Assembly: GCF_044704955.1 (NCBI RefSeq)
Contig: NC_091999.1
Span: forward strand, 61,566,001 to 61,630,000
Reading direction: 5' to 3'
DNA from: Pristiophorus japonicus
Taxonomy: Eukaryota
Length of the DNA stretch: 64,000 nucleotides
Position numbers and translations under genes: made by a program
The notes under the pieces: generated by a model
Database searches by the model: none
What the model saw: the letters and a program-made list of their open reading frames with translations, nothing else
Told to the model about the DNA's origin: nothing
Part shown: positions 1 to 64,000 of the stretch, piece after piece
How the letters are laid out: each line of letters starts with the position of its first letter
How positions within the stretch are numbered: the first letter of the stretch is position 1

Positions 1-299
1 CTTGAAGGGGATCGCTTCATGTCTCATCACACAGGAGTAAGAGGCGCCGCTGGCCCACTCCTCGGCTGCAATGGATAGCAGGCTGTAGATGAAGAAGGAG
101 CTGCTGCCGTTCTCCGCCATCACCTCGGTGTTCTTGTAGTTGCCGGAATCTATCGGCTTGTCATTGATGGTCCATTTGACGAAGATCTCTTGGGGGGATA
201 AACCTCTCATTAAGCAGTTGAAGGTAAAGAAAGTTTGAACGGAGACTTCTTCTGCCGAGGGCAGGAGGACAGACACGGCCAGTTCCCGCGGATCTTTAG
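1..299 (-). CDS. IGHM: IgM heavy chain Cmu4 exon, cluster 1 (runs off the window edge; open as far as visible, but upstream exons are broken)
   Basis: Acceptor ttctgcag|ct at 301-300. Phase-1 translation [99 protein letters not shown]; both C1-set Cys and the Trp are present; matches shark Cmu4. Confidence 0.95.
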
Positions 300-784
300 C
301 TGCAGAACAATTATTTAAAAGTCAATAAACTGGATAATTCCAGAGACAAAGGAACCGGTGGTTAGATGTGAGAGAAATGTGCTTTGCGCTGATTTTTAAA
401 GGATTCCCTTTTCCCCCTCTGTGGCCTGTCTGGCTTTGCAGCACGGAGCAGAGGGGGATGCAATCCTTCTCTCTGGGTCCTTTAGGAGTCGGACTGGAAA
501 ATAACATAGCATTTTCTTCCCAACTGGTCATTATCGTTGTTTATGCTCCAAACGAGCCTCGTCCAGCTAATTTTATCCAACACAAATAAAATATATTTCC
601 CTTTTTCCCTCATGGATTTATCCAGATTCCACTTAAGTGCATAATTTCGGGTCCAGTCGGATTATTTAGTGGAATTACCATTTCAATTATCAGAGCAATC
701 CATTAACACACTTAATAGAGCCAATTAGCACATGCACGGAAATAGTCAGAGCGTCTCACTTGTTGCTACAATTTCTCCGCTCAT

Positions 785-1074
785 CCTTTTCCTTGTGGAT
801 GGAATCTCTTATAGTCGCTATAATAATGGTGCCTCATCACGGAGCAGAACTCAACACCGCTTAGCCAGGTTTGTTTCGAGATGTTTATGTTGCTGATCAC
901 ACTGTTGCGAGCTTCGCCAACTTCGACGGCAATCTTTGATTTCCAAGTTTCCTTTTCTCGAGTCCTGGATACTTTGATTCCATAAGGACCATTAGACACG
1001 ACACAGGATAATGTCTCAAGTAAGACCTGTTCTACTGACGGTTGCAGAAGAGTGATTTCTGCATTGGATATATT
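785..1074 (-). pseudogene. IGHM: IgM Cmu3 pseudo-exon, cluster 1
   Basis: [36 protein letters not shown]...[16 protein letters not shown]...IRDSIHKEK. There is an 8-nt deletion near the start relative to cluster 2, the core Trp is Arg, there is a 3' frameshift, and the donor reads AT (aagg|atgag). Confidence 0.92.
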
Positions 1075-1805
1075 CTGTGAAGCAGAAATATAAATCAAGC
1101 CAAGCTTCATCTTCACAATCAGGGTAACAGCATGCAGCCTTCATTCCCCCAAGAAGAATAAATCACCTTTGAGATATCAAGCACTCGCTGTCGCTTAAAC
1201 AAATCGTTATTGGAAGGACAACAGATTGGCAACGTGCCCGGGAGAATCTTTCAAATTTTTTGTGTGTTTACATCCAGAGCCACCTGTAATGTGCTGTGAA
1301 GCAAATACCCGGCGTAAAACATTAAATACATTCATGCACAATAGTGTTACGAACTGAATAGCGCTCCTCCCGAAAACCCTTGTTCCATTACGCCCGACTA
1401 AAGATCCTTGTGCCCAAACGTTATCACCGTTCTAAAAATGACTCTGCCCCAGGTTCAAGAGCTCAACACGAAACGTACACTGGCTCAAAACGAATAACAA
1501 ATCCAACTCAGGATTTTAGAATCGAAACGAAATACAGTTAATATCCTGGTGTCTTGTGATTTTTGGGGCGATGAAAATGTACAAGCAGCACTTGCAGCCC
1601 CCATCCAAGGAGAAAGGTCGGGAGAATGGCATTCCAAGGGGTCTTTTGTGTTTGGGAATCATTTGTAATGTTGGTGTGAAGTAGTTTTTTCATTTCTATC
1701 ATTAGTGAGCCTTTATCATGCCTTGTTAAAGAGTGTCAGAAGGAAATATGAATTTCAGTCCATCAAGCCTGTTCCTCCATTCAATTAGTTCTTGGATGAC
1801 CTGCA

Positions 1806-2016
1806 TGTTGTGTATCTGTATAGCATGCATTCCCATGTTCCGACACCTCGCAGCGCATCCCCTAAAGTCCCAAGGGTTCCCAGCATCCCTTGAGAGCACT
1901 GTATATAAGCCGGCCTTTAAGGCCTGTTAATCATTCTGGAGTGTCTTAATAAAGACTGAGGTCACTGTTAATTTAACCTCCCTGTGTGCAGTCTCATCTG
2001 TGTTTGGAACACAATA
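1806..2016 (+). repeat. 5' LTR
   Basis: Direct repeat of 6003-6211; followed by the PBS. Confidence 0.93.
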
Positions 2017-2018
2017 AC

Positions 2019-2028
2019 TGGCGACGAG
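2019..2028 (+). promoter_or_regulatory. Primer-binding site, probably tRNA-Ser(GCU)
   Basis: TGGCGACGAG is complementary to the ...CUCGUCGCCA 3' end of vertebrate tRNA-Ser(GCU). Confidence 0.75.
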
Positions 2029-5000
2029 TATACGAATCCAACGCAAAGATGCACCAAACTGTGGGCATCCTGGAGAATTTCTCGGATGGTGAGGACTGGG
2101 AAGTGGATGTCGCACGGCTAGACCAGTACTTTGTAGCAAACGAGCTGGATGGAGAAGGAAGCACTGGAAAAAGGAGAGCGGTGCTCCTCATGGTGTGCGG
2201 GGTACCGACCTACAGCCTCATGAAGTTTCTTCTGGCTCTGGTGAAACCCACAGATATGTCATATGAGGAGCACTGTACACTGGTTTGGGAGCATCTTAAC
2301 CTGAGGGAGAGCGTGTTGATGGCGAGCTATCGGTTCTACATGTGCCAGCGATCTGAAGGTCAGGAATTGGCGAGCTGCGTGGCTGAGCTAAGGTAACTTG
2401 CAGGACAATGTAAGTTTAATGGCTACCTGGAGCAAATGCTCAGATTTTTTGCACTGGGTATTGGACACGAGACCATCCTATGAAAATTTTGACTGTAGAG
2501 ACACCTACCCTCATTAAGGCCACTGCGATAGCACAGGCGTTTATGTCCACCAGTGAAAACAGCAAACAAATCTCTCAGTACACAAGTGCTAGCAATGTTC
2601 ATAAATTAACTGGAACTGTGTTTTCGAGCAGAAATGTACAGGGCAGAACGCACGAGTCTGCAACTGCCAGAAGGCCTCAGGTGACCCAGATGACTCAGAG
2701 CCCGCAACAAAGGATGACTGCAAGGCAATTCCACCTTGACGGCTTTGTGGAGGCTTCCATTCAGCCTATTTATGCCGCTTCAAAGGGTATGGTTGCAAGA
2801 GCTGTGGAACAATGGAGCTCCTCCAACGAGCTTGCAGATGAGCTGCAAGCTCGGCAAAACGTGCTAATCACCTCGTGGCAGAGGCAGATCGGTCCATGAT
2901 GGATCAAAGCTATTTCGAGCCACAGAGAGAGGAGGCAGATGCTGAAATACACTGGGTTCACACATTTTTGATGAAATGTCCACCTATGATGCTAAATATA
3001 AAATAGAATTGCTTACCCGTAGCCATTGAACTGGACACTGGCGCTAGCCAATCTACCATGAGTAAAAAGATGTTTCTGAGACTGTGGTGCAACAAGGCAC
3101 TCAGACCATCCCTGAGCCCCATCCACACGAAACAGATAACTTGCACCAAATAGCTTATCACTGTCATGGGCAGCGCCATGGTCAACGTCACCTACGAGGG
3201 CACGGTGCATGAACTGCCACTCTGGTTTGTCCCGGGGGATGACCCCACACTGCTTGGAAGGAGCTGACTGGGCAAAATCCGTCGGAACTGGGATGACTTC
3301 CGAGCGCTATCACAGGTTCTTCAAAAATGTCCTTCCTTTTTGAGCCAGGCATTGGAAACATTTCCGGGCGAAGGTGCCACTTGGTCCCAGAGGCACGACC
3401 CTTTCACCACAAGGCGCGAGCGGTACTGCACATGATGAGGGACAGAATGGAAATCGAGCTGGACAGCTGCAACGCGAGGGCATCATCTCCCCAGTAGAAT
3501 TCAGCGAGTGGGCCAGCCCGATTGTTCCAGTACTCAAAAGTGATGGCACGGTCTGGATTTGTGGCGATTATAAAGTAACTATTAATCGTTTCTCTCTACA
3601 GGACAAATACCCACTACCTAAGGCAGATGACGTATTCGTGACGCTGGCAGGAGGCAAGATGTTGGCCAAGCTCGACCTGACTTCGGCCTACATGACGCAA
3701 GAGCTGGAGGAGTCTTCGAATGGCCTCACCTGCATCAACACGCAAAAGGATTGTTCATCTACTACAGATACCCATTTGGAACTCGGTCGGCTGCAGCGAT
3801 CTTCCAGAGAAACACGGAGAGCCTACTCAAGTCAGTACCACGCACGGTGGTTTTCCATGACGACATATTGGTCACAGGTCGGGACACCATCGAGCACCTA
3901 CAAAACTTGGAGGAGGTCCTTCAGCTTCGGTCGTACCTGGGACTCCTTAACTATTTTGATTACTTCCTACCGGGGTTAAGCATCCTCTTAGAGCCCCTAC
4001 ATGTGTTATTGACTAAAGGTGAGAACTGGTTATGGGGAAAAAAACAAGTATTGCTTTTGAGAAAGCCAGAAATATTTTATGCTCCATTAAGCTGCTTGTA
4101 TTGCATAACCCATGTAAAAGACTTGTGCTAGCATGTGATGCGTCGTCGTACAGAGTCGAGTGTGTATTACAACAAGCTAACAATGTGGAGAAGTTGCAAC
4201 CTTTCGCCTATGCCTCCAGGAGCTTGTCTAAGGCCGAGAGGGCCTACAGAATGATTGATAAAAACGCATTAACGTGTGTGTTCGGGGTATAGAAAATGCG
4301 TCAGTACCTGTTTGGCCTCATATTTGAGCTAGAAACCGATCACAAGCCCCTCATATCCCTGTTCACTGAAAACAAGGGGATAAATACTAATGTCTCATCC
4401 CGCATACAAAGGTGGGCACTCGCACTATCAGCGTATAACTATACCATCCGCCACAGGCCAGGCACCGATAACTGTGCAGTTGTTCTCAGTTGGCTACCAT
4501 TGCCCACCATAGGGGTGTAAATGGCGCAGCCTGCAAACTTATTGACGGTGGCGCAGCCCGCAGACTTGTTGATGGGCATGGAAGCGTTTGAAAATGATAA
4601 ATCACCGATCACGGACCACCAGATTCGGACTTGGATCAGCCAAGAACCCCTTTTGTCACGAGTAAAAAACTGTGTACTGCATGCGAGCTGGGCAGGAAAC
4701 CCGTTGAAATGCAAAAGCTAATCAAGCCGTTCCAGCGGTGAAAGGACAAGCTGTCCATTCAGGCAGACTGCCTGTTGTGCAGTAACCACCTAGTGCTACC
4801 CAAAACGGGCAGGGAGACGTTCATCTCGGATCTCCAAAGCACACCACCGGGTAAAGTAATGATGAAAGCGATAGCCAGATCCCACGTGTGGTGGCCCGGT
4901 ATCGACTCTGACTTGAAGTCTTGTGTATGCCAATGCAGCATGCGTGCTCAGTTGAGCAACACGCCCAGAGAGGCACCACTAAATTTGTAGTCCTGGCCCT

Positions 5001-6002
5001 CCAGACCATGATCGAGGATCTATGTCGACTATGCGGGCCCGTTTCTCGGTATAATGTTCCTGGTGGTGGTGGATGATTTTTCAAAATGGATTGAATGTGA
5101 AATAATGTCGGGAAGCACCGCCACCGCCATCATTGAAAGCCTGAGGGCCATGTTTGCCGCCCACGGCCAGCCTGACATACTGGTCAGTGCCAACGGGCCA
5201 TGTTTCACCAGTGCCGAATTTAAAGAATTCATGACCCGCAATGGGATCAAACATTTCACCTCCGCCCCGTTTGAACCATCCTCCAATGAGCAGGCAGAGC
5301 GGGTAGTACAAACAATCAAACAGAGCCTCAAACAAGTCACAGAAGGCTTACTCGAAACCCGCCTGTCCCGAGTGCTGCTCAGCTACTGCACGTGACCCCA
5401 CTCACTCACAGGGGTTCCCCCGGCTGAGCTATTCATGAAAAGGACACTTAAAACCAGACTCTCACTGGTTCTCCACAACCTGCATGACCAGGTAGAGAGC
5501 AGGCGGCAGCAACAAAATGTTAACGATGGTCGCGCCACTGTGTCAGGGGAAATTGATCTGAATGACCCTGTGTATGTGCTAAACTATGGGCATGGTCCGA
5601 AGTGGATCGCGGGCAGGGTGATAGCTAAAGAAGGGAGTAGGATGTTTGTACTCAAACTAGCCAATGGACAAATTTGCAGAAGCACTTGGACCACACGAGG
5701 CTGTGGTTCATAGACTGCCCTGAACAACCCACAACAGACACCACCTTTTTCGAGCGCATAACACACACCAAAAGGATCAACAACACCACGCCGGACCAGG
5801 AAATCGAACCCATCACGCCCAACAGCCCAGCAAGGCCAGGCTCACCCAGCAGCTCTGCAGGGCCAACAACACACCAGCCCAGCGAGAGTGCAGCCAACAC
5901 ACCAGAACCGACATTTGTATCAAGGCCGTCCACCAGGGAAAGAAAGGCTCCCGACCGCCTCACCTTGTAAATAGTTTTCACTTTGACTTTGAGGGGGAGT
6001 GA

Positions 6003-6211
6003 TGCTGTGCATCTGTAAAGCATGCACTCCCATGTTCCGCCACCAGGGAGCGCATCCCCAGAAGACCCAAGGGATCCCAGCATCCCTTGAGAGCACTGTA
6101 TATAAGCTGGCCCCGAAGGTCTGTTACTCACTCTGGATTGTCTTAATAAAGACTGAGGTCACTGTTACTTTAACCTTCCTCTGAAGTCTCATCTGTGTCA
6201 GGAACACAATA
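6003..6211 (+). repeat. 3' LTR
   Basis: Direct repeat of 1806-2016; preceded by the polypurine tract. Confidence 0.93.
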
Positions 6212-6799
6212 CTATACCTCAATATCATCTATCCGCCTCATTTTGTAACCCCTTGCCTAACAAAGATGTATCAATCTCAGTTTTGACATTTTCAATTGAT
6301 CCTCCGCCTCAACAGCTGTTGGGGGAGAGATTTCCAGATTACTATTATCATTTGTGTGAAAGAATCCTTCCTGACCTCACTCCTCAATGGGCTCGCTCGA
6401 ATTTTGAGTTTCTGCCTCTTGTTCTCAATCCCGCACCAAGGAAATATTTTCTCTCTACCCTAACAATTCCGTTTATCAAGTTAAACAACTTATATCACCT
6501 CTTTACCTTCAAAATGCAAAGTAATACAAGCCTATTCTGTGCTACCTGTCCGCATTTTAGCCCCGGTATGATTCGGGTGAATTTGCATTGCACCCGTTCT
6601 AAAGCCGGTATATCCATCCTGCAGCGCGGTGCACGGAACTGAACACAATGTTCTAAATAGGGCAGGCGCCCTTTTTAGCAGTGGGTCCTGAGACAGTTAC
6701 CAGCAAAGGGTTCCAACACCGCCTGTCGCTCCATCTCAGTATAAACCTGAGACCAAGGGCAGCAGACATATTATGTGAAATTAGAGCAGAGGGAAAGCA

Positions 6800-6925
6800 A
6801 GAGCAAAATACTGCAGATGCTGCAATCTGAAAAAAACCCAGAAAATACTGGAAATCTCAGCGGGTCAGGCAGCATCTGTGGAGAGACAAAATAGTTAACG
6901 TTTCAGGTCGATGACCCTTCGTCAG
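6800..6925 (-). mobile_element. Penelope-like element terminal fragment with hammerhead core
   Basis: Minus strand reads CTGACGAAGGGTCATCGACCTGAAACGTTAAC...TCTCTCCACAGATGCTGCCTGACC; the same tail follows the GIY-YIG remnant at about 9100. Confidence 0.75.
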
Positions 6926-6969
6926 GGCGAACATCTTGCGAGGTTATTAAATCCTGAACCATGAGGAAT

Positions 6970-7390
6970 CCCGAATCAGAAGATTGTGGGTTCAAGTCGC
7001 ACTCCACATTCTTGAATAAAAAATGTAAGCTGCTACTCCCAGTGCAATACTGAGGGAGCGCTGCATTGTGGGAGTACCATATTTCGGATGAGATAGGAAA
7101 CCAAGGCCCCATCTGCCCTTTGAAGTGGATGGAAAATATCCCTTGGGGTTATTTCGAAGATGAGCAGGGCATTTCTCCCAGTTGTCCTGGACAATACTTA
7201 CGACTCAACAAACAGCACTAAACAAAAGGATTATCTGGTCATTATCACATTGCTGTTCGTGGGACCTTACTGTCTGAACATTGGCCGACGCGATTTCTAC
7301 AGTGAAACAGTGACCACAATTCAAGAAGAACTTCCTTGGTGGTGAAGCACTTTAGGACAACTGGAGTTCGGCCATGGCATTTCTTTCTTT
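6970..7390 (+). mobile_element. tRNA-derived DeuSINE (SacSINE1-like)
   Basis: B-box GGGTTCAAGTC, Deu-domain-like core (actgagggagcgctgcattg...gaaaccaaggccccatctgcc) and L2-like 3' tail. Confidence 0.75.
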
Positions 7391-7693
7391 TATATTATAA
7401 TGGAAGAAACCATAAACAGCACGATTGTATATTAGAAATAGAGCTTTCTCAGCATAAACCTCAGACTAAGGACACCTCACTCACTATCCGACATCACCGC
7501 TCAGGGAAACCTTGACGAGGTTATGGAATCCTGAACCATGAGGGAAATTAAATTAGGACGTACAACGAAAGGAAGTCCAATCTGTATGTTTGGCAATGAA
7601 AAATGTTCTGTGCTCTTTACTAATTCGAATAAAAGCTCTGATTGACATCCGCGCTCATAATCATTTGGGACTCCGCGGGCTGGTGTCCATTAT

Positions 7694-7975
7694 CGTGAGA
7701 TCTGGCGAAGTTTCGGCTTTGTGTGAACCCTTGATGAGAGACCTGGCAGGTAGAGACAAGGGGCAATGTCAGCCGACTGGTCACCGAGAAGTTTCAGTTC
7801 ACTTCACAGATGGGAGAGGTGACGAAGCCCTAATGCATGAGTGCTCAGCCAATTCAAGGTCTCACTCTTTGGACGGAATTCGAGGATTGAACACACAGCT
7901 GATGCATATTTGATGCGGGTGATTTCTTCACGGACGTCAGGATGAGGATAACGGTTGAATGATGTACCACACGAT
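7694..7975 (-). pseudogene. IGHM: IgM Cmu2 pseudo-exon, cluster 1
   Basis: TVILILTS/EEITRIKYASAVCSILEFRPKSETLNWL/GFVTSPICEVN*NFSVTSRLTLP/TCQVSHQGFTQSRN matches shark Cmu2. It has frameshifts, a stop and deletions; the acceptor reads AC and the donor AT. Confidence 0.9.
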
Positions 7976-8049
7976 GTGCAAGAAATTTATTTTATTGATA
8001 TGATTTATTGCAATCCAAACAATTAAGAATTGTGAAGAGTTTTTTTCAT

Positions 8050-8580
8050 AGAAACAGGCCATTCAGTCCAATAGGCTGATTTTTATGTTACACATGAGTC
8101 TCCTCTCTCCCTACTTCATCACCACCCATCAACACCTTCGATCCCTTTATCCGTCGTGTACTTATCTGCATTCCCCTGAAACGCATCTATGATATTTGCC
8201 TCAATTACTACTACCTATGGTAGCGAGATCCACAATCTACCCACTCTCTGGGTAAAGAAGACCCTCCTGAATTACCTATTGAATATCTTATATTTATGGG
8301 CCCTAGTATCAGGCTCCTACTCAAGCAGAAATATCTTCGACCCGACTAACCTTTCAAACCCCTTCATAAGTTCAAAAAACTTTATTCGGTCACCCCTCAG
8401 CCTTCCCTTTTCTTGAAAAAAAAGATCCCCAGCCGGTTTAATTTATTCTTGGCAGTTAAAATCGTTCAGTTCTGGTATTCTCCTTGGAAATCTTTATTTG
8501 CACTTCTCCAGTGCTTCTGTATCATTCTTCTCATATGGAAGCCAGAACTATGCTCAGTAAATTAAGTGTGATTATGTAGG
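8050..8580 (-). mobile_element. Old CR1 3' fragment
   Basis: Degenerate RT C-terminus (FTQRVV-type motif) and CR1 tail. Confidence 0.7.
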
Positions 8581-8614
8581 TCAGAACTGAACACAGCGTC
8601 CTAAGTGTGATATC

Positions 8615-9185
8615 GAGACCACACTTGTACACCTTTGAAGAATAGTTCCATTCAGCCCATAAGCATGAACCCGCTTCTCGCTTTAATTTTCTGCTCCACT
8701 CCCACACTGACGTCTCCATCCTCAGTCTCTTACACGGTTCCAACGAATCTCAATGCAAGCACGAGGAATAGCACCTTATCTTCGATTTTATAGCATTACT
8801 TGCTCAATATCGAATTCAATAGAATTTCAGACCAGAACTTCCCCCTCGATGTTTTTCTGCCAAATGGCAGCAGTTGATGGTTCTGCCGTTCCCATTTATA
8901 CTTCATGCGGACCAAACATTTGTTTCTTAACTTGTCCCATACCATCTCCTTTTGCCTAGCACCATCATCGCTTTTGTCTTTATATCACTCTTGCCTTCCA
9001 TTCTATCACAGAGCTTATCATTTGTTCTTTACTCCACACCACCTAACCCTGACTTGAAACTTGCTTAATAATATGTAACATATCCAACTGTTTCCACTTT
9101 TGATGAAGGGTCTTCGACCTGAAATCTTAAACCTACTTATCTCTCCACAGACACAGTCAGACCTGCTGATTATGTCCAGCATGTT
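8615..9185 (+). mobile_element. Penelope-like element 3' fragment (GIY-YIG endonuclease C-terminus plus terminal repeat)
   Basis: FNFLLHSHTDVSILSLLHGSNESQCKHEE*HLIF...LNIEFN, followed by TGATGAAGGGTCTTCGACCTGAAA. Confidence 0.75.
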
Positions 9186-10210
9186 CAGTAGACAGATAGA
9201 TAGATATGTGCATAGATGGACAGATCGATGGNNNNNNNNNNNNNNNNNNNNNNNNNNNNNNNNNNNNNNNNNNNNNNNNNNNNNNNNNNNNNNNNNNNNN
9301 NNNNNNNNNNNNNNNNNNNNNNNNNNNNNNNNNNNNNNNNNNNNNNNNNNNNNNNNNNNNNNNNNNNNNNNNNNNNNNNNNNNNNNNNNNNNNNNNNNNN
9401 NNNNNNNNNNNNNNNNNNNNNNNNNNCAAGCATATAGAGAGAGTTGTTGATATAAATTAACATAGATAGAGCAATATGTAGATTATTGGGCAGACTGATA
9501 GATAGAAAGGTATTGATGCAATAAACAATTTGATTGATTGACAAAATTCCTTTTGAATGCCAAGGAGTAGATCAAGGATGTGAACAGAAGGATAGCGAAT
9601 TATTTTGAATAAAAGCTCATCTCAGTTTTCCGTTCGGATTAAGAATGTGGAAAATGCTTAGTGTCATCATCAGGGTATAGAAATCATATTGTGTGCTGAA
9701 ACATGATCTACCGCACAATGGCAGTGAGAACTAGTCATACACAAATATTGTGGGAGGAAGTCAGGAGATATAAATCTCAGTATGTACTGACACATGATTT
9801 ACTGCACGGTGGTTATGGGAGCAGGCATGTATAAATGTAGTGTGAGGAAGTCACAGATGAAAATATCAGTATCGACTGACACCAGATCGAATATGAACAC
9901 TGTCACTCTGTAATAACATAGCTCAGGAACATTGGCCGACCCAGTCCACCAATATGGGAGGACAGCTGTATCCCGTCTATCTGTGTCTGAATTTGAATCC
10001 AGATCCAAATAAAGGTACTGAACTACTGACACGTCCTGTCCACCATTAGAAATAGCAGTCCTTCAACCCCTGTCAGCGTTTACATTTCACCTCAAGTTCT
10101 GGGGTTGAGTAAAACATTCATCTCACCAATGCTTGTATACTATTGAGATTCACATCAGAAATCGGATCCAATTCGGGTGGGTGGAGGAAAATGGACAGCT
10201 AGATTGATAG

Positions 10211-11520
10211 CTAAACATACTCTCTGCATCTACCTTGTCGAACACCTTCAGTAACTTATATGTTTCAATGTGATCACTTCTCATTCTTCTAATCCCCAAT
10301 GTGTATAGATCAAACCTGATCAACCTATTTTCATCAGTCCCCCCTTTTATCACAGGATTCAAAGTGGTGAAACTTTTCTGAACTGCCTCCAAAACCAGGA
10401 TATCCATCCTTAAATAAGGAGACCAAAACTGTATGCAGTACTGTTGGTGTGGTCAAACCAATAACCTCTACAGTGTAGCAGGATTTCCCTGTGTTTAACT
10501 TCCATCCTCTTTGCAATAAAGACCAACATTCAATTTGCCTTCCTGATTACTTGCTGTACATAAATACTAACTTTTGTATTTCATGCTCATGACGTCAGGC
10601 CCCTCTGTCCTACTGCATTTTGTAATCCATCTCCATTAAAATATTACATTGCTTTTTTATTGTTCGTGCCAAAGTGGATAAGCTCACACTTTCGCAATTT
10701 ATACACCATCTGCCAAATGTTTTCCCACTCACTTAGCCTGTCTATATCCCTTTGAGATTATTTGTGTCCTCCTCACAACATGCTTTCCCACGCATTTTTG
10801 TGTCATCAGCAAAGTTGGCTAAATTATATTCGGTCCCTTCAACCAACTCATTAATATAGATTGTAAATAGTTGAGGCCATAGCACCGATAACTGTGGCAT
10901 CCCAATAGTAACCGTTTGCTCACCGTAAAATGACCCGTTTATTCCAACACTTTCTTTTCTTTAGTTAGCCAAATCTCTATCTATGCCATTATATTACCAC
11001 CGACCCCCTGAGCTTGTATCCTTTGCAGTAACCTTTTATGTGGCAACTTATCGAATGCCTTCTGGACATCCAAATACAGCACATACACTCGTACCCCCTT
11101 ATCACCCTGATAATTACATCCTCAAAGAACTCAAGAAAATTTGCCAAACATGATTTACTTTTCAAAAAAGCATGCTGACTCCGCTTGAATGTGTCATGCG
11201 TTTCCAAATGTAATGCTTCTTATACCTTACTAAAGGAACCTGTGCACAATTTCCTGCTTTCTGTCGTCTTACTTTTTTAAATATGACCGTTATATTTGCG
11301 ATTTTCCAATCTGTTGGGATCTCTCCAAAATCCAGGGAATTTTGGTAAATTGCAACCAATCCATTCAATATCTCTGCAGCCACTTATTTTAAGACCCGAG
11401 GAAGCAGACCATCAATTCCAGGCGCCTTATCCAACTTTAGTCCTATTATTTTACCCAATAATCTTTCTTTAGTGAAACTGATTGATTGAAGTTTCCTCCT
11501 CCCTATAGATACTTTATTGT
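10211..11520 (-). mobile_element. Old CR1 RT fragment (continues at about 14646-14700)
   Basis: Degenerate KSCLANFLEFFEDV and DWKIANIT motifs; sequence resumes after the younger insertion. Confidence 0.9.
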
Positions 11521-14500
11521 CCTACCTGGGCAGGACCGGAACCAATGCCCGAGTGGGAGTGTTTGCTAGTGCTGTTGGGGAGGAGTTAAACTAATATGGC
11601 AGGGGGATGGGAACCAAAGCAGGGAGACAGAGGGAAACAAAAAGGAGACAAAAGCAAAAGACAGAAAGGAGATGAGGAAAAGTTGAGGGCAGAGAAACCC
11701 AAGGCAAAGAACAAAAAGGGCCACTGTGCAGCAAAATTCTAAAAGGACAAAGGATGTTAAAAAAACAAGCCTGAAGGCTTTGTGTCTTAATGCAAGGAGT
11801 ATTCGTAATAAGTTGGATGAATTAACTGTGCAAATAGTTCTTAACAAATATGATGTGATTTGGATTACAGAGTCGTGGCTCCAGGATGATCAGAGCTGGG
11901 AACTCAACATCCAGGGGTATTCAACTTTCAGGAAGGATAGAATAAAAGGAAATGGAGGTGGGGTAGCATTGCTGGTTGAGGAGGAGATTAATGCAATAGT
12001 TAGGAAGGACATTAGCTTGGATGATGTGGAATCTATATGGGTAGAGCTGCAGAACACCAAAGGGCAAAAAACGTTCGTCGGAGTTGTGTACAGACCTCAC
12101 AACAGTAGTAGTGATGTCGGGGAGGGCATCAAACAGGAAATTAGCGGTGCAAGCAATAAAGGTGCAGCAGTTATAATGGGTGACTTTAATATGCACATAG
12201 ATTGGGCGAACCAAACTTGAAGCAATACGGTGAAGGAGGATTTCCAGGGGTGCATAAGGGATGGTTTTCGAGACCAATATGTCGAGGAACCAACTAGGGG
12301 GGAGTCCATCTTAGACTGGGTGTTGTGTAATGAGAGAGGATTAATTAGCAATCTCGTTTTGCGAGACCCCTTGGAGAAGAGTGACCATAATATGGTGGAA
12401 TTCTGCATTAGGATGCAGAATGAAACAGTTAATTCAGAGACCATGGTCCAGAACTTAAAGAAGGCTAACTTTGAAGATATGAGGCGTGAATTGGCAAAGA
12501 TAGATTGGCGAATGAGACTTAAGGGGTTGACTGTGGATGGGCAATGGCAGACATTTAGAGACCGCATGGATGAACTACAACAATTGTACATTGCTGTCTG
12601 GCGTAAAAATGAAAAAGGGAAGGTGGCTCAACCGTGGCTATCAAGGGAAATCAGGGATAGTATTAAAGCCAGGGAAGTGGCATACAAATTGGCCAGAAAT
12701 AGCAGCGAACCCGGGGACTGGGAGAAATTTAGAACTTAGCAGAGGAGGACAAAGGGTTTGATGAGGGCAAGGATAATGGATTACGAGAAGAAGCTTGCAG
12801 AGAACATTAAGATGGATTGCAAAAGTTTCTATAGATATGTAAGGGAAAAAGGTTAGTAAAGACAAAGGTGGGTCCCCTGCAGTCAGAATCAGGGGAATCA
12901 TAACGGGGAACAAAGAAATGGCGGACCAGTTGAACAAGTACTTTGGTTCGGTATTCACTAAGGAGGACACAAACAACCTTCCGGATATAAAAGGGGTCAG
13001 AGGGTCTAGTAAGGAGGAGGAACTGAGTTAATTCTTATTAGTCGGGAAATTGTGTTGGGGAAATTGATGGAATTGAAGGCCGATAAATCACCAGGGCCTG
13101 ATGCACTGCATCCCAGCGTACTTAAGGAGGTTGCCTTGGAAATAGCGGATGCATTGACCGTCGTTTTCCAACATTCCATTGACTCAGGATCAGTTCCTAT
13201 CGAGTGGAGAGCAGCCAATGTAATCCCACTTTTTAAAAAAGCAGGGAGAGAGACAACAGGGAATTATAGACCGGTCAGCCTGACACCGGTAGTGGGTAAA
13301 ATGATGGTATCAATTATTAAGGATGTCATAGCAGTGCATTTGGAAAGATGTGACATGATAGGTCCAAGTCACCATGGATTTGTGAAAGGGAAATCATGCT
13401 TGACAAATCTTCTGGAATTTTTTTAGGATGTTTCCAGTAGAGTGGACAAGGGAGAACCAGTTGATGTGGTATATTTGGACTTTCAGAAGGCTTTCGACAA
13501 GGTCCCACACAAGAGGTTAATGTGCAAAGTTAAAGCACATGGGATTGGGGGTAGTGCGCTGACATGGATTGAGAACTGGTTGTGAGACAGGAGGCAAAGT
13601 GTAGGAGTAAATGGGTACTTTTCAGAATGGCAGGCATTGACTAGTGGGGTACCGCAATGTTCTGTGCTGGGGCCCCAGCTGTTTACATTGTACCTTAATG
13701 ATTTAGACGATGGGATTAAATGTAGTATCTCCAAATTTACGGATGACACTAAGTTGGGTGGCAGTGTGAGCTGCGAGGAGGATGCCAGGAGGCTGCAGAG
13801 CGACTTTGATAGGTTATGTGAGTGGGCAAATGCATGCAGATGAGGTATAATGTGGATAAATGTGAGGTTATCCACTTTGGTGGTAAAAACAGAGAGACAG
13901 ACTATTATCTGAATGGTGACAGATTAGGAAAATGGGAGGTGCAACGAGACCTGGGTGCCATGGTACATCAGTCATTGAAGGTTGCCATGCAGGTACAGCA
14001 GGCGGTTAAGAAAGCAAAAGGCATGTTGGTCTTCATAGCGAGCGGATTTGAGTACAGGGGCAGGGAGGTGTTGCTACAATTGTACAGGGCCTTGGTGAGG
14101 CCACACCTGGAGTATTGTGTACAGTTTTGATCTCCTAACCTGAGGAAGGACATTCTTGCTATTGAGGGTGTGCGGCGATTCCCGGGATGGCGGGACTGAC
14201 CTATCAAGAAAGACTGGATCAACTGGGCTTGTATTCACTGGAGTTCAGAAAAATGAGAGGGGACCTCATAGAAACGTTTAAAATTTTGATGGGATAGAAA
14301 GGTTAGATCCACGGAGAATGTTCCCAATGTTGGGAAGTCCAGAACCAGGGGACACAGTCTGAGGATAAGGAGTAAGCAATTTAGGACCGAAATGAGGAGA
14401 AACTTCCTCACCCAGTGAGTGGTGAACCTGTGGAATTCTCTACCACAGAAAGTTGTTGAGGCCAATTCACTAAATATATTAAAAAAGGAGTTTGATGAAG

Positions 14501-14645
14501 TCCTTACTACTAGGGGGATCAAGGGGTATGGCGAGAAGGCAGGAATGGAGTACTGAAGTTGCATGTTCAGTCATGAACTCATTGAATGGCGGTGCAGGCT
14601 AGAAGGGCCGAATGGCCTACTCCTGCACCTAGTTTCTATGTTTCT
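11521..14645 (+). mobile_element. Young CR1 LINE: end of ORF1 and near-complete disrupted ORF2 (APE endonuclease plus RT)
   Basis: LNARSIRNK, GDFN, SDHN, NYRPVSLT, GVPQ, FTDDTKL motifs; tail ttctatgtttcta; several stops and frameshifts. Confidence 0.96.
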
Positions 14646-15899
14646 ATATTGGGATGTTTTTAGTATCGTGTACCGTGAAGACCGATAACAAATATTCGTT
14701 CATATATAAATAGAGAGATAGATAGATGGATAGGTAGATATGTACATATAAAGGTAGATAGATGGATAGATGGAGAAAAAGAGCGAGGGATTGTGTGTGA
14801 NNNNNNNNNNNNNNNNNNNNNNNNNNNNNNNNNNNNNNNNNNNNNNNNNNNNNNNNNNNNNNNNNNNNNNNNNNNNNNNNNNNNNNNNNNNNNNNNNNNN
14901 NNNNNNNNNNNNNNNNNNNNNNNNNNNNNNNNNNNNNNNNNNNNNNNNNNNNNNNNNNNNNNNNNNNNNNNNNNNNNNNNNNNNNNNNNNNNNNNNNNNN
15001 NNNNNNNNNNNNNNNNNNNNNNNNNNNNNNNNNNNNNNNNNNNNNNNNNNNNNNNNNNNNNNNNNNNNNNNNNNNNNNNNNNNNNNNNNNNNNNNNNNNN
15101 NATATATGTACAACATTATAGAGAGGGTTGTTGATATAAATTAGGACAGAGAGTGCAATATGTAGATTATTGGACAGACTGATAGATCGAAAGGTATTGA
15201 TGCAATAAATAATTTGGTAGATTGACAAATGTCATGTTGAATCCCAAGGAGTAGAATAAGAATGTGAACAGATGAATTGTGAATTATTTTGAATAAAACC
15301 CTATCTCTGTTTGAAGTTCTGATTAAGAATGTGTAAAATGCTTAGTGTCATCATCAGGGTATGGAAATCTTATTGTGTGCTGACACCTGATCTACTGCAC
15401 AATGTCAATGAGATCTAATCATACACTAATACTGTGGGAGGATGTCAGGAGATATAAATCTCAGTATGTACTGACACATGATTTACTGCACTGTGGTTAT
15501 GGGGATTCGTCATATACAAATGTAGTGTGAGGAAGTCACAGATGAAAATATCTGTGTCAACTGACACTGGATCTAATATGAACACGTGTTTATCTGTAAT
15601 AACAAAGTCCAGGAACATTGCCCTAACCAGTCCCCCAATAGAGGGAGGACAACTATATCCCGTCTATCTGTGTATGAATTTGATCCCGTCTCCAAACGGA
15701 AGTCACTGAGCTACTGACACATCCTATCCACCAATAGATAGAGCAGACCTTCATCCCCTTGTCCGCGTTTGCATTTCACCTCAAGTTCCAGGGGTGAATC
15801 AAACACTCATCCCACCAATGCTTGTATACTATTGAGGTTCACATCAGAATCCGCATCCAATTGGGGTGGCAGAGGAAAACGGAGAGGTAGATAGATAGT

Positions 15900-18294
15900 T
15901 AAGCATGCTCTCTGCATCTAACTTGTCGAACACCCTCAGCAACTTATATGTTTCAACGTGTTCACATCTCATTCTTCTAATCCTCAATGTGTATAGATCC
16001 AACCTGCTCCACCTTTTTTCATAAGTCACCACATTTATCTCAGGATTCAAACTAGTGAATCTTTTCTGAACTCCATCCAATGCCAGTATATCCCTCGTTA
16101 AATAAGGAGATCAAAACTGTACGAAGTGTTGTTGGTGTGGTCACACCAATATCCTGTACAGTTGTAGCAGGACTTTCCTACGTTTATATTCCATCCCCAT
16201 TGCAATAAAGGCCAACATTCAATTTGCCTTCCTGATTACTTGCCTTACATTCATACTAACGTTTGTGTTTCATGCTCAAGACTTCAGGTCCCGCTGTACT
16301 GCGGCATTTTGTAATCCATCTCTATTAAAATATTAATTTTTTTGTTGTTGTTCCTGCCACACTTTGCCATATAATGCCCCATCTGCCCAATATTTTCCCA
16401 CTCACTTAGACTGTCTATATCCCTTTGCAGATTCTCTGTGTCCTCCTCACCACATGCTTTCCCACCCACCTTTGCTTAATCAACAAACTTGGCCACATTA
16501 CACTCCATTCATTCATTCATGTCATTATTATAGATTGCAAATAGTTGAGGCCATAGCACCGATCACTGTGGCACCCCATTAGTTACCGTTGCCCACCGTA
16601 AAATGAACTGTTTATCCCGACTCTCTGTTTTCTGTTAGTTAGCCAATCCTCTATCCATGCAAATATAGTACCACCGACCCCCTGAGCTTGTCTCCTGTGC
16701 AGTAACCTTTTATGTGGCAACTGATCGAATGCCTTCTGGAAATCCAAATACAGCACAGCCACTCGTCTCCCCTGATAGTTACATCCTCAAAGAACTCAAG
16801 TATATTTGCCAAACATGATTTACTTCTCAAAAAAATCATGCTGACTCTGCTTGAATGAATTACGCTTTTCCAAATGCAATGCTCCTACTTCCTTACTAAA
16901 GGACTGTGGCATTTTCCCAACGATAGATGTTAGGCTAACTAGTGTCTAATTTCCTGCTTTCTGTCATCTTACTTTTTGAAAATAGGACCGTTATATTTGC
17001 GATTTTTCTATCCGTTGGGATCTCTCCAGAATCCAGGAAATTTTGGTAAATTGCAAACAATGCATCCAATATCTCTGCAGCCACTTATTTTAAGACCTGA
17101 GGATGCGGATCATGAGTTCCAGGCGACTTGTCCAACTTTAGTTCCATTATTTTACCCAATACTTTTTCTTTCGTGAAAGTGATTGTTTTACGTTTCCTCC
17201 TCCCTATAGTCACTTTATTGTCTATTATTGGGATGTGTTTAGTGTCTTGTACCGTGAAGATCGAAACCAAATGTTTGTTCACAGAGGGATAGAGAAATAG
17301 GTCCCTCTGTACTGCTGAATTTTGTAGTCCTTCTCTATTAAAATATTAAATTGATTTTTTATGGTTCATGCCAAAGTGGACAACCTCACTTTTTCCCACA
17401 TTATGCACCATCTGCAAAATCTTTTCCCATTCACTTAGCCTGTCTATATCCCGTTTTATATTCATTGTGTCCTCCTCACAACATGCTTTCCCGCCCATGT
17501 TTGTATAAACAGCAAACGTGGCGACATTACACATGGTTCCTTCATCCAAATCGTTAATCTTCATTGTAAATAGTTGAGGCCATAGCACTGATCACTGTAA
17601 CATCCCATGAATTACGGTTTTCCCAAAGTAAAATGACCCGTTTATCCCGACTCTCTATTTACTGTTAGTTAGCCAATCCTCTGTCCATGCCAATATATTA
17701 TCACCGACCCCCTGAGCTTGTATCGTGTGCAGTAACCTTTATGTGGCACCTGATCGAATGCCTTCTGGAGATCAAAATACACAACATCCACTCATTCCCT
17801 CTTATCCACCGTGATAGTTACATTCTAAAATAATTCCAGAATATTTGTCAAACATGATTTACTTAAAAAAAAATCATGCTGACTCTGCTTGAATGTATTA
17901 TGCTTTTGCAAATGCAATGCTATTACTTCCTTACGAAAGGATTCGAGCATTTTCCCCACGACAAATGCTAGGCTAACCAGTGTATAATGTCCTTTTTTCT
18001 GTCGTCTTCATTTTTTAAATAGCACCATTATATTTGCGATTTTCCAATCCATTGCGATATCTCCAGAATCCAGGGAATTTTGGTAGAATGCAAACAATGC
18101 ATCCAATATCTCTGCAGCCACTTCTTTTAAGACCCGAGGATGCGGACCATCAGTTCCAGGCGACTTGTGAAAATTTAGTCCCATTATGCTAACCAATACT
18201 TTTTCTTAAGTGAAATGTTTTAAGTTTCCTCCTCCCCATTTCCACTTTGTTGTCTATTATTGGGATGTTTTTAGTGTCGTGAACCGTGAAGGCC
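15900..18294 (-). mobile_element. Two tandem old CR1 RT fragments (duplicates of 10211-11520)
   Basis: Colinear similarity to 10211-11520, restarting near 17300. Confidence 0.88.
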
Positions 18295-19182
18295 NNNNNN
18301 NNNNNNNNNNNNNNNNNNNNNNNNNNNNNNNNNNNNNNNNNNNNNNNNNNNNNNNNNNNNNNNNNNNNNNNNNNNNNNNNNNNNNNNNNNNNNNNNNNNN
18401 NNNNNNNNNNNNNNNNNNNNNNNNNNNNNNNNNNNNNNNNNNNNNNNNNNNNNNNNNNNNNNNNNNNNNNNNNNNNNNNNNNNNNNNNNNNNNNNNNNNN
18501 NNNNNNNNNNNNNNNNNNNNNNNNNNNNNNNNNNNNNNNNNNNNNNNNNNNNNNNNNNNNNNNNNNNNNNNNNNNNNNNNNNNNNNNNNNNNNNNNNNNN
18601 NNNNNNNNNNNNNNNNNNNNNNNNNNNNNNNNNNNNNNNNNNNNNNNNNNNNNNNAACATATAGAGAGAGTTGTTGATATAAGTTAAGAAATTAAGACAA
18701 ATAGAGCTCTATGTAGATTATAGGGCAGACTGATAGATAGAAAGATATTGATGCATTGAACAATTTGGTTGATTGATAAAAGTTCAATCTGAAAGATTAG
18801 AACAAGAATGTGAATGGACGGATATCTGAATTATTTTGAATAAAACCCTTTCTCTTTTTGTAGTTCGGATTAAGAATGTAGAAAATGCTGAGCTTTATCA
18901 TCAGGGTATGGAAATCTTATTGTGTACTGACAGCTGATCTACTGCACCGTGGCAGTGGGGACCAGTCATATACAAATGTAGTGAGAGGAAGTCACTGCTG
19001 AAAATCTCTGTGTTGACTGACACCGGATCTAATTTGAATATTTGTCGCACTGTAATAACATAGCTGAGGACCATTGGCCTACCCAGTTCCCCAATAGGTG
19101 GGGGTCAACTGTACCCCGTCTATCTCTATCGAATTTTACCCCAGAAATCACATCCAATTGGGGTGGCGGGAGGAAATGGGAG

Positions 19183-19400
19183 ATAGAAACATAGAAACAC
19201 AGAAAATAGGTGCAGAAGTAAGCCATTCGGCCCTTACATCCTGCACCACAATTCAATAAAATCATGGATAATCATTCACATCAGAACCCGTTTCCTGCTT
19301 TCTCTTCATACCCCTTGATCCCTTTAGCCACAAGGGCTATATCTAACTCTCTCTTGAATATATCCAATGAACTGGCATTAATAACTCTCTGCGGTAGGGA
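19183..19400 (-). mobile_element. CR1 3' end
   Basis: atagaaacatagaaac tail and KGYEEKAG-type end. Confidence 0.85.
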
Positions 19401-20229
19401 TCTATCTATCGATCTATCTCCCAATCTNNNNNNNNNNNNNNNNNNNNNNNNNNNNNNNNNNNNNNNNNNNNNNNNNNNNNNNNNNNNNNNNNNNNNNNNN
19501 NNNNNNNNNNNNNNNNNNNNNNNNNNNNNNNNNNNNNNNNNNNNNNNNNNNNNNNNNNNNNNNNNNNNNNNNNNNNNNNNNNNNNNNNNNNNNNNNNNNN
19601 NNNNNNNNNNNNNNNNNNNNNNNNNNNNNNNNNNNNTCTATCTCTCGATCATGCTTTTCTCTCACCATCTCCCATTGCAAATTGCTACATCAACATTTTT
19701 CATTCAATTGTGCATTATTAAATGTAGTTGTAGTTGCTGAGACTCACTACGAGGCCACTTCGTTTCTACTGTCTCGATCCCAAATGTGTTGCCATTTTAA
19801 GTATATGAAAACAAATTGCATGCATCAATTTGACCTGGGCAACGCCACGAGCAATCTGCTGCTGAATATCGGAAGTCACGAGCGAACCTCGGACTACTGG
19901 ACCTCATTGCTGGTGACGTACTGTAACGTTTCCGGCGACTCCAAGCCAGCAGTGGTGCTTCACATGCAGTTTGCATACGGTAGATCTAGTTATGGGACCA
20001 AATAATTCACTGATGGAAGACGATAAAATTTAAGACATGCTGTGTGTAGACAGGGCGGGGAGGCAATAGGAAGGCATTAGTCTTTCGGGATGGTATATGG
20101 TTAGAATTGATGTGGGGACTTGATTTTACCGAGTCTCCACCCATGTTCCTCAATTGGAAAACAGCGACTGCATGGAGCAGGTCCATGTGCTTTTTCCCTT
20201 CCTTCATGATGGATCAGTGGGAATTGTTT

Positions 20230-20985
20230 GGCGTTGATAGAAGGCTACGTGAAGAGAGCCAGGAGAGAGCATGGCAGTGGCATTAGTTTGGGATTCATAT
20301 ACGACAATAGGGAGGGAGTGGCACACTGAGGTTAGTTTCGGATGGATAAAGGCTATGGTGCTTGGGTGGGCAGTGTGATTTTTGTGGCATTGATAAAGGG
20401 CTATGTTGCGTGGGTGTGGCAGTGTGATTAGTGTGGGAATGATATAGGGCTATGGGGAGAGAGCGGGGCCATGCGATTAGTTTGGGATTGATACAGGGTT
20501 ATGGGGAGACAGTGGGGCAGCAGGAGCAGTTTGGGTGAGATTGAGGGCTGTGGGGAGAGAGAGGGCTGTCGGATTAGTATGGGATTTGTACAGGGCAATG
20601 AGGAGTGAGCTGGACAGTGGGATTCGTTTTGAATTGATGCAGAAATATGGGGAAAGAGGGGAAAGAGCAATTTGTTTTTCAGTAATACAGAGCTTTGTGG
20701 AGAGTATGCAGTGGAATAGTTCGACGAATATAGGGAAATAGAAGAAAGCATACTTAGTTTGGGATTGTAACTGGGGTATAGGCAATGAGCGAGGCTTTGG
20801 GATTAGATTAGAATTCCTACATGAATCTGGGGAAAGAGGCGCATTGGTGTTAGTTTGCAATTGGTATCGGGCTTCCGAGAGAGAGTGGCTGTATGATTAG
20901 TTTCGGTTTATACAGCACTATGAGGAATGAGCGCGGCTGTGGGATTAGATTGATATTTATATACGGCTCTGGAGAGAGAGGGGAC
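20230..20985 (+). repeat. Degenerate ~48-bp minisatellite
   Basis: Recurrent gattagtttgggattgatacagggctatggggagagagcggggcagtg unit. Confidence 0.85.
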
Positions 20986-21364
20986 AGGATCACACAAGGG
21001 GCAAAATTGCAATCAGTAATTCCGATCTGAATGAATGGCTTCAGTTTGTGCCGCTATAAAATTTTGGTTCATATCCCAGATTCTATATGTGGACACTTGC
21101 ATTTGGTCAAAGTAAACAATTTATTAATTAGTTGCTTCATCAAGGAGAAATGCGATCAGGTTCTCAACATAGATATTAATTCTCATTGTCTGTTTCTTTA
21201 CCTGCTGTTTGCTGCGAAATGTTGTTTGAATCTGTGAATGTTGTAATTCTAAAATTGGCAGTCAATAAACTCTGAATGTATATGTTAAAGAGCCGAACCA
21301 TTTAATTTTTAAAAAACACCACAATCTACTAATTCAAGGTTATAGCAATGCGTTCCTCGTCTGT

Positions 21365-22420
21365 CAACACCAACAAGAACTTATGTCAATGTAGCGCCAT
21401 TAACCAAGAAAAACGTCCCAAGGTGCTACACAGGAGAGGTTTTAAACAGAATCTGACACCGAGCCTCATAAGAAGAAATTAGGATGGATGAGAAAAAGCT
21501 TGGTCAAAGATGTAGGTCTTAAGCAGCGTCTTAAAGACTGAGAGCGAGGTCGAGAGGTGGAGAAGTTTAAGGAGGAATTATTTTGCTGAGGAACGACGCA
21601 GCTATATGTGCGGCCACCAATTTTGAATGATTAACAAAGAGAATGCGCAAAAGGCCGGGATTTAGAGATGTGCACTGATGTCGGTGGGTTGTTGTATTGG
21701 AGAAGGTTACAGAGCTTAGCGAGAAAGGGATGAATTAAAAAAACAATGAGAGTTTTAAATGGAGATTTTTCTGGAACGAGAGCGAATGAAGTTCAGTGAT
21801 GGAGGAACGGGTCGGTGTGAGTTAGGGCACGGGCAGCTGAGCTTTTGATGTGGTAAAGTTTATAGAGGGTGTAAGATGGGAGCACATCCATCTGAGCGTT
21901 GAAATAGTGAAGTCTAGAGGTAAGAAAGGCATGGATGAGGGTTTCCGCAGCAGATGAGCTGAGGTAGGAGTGGTATATAGCGAGGTTACTGAGGTTAAAA
22001 TAGGCAATCTTGGTGATGGAGCGCAAAGGTAGTTGGAAGCTCATCTCGGAGTCAAATACGATCCCAAGATTGCAGATAGACTGGTTCAGCTTCAGTCAGA
22101 CGCTAGCGAAAGGAATGGAGTGGGTGGCTATGGAACGGAGTTTGTGGCGAGAGCAAAGACGATGCTTCAGTACTCCCAATATTTTGTTGGAGAACATTTC
22201 TGCTCATCCAATACCGTATGTCACAAAAGCAGCCTGACAAATTAGAGAAACTGGTGGGGTGGAGAGAGATAGTGGTGAGGTCGAGCTGTGTGTCGTTGGC
22301 ATATATGTGGAACGTGATATTGTGTTTTTGGATGATGGCCCCGACGGGCGCCGTTTAGATGAGAAATATCTGGGGGCCAGGGATAGATACTTATGGGACA
22401 CCAGTTAACAGCGTGAGACC
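21365..22420 (-). mobile_element. L2-clade LINE 3' fragment
   Basis: AETLIHAFLTSRLHYFN and YANDTQL motifs; L2-type tail. Confidence 0.85.
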
Positions 22421-22579
22421 GCGAAGAGTAGCCCTGGCTTTTGGCAGTGTGTGGAAAGAGGTTTCTACTCAAACCAATGGGTAGGCCCTGATGGAGTGGG
22501 GGAAGGGTGAAGGGAAGGAGATTTTTTCTTGTTTGCGTGTGGAAAGGAAATAAATAACGAATTAATTTAGCGCGCTTGA

Positions 22580-22985
22580 TGAGCTCAGGACGTCTCAAAA
22601 CGCTTTAGAAACAATGAAGTACTTTTGAAGTGAAGCCACTGTTCATTGTAGGGCACGCAGCAGCCAATCGATGCAGTGCAAGACCCGACAAACAGCAATG
22701 AGATTAATGAGCATATAATGCACTTTAATGATGGTGGGTGAGGGATAAATATTAGCCGGAGCACCAGGAAAATTCCCCTGTCATGGGTTCTTTTGTATTC
22801 ACATCAGAGAGCAGGGAAAACCTCAGACCAACATCTCATTAGAAAGACGGCACGTTCGACAGTGCAGCACTCCCTCAGCAATGCACTGTCGTGCCAGACT
22901 ACATTATGTGCTTAAATCGTTGTAGCGGTACTTGAACCCACAACCTTTTGATGTCAGAGGTGCGGGTGCGACTGCTGAGCAAACG
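22580..22985 (-). mobile_element. DeuSINE (SacSINE1-like)
   Basis: Reverse-complement homolog of 6970-7390 with B-box GGGTTCAAGT. Confidence 0.72.
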
Positions 22986-25419
22986 CTGACGCCTTGAGCA
23001 GAGAGGATTACGTGGAGACTTGATAGTGGTCTTCAATATTAGACAAGATATCGATAGAGTAAATAAAACTGAACAGTTTCCACTGGAGGAAGGATCGTAA
23101 CCAGGCAATATCGATTTAAGTTAATCGGTATTAAAAGAGATGGCAAATTAGGAGGCATTTTTGTGCAGTGCGATATTGTGACAGGGTATGCACTGTCTGA
23201 GAGGGAGGTGGAAGCAGTTTTTATTAGTAACCTTCATAATTACCTTGATATATTCTTCAAAAATAAAGATGTAAATGGCTATGGGGCAAGATTAGTACTA
23301 ATTGAACTGCCCCGTAGTAGTTCAGTATTCATTAAGATTTCCATCTCCTGACATTATATTATTACAAACTCTGACACCCCGTCCCAACCTTCAGTAGTTC
23401 AAGTGTCTGTACTCACTGATATTCAATTCTCTGCCCCACCCCCTCCAACCACCATGATTTGTCTACATATTTTAGTCAAATCGCTCACTACTTTTTATCA
23501 GGTTTCACTACACAAGGCAACCCCCCCCCACCCCCACCCCTCCACCCCTTCCGCATTATATTATTACGGTCCCGGGACCAGTCCTAAACTGCTGTAGATC
23601 AGACGTCAGTACAGAGGGAGATCACCAGCTCCTGTCCCCCTTTCTCAATTATATTATTACAGACTCTGGTACCCAATGCCACGTTGCTATAGATCAGATG
23701 CCACTGCACGTTGAGATTTCCATACCCTCATGTTGACAAAGAGCCTTTTCCATTTTCTTAACACGAACAGCAAACAAACATTCATTCACCATGGCAATCT
23801 ATCCATCTGTACTCAAGGCTACTCATTAGTCTCTTAAAATATTAAAATGATTTGTGAAAAGTATTATCGATCTATCTGCATCACTGTACCGTTCTCTGTA
23901 TCTGACTGTCTGTCTGTCTGCATGTCAACCTATATATTGAACTATCTGTCATAATTTATATCAACAACATTCACTATATGTTTGTATATATGTNNNNNNN
24001 NNNNNNNNNNNNNNNNNNNNNNNNNNNNNNNNNNNNNNNNNNNNNNNNNNNNNNNNNNNNNNNNNNNNNNNNNNNNNNNNNNNNNNNNNNNNNNNNNNNN
24101 NNNNNNNNNNNNNNNNNNNNNNNNNNNNNNNNNNNNNNNNNNNNNNNNNNNNNNNNNNNNNNNNNNNAACTGTCTATCTATCGATATGTCTGTCTGTCCA
24201 TTTACGATTGGAATAAAATGATGAATATTCATAATTGCCCGGATTTAGACGGGCTGATGATGGTGTCTGCACAGCGTGCGCCGTCGTAAGTCCTCAGAAT
24301 GGGTCCGCAACTTCTGACTTTCCATATGCGCTGCGCATGCACGTAAATCCCGGAAGTTCCGATCTGTCAAGATTCATCTTTATTGATCATCTGCGATCAC
24401 CCCGAAAACACTCTTCCTTGTGCAGGGCCCAACTGCGCCCCACCGAATGCCCCTGAAACATTTTAAATGCTTAATAAAAGGGACTTTTCATTCATTTGGA
24501 ACTGGGGATTCGTTATTTTTATTAGAATTGTGTTTTATTGAGAGATTTCTCACAAGCTTATGGGAATTTATTTTGTAATTGGAAGCCCCATAAGGTAATG
24601 GTGATTCCCTCTATTTAATTGGTTGGGCTGGCCCAGCCAGGTGATCCCAGGAATGCTTCCGAACCGCCTGCTTCCCTGGGATCCATTGGCCTTTATGCAG
24701 ATATATGCATTGAGTCCGAAGACCTGAAGACTCCAAAGCTCCAGAGACACCAATTTATTTTCGTGTCGCTGGCGTACTCCGGGTGTATGCCTCAGACCTC
24801 AAATTCAGGACCCATATATCTATCTATAATATCATAGAAATCTTATATCTTTGCGATCTTTGTGCGAACTTCTCGCATTTTATGTTCCTATCTCTACATT
24901 TATAATGGAAACTGCTTATGCAAACGTGCCACGCTTTGATTACACTCTCCCGATAGCGGTGGCGCTGGAGTGCCTCAGTTTTGCATCTCCAGCCTTCCCC
25001 GCCTCGACAGCAAGCAATGCCCGATTTTCGATACAAATCTACTTCTCTCCTTCCCAAAATACACTAACTCTTGTTATTTACCTAAAGGTAATAACATGAA
25101 ACCAAAACATAATATAATGAAACGAATGCAGCATGTATAACTTTAAAATGGAGAAGACTTATTTCTGCAATTATTTCTGGTCTAATTCTCCCGCAGCTTT
25201 CCAACCCCATTTATACTGAGCACTAGACTTGTTTTTTGCGCCCTATATAAAATGCCAGGTGAGTTCCACTTGTAATCATCTAAAGCAACAATAATGCTTG
25301 TATCAGGCAGTAAAATATATTCTAATTTACAATTCTGGTGCATTCATGTCCCACACATCAAGAGTCCAATTAAAAGGACCTCAAAAACCCAATTTCTGGC
25401 ATTATACAGGCGGACGCAC

Positions 25420-26385
25420 TGGCAGTTGGTGAAGATGTATGTGGCGCAAACACCCGGCGTCTCCAGTCCGTCCAAGTCGGGCAGCGATTGGCAAGAAAAC
25501 CGGTAAAATCCCGGTAAAGAAAATGCGGCACCAGTTACCGGGTGACAGCGGGCCTACAGAATTGGAAGACTGGTGGGAAACGATTGCCGGCGAGGATCGG
25601 AGGACTGGCAGTAATCGGCGGGTCGCGAGGACCCAGGAAAGAGTCAGCACGGACAACCAGTGAGGTCGGGACCCAGGAACGGTTTAGAACGGGTCAGCAG
25701 CAAGGACAGAATCCAGGGAAGGTAGAACACAGACCAGCAGCAGGATCCGGAGTCCAAATGCTGCAGCGAGGTCGGGAAGCCAAGGCCAGCAGTAAGCTCG
25801 GGACCCAGGGAAGGTACAGCATGGACCCGCAGCAGGGCCTGGAGGCAGAGCGCAGCAGCGAGGTCGGTAAACCAAGGCCGGCAGTAAGCTCGGGACCCAG
25901 GGAAGGTACAGCACGAACCAACAGTGAGGTGGGAGGCTGAGACCCACAGCGAGGTCAGGACACGAGGAAGTACAGAGCAGCACAGAACAACAGGGTGGTC
26001 GGGATCCAAGGAAGGTACAGCACTGTCCAACAAGGAGGTCAGAACGCAAGGAAGATACAGAAAAGACCATCAGGGAGTTTGGCACAGGAGGCTAGCAGCA
26101 TGGCCCGGATCCGAGGCCAGTACCGAGGTCGAAACACGAGGCCAGAATAAACGTTGTCACTAGAAAACAACCAACGACAAAAGTGTGTGCGGTTGGAGAG
26201 AGAATATGAAAGTGCAGGAGAGCCGCGTGCTGGTGCTGGTGCGGGGCTGGCGCGGGGGGTGGGGGAGGCACAATGTTAATATTCTATGCACAATTCTGCA
26301 AACCGCTCCAAGATTAAGGTGCTCACCTACACTGTGATCTCTGAAAACATTTTAGAGAGGACTTGAGGGAGCAGGTCAGTAGGAA
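25420..26385 (+). repeat. GC-rich unclassified element with internal tandem repeats (copy 1)
   Basis: Units of gggacccagggaaggtacagcacggacc...gaggtc; paralog at 33030-33915. Confidence 0.8.
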
Positions 26386-27370
26386 CATAGAAACATAGAA
26401 ACATAGAAAATAGGTGCAGGAATAGGCCATTCGGCCCTTCGAGCCTGCACCACCATTCAATAAGGTCATGCCTGATCATTCACCTCAGTACCCCTTTCCT
26501 GCCTTCTCTCCATACCCCTTGATCCCTTTAGTCGTAAGGTCCATAATCAACTCCCGCTTGAATATATCGAACGAACTGGCCTCAACAACTCTCTGCAGAA
26601 AAGAATTCCACAGGTTAACAACTCTCTGAGTGAAGAAGTTCCTCCTCATCTTGGTCCTAAATGGCTTACACTTTATCATTAGACTGTGACCCCTGGTTCT
26701 GGATTCCCCCAACATCGTGAACATTCTGCTTGCATCTAACCTGTCCAGTCCTGTCAGAATTTTATATGTTTCTATGAGATCCCCTATCATTCTTCTAGAC
26801 TCCAGCGAATAGACGCCTATTCGATCCAGTCTCTCCGCATATGTCAGTCCTGCCATCCCGGGCATCAGTCTGGTGAACCTTCGCTGCACTCCCTCAATAG
26901 CAAGAACGTCCTTACTCAGATTAGGAGACCAAAAGTGAACACAATATTCCAGGTGACGCCTCACCAAGGCCCTGTCGAGCTGCCGCAAGACCTCCCTGCT
27001 CCCATACTCAAATCTTCTAGCCAGGAACGCCAACATGCCATTTGCCTTCTTCACCGCTTGCTGCACCTGCATTTCAACCTTCAATGACTGATGTACCATG
27101 ACACCCAGGTCTCGTTGCACATCCCCTTTACCTAATCTGCCAACATTCAGATAATAATCTGCCTTCATGTTTTTACCACCAAATTGGATAACCGCACATT
27201 TATCCACATTATACTGCATCTTTAATGCAGTTGCCCACTCAACTAACTTGTCTAATTAACCCTGCAGCCTCTTAGCATCCTCCTCACAGCTCAAACTGCC
27301 ACCCAGCTTAGTGTCATCTGCAAACTTGGAGATATTACTCTCAATTCCTGTATCCATACCATTGATGAAT
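26384..27370 (-). mobile_element. CR1 3' fragment
   Basis: ORF 26485-27219 is an RT C-terminus; (catagaaa)n tail. Confidence 0.95.
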
Positions 27371-29336
27371 TATTTCTGCATATCTCTGATATTAATTCTC
27401 CCTCAGCTTTCCAACTCCATTTAAACTGAGAACTACACTTGTTTCTTGGTCACTATATAAAATGCTAGGTGATTTCGACTAGTAATCATCGAAAGCAAAA
27501 TAATGCTTGTATCAGACAGTAAAATATAGCCTAATTTACAATTCTGGTGTATTCATGTCCCACAAATCCAGAGTCCAATTAAAAGGACTTCAAAAACCCA
27601 ATTTCCGGTATTATACGGCAGACGCACTGGCAGCATGCTTCAAGAGTGAAAAACAATCTCTGGGTCCTGGTTGATAGTGGCTTCTGATTTTTGTTTTACA
27701 TCATTCCAATTGCTCCACCTCATCCTACCTCACAGTACTCCTCAGTTGTTGATGTGGAAAGAAACTACCTGGGTCGTGGGCAGGCTATGATGTGAGAAAC
27801 GTTATTACAAGCATGCAGGGGAGAGAATATTAGCAAAGGCTCTCTCCGATAACCAATTGCATCAGGTTTTATAAATGATTGTGCGGAAGCGTAAGCTTGA
27901 CAATTTACAATGATAAAAAACATCCATATATGTCTGTGACTAGCAGCTGTTCAACCGTTGGCTCTGCCCATGTGACTGGTTAATGTATACACCCATTTCT
28001 CTTCCAAAGCGATCAGAGTCTCGCACGTAGGATTTGGAAGATGCTTTCCGTTATCTCAAATGTTTCAGTATCAAGACATTTACATCTCACGTTCGGTGGT
28101 TCTAAACCACCATATCTGAAGTCTCAAGTTGAAATTTCTGTCCTTTGTTCAAACTGCTAAGCCTGCAGTTTTAACATGTTCAGCTTACAAATGGCCAAAC
28201 GAAACGTCATGCCTTACGATGACAATAGCTTGTTACTAACATAGCTACAGCATCCATTGAAATGTCATTCTGACTTGCACGTGATGGAATAATCACAGGT
28301 TCTCAACATATCAGCACATTAAGAAATGCTACTTATTCCTATTAGCGCCTTAAGGCAGCTCCAGACACTCCAGGTCGCCACATCAGCTTTTTCTCAACAT
28401 GTATATAATACATTACAATCAACGTAAGTTACATTTATTCTGAAACTCCACCATTTATTTTGAATTTGCATCAATTATCATACTGATCAAAAAAATTAAC
28501 ATTGAATTTGTAAAATTTACGCCACAATTTAAGCAAGTGGTACATTGTATAGTCAGCAAACTCTACAACGTTGGACAGCTGCTGTGAAGCTGATGGACTG
28601 ATGGTCGTTGCAGGTTCTTTCAAGTCCTCCATTTCAGATCTTGCATTTTGCCCATAGCCTACAGTGTACTGCCCTGCTTTGGTTTCAAAGGGACAAGAGA
28701 ATATTCCAGAACAAGTCCCATTTGTGAATCCCTCTCCATTCCCCTGCCCAGTGTCCAGTACGGCAAGTTGGTGATTGTTTCGCAGAAATAATGAGCATCA
28801 TAACAGTGGGAATATCTCCAACACGGTTTAGACATATATAGAGTTACATAAATATAATGGCCAGGAATTTCCATGGCATTTAATGCATACATGGTGCCAA
28901 TGGGGCCATAAGTGCCACGCAAGTTCCAGCTTTCTGGGAGTGATGTGCATGCATGAAAACACAGAAATTGCAATCTGTCAAGATTTTGCTTGACAGATCG
29001 GCCGCATCCCTGGGAAATGGACATTTGATGGTGGAGATTTTGGCTATTTGCCTAGCGAATGCCCATGAAAATCTTGCACCTGTTAAAAGGAGGCAGAGTG
29101 TTTTATTTTACCAGTGTAAGATTGCAGTTATTATTAAAATATATTTTAATCATTTAAACATAATAAAACCTTTAAAAGTTATTATGTTAACTTAACTTCT
29201 TGAAAACGTTTACATTTATTTTTCAAAAAGTTTAATATTTGTTTAAAATGTTTACTTTAATTGTATTTTAATTCATTTTGATGTATTGCTTGATTTATAA
29301 TTAACAGGTGTGTAGTTCTGTTATTAGGGGCTTCCT

Positions 29337-32300
29337 ATTATCTTCTCTTAGGCAGACCCCCGAGTTGAGGATGACTTGCTTCCAAACTAATATCGGTTCT
29401 AAGGTGACTGCTGAGAACAATGCTGGATTTAGAGTCTCTCTCACAGGTGGGGCAGAGGGTTTTTGGAGGGACTGGTGGATGGGGTGCTTGATTTGTCGTT
29501 CACTCCTTCCGCTCTTTATACTTGGCTTCTACTTGATCACGGCGGAGAAACTTGAAGTCCTTGGTGCCTTGTCGGATTCTTCTGATCCACTTGGGCCAGG
29601 GATTCCCAAGGGTCAGTGGGGATGCTAATTTTTATCAAGGAGGCTTTGATGGTGTCGTTGAAGCGTTTTCTCTGCCCTCCTCGACCTCGCTGCTGTGACA
29701 TAGCTCAGAGAAGAATGCTTGTTTCGGAACTCTAGTATCGGACATGTGGACCATGTGGCCCGTCTATCGGAACTGATCGAGCATATTAAATGCCATGATA
29801 CAAGAGAATTTGGCCTGAGAGAGACCCCTAATGTTGTTGCGCTTATCCTGCCAATAAGTTCGCATGATCTCGCGGAGGAAGCATTGGTGCTACTTCTCCA
29901 GTGCTTTGAGGTGCCTACTGTATATAGTCCATGTCTCTGAAGCATAGAAGAGGGCGGATACCACGACTGCACTTTACTCCATTTGCTTGTTGTTGGGATT
30001 GAGATCTTGGTGTTTGCACACTCTTTTCCTCAGACGACCAAAGGCTCCACTGGCACATTGAATAATGTGATGGACTTAGTCATCGATGTCTGTCCTTGCT
30101 GAAAGTAGGCTTACAAGTTATGGGAAGTGGTCCCGATTGTCAAAGATCCCGACATGGATCTTGATAATCGAGAAGTAGTACTGTGCAGCGGGGTCGGGTT
30201 GCTGGAGAACGTTTGTCGTACTGATGCTTAATGAAAGGCCCACACTCTCGTATGCTCCAGTGAAAGTGTCAATGAAGGTTTGGTGTATGGGCTCCGAATG
30301 TGCACAAAAGCAAGCAACGTCTGAATACTGTAATTCAATGAAAGAGCCTGGACCTACCTTGGATCTGTACTGGAGGCGTCACAGGTTGAACAATTTCCTG
30401 CTTGTCCATTAAATTAACTACACACCAGTGGGGAGATTTTTAAAGATGATGTGAAGCATTGCAGCGAGGAAGATTGAGAAGAGCGTCCTTGTGATGACAC
30501 AGCCTTGCTTAACCTCCTTCTGCACTTATATTGTGTTTGTAGTAGATCCGTTGGTGACAAATTTCAGAGGAGATCAAAATTTGAGAATGACTGATATGGA
30601 GTATTAAAAAAGATACTCGACACAAGTTTGTCTATGAATACATACAAAATCATAAAGTTCCATGTAGAGGCTTTCCATTTGTTGTTTTCCTGCTGCATCA
30701 CAAAATTTTCGCCTACCTACTACGATTACAAATATTAATTGGTTAATGCAATTGCTTTGAAAGTAAGCTTCGTTACGTCCTTGTGCACTTTTTATCTGAT
30801 AAGTTAAGTGTCACATCAATCTTTGCTCTTCTCCTCTTTGCCTAACTGCTTTGAATCAGGTGAGATATTCTTCAATCATCTTTTGTTTCCCGTAATCTCT
30901 TACTACCCCATGTAACCTAGCCTTGGAATGTATTTTTCCAAACTGTCTGGTTTATACTGTGATAAGTTGATCTATCTTCCTGAGCGTTCTAGTTCTATCA
31001 TTTTCCCTATGTTCGTAGCACGTATTTTTTTCTCTTACAAACTTGCTTTTAATTTTTAGCTTTACTTAATTAGGTCCCCTTATTAACCAATTAGGTTCCC
31101 ACTACATATTTGTTTTCAACAATGACACTCCATAATCCCTCATGGTTGACGGATTCGGAGACCTTTGTGAGAGCAAAGTAAGCGATGTACAGAGATTGAA
31201 GTAGCTCTATACATTTTTCGTGGAATTGTCACACGGTGAATGTCATGCCCATTGTGCCCCTTAGTTTGTGGAATCCGCATTTCGACTGTGGGAGGAGCTC
31301 TTCAGTCATTGGGAGGAGATAATTGAGGATGACTTGTGCGATAATATTCCCTGCGGATTTCTGTAATTACTGCAATCGGACTTGTCACCTTTCTTGAAGA
31401 TGGGCACGATTACGGCATCTTTGAGAGGCCCTGGTATGCTCTCCTCCTTCCAGTTAAGGGATATGAGGACATGAATTCGCGCCAAGTGTATTACTCCACC
31501 ATATGTTAGTGCTTCGGCGGGGATTCCTGAGGCCTTGTTGTTCTTTAGTTGTCAGATAGCCTTTTCACTCTCGTGCTGGGTCAGGATTTTACCGATGTGG
31601 TGACGGGTTATATGTTGTGGGATGGTTCAAGGACACTCACATCAAAGACAGAGGCTTGGTTGAGGATTTCCACAAAGTGCTCCTTCATGTGGCTAATGAC
31701 TGCCTCTCTGTCCATAAAGAGCACTCCTCCATTCTCGATTCTCTGCAGAATCGGACAGTGTGCTTGGCCCGTAGGTGATCTTGATTGTGCTAAAAAAAAA
31801 TCCACGCACGTCATGATTGTCAGCTAATTGCTGGATCTCCTGCGCGTTTTCCACCCACCATCTGTTCTTATGTCACGAGTTTTTTGTTGTACATCAGCCT
31901 TTAGTTGTCTCGAGAACTGCTTGCTTTCACTCGAGTTGTGGTGTTGTTTCCAATTCAGAAATGATTTGCGTTTGCGGTTTATTAGCTCCTGGATCTCTTG
32001 GTCATTCGCATCGAACCAGTTTTGATATTTTCTGGTATTGTAGCCAAGTGTTTATTCGCAGATGCTAATTTTAGTGGATTTAGGGCAGAACAGGCACGAT
32101 GGACACTCTGCGGCTTTGGTTGATTGGAAGTCGTTAGGTAGGCTGTGAGCAGTTGGCTGATTAGGACTTTCTTTGCAGGGTCTTTGAGACCTTCAATGTT
32201 GATTTTTTACGGCAGGATTTATGTTGCCCCTGCTGTTTTGAGGCTATATTGATGGAGATAATAGAACGGATTAGGCGGTGGTCAATGCAGCAGTCAGCAG

Positions 32301-33020
32301 CTCCTGTCATGTCATGAGTGATGCGGACATCCTTGTGGTCCCTCAATCGGATGCCAGTGCCTGGAACGAGGGTGTTGCGATGTGCCCTTGTAGTAGTCAT
32401 TCTGACGAATCAAGGTGTTGGATATGACAAGACCATGTTATAAGCAATTCCTCAGGAGGAGGATCCCATTGGAGTTGGTTTTCCCTACTCCTTCCCTGGC
32501 AATCACCCCTCTCATGAGGTCTGTGTCCTTTGCAACTCTGCCGTTAAAGTCATCAAGAATAATCAGCGTGTTGCCTATTGGGAGTCGGGACAGGGATTGT
32601 TCCAGGATGGAGTAGAATTCCTCTTTGTCCGTGTCCGTAGTTTCCAGGGTTGGTGCGTATGCCCCATTGAGACGGTGTTATTCTTCTGGTGTGCCGTTTG
32701 AGAATGTGTATCAACCACCTAGTTCCTTGAGCTGACCTTGTCCTGCCCACATTGTATCACTCAGGGCAGTGTTGTCGATGTCGAAGCATCTCAGTTCCCG
32801 GACAATGGCAGCAGTATGACGTTCTGGTCTGTTAATGTTGGGATTGTCCATGAGGGTCCTAAAGTTTTCAGGTCCTGAACTTCATTTTAAAGGTTAGAAT
32901 ATACCCCTGCATGAATTATATTACTGAGGTGTGTCCCTTGCACACGAGCTACCACCGAACCTGACAGACTAAGTCTTGGTCCAATGGCAAGGGGATGCAA
33001 GATGATTGGAGACGAGACTC
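29337..33020 (-). mobile_element. Degenerate RTE-clade LINE, interrupted at about 30560-31240
   Basis: 3' end tggaagcaagtcatcctc; residual endonuclease (GAADCCIDHRLIRSII) and RT (VKQGCVITRTLFSIFLAAML) motifs. Confidence 0.82.
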
Positions 33021-33029
33021 TGCTGCATG

Positions 33030-33915
33030 GGTGTCAAGGTGTGTGTGGCGCAAACACCGGGTGTCTCCAATCCATCCAAGTCGGGCAGCGATTGGCAAGA
33101 AAACGGGTAAAACCCCTGTAAAAATACGTGGCACCAGTTGCTGGGTGACGGCGGGAATGAAGAATCGGAGGACCGGTGGGAATCGATTGCCGGCGAGGAT
33201 CGGAGGACCCATGAACGGTTTAGCAGGGGTCAGCAGCGAGTACGGAACCCAGGGAAGGTACAGCACAGACGAGCAGCTAGCTCCGGAGACCGAGTGCAGG
33301 AGCGAGGTTGGGATGCCAAGCCCAGCAGTAAGGACGGGACCCTGGGAAGAAACAGCACGGACCAGCTGCAGGGTCGTGAGGCACAGCGTAGAAGCGAGGT
33401 CGGGAAGCCAAGACAGGCAATAAAGTTGGCATCCAGGGAAGGTTCATCACAAATCAGCAGTGAGGTCGGAGGCTGAGGCCAACAGCAATATCGGTACTCG
33501 AGGAAAGTAAGGTACGGAACAACAGGGTGATCGGGACCCAGGGAAGGTACAGCACGGTCCAACAGGTAGGTTGTGACCAGGAAAGGTACAGCACGGACCA
33601 ACGAGGAGATCGGGACCCAGGGAAGATGCAGAAAATACCGTCACAGGTGGCTAGCAGCGAAGTCGAGACACGAGGCCAGAAAATACGTGGTCAGTAGAAA
33701 ATAACCAACGACAAAAGTGTGAGCTGTTGGAGAGAGAATCGGAAAGCGCAGGAGAGTCACGTGCTGGAAGTGGTGCAGGGGTGGGGGGCGGGGGGCGGGG
33801 CACTGTGTCAGTATACTATGCAGAAGTCCGCAAACTGCTCCACGATTAAGATGCTCACCTACAATGTGATCTCTGAAAACCAGGTAGAGAGGAACTGATA
33901 GAGCAGGTCAGTAGG
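33030..33915 (+). repeat. GC-rich unclassified element with internal tandem repeats (copy 2)
   Basis: Colinear with 25420-26385, including the downstream junction to a minus-strand CR1 tail. Confidence 0.8.
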
Positions 33916-36890
33916 AACATCGAAGCATAGAAACATAGAAAATAGCTGCAGGAGTAGGCCATTCGGACTTTCGAGCCTGCACCACCATTAAATAAGATCA
34001 TGGCTGAACATTAATGATTTAGACGAGGGGATTAAATGCAGTATCTCCCAATTTGCGGATGACACAAAGTTGGGTGGCAGTGTGAGCTGCGAGGAGGATG
34101 CTATTAGGCTGCAGATTGACTTGGATAGGTTAGGTGAGTGGGCAAATGCATGGCAGATGAAGTATAATGTGGATAAATGTGAGGTTATCCACTTTGGTGG
34201 TAAAAACAAAGAGACAGACTATTATCTGAATGGTGACAGATTAGGAAAATAGAAGGTGCAACGAGACCTGGGTGTCATGGTACATCAGTCATTGAAGGTT
34301 AACATGCAGGTACAGCAGGCGGTTAAGAAAGCAAATGGCATGCTGGCCTTCATAGCGAGGGGATTTGAATACAGGGGCAGGGAGGTGTTGCTACAGTTGT
34401 ACAGGGCCTCGGTGAGGCCGCACCTGGAGTATTGTGTACAGTTTTGGTCTCCTAACTTGAGGAAGGACATTCGTGCTATTGAGGGAGTGCAGCGAAGATT
34501 CACCAGACTGATTCCCGGGATGGCGGGACTGACCTATCAAGAAAGACTGGATCAACTGGGCTTGTATTCACTGGAGTTCAAAAGAATGAGAGGGGACCTC
34601 ATAGAAACGTTTAAAATTCTGACGGGTTTAGACAGGTTAGATGCAGGAAGAATGTTCCCAATGTTGGGGAAGTCCAGAACCAGGGGTCACAGTCTGAGTA
34701 TAAGGGGTAAGCCATTTAGGACCGAGATGAGGAGAAACTTCTTCACCCAGAGAGTGGTGAACCTGTGGAATTCTCTACCACAGAAAATAGTTGAGGCCAA
34801 TTCACTAAATATATTCAAAAGGGAATTAAATGAAGTCCTTACTACTCGGGGTATCAAGGGTTATGGCGAGAAAGCAGGAAGGGGGTACTGAAGTTTCATG
34901 TTCAGCCATGAACTCATTGAATGGCGGTGCAGGCTAGAAGGGCTGAATGGCCTGCTCCTGCACCTATTTTCTATGTTTCTATGTTTCTATGTTCACCTCA
35001 ATACCCATTTCCTGCCTTCTCTCCATACCCCTTGCTCCCTTTAGCCATAAGGTCCATATTCAACTCCCACCTGAATATATCTAACGAACTGGCATCAACA
35101 ACTCTCTGCGGAAAAGAATTCCACAGGAGAGCAACTCTCTGAGTGAAGTAGTTTCTCCTCATCTCGGTCCTAAATGGCTTACCCCTCAACCTTAGTCTCT
35201 GACCTCTAGTTCTGAACTCCCCCAACATCGTGCACATTCTTCCGGCATTTAACCTGTCCAGACCCGTCAGAATTGTGTATGTTTGTAGGAGATCCCCTCT
35301 CATTCTTCTAAACTCCAGCGAATAGACGCCCAGTCGATCCAGTCTCTCCTCAGATGTCAGTCCTGCCATCCCGGGCATCAGTCTGGTGAACCTGCGCTGC
35401 ACTACCTCAATAGCAAGAACTTCCTTCCTCAGATTAGGAGATCAAAATTGAACACAATATTCCAAGAGAGGCGTCACCAAGGCCCTGTAGAGCTGCAGGA
35501 AGACTTCCCTGCTCCTATACTCAAAACCCCTAGCTGTGAACGCCCAAATGCCATTTGCCTTCTTCACCACTTGCTGCACCTGCATTTCAAGCTTCAATGA
35601 CTTATGTACCATGACACGCAGGTCTTGTTGCACCTCTCCTTTACATAATCTGCCACCATTCAGATAATATTCTGGCTTCACGTTTTTGCCACCAAATTGG
35701 ATAACCACACATTTATCCACATTATACTGCATCTGTGATGCATTTGCTTACTCACCTAACCTGTCCGAGTCATCCTGCAGTCTCTTAGCATCCTCCTCAC
35801 AGGTCACACCACCACCCAGCTAAGTGTCATCTGCAAGCTTGGAGATATTACTCTCAATTCCTGCATCTAAATCATTGATGTATATTGTAAATATCTGGGA
35901 TCCCAGCACTGACCCCTGTGGCACCCCATTAGTCACTGCCTGCAATTCTGAAAAGGACACGTTTAACCCGACTCTCTGCTTCCTGTCTGCTAACCATTTC
36001 TCTATCCACGTCAATACATTGCCCCCATTACCATGTGCTTTACTTTGCACACCAATCTCTTGTGTGGTACCTTGTCACAAGCCTTTTGAAAGTCCAAATA
36101 CATCACATCCACTGGTTCTCCCTTGTCCACTCCACTAGTTGAGTCCTCAAAAATTCTAAAAGATTCTTCAAGCATGATTTCCCTTTCCTAAATCCATGCT
36201 GACTTGGAGCGCTCCTTTCACTGATTTCCAAATGCCGCTAATTCATCTTTAACAATTGATTCCACCATTTCCCCCAGTACTTATGTCAGGCTAATTGGTC
36301 TATAATTTCCCCTTTTCTCTCTCCCTCCTTTTTTAAACAGTGGTGTTACATTAACTACCCTCCAGTCCATAGGAACTAATCCAGAGTCGATAGACTGTTG
36401 GAAAATTATCATCGACGCATCCATTATTTCTAGGGTCACTTCCGTAAGTACTCATGGGATGCAGACTATCAGGCCCTGGGAATTTATCGGCCTTCAATTC
36501 CGTCAATTTCCCTTACACAATTTCCTGTCCAATAAGAATTTCCTTCAGTTCCTCCTTCTCGATAGACCATCGAGAAGGAGGAACTAGTATTTCTGAAACG
36601 TTATTTGTGTCTTCCTCAGTGAAGACAGAACAAAAGTATTTGTTCAATTTGTCTGCCATTTCTTTGTTTCCCATTATAAATTCACTTGATTCTGATTGAA
36701 AGAGGCCTACGTTTGTCTTCACTAAACTTTTCCTCTTTTCATATCTATAGAAGCTTTTGCAGTCAGTGTTTATGTTCCCAGAAAGCTTCCTCTCATAATC
36801 TATATTCCACGGTCCGAAATTGATCCTTAGTCCTCCTCTGCTGAATTTTAAATTTCTCCCAGTCCTCAGGTTTGCTGCTTTTTCTGGCCA
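33915..36890 (-). mobile_element. CR1 fragment whose 3' tail is split by a younger CR1
   Basis: The tail tggctgaaca|ttcacctcaatacc is separated by the 34008-34991 insert; RT motifs GVPQGSVLG and LADDT. Confidence 0.92.
34008..34991 (+). mobile_element. Young 5'-truncated CR1
   Basis: ORFs 34070-34891 encode the RT C-terminus; (ttctatgt)n tail. Confidence 0.95.
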
Positions 36891-37415
36891 TGTCCAACAG
36901 GCACATTCCTATTTATGCTTTTGTTGATTCCAAAAGTTAGTGGAATCTCCATGAACATAACTGGGATTCACCTTTTGTTTGGTCGGCCTGGCCCAAATGG
37001 TCCCAGGGTCACATGCTAAACGCGTGCACCCCTGGGATATGTGGACGTTTATGCCTGCCTACCTGTAGAGGCCCAGGAGCACCAGTGTTCGAACTTCCGT
37101 GACCATCAGTTAGGTTCGTATTTTCTTGTCAGAAAACAAATTTATGAGTACGTAACATTGATAGATAAATGTAATCATTCGTTCTTGATGGACACATAAG
37201 CTAAGTTTGGAATGATTTCACTTCAGGCAAGTTCAATCTGCTATAATTTGTAGCCTATTTGCTCAGTCGCAACAACTGGACAAACACTGTTGCTCCTGAT
37301 GTCCGTGTCTTCAGCACATTCTCTCCGTACTTAATGTGGAAAAGCAGATGGTGAGTTCTTACACTCTAACTCAGACCCTGCTGATGTGAGCGTGTGGGTT
37401 ACTGTTTCGAGCATG

Positions 37416-37977
37416 TTACACAGTGCAGCAGCGCGATCGCCATTCAAAGCTCTGCGACCTGAAAATGTACAGCAAGGGATTGAGGAAGGCAATGAATGAA
37501 GGGAGGGTCCAGTTGTAAAATTTACTATTGCCCCTGTAAAAAAACTGGGAATGGATTCGCTGGATCTAGCAAATCCTTAATCTCAAAATACAATCAAAAT
37601 ACAGTTCAGGGATGTGATAAGGGTCAAAGCAGAAAAGAAGCACCAAAATTACACGAATGTACTTCAGCACTTTCTTCTTCATCAGCTCTATAGATTCCTT
37701 CTCAGCTCCCACTTCTATCATTACTTTTGCGGTTAGGGTATAGCAGATCAACAACATCAGGATCGGAAATAATTTAATTTAAAAAAATTCCATGAAAATT
37801 TGCCACGATAATTGCATATATTTGCATGAAACCTTATCTGCTAATTCTCATTACGAAAAGGCTATCAGGCTCAGGGCCAACACTGCCACCCAAATTGCAT
37901 AGACTAGAATGAGGTAGCATCAAGGCCTTCACCAGACATGAGACCTAATGTGGTGGACAAAAAAATATATTGGTCAA
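37416..37977 (-). pseudogene. Class A P2Y-type GPCR pseudogene, C-terminal half (end of TM3 to TM7)
   Basis: DQYIF..VHHIRSHVW*RP*CYLILVYAIWVAVLALSL; PILMLLICY; LLFCFDPYHI; AFLNPLLYIFRSQSFEWRSRCCTV*; stops and frameshifts. Confidence 0.88.
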
Positions 37978-40510
37978 GGAGATGGGGTAGCGTTGCTGGT
38001 TAAAGAGGAGATTAAAGCAATAGTAAAGAAGGACATTAGCTTGGATGAAGCGGAATCTGTATGGGTAGAGCTGCGGAACACCAAAGGGCAGAAAACGCTA
38101 GTGGAATTTGTGTACGGACCACCAAACAGTCATAGTGATTTTGGGGTGGCATCAAACTGGAAATTAGGAATGCGTGCAATAAAGGTACAGCAGTTAGCAT
38201 GGGTGACTTTAATTTACATATAGATTGGGCTAACCAAACTGGTAGCAATATGGTGGAGGAGGATTTCCTGGAGTGTATAAGGGATGGTTTTCGAGACCAA
38301 TATGTCGAGGAACCAACCAGAGAGCTGGCCATCCTAGATTATGTAATGAGAGAGGATTAATTAGCAATCTTGTTCTACGAGGCCACTTGGGGAAGAGTGA
38401 CCTTAATGTGATATAATTCTTCATTAAGATGGAGAGTGACACAGTTAATTCAGAGAATAAAGTCCTGAAATTAAAGAATGTTAATTTCGATGGAATGAAA
38501 CGTGGATTGGCTAGGATAGACTGGCGAATGATATTTAAAGGGTTGACAGTGGATAGGCAATTGCAGACTTTTAAAGATCACATGGATGAAATTCAATAAT
38601 TACACATCCCTGTCTGGCATAAAAATAAAACGGGGAAATTGGCTCAACCGTAGCTATCAAGTGAAATTAGGGATTGCGTTAAATCCAAGGAAGAGGCATA
38701 TAAACTAGCCAGAAAAGCAGCAAACCTGAGCACTGGGAGAAATTTAGAATTCAGCAGAGGAGGACAAAGGATTTAATTAGGAGGGGGCAACTAGAGTATA
38801 GGGAGGAAGCTTGCCGAGAACATGAAAACTGACTGCAAAGCTTCGATAGATATGTAAAGAGAAAAAAATTAGTTAGGACAAATATAGTTCCCTTGCAGTC
38901 AGAATCAGGTGTTAGGGAAATTGATGGGATTGACGGCCGATAAAACACCAGGGACTGATATTCTGCATCCCTGAGTATTTAAGGAAGTTGCCCTAGAAAT
39001 AATGGATGAATTGGTGTTCATTTTCCAACATTCTATAGATTCTAGATCAGTTCCTATGGATTGGAGGATAGCTAATGTAACCCCACGTTTTAAAAAAGGT
39101 GGGAGAGAGAATACAGGGAATTATAGACCGGTTAGCCTGACATCGGTAGTGGGAAAAATGTTGAAATCCATCGTTGAAGATATAATAGCAGCGCATTTGG
39201 AAAGCAGTGACAGGATCGGTCCAAGTCAGCATGGATTAATGAAAGGGAAATCAGGTTTGCCAAATCGTCTAGAAGTTTTTTTAGGATGTAACCAGTAGCG
39301 TGGACAAGGGAGAACCAGTGGTTGTGGTGTATTTGAACTTTCAAACGGTTTTTGGCCAGGTCCCACATCAGAGATTAGTGTGTAAAAATTAAAGCACATG
39401 GTATTGGAGGTAATGTATTGCCATAGATAGAGAATTGATTGGCAGACAGGAAGCAAAGAGTAGGAATAAACGGTTCCTTTTCAGAATTGCAGACAGTGAC
39501 GAGTGGGTACCTCAAGGTTCAGTGCTGGGACCTCAGCTAGTTACGATATACATTAATGATTTAGACGAAGGAATTGAAAATAATATTTCCAAGTTTGCAG
39601 ATGACACTAAGTTGGATGGCAGTGTGAACTGTGAGGAGGATGGTAACAGGCTGCAGGGTGACTTGGAAAGGTTAGGTGAGTGGGCAAATGCATGGCAGAT
39701 GCAGTATAATATAGATAAATGTGAGGTTATCCACTTTGGTGACAAAAACAGGGAAGCAAAATATTATCTGAATGGTGACAAATAAGAAAAATGGAGGTGC
39801 AACGACACCTGGGTGTCATGGTACATCAGTTATTGAAAGTTGGCATGAAGGTTCAGCAAGCGGTGAATGGCATGTTGGCCTTCATAGCGAAAGTTATTGA
39901 ATATAGGAGCAGTGAGGTCTTACTGAAGTTGTACAGGGCCTTGGTGAGGCCACACCTTGATATTTATGTAGAGTTTTGATCTCCTTACCTGAGGAAGGAC
40001 ATTCTTGCTATTGAGGGAGTGCAGCGATGGTTCAAAAGACAGATTCGCGGGATGGCAGAACTGACATATGAAGAAAGACTGGATCGACTAAGCATATATT
40101 CACTGGAATTTAGAAGAATGAGAGGGGATCTCATAGAAACATGGTAAATTCTGATGCGATTGGACAGGTTAGATGCAAGAAGTATGGTCCCGATCTTGTG
40201 GAAGTCCAGCACCATGAGTCTAAGGATAAGGGGTAAGCCAATTAGGACCGAGATGAGGAGAAACGTCTTCACTCAGAGAAATGTGAACCTGTGGAATTCT
40301 CTACCACAGAAAGTTGTTAAGGCCAGTTGGTTAGACATATTCAAAAGGGACTTAGATGAGGCACTTGCAGCTAAAGGGTTCAAGGGGTATGGAGAGAAAG
40401 CAGGAATGGGGTAATGAAGTTGCATGATCAGCCATGATCATATTGAATGGTGGTGCAGGCTCGAAGGGCCGAATGACCTACCTTTGCACCTATTTTCTAT
40501 GTTTCTATGT
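37978..40510 (+). mobile_element. CR1 LINE inserted in the GPCR gene
   Basis: Degenerate endonuclease and RT motifs, ttctatgt tail, AA present at both junctions. Confidence 0.95.
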
Positions 40511-40870
40511 AATAGCAATGCAGGTCATGAAAAGTGCGTTGCCATAAAGATTGATTAGACGCAAGAGGGCACTGACATCACGGAATTACTCCATAATCTG
40601 CTTCCAAGGATAAATTGCATAAGAGAAAGTATAGAGACCAGGATAATCAAGAAGTCGGTGATCATTAAATCCAGAAGGAGGACATCACTTGCTTGTGAGA
40701 CCTTCTTCATTCGTACGATGTGCCACAGTGCACTTGAGGTCCCGGTAATGCCCGATACAAGCACTAATACAAGGAAACAGGGAAGGACGATGGTTTTGTT
40801 CTGTGCCACTTCGTCATAGGCGTTGTCCATCGAGGGCCCAGTCTGATTGGATGAGTTGATCTCCGACCCT
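40511..40870 (-). pseudogene. Class A P2Y-type GPCR pseudogene, N-terminal half (TM1-TM3); true start codon uncertain
   Basis: NSSNQT sequons; VLPCFLVLVLVSGITGTSSALW (TM1); LLLDLMITDFL (TM2); after a frameshift, LINLYGNALFMTCIAI (TM3). Confidence 0.88.
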
Positions 40871-41039
40871 GATCTGTTGACTTGCGTTCCAACTCTCAAA
40901 ACTAACCATTTGATGTTGTGGCAAATAATAAAGAGCAACCGATCAAAATATGGGGTAAATTAAAGATATATTCTCCAAAAACAGTTGATACTGCAATGTA
41001 AGGTTATTTGTTGTTGAAGTTATCAGTTGCTTCTCCACC

Positions 41040-42330
41040 ATGTTAATCCGATCTCACTGGGTTTGACTGGTTGAAGTTACCTCCTTTTTGAGAAATTAAC
41101 CAGGTGGGTCGATGAGAGCCAAACATATGAAGTAGTGATTATGGATTTTCGCTAGGCTTTTGATAAGGTCTCACATGGCAAACTGATCACAAAAGTAAAA
41201 ACTCTTGCGATACAGGGCAAAGTGGCAAGTTGGACCAAAAATTGGCTCAGAGGCAGGAAGCAATGGGTAAAGGTTGATGGGTGTTTTTGTGGCTGGAAGG
41301 ATCTTTCCAGTGGGGTTCCACAGGGCTCAGTACTAGATCTCAACTTTTTGTGATATACATCAATGAACTAGACTTGAATATGGGGGTATGATTGAGAAGT
41401 TTGCAGATGATACTAAAACTGGCTATATGGTTGGTAATGAAGAGGGAAGTTGCGTAATGCAGGAAGATATCAATCAACTGGTCAGGGGGGCAGAATAGTG
41501 CAAATTTGTATTGAATCCAGAGAACTGTGAGGTAATGCATTTGAGGATGGCTATCAAGGAACGGAAATACACTTTAAATAGTTGGAAACTGAGAAGTGTA
41601 GACGAACAAAGAGACTTTGGATGTCCAAAGTGCATGTCCACAGATCCCTGAAGGTAATAGACCAGGTAGATAAGCTGGTTAAGAAGGCTTACGGAATGCT
41701 TGCCTTTATTTGGCAAAGCAAAGCATACAAGAAAGGTGGTTTATGTTTGAACTGTATAAAATACTGGTTAGGCCACAGCTGTAGTAGTGAGTGCAGTTCT
41801 GGTCACCACATTACAGGAAGGACGTGATTGCACTCGAGAGGGTATAGAGGCGATTTAGGAGGATATTGGTAGCAGTGGAGAATATTAGCTGTGAGTACAG
41901 ATTGGATTGGCTAAATTTGTTTTCCTAGGAACAGACGAGGCTGAGCGGAGAACTGATTGAGGTGTATTCAATTATGAGGGGCCAAGATAGAATAGATAGA
42001 AAGGGTCTATTTCCCATAGCAGAGGGGTCGACTTACACCGGGCATAAATTTAAAGTAATTGGTAGAAGGTTTAGAGGGCAGTTGAGGGGAATTTCTTAAT
42101 GCAGAGCGTTTCCGAGGTCTGGAACTCACTGGCTGAAAGTGTGGTATAGGGCGTAACCCTCACCACATTTACAATGTACTTGAATGTGCAGTTGAAGTAT
42201 CGTAACCTGCAGGGTTACGGACCAAGGATGGGAAGTGGGATTTGGCTGGTTTGCCTCTGATTGACCGGCATAGTCACGATGGGAGAAAATGGCCTCCTTC
42301 CGTGCTGTAAACTTTTGTGATTCTATGATG
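41040..42330 (+). mobile_element. Older CR1 fragment
   Basis: GVPQGSVL and FADDTK remnants, ttctatga tail. Confidence 0.85.
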
Positions 42331-42489
42331 TTCCTCTCTGAAATCTTTGGAAACCAGTAGATACAAGAGATCCCTGAGGTTCCAGCATGCATAATTTCAC
42401 ACATCAAGGAGGAAATTGCATCATGTAAATGGACGGATATGATTAAAGTTATTGAAATACTGAAAATAATGTCATCCTATACGTGAGAA

Positions 42490-43210
42490 AGCGAGATATC
42501 TGTGCACTGACTAATATCTAAGTCCCTCTCCCTCCCGATGTTAACTGTATATTTACAGATGTCTCGATGACCCCCACCTCTCTCGCAGGAAAACATATTT
42601 ACATTGACTGGTGTCTCCCAGTCTCTTTCACTCAAGAAATGTTTGTACACTGCTGGTATCTCTCAGTCCCTTCCCAACTCAGGGAGATTTCTATAGACTG
42701 GCTGGTGTCCCTCAGTCCCTGCTCGCACAAGAGATATCTGTGCAGTGCCTGGCGTCTCAGTCTCCTCTCTCTGAGAGAGATAGCTATGCACTGGCTCCTG
42801 TCTCTCCATCCCTGTCAAGCATGGAGGTATCAATATATCGACTGTTGTCCTCATTCCCCTATCCCTCATGGCTATACCTGCATACTCAAGAGATATCTGG
42901 ACACTGACGGGTGTCTCTCTGTCTGATGTCCTGAGGAGCTATCTGTACAATGGACGGTTTATCTCTCTCCCTCTCCTTCATGGAGATATCAGAATATTGA
43001 CTGATGTCCCTCAGTTCCACTCCACAGGGAGATATCTGTACATTGACTGATTTCTCTCACTCCCTCTCCTTCAGGGGGAGATCTCGACATTGATTGGTAT
43101 CCATATGACTTCCTTCCTCAGGGACATATCAGTACATCGACTGGTGTCTCAGTCTGAAACCCTCATGGTAATATCTGCACGGTGACGGGTGCCTCTTATT
43201 CCCTGCTTGC
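42490..43210 (+). repeat. Degenerate ~44-bp minisatellite running into an N block
   Basis: Recurrent gagatatctgtacactgactggtgtctctcagtccctc unit. Confidence 0.85.
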
Positions 43211-43621
43211 NNNNNNNNNNNNNNNNNNNNNNNNNNNNNNNNNNNNNNNNNNNNNNNNNNNNNNNNNNNNNNNNNNNNNNNNNNNNNNNNNNNNNNNNNN
43301 NNNNNNNNNNNNNNNNNNNNNNNNNNNNNNNNNNNNNNNNNNNNNNNNNNNNNNNNNNNNNNNNNNNNNNNNNNNNNNNNNNNNNNNNNNNNNNNNNNNN
43401 NNNNNNNNNNNNNNNNNNNNNNNNNNNNNNNNNNNNNNNNNNNNNNNNNNNNNNNNNNNNNNNNNNNNNNNNNNNNNNNNNNNNNNNNNNNNNNNNNNNN
43501 NNNNNNNNNNNNNNNNNNNNNNNNNNNNNNNNNNNNNNNNNNNNNNNNNNNNNNNNNNNNNNNNNNNNNNNNNNNNNNNNNNNNNNNNNNNNNNNNNNNN
43601 NNNNNNNNNNNNNNNNNNNNN

Positions 43622-44035
43622 GATTGAGTAGACTACTCCTATATCCTCTAGAGTTACGAAGAATAAAATGTCATATAAAAACTACAACATTCATCCAGGG
43701 CTTTACAGGGTAGACGCAGGGAAGATCTGGCAGGAGAGTCTAGAACTAGGCTTTCACTATCTCAGGATAAACCAGGACTTAGATGAAAAGAAATGTCTTC
43801 ACAGAGGGGGGTGATTCTTTGGAATTCTCTGCTCAAGAGGGCAGTGGAGGCATACTCGTTCAGTATATTCAATGCACATGTCGATAGATTGTCGGATAAT
43901 AAGTGAATCAAGGGATTCTTGATAGTGCTGGAAAGTGCAGTTGAGGTACAAGATCAGCCATTACCTTACTGAAGGGCGGAGAGGCTCGCAGGGCCAAATG
44001 GCCTCTTGCTGCTCCGATTTTTTATGTTATTATGT
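43622..44035 (+). mobile_element. CR1 3' fragment
   Basis: Degenerate RT C-terminus and tail. Confidence 0.75.
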
Positions 44036-44499
44036 ATCCCTGCATTGTACCTCACTGATTTTCATTTGAATATAATTTCTGATGTGACTCGTAATGTACA
44101 TCCACGGTTTTAAGGACTGTTGAGATAGTGTCCACTTGATCCTGAGACATAGCATCACATCCAGCAACAAGGAAAGGAGATGAAGGTCGGTCTGATTCAG
44201 ACTGGATGAGCAAGTTGTTTACATTCTTTAATTACAGTGTGCCAAATGTACATTTATCAAGTGTCAATACACCCTGCTGTTTCCATCTCCTGACCCTCGC
44301 CCCTCTCCTGCATTATGTTATTGCAGACTCTGGTCACCAGTCCCACCATGCAGTGCATTATATGTCTGTACAAAATGAGATTTCCATAACTTGATTTTGA
44401 AATTGTAACTTTTCCACAGACACAACTCGAACTGCAAACAGCGCTCATTTTCTCTTCAAGGACATTCCTTTCATTAATATGTTGCTTTCAACATGATAT

Positions 44500-44930
44500 T
44501 TACCTATCTACCGAGCTATTTGTGTGCCCTATCAATATCTATCTTTCAGTCTGTCGATATATCTATAGATTCTTCTAGCCCTCTTTGTCTATCTGTCTAA
44601 CTATCTATCTGTTAGTAAGTCTGTCAGTCTGTCTATCAGTCTGTCTGTCGGTATGTCTGTCTATCTATCTATGTATGTATCAGTCGATCTATGCAACTAT
44701 CAATCTATTTGGCTGTCTGTCTATCTTTCTATCTGCCTAGCTGGCAGATTATCCCTCTCTCNNNNNNNNNNNNNNNNNNNNNNNNNNNNNNNNNNNNNNN
44801 NNNNNNNNNNNNNNNNNNNNNNNNNNNNNNNNNNNNNNNNNNNNNNNNNNNNNNNNNNNNNNNNNNNNNNNNNNNNNNNNNNNNNNNNNNNNNNNNNNNN
44901 NNNNNNNNNNNNNNNNNNNNNNNNNNATCT
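44500..44930. repeat. (TCTA/TCTG)n simple repeat next to an N block
   Basis: Seen directly in sequence. Confidence 0.85.
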
Positions 44931-45139
44931 CTTTTTCAATATCTTTATTCGTTTATAATTGTAGCGCCCCCTACTGCTTTCTTAATTTTTTAACGCATGG
45001 AATAGTATGTTCTTTAATAATTGTTGCGCCCCCTGCCTCCCTCTGACTGATTTGCCGCAAGACAAACGACGCTCTGTATACATTTAGCAACGCCCACTGC
45101 CATATGACAGATTTTCTGCAAGAGAACGGACACTCTACA

Positions 45140-47070
45140 AACAAAGATACGAGCATACATGCAATGATGGAAAGGTTAAGACCATCTGGTCCATTGAGCC
45201 TGTCCCACGCCGCCCGAAACCATGTGATCTCCTGGAAGTAGCAAAAGTCTGATTAAAAACCCAGGCCAATTTGGGGGAAGAAATTTGGCAAATTCTTCTC
45301 TGATCCATCTAGATGATCGAAACTAGTCCAGGTGATTACTCTGGCCTTGAATTCCCTGCAGTACCTCCCTTCTATAACATGTGATCTCTACCGCAGCCAG
45401 AAACAAATCCTGCTTTCACTTGAGGAATTCAGTGAGTTTGCATTCATTACATGAAACGACAGATTGTACAGTGGTCTACTATCTTCTGGGAAAAGATCCA
45501 CCTCCTGACATCTAACCTAGATCTAGTCCTATACAACTTAAATGTGTGATACCTGGTCCAACCTAACCTATTTAATTGAAATTAACTATCGGTTGGAAAA
45601 CCTTCTATTTCCTTCATTATTATATAAACCTCAATCAGATCCCCCCTAAGTCTACGCTGATCTAAGGAATTGAGTACCAACTCATTCAACTTATATTGGT
45701 AATTAAAATGCTTTATACTTGGAAATAGCCTCGTGACCCTCTTGTTCTCCTTTTCAGAGTGTCAATATCACCTATCATGTGAGGAGGACAAAACTGGACA
45801 CAGTATTCAAAGCTCGGTCTGATTAAGGCCTTGTTCAAGGACATAACAGTATACGTCCTATTATAATCAAAAGTCATTTGGATACACCCCGATGCCTTAT
45901 TTGCTGTAACTATCACTGCACGGCATTGCTCATGTAACTTTAAGGGTGTATGTACTAGAATGCGCAATTCCATTTCTATCTGCGCCAACTTTAATACCTT
46001 TCCCTGGAGGGTGTAAGAATGTGAACATTTGCCCTAACTACATGCATAAATATGCACTTATCTAAGTTGTACATAATTTTCCAGCCTTGAGCATAATCTA
46101 CCAGCACATTAAGATCTGCCTGAAGCAGTCGAGCATCTGCTATAATTCAAAATCTCACTCAGATCTTGGTATCATCTGCAAATTTAAAAGTTTTGCGCGC
46201 AATCCCAAAATCTAGATCATTATTAAAAATAGTAAAACACAATATACCCAACACTGACCCCTGCGGGACACCACGGGTGACTAGTCTACAATCAGATTCA
46301 AATCCATCAATTATTACTTTTTGACTGTTTCCTGCCAGCCAGTTCTGAATCCAACTCAATATATTTCAACGTATACCAGAGGCTCCGATCTTATACAAAA
46401 GCCTTTTGTGCGGTATTTTTCAAAATGTTTTGGGAAATCTGAGTGGACAATGTCTACTGGGCTTCCCTGATCCACAAACTTCGTAACTGTTTCAAAAAAT
46501 ACAATTAGATTTGTGAGATACTACCTCTTTTTTATGAAGTCATATTGGTATGCCTAAAATGTGCCTCCCGATCCAAGTATTCTTAAATCCCTTATGTTTG
46601 CTTCAAGCATCTTACATATCACTGATGTTAAACTGATGGGCCTATAGTTGCCCGAGTCTGTCTTGTCACCTATTTCAAAAATGGGGTCTGCATTGGTCTC
46701 CATCCAATCTGTAGGAACCATTCAAGAGAGCAGTGAGCTATTATAAATACAGGCCAGCAGCTCTCACAGCTCATGTCCTATCTCCCAGAGGACCATCAGG
46801 TGGATATCATCCAGCGCGGCTGCTCTATCTATTTTCAAGTTCTTAATTATTTTTACCCTAACGTTTTTATCTTTGGTAATGCTGCTAACAAAACTAGTAG
46901 AATTAAATTCTAATATTCGAGAATCATTTTCAAGTGTGAAGACTGATGCAAAGTACAAATGTAATATTTCCACCATTCTTAGTGATTCCTTTGAAACCTG
47001 CCCTTGAACACCCTTCAGTGGCCCAATTCAATCTTTGATAAGTCTCTGATTCACCACGTAAAGAAAAATG
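45140..47070 (-). mobile_element. Old CR1 fragment
   Basis: GVPQGSVLG...KFADDTKI; RPSFEYCVQF. Confidence 0.88.
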
Positions 47071-47469
47071 CTGATCCCATTACTGCCACAGTTGTCTACA
47101 AACCATTAGTCCATTAGTGTTTGATGTTGTGATAGCAGCCATCATTTTCTTTAGCTGTTTCCTGTATTCAACCCTGTTTATTTGAGTATTGCATGTTTTA
47201 ATTGATAAAACACGTTTCTGTTTACATCTTATTTGTCTGTCTAGTTGTACCATCCCGATTATTGATTTATCGGATGATGAGGGATGTGCTTTATAATTGT
47301 AGCAGCCCTTCTGCCGTATGACGGTTTGCTGCAGAACAAGGGGTGCTCTGTCCAAAGATAGCACCACCTACTACACTATGACTGCTTTATTGCAGGATGG
47401 GAGACAAAAGTTATCATTAGATCGCACAACTGCTTTCTCCCATTGAGATAATTTGGGTCTGATTAAGGA

Positions 47470-47770
47470 ACATAACAAACCATTAGAAATAGTAGCAGGA
47501 GTAGGCCCTATGCCTCTCGAGCCTGCTCTGCCATTCAATAAATTCATGATTGATCATCGAACTCAACTCCACTTTCCTGCACAATCTTCATATCCCCAGA
47601 TTCCCCATAGACTCCAAAAATATATCTACCTAAGTCTTGAATATATTCAGAGATTCGGGATCCACAGCCCGATGTGGCCGAGAATTCAAAAGATTCACAA
47701 CCCTCTGAGTGAAGAAATTCCTCCTCATCTCGATCCTAAATATGCTTCCCCTTATCCTGAGACTGTGCCC
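47470..47770 (-). mobile_element. CR1 3' end
   Basis: FFTQRVVNL motif and CR1 tail. Confidence 0.75.
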
Positions 47771-48126
47771 CATAGTTCAAAAGAAAACACCAGGAATTGA
47801 ACTCGGACCTCTATGCTGTGTATGGTTTTATGCCATCTTCGAATGTCCAGATGGAGATTTACATTATATTTTCCTTAGAAAGATACGGAAGTCTTTTTTC
47901 CCCTGCCACATGGTGCAATATTCATTGGAAGTTATTGTAATGTAGAAAAGGTGAACTCGAAAATGGCTGCCTTAATTTGTTTGTTTCAATGACCGTAGCT
48001 CACAATAAAATTGCATAATCTGATTGGCTCACTAGGGATTAACATTCGGTATAACTAAGGGATCATTAGAATGAGCCACAACTCATATTGGAGCTACTGT
48101 CTCCAGCAATTCGTTTCTCACAGAGA

Positions 48127-48196
48127 ATGCACGCCCCTGGAAACAGTCCAATACTTGCCATTTACTATCTGCTTCTCGCTGCTGTCGGTGTTCCAG
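48127..48196 (+). pseudogene. GPR139-like GPCR pseudogene, exon 1
   Basis: MHAPGNSPILAIYYLLLAAVGVP g|gtaag; phase 1 joins exon 2 to give GVPANL (TM1). Confidence 0.85.
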
Positions 48197-48899
48197 GTAA
48201 GGTATTACAGCAAGTCATTGGTTGTTAAGGATATCACGGTTTCTGCTGATGATCTGCATCTTTACGCGATTTGGCATTTTGTGTTTCGAGATTTTGCTTC
48301 ACAGCCGCTTTGTTCATTGTGTTCTGATGAAAGATCACTGATCTGATACATTAACTCATTTTCTCTCTCCACAGATGTTGCTTGACCTTCCAGGTTTTCT
48401 GGTCTCATTTCAAATCTCCCTGAGTCAGAGTATGTGTCTTCTGTATCCCTGTTCAGTGTGACATTTTATTGGAATTGTAAAGTTCCCCGGGTGTCCAAAG
48501 CAAAATTTATTACAACATTATTCTGCATCAGCGTGACTTTCTGTCCCAGATCTATATTCGCACTGCCTTCAGCTAATAATCTCTGTTCAAGTCCAAAAGT
48601 CGTTATTTTTAAAAAGTAAGAATCGTGTGACTGATGAAAAAATCTGAAGTGAACCAATGCGACAATGATCGGTCAATAATGTGTATCTTGATATGTATTT
48701 CCCGCCACTTTTTATCAGTACAGTTAATTCTGGTGATCAAACACAGGTTCACAAATGCTGTCGATGGACAAATGTCCAGAAATGATGCGTGTAAAGGGTA
48801 TTTAAAATGCATCTCTTTCTGGCTATTGCGTTGAAACGATATTAAAATCAACTGTGTGGTTGATAATGAAGAATAAAGGTGCAGACAGCAGGAAAATGT

Positions 48900-49700
48900 C
48901 TATCAACGGGTCAGGTGGGCAGAACAGTGGCAAATTGAATTTAATCCAGAGGTTTGTGAGGTAATGCATTTGGGGAAGGTTGACAAGGAAAGGGAATACA
49001 CATTAAATGGTTCACTGAGAAGTGTCGAGGGACAAAGAGACGTTGGAGTGCATGTCCACAGATCCCTGAAGTTAGCAGTACAAGTAGATAAGGTGATTAA
49101 TAAGGCATAATTAAAGCTTGCATTTATTAGCCGCGGCATAAAATTCAAGAGCAGGGGGGGCTTATGCGTCAACTGTATAAAACACTTGCTAGGCCACAGC
49201 TGAAGTATTGTGTGCAGTTCTGGTCACCGCATTGCAGGAAGGAGATGATTGAACTGCAGATTTACGAGCATGTTGCCGGTAGTGGGGAATATTAGCCACG
49301 AGGACAGATTGGATAGGCTGGATTTGTTTTTCTTGGAACAGAGGGGAAACTTCATTGATGTGTATAAAGTTATGACGGGCCTAGATATAGTGGATAGAAA
49401 GGGTCTATTGCCATTAGCAGAGGGATCAACAACCAGGATACATCAATTTAAAATAATTAAAAGTTTTAAAGGGGATTTGAGGGGAATTTCTTCATGCAGA
49501 GTGTTCTGGAACTCACTGCCTGAAAGGATGGTAGAGGCAGAACACCTCACCACATTTAAAAAGTACTTGGATATGCACCATAGGTGCCGTAACCTGCAGG
49601 ATTACAGACCTAGAGCTGGAACGTGTGATTAAGCTGAAAAGCTTCTTGTTGGTCGAGGGCCTCCTTCCGTGCTGTAAGCTTCTATGAATCTATGAGTCTA
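48900..49700 (+). mobile_element. Older CR1 3' fragment in the GPCR intron
   Basis: RT C-terminal remnants and tail. Confidence 0.85.
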
Positions 49701-50086
49701 TATGATCGAATTTCTGAACAGATTGAGTGATTGCATGATTGACGTGTGATTTTAGCCATGCAATTATTGAAGGGATATTCTGAGTCATTAAATGGATGGC
49801 AATCAGTGAACGATAAACGGTTGTAGTCACGAAGTTGCACCTAAAACTCCTTGGCCTGTTCTCACTGTCCTGCTCCTCATTCATTGCTTTAGTCCGCCCA
49901 CGCTCCTTCACTTTCGCTGTTCCTGCTTCCCTTCCTCAAACATTATTCAAATCTTAACAGATCAATCTCTGCCGACAGGTCACTGAATCATTCCCATCGC
50001 GAGGCTGAAATATGATCAAAATAAATAAACATCAAGGAGGAGTGATACTTAATGTTACTGTTTTCTTTTCTGTCTATTTCCTGCAG

Positions 50087-50991
50087 CTAACTTGGTGATA
50101 ATTGTGATCCTGTCCCGAGGAAAGTGCGGTCTTTCCAGATGTATCACTTAGTACCTGCTGTCCATGGCAGTGGCAGATCTCCTGGTCATTATCACCGCTG
50201 TGATATTAAACCGGATCATTGGAATTTATTTTCAATTTAGTCTGCTGTCCACTACTCCAGGCTGTACTATAACATCTATCCTAATTTATGTAGCCACGGA
50301 TAGTTCCATCTGGTTAACAGTCGCTTTCACCTTCGATCGATTTGTGGCGATATGATGCCAGAAACTGAAAACAAAATATTGCACTGAGAAAAGTGCAGCT
50401 CTGATTATAGTCATGGTCGGTGCCCTGGCTGTTTAAAAAAACATCACTTCTTATCTCACTTATGAACCTATGTTCATAACTGACAATGCCCCATGGTTAT
50501 GTAACATCAAAGTAATATTTTATCGTTCTCCTCTATGGATAGTATATGAATGGCTTGACAGAATTTTAACGCCATGACTTTCTCCTGATATTGCTGCTCA
50601 ATGCTCTGACCGTCAGACATATTCTAGCGACGAGCAGAGTCCGCAGAAGGCTCCGGGCCCACAGCAATGGAGAGAATCAAAGCGACCCAGAGTTGGAGAG
50701 CCGGAGAAAATTAATCGTTTTACACTTTACCATCTCGGGCAGTTTCATCCTATTATGACAGTGTACGTTGTAAATTTCTTGTATGTCCGAATTACAAAGA
50801 ATAATTATTTCTCAGGTTCCAATTTCAAAGACCCAAAATGTATTCTCCAAGAAACCGGAAATAGTCTTCAGCTTTTGAGTTCCTGCACAAACACGTGTAT
50901 TTATTCAGTGATCCAGAGTAAATTCAGAGAGGAGTTAATGGATGCGCTGAAATATCCAATGAATCTCATTATAAAATTAATCAAATTATAA
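50087..50991 (+). pseudogene. GPR139-like GPCR pseudogene, exon 2
   Basis: Acceptor tttcctgcag|ct; NLVIIVILSRGKCGLSRCIT*YLLSMAVADLL...SIWLTVAFTFDRFVAI*CQKLKTKYCTEK...LQLLSSCTNTCIY...KFREEL; multiple stops and frameshifts. Confidence 0.9.
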
Positions 50992-51589
50992 AAATGTATT
51001 TTCGTGTTAATTCTGCATTACATCACACCCAGTGGGCCATCCTGTCCTGTCAGCTCTGAACCAGCTTTGTCCAGCTCCATCAGCCCCAATAACATGGCCC
51101 ATCTCGACATCCAAGTCTGAGAAATTGAATATCTCGACATCCACATGCGCGATATCGTACATCTTGACATCCATGTGTGAGAAATCGTACAACTGATTTG
51201 CGTGTAATTAAGATTATATTTTAATCAGAGGGCCCTTTTTCAGTACTGCCGGCGGTTTGGTTCCTCAGAGTAGTATTATCAAACCAATGCTAACAGATAC
51301 TTTTCCATTCTATCGTGCTCTCATGAATCACCATCGGCTCACTGCATTACAACAGTGACTACACTTTCAAAAAGTATTTCACTGGCTGTAAAGCGCTTTG
51401 AGACATCCACTCGTTGTAAAAGGTGCTATATAAATCCAGTACTTTCTTTCTTTCCTTCTTAGAGTCAGGATTATGCGACTATGTGACAACCAGTTGTTAT
51501 CCTGTAGAGACCGCTCTGAATATCCTTGATCCATAACTCTCAGGACTATTGCGAGTGGTGGATCATGGCAGCAGTCTCTGTGATCCTGC

Positions 51590-52910
51590 GAAAAATAGAG
51601 ACAAAATTTACAGTCACTTGGACAAGTATGGATTAATTAAAGGACGCCAGTATGCAGTTGTTAAAGGTAAATTGTGTTTAAATAACTTGATTGAGTTTTT
51701 TTACGTTGGTAACAGAGAGAGTAGTTGAGGGCAATGCGGTTGATGTGGTATACATGAACTTCCAAAAAGTTGAAGTGCCAGCTAATACGTTTGCCTGCAA
51801 AGTAGAAGCCCATAGAGTAAGAGGGAAAGTTGCAGCATGGGTACCAAATTAGCTGAATGACAGGAAAGAGGGATTAGTGATGAATGGAATGTGTTTCTGA
51901 CTGATATCAGTGTTACCCAGGAGTCTTTATCAGGAACGTTGCTTTTCTTGATATATATTAATGAATTGGACTTGGGTGTACTTGTCTCAATTGCAAAATT
52001 TACAGACGACACAAAACTTAGAAGTATGGTGAACATTGACGCGGACAGTGATAGACTTCAAAAGGGCACCGCAGGCTGTTGGAATGGGCGGATCCGTGGC
52101 AGATGAAATCCAATGCAGAAAAGTGTGAAGTTTAACATTTTGGTAGGAAGAACGAGGAGAAGCAGTATAAATTAAAGGGTACAATCCTAAAGGGGGTGCA
52201 TGAACAGAGAAACCTGGGATACACGTTCACAAATCGTTGAGAGTGGCAGGTTGAGAAAGCAGTTAAAACAACAATCGCCATCCTGGGCTTCATAAATAGA
52301 GGCATAGCGTACCAAAGCATGGAAGTTAAGATAATCCTCTATAAAACACTGGTTCGTGCTCAACTGGATGTTGTATCCAATGCTGTGCATCACACTTTAG
52401 GAAGGATGTGAAGGCCTTCGAGAGAGTGCAGAAAAATTAGAACAATGGTTACAGGGATGAGGGATTAAATTTACGTGCATAGACTGGAGAAGCTGGAGTT
52501 GTTCTCTGGTGCAGTGAACCTTGAGAGGACATTTGATAGAGGTGTTCAAAATCATGAGTGTTCGGGACAGAAAAGACAGGGCGAAACTCTTCCCATTGGA
52601 GGAAGGTTCGAGAACAAGAGGACACAGATTTAAGTGGACTGGCAAAAGAATCAAAGGTGACTTGAGGAATAACTTTTTTATGCAGCGAGTGGTTATGATC
52701 TGGAAAGCACTGCCTGAAAGGATGGTGGTGGCAAGTTCAATCGTAGTTTTCAAAAGGATGTTGGATAGCTAACTAAAGGGGAAAAATGCAGGGCTATGAG
52801 GAAAAGGTGGGGAGTGGGAATAGCTGAGGTGCTCTTGCAGAGTGCGGACAGGGGCTCCACAGGCCGAAATGTGTCAATTTATGCTGTAACCCATTCTATG
52901 ATTCTATGAT
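51590..52910 (+). mobile_element. Older CR1 fragment
   Basis: AKFTDDTKL, FFMQRVV, (attctatg)n tail. Confidence 0.88.
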
Positions 52911-53135
52911 CCTGCACCAGCCACAATATAATGATATGATGGTACGATATGGGCGCTATTACAATGTCACGATCAACACCTTAAAATTTAAATTCTATTT
53001 CCCATTGCAAGCTGCTATACTCAGTAAAGTGAGCAAATGTTTGGCAGGGAGGTATAACAGAAAGTAAAGAAGCATTGCATGCAATTCTTCTCCTGGTAAA
53101 AGGCACCAAATTCTTTAATTGGGTAACAGCATTTG

Positions 53136-54610
53136 ATGGAGTGGAGGGTAGCCAATGTAACCCCACTTTTTAAAAAAGGAGGGAGAGAGAAAACAGGGAA
53201 TTATAGACCGGTCAGCCTGACATCGGTAGTGGGTAAAATGATGGAATCAATTATTAAGGATGTCATAGCAGTGCATTTGGAAAGAGGTGACATGATAGGT
53301 CCAAGTCAGCATGGATTTGTGAAAGGGAAATCATGCTTGACAAATCTTCTGGAATTTTTTGAGGATGTTTCCAGTAGAGTGGATAAGGGAGAACCAGTTG
53401 ATGTGGTATATTTGGACTTTCAGAAGGCGTTCGACAAGGTCCCACACAAGAGATTGATGTGCAAAGTTAGAGCACATGGGATTGGGGGTAGTGTACTGAC
53501 ATGGATTGAGAACTGGTTGTCAGACAGGAAGCAAAGAGTAGGAGTAAATGGGTACTTTTCAGAATGGCAGGCAGTGACTAGTGGGGTACCGCAAGGTTCT
53601 GTGCTGGGGCCCCAGCTGTTTACACTGTACATTAATGATTTAGATGAGGGGATTAAATGTAGTATCTCCAAATTTGCGGATGACACTAAGTTGGGTGGCA
53701 GTGTGAGCTGCGAGGAGGATGCTGTGAGGCTGCAGAGCGACTTGGATAGGTTAGGTGAGTGGGCAAATGCATGGCAGATGAAGTATATTGTGGATAAATG
53801 TGAGGTTATCCACTTTGGTGGTAAAAACAGAGAGACAGACTATTATCTGAATGGTGACAGATTAGGAAAAGGGGAGGTGCAAAGAGACCTGGGTGTCATG
53901 GTACATCAGTCATTGAAGGTTGGCATGCAGGTGCAGCAGGCGGTTAAGAAAGCAAATGGCACGTTGGCCTTCATAGCAAGGGGATTTGAGTACAGTGGCA
54001 GGGAGGTGTTGCTACAGTTGTACAGGGCATTGGTGAGGCCACACCTGGAGTATTGTGTACAGTTTTGGTCACCTAACCTGAGGAAAGACATTCTTGCTAT
54101 TGAGGGAGTGCAGCGAAGGTTCACCAGACTGATTCCCGGGATGGCGGGACTGACCTATCAAGAAAGACTGGATCAACTGGGCTTTTAATCACTGGAGTTC
54201 AGAAGAATGAGAGGGGACCTCATAGAAACATATAAAATTCTGACGGGGTTAGACAGGTTAGATGCAAGAAGAATGTTCCCAATGTTGGGGAAGTCCAGAA
54301 CCAGGGGTCACAGTCTAAGGATAAGGGGTAAGCCATTTAGGACCGAGATGCGGAGGAACTTCTTCACCCAGAGAGTGGTGAACCTGTGGAATTCTCTACC
54401 ACAGAAAGTTGTTGAGGCCAATTCACTAAATATATTCAAAAAGGAGTTAGATGAGGTCCTTACTGCTAGGGGGATCAAGGGGTATGGCGAGAAAGCAGGA
54501 ATGGGGTACTGAAGTTGAATGTTCAGCCATGAACTCATTGAATGGCGGTGCAGGCTAGAAGGGCCGAATGGCCTACTCCTGCACCTATTTTCTATGTTTC
54601 TATGTTTCTA
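53136..54610 (+). mobile_element. Young 5'-truncated CR1 with a 351-aa open RT segment
   Basis: ORF 53133-54188 with NYRPVSLT, GVPQGSVLGP and FADDTKL; one stop before the C-terminus; (ttctatgt)n tail. Confidence 0.97.
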
Positions 54611-54834
54611 ATGTCCTTCTTAATTAGCACAATTTAAACCAGCACAGGGAACACTTACCACAACCTACCTGCGATCGAGATTATTCTGGTGAAATACATC
54701 GGCTATTATGAAGGTAATATATTTTGCCAGAGACGTTTCTCTGCAGATCTCTAAATTGTGACTAAGTTTACCGGTTTAACCATCTCTGGGCTGCAGATGA
54801 CTGGACCTGCAGTTTATTAACGTGCCCTGGCACT
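54611..54834 (+). pseudogene. T-cell receptor Valpha/Vdelta-like V-segment remnant
   Basis: From 54671: AIEIILVKYIGYYEGNIFCQRRFSADL*IVTKFTGLTISGLQMTGPAVY*RALA, matching the shark TCR alpha/delta FR3 pattern RFSAELQ..KFTSLTISGLQLTDSAVYYCAL; directly followed by an RSS. Confidence 0.8.
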
Positions 54835-54873
54835 CACAGTGATGGAACTCAGTTCAACCCTCATACAGAACCT
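54835..54873 (+). promoter_or_regulatory. 23-bp-spacer recombination signal sequence
   Basis: CACAGTG (54835-54841), 23-nt spacer, ACAGAACCT (54865-54873; 6/9 to ACAAAAACC). Confidence 0.82.
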
Positions 54874-55549
54874 CCCGCCACTTTGTAGATCTTGGCTCCG
54901 ACTGCTGAAGTCGTATATAACGGCGGGCAGATCCTGCCACATTGGTTCCTGTGAGCCGACACACACTGAGATGGACCCAAAGGACAGTATCCTGTATGAA
55001 GGGCTCACAATAAACTGATTTCTTGATACTCGTGGCAATGTCCTGCAGAGCCAATCAATTGGGCAGGTTGAGTATCTTAGCGACATGCACGAAGCAGAAG
55101 CCAACTGGTTGCAGCTAAAGTTAATTGTGAGAACAGAATGACAACATTCGCTGGCATCGCCTCGAATCTAGAATCAGAATATTAAGCCTGTGCTGGCACT
55201 TTGAAAGAGCTATCGTATTAGTCCCACTCTTTTCCTAAAGCCCTGCAATTTTCTCCTTTTAGATATTTAACTAATTCCCTTTTTAAAGTTAATATTAATT
55301 CTTTTCCCCACTCTTTCACGTAGTATATTCCTGATCAAACCTGCATCAATAAATTCGGCCCTTTTCACCTCAGGCTCCTTTTCCAATTTGCTTAAATCAG
55401 AAATCAAACATCAGGAAATATGTTTGTCCCTGGTACTAACTTCAACTGAGTTGCGTACCTGGATTCCGTGGATGACGCCATAATCCCTCGCATACATCAT
55501 AGCACAGTGATTGGCTGTTTCTTCGAAGGTGACTGCCGTATCCGTAGGA

Positions 55550-55745
55550 GTTGTTCACTGATTTCACGTTGATAGTATCAGAAGGAATGGCGCAGAGCAG
55601 GAAGACAGAATCCTCAGGGTGATGTTCAGTGAGTTCAGGGAGATGGTATCAGAAGGAATGGAGCAGAGCAGTGAGAACAAATCTGTGGATGATGTTCAGT
55701 GAGTTAAGCGAGATGGTATCAGAGGGAATAGTGCAGAGCAGACAG
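55550..55745 (+). repeat. Short tandem repeat, about 3 units of ~68 bp
   Basis: gatgttcagtgagtt...gatggtatcagaaggaatgg...cagagcag repeated. Confidence 0.75.
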
Positions 55746-55784
55746 AAAGGCAGTCCAGGGAAGAGGTGACAGCGGGTCGTGTTT

Positions 55785-56590
55785 AACGTGAGATCATGCA
55801 CTTTGGCAGAAAAAAATCAAAGAGACCGTTATTATTTAAATGGAAAAAGATTGCAAAGTGCCGCAGTTCAGCGGCACCTGAGGGTACTTGTGCATGAAGC
55901 ACAAAAGGATGATATGCAGGTACAGCGAATGATCAGGAAGGCCATTGGCATCTTGGCCATTATTGTGAAGAGAATGGAGTATAAAAGCAGGGAAGTCTTG
56001 CTAAAGTTATACAGGATATTGGGGAGGCCACACCTGGAACTGTGTGCGGTTTTGGTTTACATATTTATGAAAGGATATACTTGCTTTGGAGGCAGTTCAG
56101 AGAAGGTTCACTCGGATGATTCCGGAGATGAGGGGGTTGACTTATGAGGAAAGGTTGAGTAGTTTGGGCCTCGACTCATTGGAATTCAGAAGAATGAGAA
56201 GTGATCTTATCGAAATGTATCAGATTATGAGGGGGCTTGACAAGGTGGATCCAGAGAGGATGTTTGCACTGATGGGGGAGATTAGAACTGGAGGGCATGA
56301 TCTTAAAATATGGGGCCGCCCAATTAAAACAGAGATGAGGAGAAATTTCCTCTCTAAGAACGTTGTAAATGTCTGGACTTCGCTGCCTCAGAGAGCCGTG
56401 GAAGCTGGGACATTGAATAACCTTAAGATAGAAATAGACAGTGTTTTAAACGATAAGGGGCTATGGGGAGCAGGCAGGAAAGTGGAGCTCAGTCCATTAT
56501 CATAACCGCCATGAATGGCAGAGCAGGCTCGAGGTGCAGTATGGCCTACTCCTGTTCCAATTTCTTATATTCTTATGTTTTTATGTATGT
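55785..56590 (+). mobile_element. CR1 3' fragment
   Basis: RT C-terminal ORFs 55779-56505; ttcttatg tail. Confidence 0.9.
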
Positions 56591-57017
56591 TCCTCATAAT
56601 GGAGAACGGTTGGCAGTGATAACCCTACGCATTTCTGTCCGTATGGACCATATGCATTCAGGTGACCTTTAAAGAGTTGAATCGTAAACGAAACTTACAT
56701 TCTACGAATGCCCTCCCAGAGAGGAGGATGTCAATCATATATTTGGGTAGAACAAAACGACAATGATTTTACATCAGAAATTGATATTGCCCGTGCATCA
56801 CACATTTTGTATGTAGGTGCCCAACGGGCACAAAGCTCCAAATGTACCTGCAGATGCCGCGTGAACTCTCATCTCCTCTCTGTCAAAGAAAATCTCTCCA
56901 CCTGTCGTCACTTTCTTGGCTTTCTATATGTGTATAACAGAAACATTGGAGCGCGTGTCTGTGTGTCAGTTAGGCCCCAGTTTTTGGGAATCATTCCAAG
57001 AGTTTGTGCTCTCTAGT

Positions 57018-57328
57018 GTGTCTGGAAGTGTTTGATGGGACAGTATAGAGTGAGCTTTAATCTGTATTTAACCAGTGCTGCTCCTGACCTGGGTGTGTTT
57101 GATGGGACGGTGTAGAGGGAGATTTATTCTATATTTAACCAGTGCTGTACCTGCCCTGGGAGGGTGTGGTGTGCAAGTGTAGATGGAGCTGTTCTCTGTA
57201 TCTAACCCGTTCTGCACCTGCCCTGGGAGTTTTTGATGGGACAGTGCAGAGGGAGCTTTACTCTTTATCTAACCTGTGTTGTACCTGCCCTGAGAGTGTT
57301 TGTTAGGACAGTGTAGAGGGAGATTTGC
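57018..57328 (+). repeat. ~65-bp minisatellite
   Basis: About 5 units of gggagtgtttgatgggacagtgtagagggagctttactctgtatctaacccgtgctgtacctgccct. Confidence 0.9.
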
Positions 57329-57686
57329 TCTGACACATACTATACTGTATCGGACTATGGTGCATCAGAGGCCTGCTCTTTAATATAACCTGGCACGTGA
57401 AAGGCCATAATATTAGAGGAGACCGCCTGGTCACTGTGCAGTCATTCCGCCTCTGGTGCATGATGTCACAAGGCAGGGGAAAATGTGCCGTCACTCTGAT
57501 GGGACACTAGGTGGCGCAGTGGCTCCTTAACCGAAGGGACTTGGATTCAAAAACATCAGGATAGGACGCGGGAAGAATAAATTTCATGGAAATAAAACAA
57601 CGTGTGATAGGGAAATAGAACAGTGTGAAGGAGCCTTGGAGTAAAGAGTTCAGCAAAGTCCAAATTATTCCATTTGCCATTGCAGT

Positions 57687-57692
57687 TTTATT
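57687..57692 (-). terminator. Candidate poly(A) signal of the membrane IgM form
   Basis: AATAAA about 410 nt downstream of the TM2 stop. Confidence 0.5.
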
Positions 57693-58104
57693 AACAATTT
57701 CACAGAGAACAATTTACAGAGAAGGTTTTCAAATGTTCACACAAATTGAATATAACAAATGAGCGTCACATTAATACCAGAACACAGTCGGTCTGAGCTG
57801 CCAGCTATTTGTACAACTCTAACAGACATCAGGGAGAGAGGAACAGATGTTCAACACCAAGGGAAGTGAATAATTGTGAATCATGAATGATAAAAGTGAC
57901 TTATGTACACATGAGATATTCAAACAATTGTTTGACTCCGAGATACATTTACATTATAGCCACGGTTATCTCACACATTTCAAACAGAGAAATGAAAAAA
58001 TTGAAGGCAATTTACTCCGGGAATCACCAAGAGGACATAATTTATTTTCAAGACACAGTTAACAACCAGAGGAGAAAAATCCACGGCGGCCGAAATTCAG
58101 TCAA

Positions 58105-58113
58105 TCACTTGAC
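58105..58113 (-). pseudogene. IGHM: IgM TM2 exon (VK*), cluster 2
   Basis: tttacag|GTC AAG TGA. Confidence 0.9.
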
Positions 58114-58251
58114 CTGTAAAAGAGGGATAAAAGTTTGAAGCAGCGTTTTAGTGGTTTGGGGCATTAATTTCAGGGTTGTTATCAATGAAACATTTAGAGA
58201 TTTGTCAAACCTCTTCAATCAACTCGAACTGAGTGCATTGAATCTTCTCAC

Positions 58252-58379
58252 CTTCACCGGAGTGATGGCAGCGTTGTAGGAAATGTTCAGGAAGATCAAG
58301 ATGATGAATGTGGAAGCGGTTGTCCAGATGTTGCTGCTCTCGTCCTCATACTCTTCACTCCAGATGTGGTCTGAGGAAT
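58252..58379 (-). pseudogene. IGHM: IgM TM1 exon, cluster 2
   Basis: cgtag|at...(D)SSDHIWSEEYEDESSNIWTTASTFIILIFLNISYNAAITPVK|gtgag; open frame, canonical splice sites. Confidence 0.93.
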
Positions 58380-59019
58380 CTACGGGATGTAGGGGAGGAA
58401 ATATATTCAGATCGTTTGTTAACCCAAGATCTCATCTTATTATTACGTATTCTATTTTCTTTTTTTAAGGTGTTAGATTATTCTCTATTTTAATGTTCAA
58501 TGTATGTCCTGTGTTAAGTTAATCACGCTCAGTAATCTATCTGTGTTTCTAATTCCACAGTCGTTCTTTCTTTATGATTCTTCTGTAGTCGGTTTTGGAA
58601 AATATGACAGTTTTCCTTCAATGTCACAGGCTAATTGATTTTGCATCAATTTCATAGGATTTACCATTCGGGAATAGTATGATGTAATATCGGGGGAACT
58701 ATACTGAATGATATCGATTAATTTAACAATAGCTTCAGATAGCTAATTATTCGGAGACTGTCAAAGGGACAGGGTAAGACATCAGATGTGAGTTATAATC
58801 TGGATTAATTTGTGGTAGTCAAGGTTCTGAACATAATTAATTTGCATGAGTTTCCAACTAAGAACTTTGATTCAGTTTGCGTTCAGGACCAGAATATAGG
58901 AATGTTAGATATTATGGTATCAGAAATGATTTATTTAATACAATCGTTGCAGACTGTCTGTTCAAATAATTTATTTTAATTCTATATTCGTCTGTTACCT
59001 GACGTATTTTTTGCACTTT

Positions 59020-59645
59020 AGTGTTTGTGTTTGTGTGTATGACGATCTCTTCTTTTGGTGTTGTCTGTGTTTGTGTGTTGATGTATGTTGATATGTAAGT
59101 TTGAATGTTTTAATGTGTCATTCCATATATTTGTATTTATGTGTAAGTGTTTGTGTATTTTTGTAAGATTGTGTATGTTTACATGTAAGCCTTTACGTGT
59201 ATATATGCAATTGTTTGTGGTTATGTTTAAATATGTCTATTCTTTGTAAGTACGTTCATGTGCGTGTTTTAATGTGTTTGTGTATGGTTATGTGTACGTG
59301 TTGTGTATGTTTATGGGTAACAATATGTGCAGTTATGTGTAACTGTGTGTGTTCGCATGTAAATGTGTGTGTGTGCTATGCGTTAGTTAATTTGTGTTGA
59401 ATATGTGTTTATGCAAGTGAAAGTGTGTGTGTTTGTGTGTGTGTGTGTGTGTGTCAGTGCTTCTGTTTTATTTAAGGGTGTGTTTATTTTTGCTGTCATA
59501 TTAATGGTGCTGTGGTTCTGACAATGACGGTGTGTATTATATTCTGGGTATGCGTAATATCTTGTGTCAGTGTGTCAATGTGTGTGTTTATGTGTAAGTC
59601 GCTGTGCGTTTATGTGTAAATCCGTGTTGTGTTTATGTGTAAGTG
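59020..59645. repeat. TG-rich simple repeat
   Basis: Seen directly in sequence. Confidence 0.85.
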
Positions 59646-59959
59646 TGAACTTCCACAAAAACATACACTACTAACGTTTCCACGCATTCTTCCTCGCTCT
59701 GTGTAAATGTGTTCATTGTGAGACACAATGTGACATCAGCTGACGGAATGCAACAAATGAATCGATGGGCATCTCTCTCTGGTGACATTGAGGGGTACAA
59801 TGATTTAACAATTGCCCTTTGCCCTCTCGCTTGTGCGGAAGTCGGATACATTGGGTTAACAATTGCAGATTCCCCTCACTATGCTGGGGTAGTGGGCGGG
59901 ACAGTTAGTTAACAATTGCCCTTTCCCCTCTCTCTGGTGGGGGAGAGGGTTTACATCAT

Positions 59960-60510
59960 CAAAGGCAGTCCCTCGCAATCAAGGAAGAATTGCTTCCACT
60001 CTTAGCCTGATTTCTTACGTGGCTGTACAGTCCAATAGGGAACCACAGTCTCTGTCACAGGTGGGAAAGACCGTGGTTGCGGGAAGGGGAAGATTTTACA
60101 CGTTTGCCGCACGTTCCTTCCACTGCCTGCGCTTGATGTCTGAATGCTCTCGGCGACGAGACACGAGGGGCTCAGCGCCCTCCCGGATGTACTTCCTCCC
60201 TTCCTCCATTTAGGACGGTCTTTGGCCAGGGACTCTCAAGTGTCAGTGGGGATGTCGCACTTTATCAGGGAGGCTTTGTGGTCCCTTATAACGTTTCCCC
60301 TGCCCACCTTTGGCTCATTTGCCATGGGCGAGTTCCGAGTCGAGCGCTTGCTTTGGGAGTCTCGTGTCTGGCATGCAGACAATGTGGCCTGCCCAGAGCA
60401 GCTGATCAAGTGTGGTCAGTGCTTCGATGCTGGGATGTTGGCCTGCACGAGGACGCTAATTTTGGCGCGTCTGTCCTGCCAGGGAACTTGTAGAATCTTG
60501 CAGAGACGGA
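59960..60510 (-). mobile_element. RTE LINE 3' fragment inside a ~48-bp minisatellite (59800-59950 and 60515-60720)
   Basis: tggaagcaattcttcctt 3' end like that at 29337; flanking acaattgccctttcccctctctctggtgggg units. Confidence 0.78.
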
Positions 60511-61122
60511 GTGAAGTTACAGTGCATTAACAATTGCCGTTTCCCCTCACTCTGGTGGGGCAGTGGGAAGCACAGTGGGTTCAGAATTGCCATTTCACCA
60601 CTCTTTTGTATGGCAATGGTCTTACAGTGGATGAATAATTGCCCTTTCATCTCTCTCTGGTGGTGTAGTGGAAGGTACAGGGGGATAACAATTTCCATTT
60701 CACCTCTCTCTGGTGGGGCGATGGGAGATTCAGTTCGTGTTCGTGTGTGGACCTCATTTCAGATCCCAGAGTGTGCGATGCTGCCAAAAAAAATTGTCCC
60801 CAAATCTGAAGGGATGGACAACACGAGAAACAAGGGCACCGAAATATAAATGTACAGCATTTGTTTATCGGGAAATAGAACTATGCAGATTCTCTCAGTG
60901 GGACGAAAGTTGCTGAAATGACTTTGAGGTATCCTGTCATTAAAGAGCTTCTCTTTCTCTCCAACCTGTGGTGTATATGAGCTGAGAGCGCTGAATGTAC
61001 CAGCTTTGGCCACAAGTCCGACAAATATTCTGCTTCAGATTAACAGCCCGCCCCTTGGCTAAAATAGGAAACAAAATTAATTGAGCGGCTGTGTGTGTAA
61101 CTCACGATTGGAAGAAAAGGCC

Positions 61123-61128
61123 TTTATT
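61123..61128 (-). terminator. Poly(A) signal of the secretory IgM form
   Basis: AATAAA about 40 nt after the tailpiece stop. Confidence 0.75.
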
Positions 61129-61166
61129 GTTTTTTACTTAAGAACTGAAAGGCAATCGAGAGATTC

Positions 61167-61557
61167 TCATTGATAAGAATTGATGTTGTCCATCAGAGCA
61201 AGGGAAATGTTCACAAAACAGGGTTTACCTCTGAATTTATTGATGGTTCTGTTGGTGATTTTCAAGGAAATCGCTTCATGTCCCACCACACAGGAGTAAG
61301 AGGCGCCGCGGGCCCACTCCTCGGCTGCAATGGATAGCAGGCTGTACATGAAGAAGGAGCTGCTGCCATTCTCCGCCATCACCTCGGTGTTCTGGTAGTT
61401 GTCGGAACCACCGGCTTGTCCTTGACGGTCCATTTGACGAAGATCTCTCGGGTGGAGAATCCTCTCACTAAGCAGGTGAGGCTGACCAACCTCTGAGTAG
61501 AGACTTCTTCTGCCGAGGGCAGGAGGACAGACACGGCTGGTTCCCGTGGATCTTTCG
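61167..61557 (-). pseudogene. IGHM: IgM Cmu4 plus secretory tailpiece, cluster 2
   Basis: ctacag|cg [49 protein letters not shown], then a 1-nt deletion near 61408, then SDNYQNTEV...[24 protein letters not shown] g|gtaaa (internal donor at 61229/61228) [20 protein letters not shown]. Confidence 0.95.
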
Positions 61558-62461
61558 CTGTAGAACAGTTACAATAAAGGCAAATGAACTGGACAGTTCC
61601 AGATACAATGGTGGGAGTTTTAATCTAATAAAGCAGGCGTATTGAGGGTGTGGGGGTGATTAAATTGGTAAAAATCGGCATCCCGACATCAACCCGACCA
61701 CTCCTGGTTGTAATATTGTATTTGAATAATATATTTATAGGAGGCTGGAATCCTCTATTTTAACCTCCATTCGGTTTTTAACTGTAGCTGGTCCGGCTTG
61801 ACACACTGTGTAAATCGCAACAGTTACAGCGATGCGGGGACGGCTGCACCCAGGTGGTTATTGCCCTTACACCTCCCTCCTGGATCCAGGTTCCCTGCCT
61901 AACCCACCCCCCGCGATCCGAGAGCTCCTCACTCGGATTCCAATCCTCCTCTGCTCCCGGCTGGCCTTTGAGACCACCACCAACTCGCTTTCTCTGTTTA
62001 CATTCGCCAATGTCCCGTGGTTGTACGTCAGAGAAATATGCTCTTCGTTGACATTTAACGCTTTATTATTTCCCCTCTGGGGCCTCTCTGGTTTACCATC
62101 CCGCAGCAGAGTGAACATAATCTTTCTCTCTGAAATCTTGAAGGGTTGGAGTTGAATTTACTGCACAGATCAAGGAGATTTGGCCAACTGGTCTATGCTG
62201 GTGTGTATGTTCCACACATGCCTCTTCCTAGCTCACTTAATCTCATCCTAATAACATACCCTTCTATTCCTTTCTCGCTCATGGACTTATCCAGTTTCCC
62301 CTAAAATACATAACATCAGGTCCCAGAGTGCTGAGTTCGTGGAATTACCAAACTGAATGATCAGAGTAGCCCATTAAACACTTTAAATAATGAATTGGCC
62401 CTTGCACATGCAGCAGAAATAGTCACAGTATCTGACTTATTGCAACAATCTCCGCGCTATC

Positions 62462-62768
62462 CCTTTTCCTTGTGGATGGAATCTCTGATAGGAGTGGTAT
62501 ATCCTGATGGCTCACCATCCAGTAGAACTTATCCCCACTCAGCCAGTCTTGTGTCGAGATGTTTAAGTTGCTGATTACGCTGCTGGGATCCTCTCCGTGT
62601 TAGACGGCAATCTCTGATTTCAAAGCCTCCTTTTCTCAGGTCCAGGACACGGTGAGCACAGAAGGAGCATCAGACACGACGCAGTTTAAGGTCACCGTCG
62701 CTCCAGTAAGTCCTGTGCCAGTAACTGTGGGCGAAGAGTGATTTTTGAATCGCTGCATGGGACATCCA
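62462..62768 (-). pseudogene. IGHM: IgM Cmu3 pseudo-exon, cluster 2
   Basis: ttgcag|tg DVPCSDSKITLRP...[78 protein letters not shown]; two stops, frameshifts, second Cys changed to Trp, donor lacks GT. Confidence 0.93.
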
Positions 62769-63078
62769 CTGCAAAACAGGAATGAAAGTCAGGAAAAGCT
62801 GCATCTTCAGAATCCGGACACCAATTTTTAGCCTTAACTCGTTCAAGGGGGATAAATCACTTTTGAGATATCAACCTCACGCTGCTGCTTTAACACCGGC
62901 GTTATTGGAAGGACAATGTATTGGCAACGATTCCGGGAGATCTGTAACATTTCCTGTGTATTTGAAGCCAGAGCCACCTGTAATGGGCTGTGAAGCAAAT
63001 AACCGGCGTAAAACGGGAATACATTGTGGTGCTATTGTGTTAGGCACTGAAGAGCGCTCATCCTGAAATTCCTTGCTG

Positions 63079-64000
63079 CTTCAACATTCAGGAAGGATAG
63101 AATAAAAGGAAAAGGAGGTGGGGTAGCATTGCTGGTTAAGGAGGAGATTAAGGCAATAGTTAGGAAGGACATTAGCTTGGATGATGTGGAATCTATATGG
63201 GTAGAGCTGCAGAACACCAAAGGGCAAAAAACGTTAGTGGGAGTTGTGTACAGACCTCCAAACAGTAGTAGTGATGTTGGGGAGGGCATCAAACAGGAAA
63301 TTAGGGGTGCGTGCAATAAAGGTGCAGCAGTTATAATGGGTGACTTTAATATGCACATAGATTGGGCTAACCAAACTGGAAGCAATACGGTGGAGGAGGA
63401 TTTTATGGAGTGCATAAGAGATGGTTTTTTAGACCAATAAGTCGAGGAACCAACTAGCGGGGAGGCCATCTTCGACTGGGTGTTATGTAATGAGAGAGGA
63501 TTAATTAGCAATCTCGTTGTGCGAGGCCCCTTGGGGAAGAGTGACCATAATATGGTGGAATTCTGCATTGGGATGGAGAATGAAACAGTTAATTCAGAGA
63601 CCATGGTCCAGAAGTTAAAGAAGGCTAACTTTGAAGGTATGAGGCGTGAATTGGCTGGGATGGATTGGCGAATGATACTTAAGGGGTTGACTGTGGATGG
63701 GCAATGGCAGACATTTAGAGATCGCATGGATGAACTACAACAATTGTACATTCCTGTCTGGCATAAAAGTAAAAAAGGGAAGGTGGCTCAACCGTGGCTA
63801 TCAAGGGAAATCAGGGATAGTATTAAAGCCAACGATGTGGCATACAAATTGGCCAGAAATAGCAGCGAACCTGGGGACTGGGAGAAATTTAGAACTCAGC
63901 AGAGGAGGACAAAGGGTTTGATTGGGGCAGGGAAAATGGAATATGAGAAGAAGCTTGCAGGGAACATTAAGACGGATTGCAAAAGTTTCTATAGATATGT
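63079..64000 (+). mobile_element. Young CR1 (endonuclease region), runs off the window edge
   Basis: Near-identical to about 11920-12840; GDFN and SDHN motifs; in-frame stop. Confidence 0.95.

What the first reader, a model, noticed from the sequence alone, without database searches (positions are those of the whole stretch)
54611..54873. TCR Valpha/delta-like segment with a 23-RSS between two IgM heavy-chain clusters
Seen: a plus-strand frame absent from the ORF track reads RRFSADL*IVTKFTGLTISGLQMTGPAVY*RALA and ends at CACAGTG-23 nt-ACAGAACCT. It lies about 3.2 kb from, and convergent with, the IgM TM2 exon. Known: this FR3 pattern (ending in YYCAL) is TCR alpha/delta-type rather than IgH V, and sharks make chimeric IgHV-TCRdelta rearrangements. 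Inference: IgM clusters and TCR alpha/delta V segments are, or were, physically interleaved here, either inside or at the edge of the TCR alpha/delta locus or as a co-duplicated orphan block. That would give a cis route for exchanging V segments between B- and T-cell receptor loci. This copy itself is dead (two stops, YYC lost, WYRQ region apparently deleted).
Basis: partly seen in the sequence, partly recalled or inferred. Interest (0 to 1): 0.85.

Follow-up and report, generated by a model that had tools for sequence, protein, structure and literature searches.

The report
Dead V-segment relic behind IgM cluster
A short, broken remnant of an antigen-receptor variable (V) gene segment, still carrying its recombination signal, lies tail-to-tail 3.2 kb behind a decayed shark IgM antibody gene; such T-cell-receptor-type V pieces between shark antibody gene clusters were published in 2025, so this dead copy is one more example of a known arrangement.

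Summary
The site lies 3.23 kb from, and convergent with, the TM2 exon of a minus-strand IgM cluster. A second IgM cluster sits at the window start.

The signal alone is at chance level. Joined to an in-frame FR3-like peptide (6 of 9 conserved V landmarks) it occurred in 0.25% of simulated windows.

No database search could confirm the V type. The stop-free pieces (38 and 21 aa) hit nothing in Pfam, PDB or 1.84 billion representatives.

Three things point to a TCR alpha/delta (or gamma) type V rather than VH or IgL:
- the motifs LTISGL and AVY..AL,
- the 23-nt spacer,
- the absence of any D or J relic downstream.

This typing is inferred, not shown.

The segment is dead and single-copy: no paralogue at 80% identity or more appears in this animal's read contigs. 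A LINE abuts its 5' side.

Flajnik et al. 2025 (PMC12227049) already report TCR alpha/delta-type V exons between IgH clusters in elasmobranchs. The scan's first readers noted the same adjacency at ten or more other places in this genome, none checked. Verdict: a new, dead member of a known kind; low to moderate interest.

The parts
54731..54834 (+). FR3-like remnant of a V exon (RRFSADL ... LTISGLQ ... AVY*RALA). It has TAA stops at 54752-54754 and 54818-54820, and Arg (CGT 54821-54823) in place of the second Cys. D98 is Gly.
   Evidence: 6 of 9 FR3 landmarks
54653..54730 (+). Possible, uncertain remains of FR1 end, CDR1 and CDR2 (TGC at about 54671, LFW in another frame, KYIGYYEGN). About 30 codons are missing compared with a normal V exon.
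   Evidence: read by eye only; no statistical support
54835..54873 (+). Recombination signal sequence: heptamer CACAGTG (7/7), 23-nt spacer, nonamer ACAGAACCT (6/9)
53136..54610 (+). 5'-truncated CR1-like LINE copy whose 3' tail abuts the V-like stretch. It either cut off or displaced the 5' part of the V gene (leader, FR1).
   Evidence: read depth
58041..58379 (-). IgM cluster B membrane exons: TM1 58379-58252, TM2 with stop 58113-58105, AATAAA 58046-58041
61170..62788 (-). IgM cluster B CH4 (1-nt frameshift between 61401 and 61414) and CH3 (in-frame stop, Cys to Trp). This cluster is a pseudogene.
1..1140 (-). IgM cluster A CH4 (1-321, runs off the window) and CH3 (784-1140), both open

Best explanation
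This is a solitary, decayed relic of a rearranging antigen-receptor V gene segment. What survives is the FR3 region and the 23-nt-spacer recombination signal. It is most like the TCR alpha/delta (possibly gamma) type of V. It lies tail-to-tail 3.2 kb behind a decayed IgM minicluster in the elasmobranch region where IgH clusters and TCR alpha/delta-type V exons are interspersed. It does nothing now. It has two stops, has lost the second Cys and Asp98, lacks about 30 codons, and has no leader; a LINE sits directly on its 5' side. An intact ancestor would have been a 23-RSS V. Being inverted relative to the IgM cluster, that ancestor could have joined only by inversion to a 12-RSS partner in that cluster, or by deletion to partners further along the plus strand. 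Shown: the sequence features, the IgM context, single-copy status and inactivity. Inferred: V origin (p about 0.003 against chance), the TCR type, and the history.
For: Sequence and frame are. The joint FR3-landmark and RSS test gives p about 0.0025 per window. IgM cluster B TM1, TM2 and poly(A) signal are mapped, and 3,232 bp separate TM2 from the RSS. The C-mu identity of the neighbours rests on hits named immunoglobulin C mu 4 and on C1-set matches. No D or J relic and no further RSS lies on the plus strand between 54874 and 58200, so this is not a minicluster V-D-J remnant. The end motifs resemble nurse shark TCR delta V ends printed in PMC5931798 Table 7: deltaV7 LTITGL, deltaV3 AVYHCAL, gammaV1 TATYYCAL, whereas beta V ends read AVYFCA or AVYYCAC. 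[quoted passage not shown] No other coding reading was found: the minus-strand ORFs over the site have no Pfam match. The stretch is not a dispersed repeat, because read depth is single-copy at 80% likeness or more.
Against: No database search recognises the pieces as V-set: Pfam, PDB, 1.84 billion representatives and the ESM Atlas were all blank. The RSS alone is at chance level. Four of the most conserved residues (D98, S/T99, Y/F103, C104) are not there. The landmark test was designed after seeing the sequence. No tree was built. Motif resemblance cannot separate alpha/delta from gamma, nor from the 'intermediate' V types the 2025 paper mentions. No TCR D, J or C lies in the window.
Confidence: 0.58

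Rival explanations
1. It is a V relic, but of an immunoglobulin or intermediate type: a VH or TAILV-like V, the leftover V of a lost inverted IgM/IgW cluster, or a light-chain V.
For: The FR3 length from RF to the Cys position (29 residues) fits VH as well as TRAV/TRDV, and shark VH also starts FR3 with RF(T/S)A (my own knowledge). VH carries a 23-RSS. [quoted passage not shown] LTISGLQ is also a common light-chain motif (my own knowledge).
Against: The end reads ..AL A and not the ..AR or ..AK of VH; turning AGA into CTG needs three changes. The L-T-I-S-G-L-Q pattern is unlike the VH L-x-M-x-S-L pattern. No D or J relics lie within 3.3 kb downstream, although shark Ig miniclusters keep them within about 1 kb. 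Kappa- and sigma-type V use a 12-RSS, and shark lambda is reported as germline-joined (PMC12227049).
Confidence: 0.22
2. It is a chance resemblance: unique intergenic DNA that happens to hold an RSS-like string after an FR3-like reading frame.
For: RSS-like strings are expected 0.78 times per window. The two stop-free pieces that make up the V-like frame get no hit in any protein search. The canonical D-x-A-x-Y-Y-C is mostly absent.
Against: The joint occurrence has p about 0.0025 per window. It sits in a window with two IgM clusters, in a genome region where such V segments are published and repeatedly noted by the scan. The match extends beyond the nine landmarks (RFSA.L, K85, LTIS.LQ, AL after the Cys position, 11 nt to the heptamer).
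Confidence: 0.1
3. It is the decayed copy of a fixed component of the IgM cluster repeat unit: an inverted V that trails C-mu and was co-duplicated with each cluster.
For: First-reader notes in the same genome describe the same geometry elsewhere: s1-874710 (inverted, 3.3 kb behind an IgM constant gene), s1-877850 (about 3 kb), and s1-877229, s1-874796 and s1-877226 ('facing' an IgM constant gene). All are unchecked.
Against: At 80% likeness or more the V-like stretch is single-copy, while the IgM TM region 57400-58450 shows 2-8 times single-copy depth. Recognisable paralogy between clusters therefore stops about 0.6 kb past the poly(A) signal, 2.5 kb short of the V relic. Cluster A's 3' flank is outside the window, so no second case could be examined.
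Confidence: 0.25

Closest known systems
TCR alpha/delta-type V exons lying between IgH miniclusters in the elasmobranch antigen-receptor complex (Flajnik et al. 2025, Sci Adv, PMC12227049)
   Same: A lone V exon of non-VH appearance with a 23-RSS lies between IgM clusters in a cartilaginous fish. Its placement has the same implication for Ig-TCR trans-rearrangement.
   Different: [quoted passage not shown] This genome is another elasmobranch (called a sawshark by another agent's note, which I did not check). This copy is a heavily decayed pseudogene whose type I could not verify. The paper's text held here gives no orientation or distance relative to C-mu.
TAILV / VH-delta: Ig-like V segments inside the TCR delta locus (nurse shark, frog, birds, monotremes)
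   Same: Both mix Ig-type and TCR-type segments in one chromosomal neighbourhood.
   Different: It is the mirror case: there an Ig-like V sits among TCR segments and is expressed. Here a TCR-like V sits among Ig clusters and is dead.
Inverted V segment behind the constant gene (human TRDV3 behind TRDC, TRBV30 behind TRBC2)
   Same: The V lies downstream of a constant gene in opposite orientation with a 23-RSS. This geometry permits joining by inversion.
   Different: The constant gene here is C-mu of an Ig minicluster, both V and C are pseudogenes, and no rearranged product is known.
Orphon or relic V pseudogenes of mammalian IG/TR loci
   Same: It is a truncated V with stops, a lost Cys and a partly preserved RSS.
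   Different: It is not translocated away from antigen-receptor genes; it lies inside the receptor gene region.

Membership tests
Rearranging antigen-receptor V gene segment | RSS (CACAGTG, 12- or 23-nt spacer, A-rich nonamer) directly after the V coding end | tested here: met
   Heptamer 7/7, spacer 23, nonamer 6/9, 11 nt after the Cys-position codon. The RSS alone is at chance level.
Rearranging antigen-receptor V gene segment | V-domain landmarks: C23, W41, hydrophobic 89, D98, Y102, C104 | tested here: not met
   L89, I91, A100, Y102, R75 and F76 are present. D98, residue 103 and C104 are lost. C23 and W41 are only guessable in other frames. This is consistent with a relic, not with a gene.
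Rearranging antigen-receptor V gene segment | Significant sequence similarity to V-set domains | tested here: inconclusive
   The pieces of 38 and 21 aa gave no hit in Pfam, PDB or 1.84 billion representatives. Such short pieces have little power. The joined read-through has no reference and was left out.
Rearranging antigen-receptor V gene segment | Leader exon, short intron and an open V exon | tested here: not met
   There are two stops. A LINE occupies 53136-54610 directly upstream, and no leader is recognisable at 52910-53135.
TCR alpha/delta V (TRAV/TRDV) | Groups with TRAV/TRDV in a V-domain tree | not testable with these tools
TCR alpha/delta V (TRAV/TRDV) | FR3 and end motifs of the type RF(S/T)A.L ... 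LTI(S/T).L ... Y.CAL, with a 23-RSS | tested here: met
   RRFSADL, LTISGLQ and AVY*RAL compare with nurse shark deltaV7 LTITGL and deltaV3 AVYHCAL in PMC5931798 Table 7. However, gammaV1 also ends YYCAL.
TCR alpha/delta V (TRAV/TRDV) | Lies upstream of, and co-oriented with, TCR D/J/C segments | tested here: not met
   No J-like (FGxG or WGxG) or RSS-flanked segment lies on the plus strand at 54874-58200, and no TCR C is seen in the window.
Shark IgM minicluster (neighbours) | C-mu exons CH3, CH4, TM1 and TM2 in order on one strand | tested here: met
   tblastn of shark C-mu fragments, C1-set matches, and splice sites and stop read directly.

The most novel reading that the evidence does not exclude
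In this genome an inverted TCR delta-like V with a 23-RSS about 3.2-3.3 kb behind C-mu may be a regular part of the IgM minicluster unit. That is the same V(D)J-C-inverted V topology as TRDV3 behind TRDC and TRBV30 behind TRBC2. It would argue that IgH miniclusters and the TCR delta/beta cassettes descend from one cassette. It would also mean intact copies can join by inversion to the 12-RSS D/J of the IgM cluster they trail, putting TCR-type V domains on IgM heavy chains.
Probability: 0.12. Interest if true: 0.7.

Novelty: new member of a known kind. Interest (0 to 1): 0.24.

Why it matters
On its own it matters little: it is one more dead V relic. It does show that the mixing of TCR-type V segments with IgM clusters, published in 2025 for four elasmobranchs, also holds in this genome. 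It also shows that such V segments decay together with their IgM neighbours. The one point worth following is the geometry. The V is inverted, 3.2 kb behind C-mu, and the scan's first readers report the same at several other IgM clusters of this genome. If that proves regular, it bears on how Ig and TCR loci are related and on whether TCR-type V domains can be used by IgM.

Tried and rejected
1. I searched the two stop-free pieces apart (54638-54751, 38 aa; 54755-54817, 21 aa) and a frame-3 piece. Pfam, PDB, the 1.84-billion representative library and the ESM Atlas gave nothing usable. This is low power, not evidence against a V origin.

5. I looked for paralogues through read contigs at 80% likeness or more. 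There are none for the V-like stretch. Continuity from 54.9 to 58.1 kb could not be tested, because the short-read contigs break at the LINE (55790-56593) and at a repeat (57000-57400). The window has no N between 44927 and 64000.

6. I searched for an intact V elsewhere in the window (YxC, WYRQ and RSS scans) and found none.

7. I looked for the missing 5' half of the V upstream of the LINE (52910-53135). Nothing convincing turned up.

8. I looked for reference sequence files on the script machine and found none.

9. A first simulation timed out and was rerun faster.

10. Runs X5 and X6, of unknown kind, have no contig on the V-like stretch. That is no proof that it is silent.

Full report
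**What is there**

After ...LVKYIGYYEGNIFCQ come RRFSADL, a TAA stop (54752-54754) and IVTKFTGLTISGLQMTGPAVY. Then follow a second TAA (54818-54820) and RALA.

The codon where a V domain has its second cysteine is CGT (Arg, 54821-54823). Eleven bases later comes a perfect heptamer CACAGTG (54835-54841). It is followed by a spacer of exactly 23 nt and the nonamer ACAGAACCT (54865-54873, 6/9 to consensus).

The other two frames hold a TGC and an LFW. These could be the remains of the first Cys and of Trp41. However, only about 50 codons separate that Cys from the second-Cys position, instead of about 81. Either some 30 codons are gone, or the stretch upstream of RRFSADL is not V-derived at all.

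**Context**

Stop-free stretches were compared with shark proteins by a homology search. Its hits included 'immunoglobulin C mu 4' of Carcharhinus plumbeus and Chiloscyllium punctatum fragments. Pfam C1-set matches and tblastn complete the map of two minus-strand IgM clusters.

- Cluster A has CH4 at 1-321 and CH3 at 784-1140, both open.
- Cluster B has CH3 at 62495-62788, with an in-frame stop and Cys to Trp.
- Cluster B CH4 is at 61170-61558, with a 1-nt frameshift between 61401 and 61414.
- Cluster B TM1 is at 58379-58252, and TM2 (GTC AAG TGA) at 58113-58105.
- AATAAA lies at 58046-58041.

A 5'-truncated CR1-like LINE (53136-54610) ends exactly where the V-like stretch begins. No intact V, D or J is present anywhere in the window. 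No D/J relic follows the RSS on the plus strand up to 58.2 kb.

**Is it more than chance?**

The RSS alone is not. The 39-nt pattern with up to 3 mismatches occurs twice in the window against 0.78 expected.

I then scored nine standard conserved FR3 positions: 75 R/K, 76 F/Y/V/I/L, 89 and 91 hydrophobic, D98, A/G100, Y102, Y/F/L103 and C104. The site scores 6/9, a level reached by only 14 of 127,822 positions in the window.

In 2,000 first-order Markov windows, an RSS-like site preceded within 0-20 nt by such a position occurred 5 times (0.25%). I chose the landmarks after seeing the sequence, so this is an approximate figure. Even so, given the IgM context, I take a V origin as likely (about 0.85-0.9).

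**What kind of V?**

This could not be settled.

- The two stop-free pieces (38 and 21 aa), searched apart, gave nothing in Pfam, PDB, 1.84 billion representatives or the ESM Atlas.
- The search for homologous proteins needs at least 40 aa.
- The joined read-through has no reference and was left out.

What remains is motif-level evidence. The end ..AVYAL A and the core LTISGLQ resemble nurse shark TCR delta V ends printed in Table 7 of PMC5931798: deltaV3 AVYHCAL and deltaV7 LTITGL. GammaV1 also ends TATYYCAL, while beta V ends read AVYFCA or AVYYCAC.

From my own knowledge, RF(S/T)A.L followed by L-T-I-S-x-L-Q and CAL is typical of TRAV/TRDV (for example human TRDV1). VH ends in CAR or CAK and has L-x-M-x-S-L. 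Kappa- and sigma-type V use a 12-RSS.

The absence of D/J relics within 3.3 kb also fits a solitary, translocon-style V better than an Ig minicluster V. I put TCR alpha/delta (or gamma) type at about 0.6-0.65 overall.

**Copies and reads**

Four DNA runs of one sample hold the stretch. I laid contigs of two of them, and of two small runs of unknown kind, at 80% likeness or more.

- The V-like stretch (54718-55119) has single-copy depth (33 and 63). It is covered by one contig (54609-55638) that differs from the window at 6 of 1,030 positions.
- The IgM TM region (57400-58450) shows 2-8 times that depth, from paralogous clusters.
- So there is no close paralogue of this V relic. Recognisable paralogy between IgM clusters ends about 0.6 kb beyond the poly(A) signal.
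- No contig bridges the LINE at 55790-56593 or the repeat at 57000-57400.
- The two small runs show nothing on the V-like stretch, which proves nothing.

**What is known**

Flajnik et al. [quoted passage not shown] They use this proximity to explain Ig-TCR trans-rearrangements, TAILV and NARTCR.

The present copy adds a dead example in another elasmobranch.

**Earlier notes of this scan**

These are unchecked first-reader notes and served only as leads. At least ten places in the same genome carry notes of TCR alpha/delta-type V segments with 23-RSS beside, behind or facing IgM constant genes. They lie from 44 Mb before to 4.6 Mb beyond this window, and on other pieces. One is described as inverted and 3.3 kb behind an IgM constant gene, and another as about 3 kb away. 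A follow-up note on the same genome calls the animal a sawshark.

So the scan has found this arrangement before on other DNA. The repeated distance and orientation suggest, but do not show, that an inverted V may belong to the IgM cluster unit. That would resemble TRDV3 behind TRDC and TRBV30 behind TRBC2, a parallel that PMC12227049 draws only for the TCR loci. I rate that reading at about 0.12. The single-copy result above neither supports nor excludes it, because older duplicates would fall below 80% identity.

**Verdict**

The feature is a non-functional V-segment relic with a preserved 23-RSS, probably of TCR alpha/delta type, in a published kind of mixed Ig/TCR neighbourhood. It is a new member of a known kind, with interest about 0.24.

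Noticed in passing
window 58041-62788 (-): IgM cluster B is a pseudogene. CH4 has a 1-nt frameshift between 61401 and 61414. CH3 has an in-frame stop and Cys to Trp (KFYW). A LINE lies at 63035-63787 upstream of CH3. Yet TM1 and TM2 splice sites, the stop and AATAAA are intact. I did not check against reads whether the frameshift is real or an assembly error.
   Followed up: partly
window 1-6131: IgM cluster A has open CH3 and CH4. Retroelement pol-like ORFs (1977-6131, both strands) lie where CH2 and CH1 would be expected; one of them tested (3374-3979) gave no Pfam match. No VH, D or J is recognisable anywhere in the window, so cluster A may be V-less or interrupted.
   Followed up: partly
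window 50164-50991 (+) and 40555-40938 (-): Rhodopsin-family GPCR fragments lie between the two IgM clusters: a 7tm_1 match below Pfam's cut-off at 50164-50355 (26.4 bits against 30.5), and a TM7-like ORF at 50755-50991. They are probably a broken GPCR gene or retrocopy. The minus-strand ORF at 40555-40938 looks membrane-protein-like but has no Pfam match.
   Followed up: partly
window 57398-58450: Read-contig depth at 80% likeness or more is 2-8 times single copy. Only a handful of IgM clusters in this animal are that similar to cluster B in the TM and 3' flank region. The similarity stops near 57400, about 0.6 kb past the poly(A) signal.
   Followed up: partly
window 54609-55638: The read-derived contig differs from the assembly at 6 of 1,030 positions (for example 54989, 55338, 55340, 55531), at full depth in both runs. 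This may be the other haplotype or a consensus difference.
   Followed up: no
window 9232-9426, 14801-15101, 18295-18655, 19428-19636, 23994-24167, 43211-43621, 44762-44926: Seven N runs, each flanked by the same kind of simple repeat (it translates as YLSIYLS...). They were left as they are.
   Followed up: no
window 61810 (-) and 58054 (+): Two further RSS-like strings: CACAGTG-22-TTAAAAACC upstream of CH4 of cluster B, and CACAGTT-12-AGAAAAATC near the TM2 poly(A) site. Neither has V-, D- or J-like coding sequence beside it, so both are taken as chance.
   Followed up: partly
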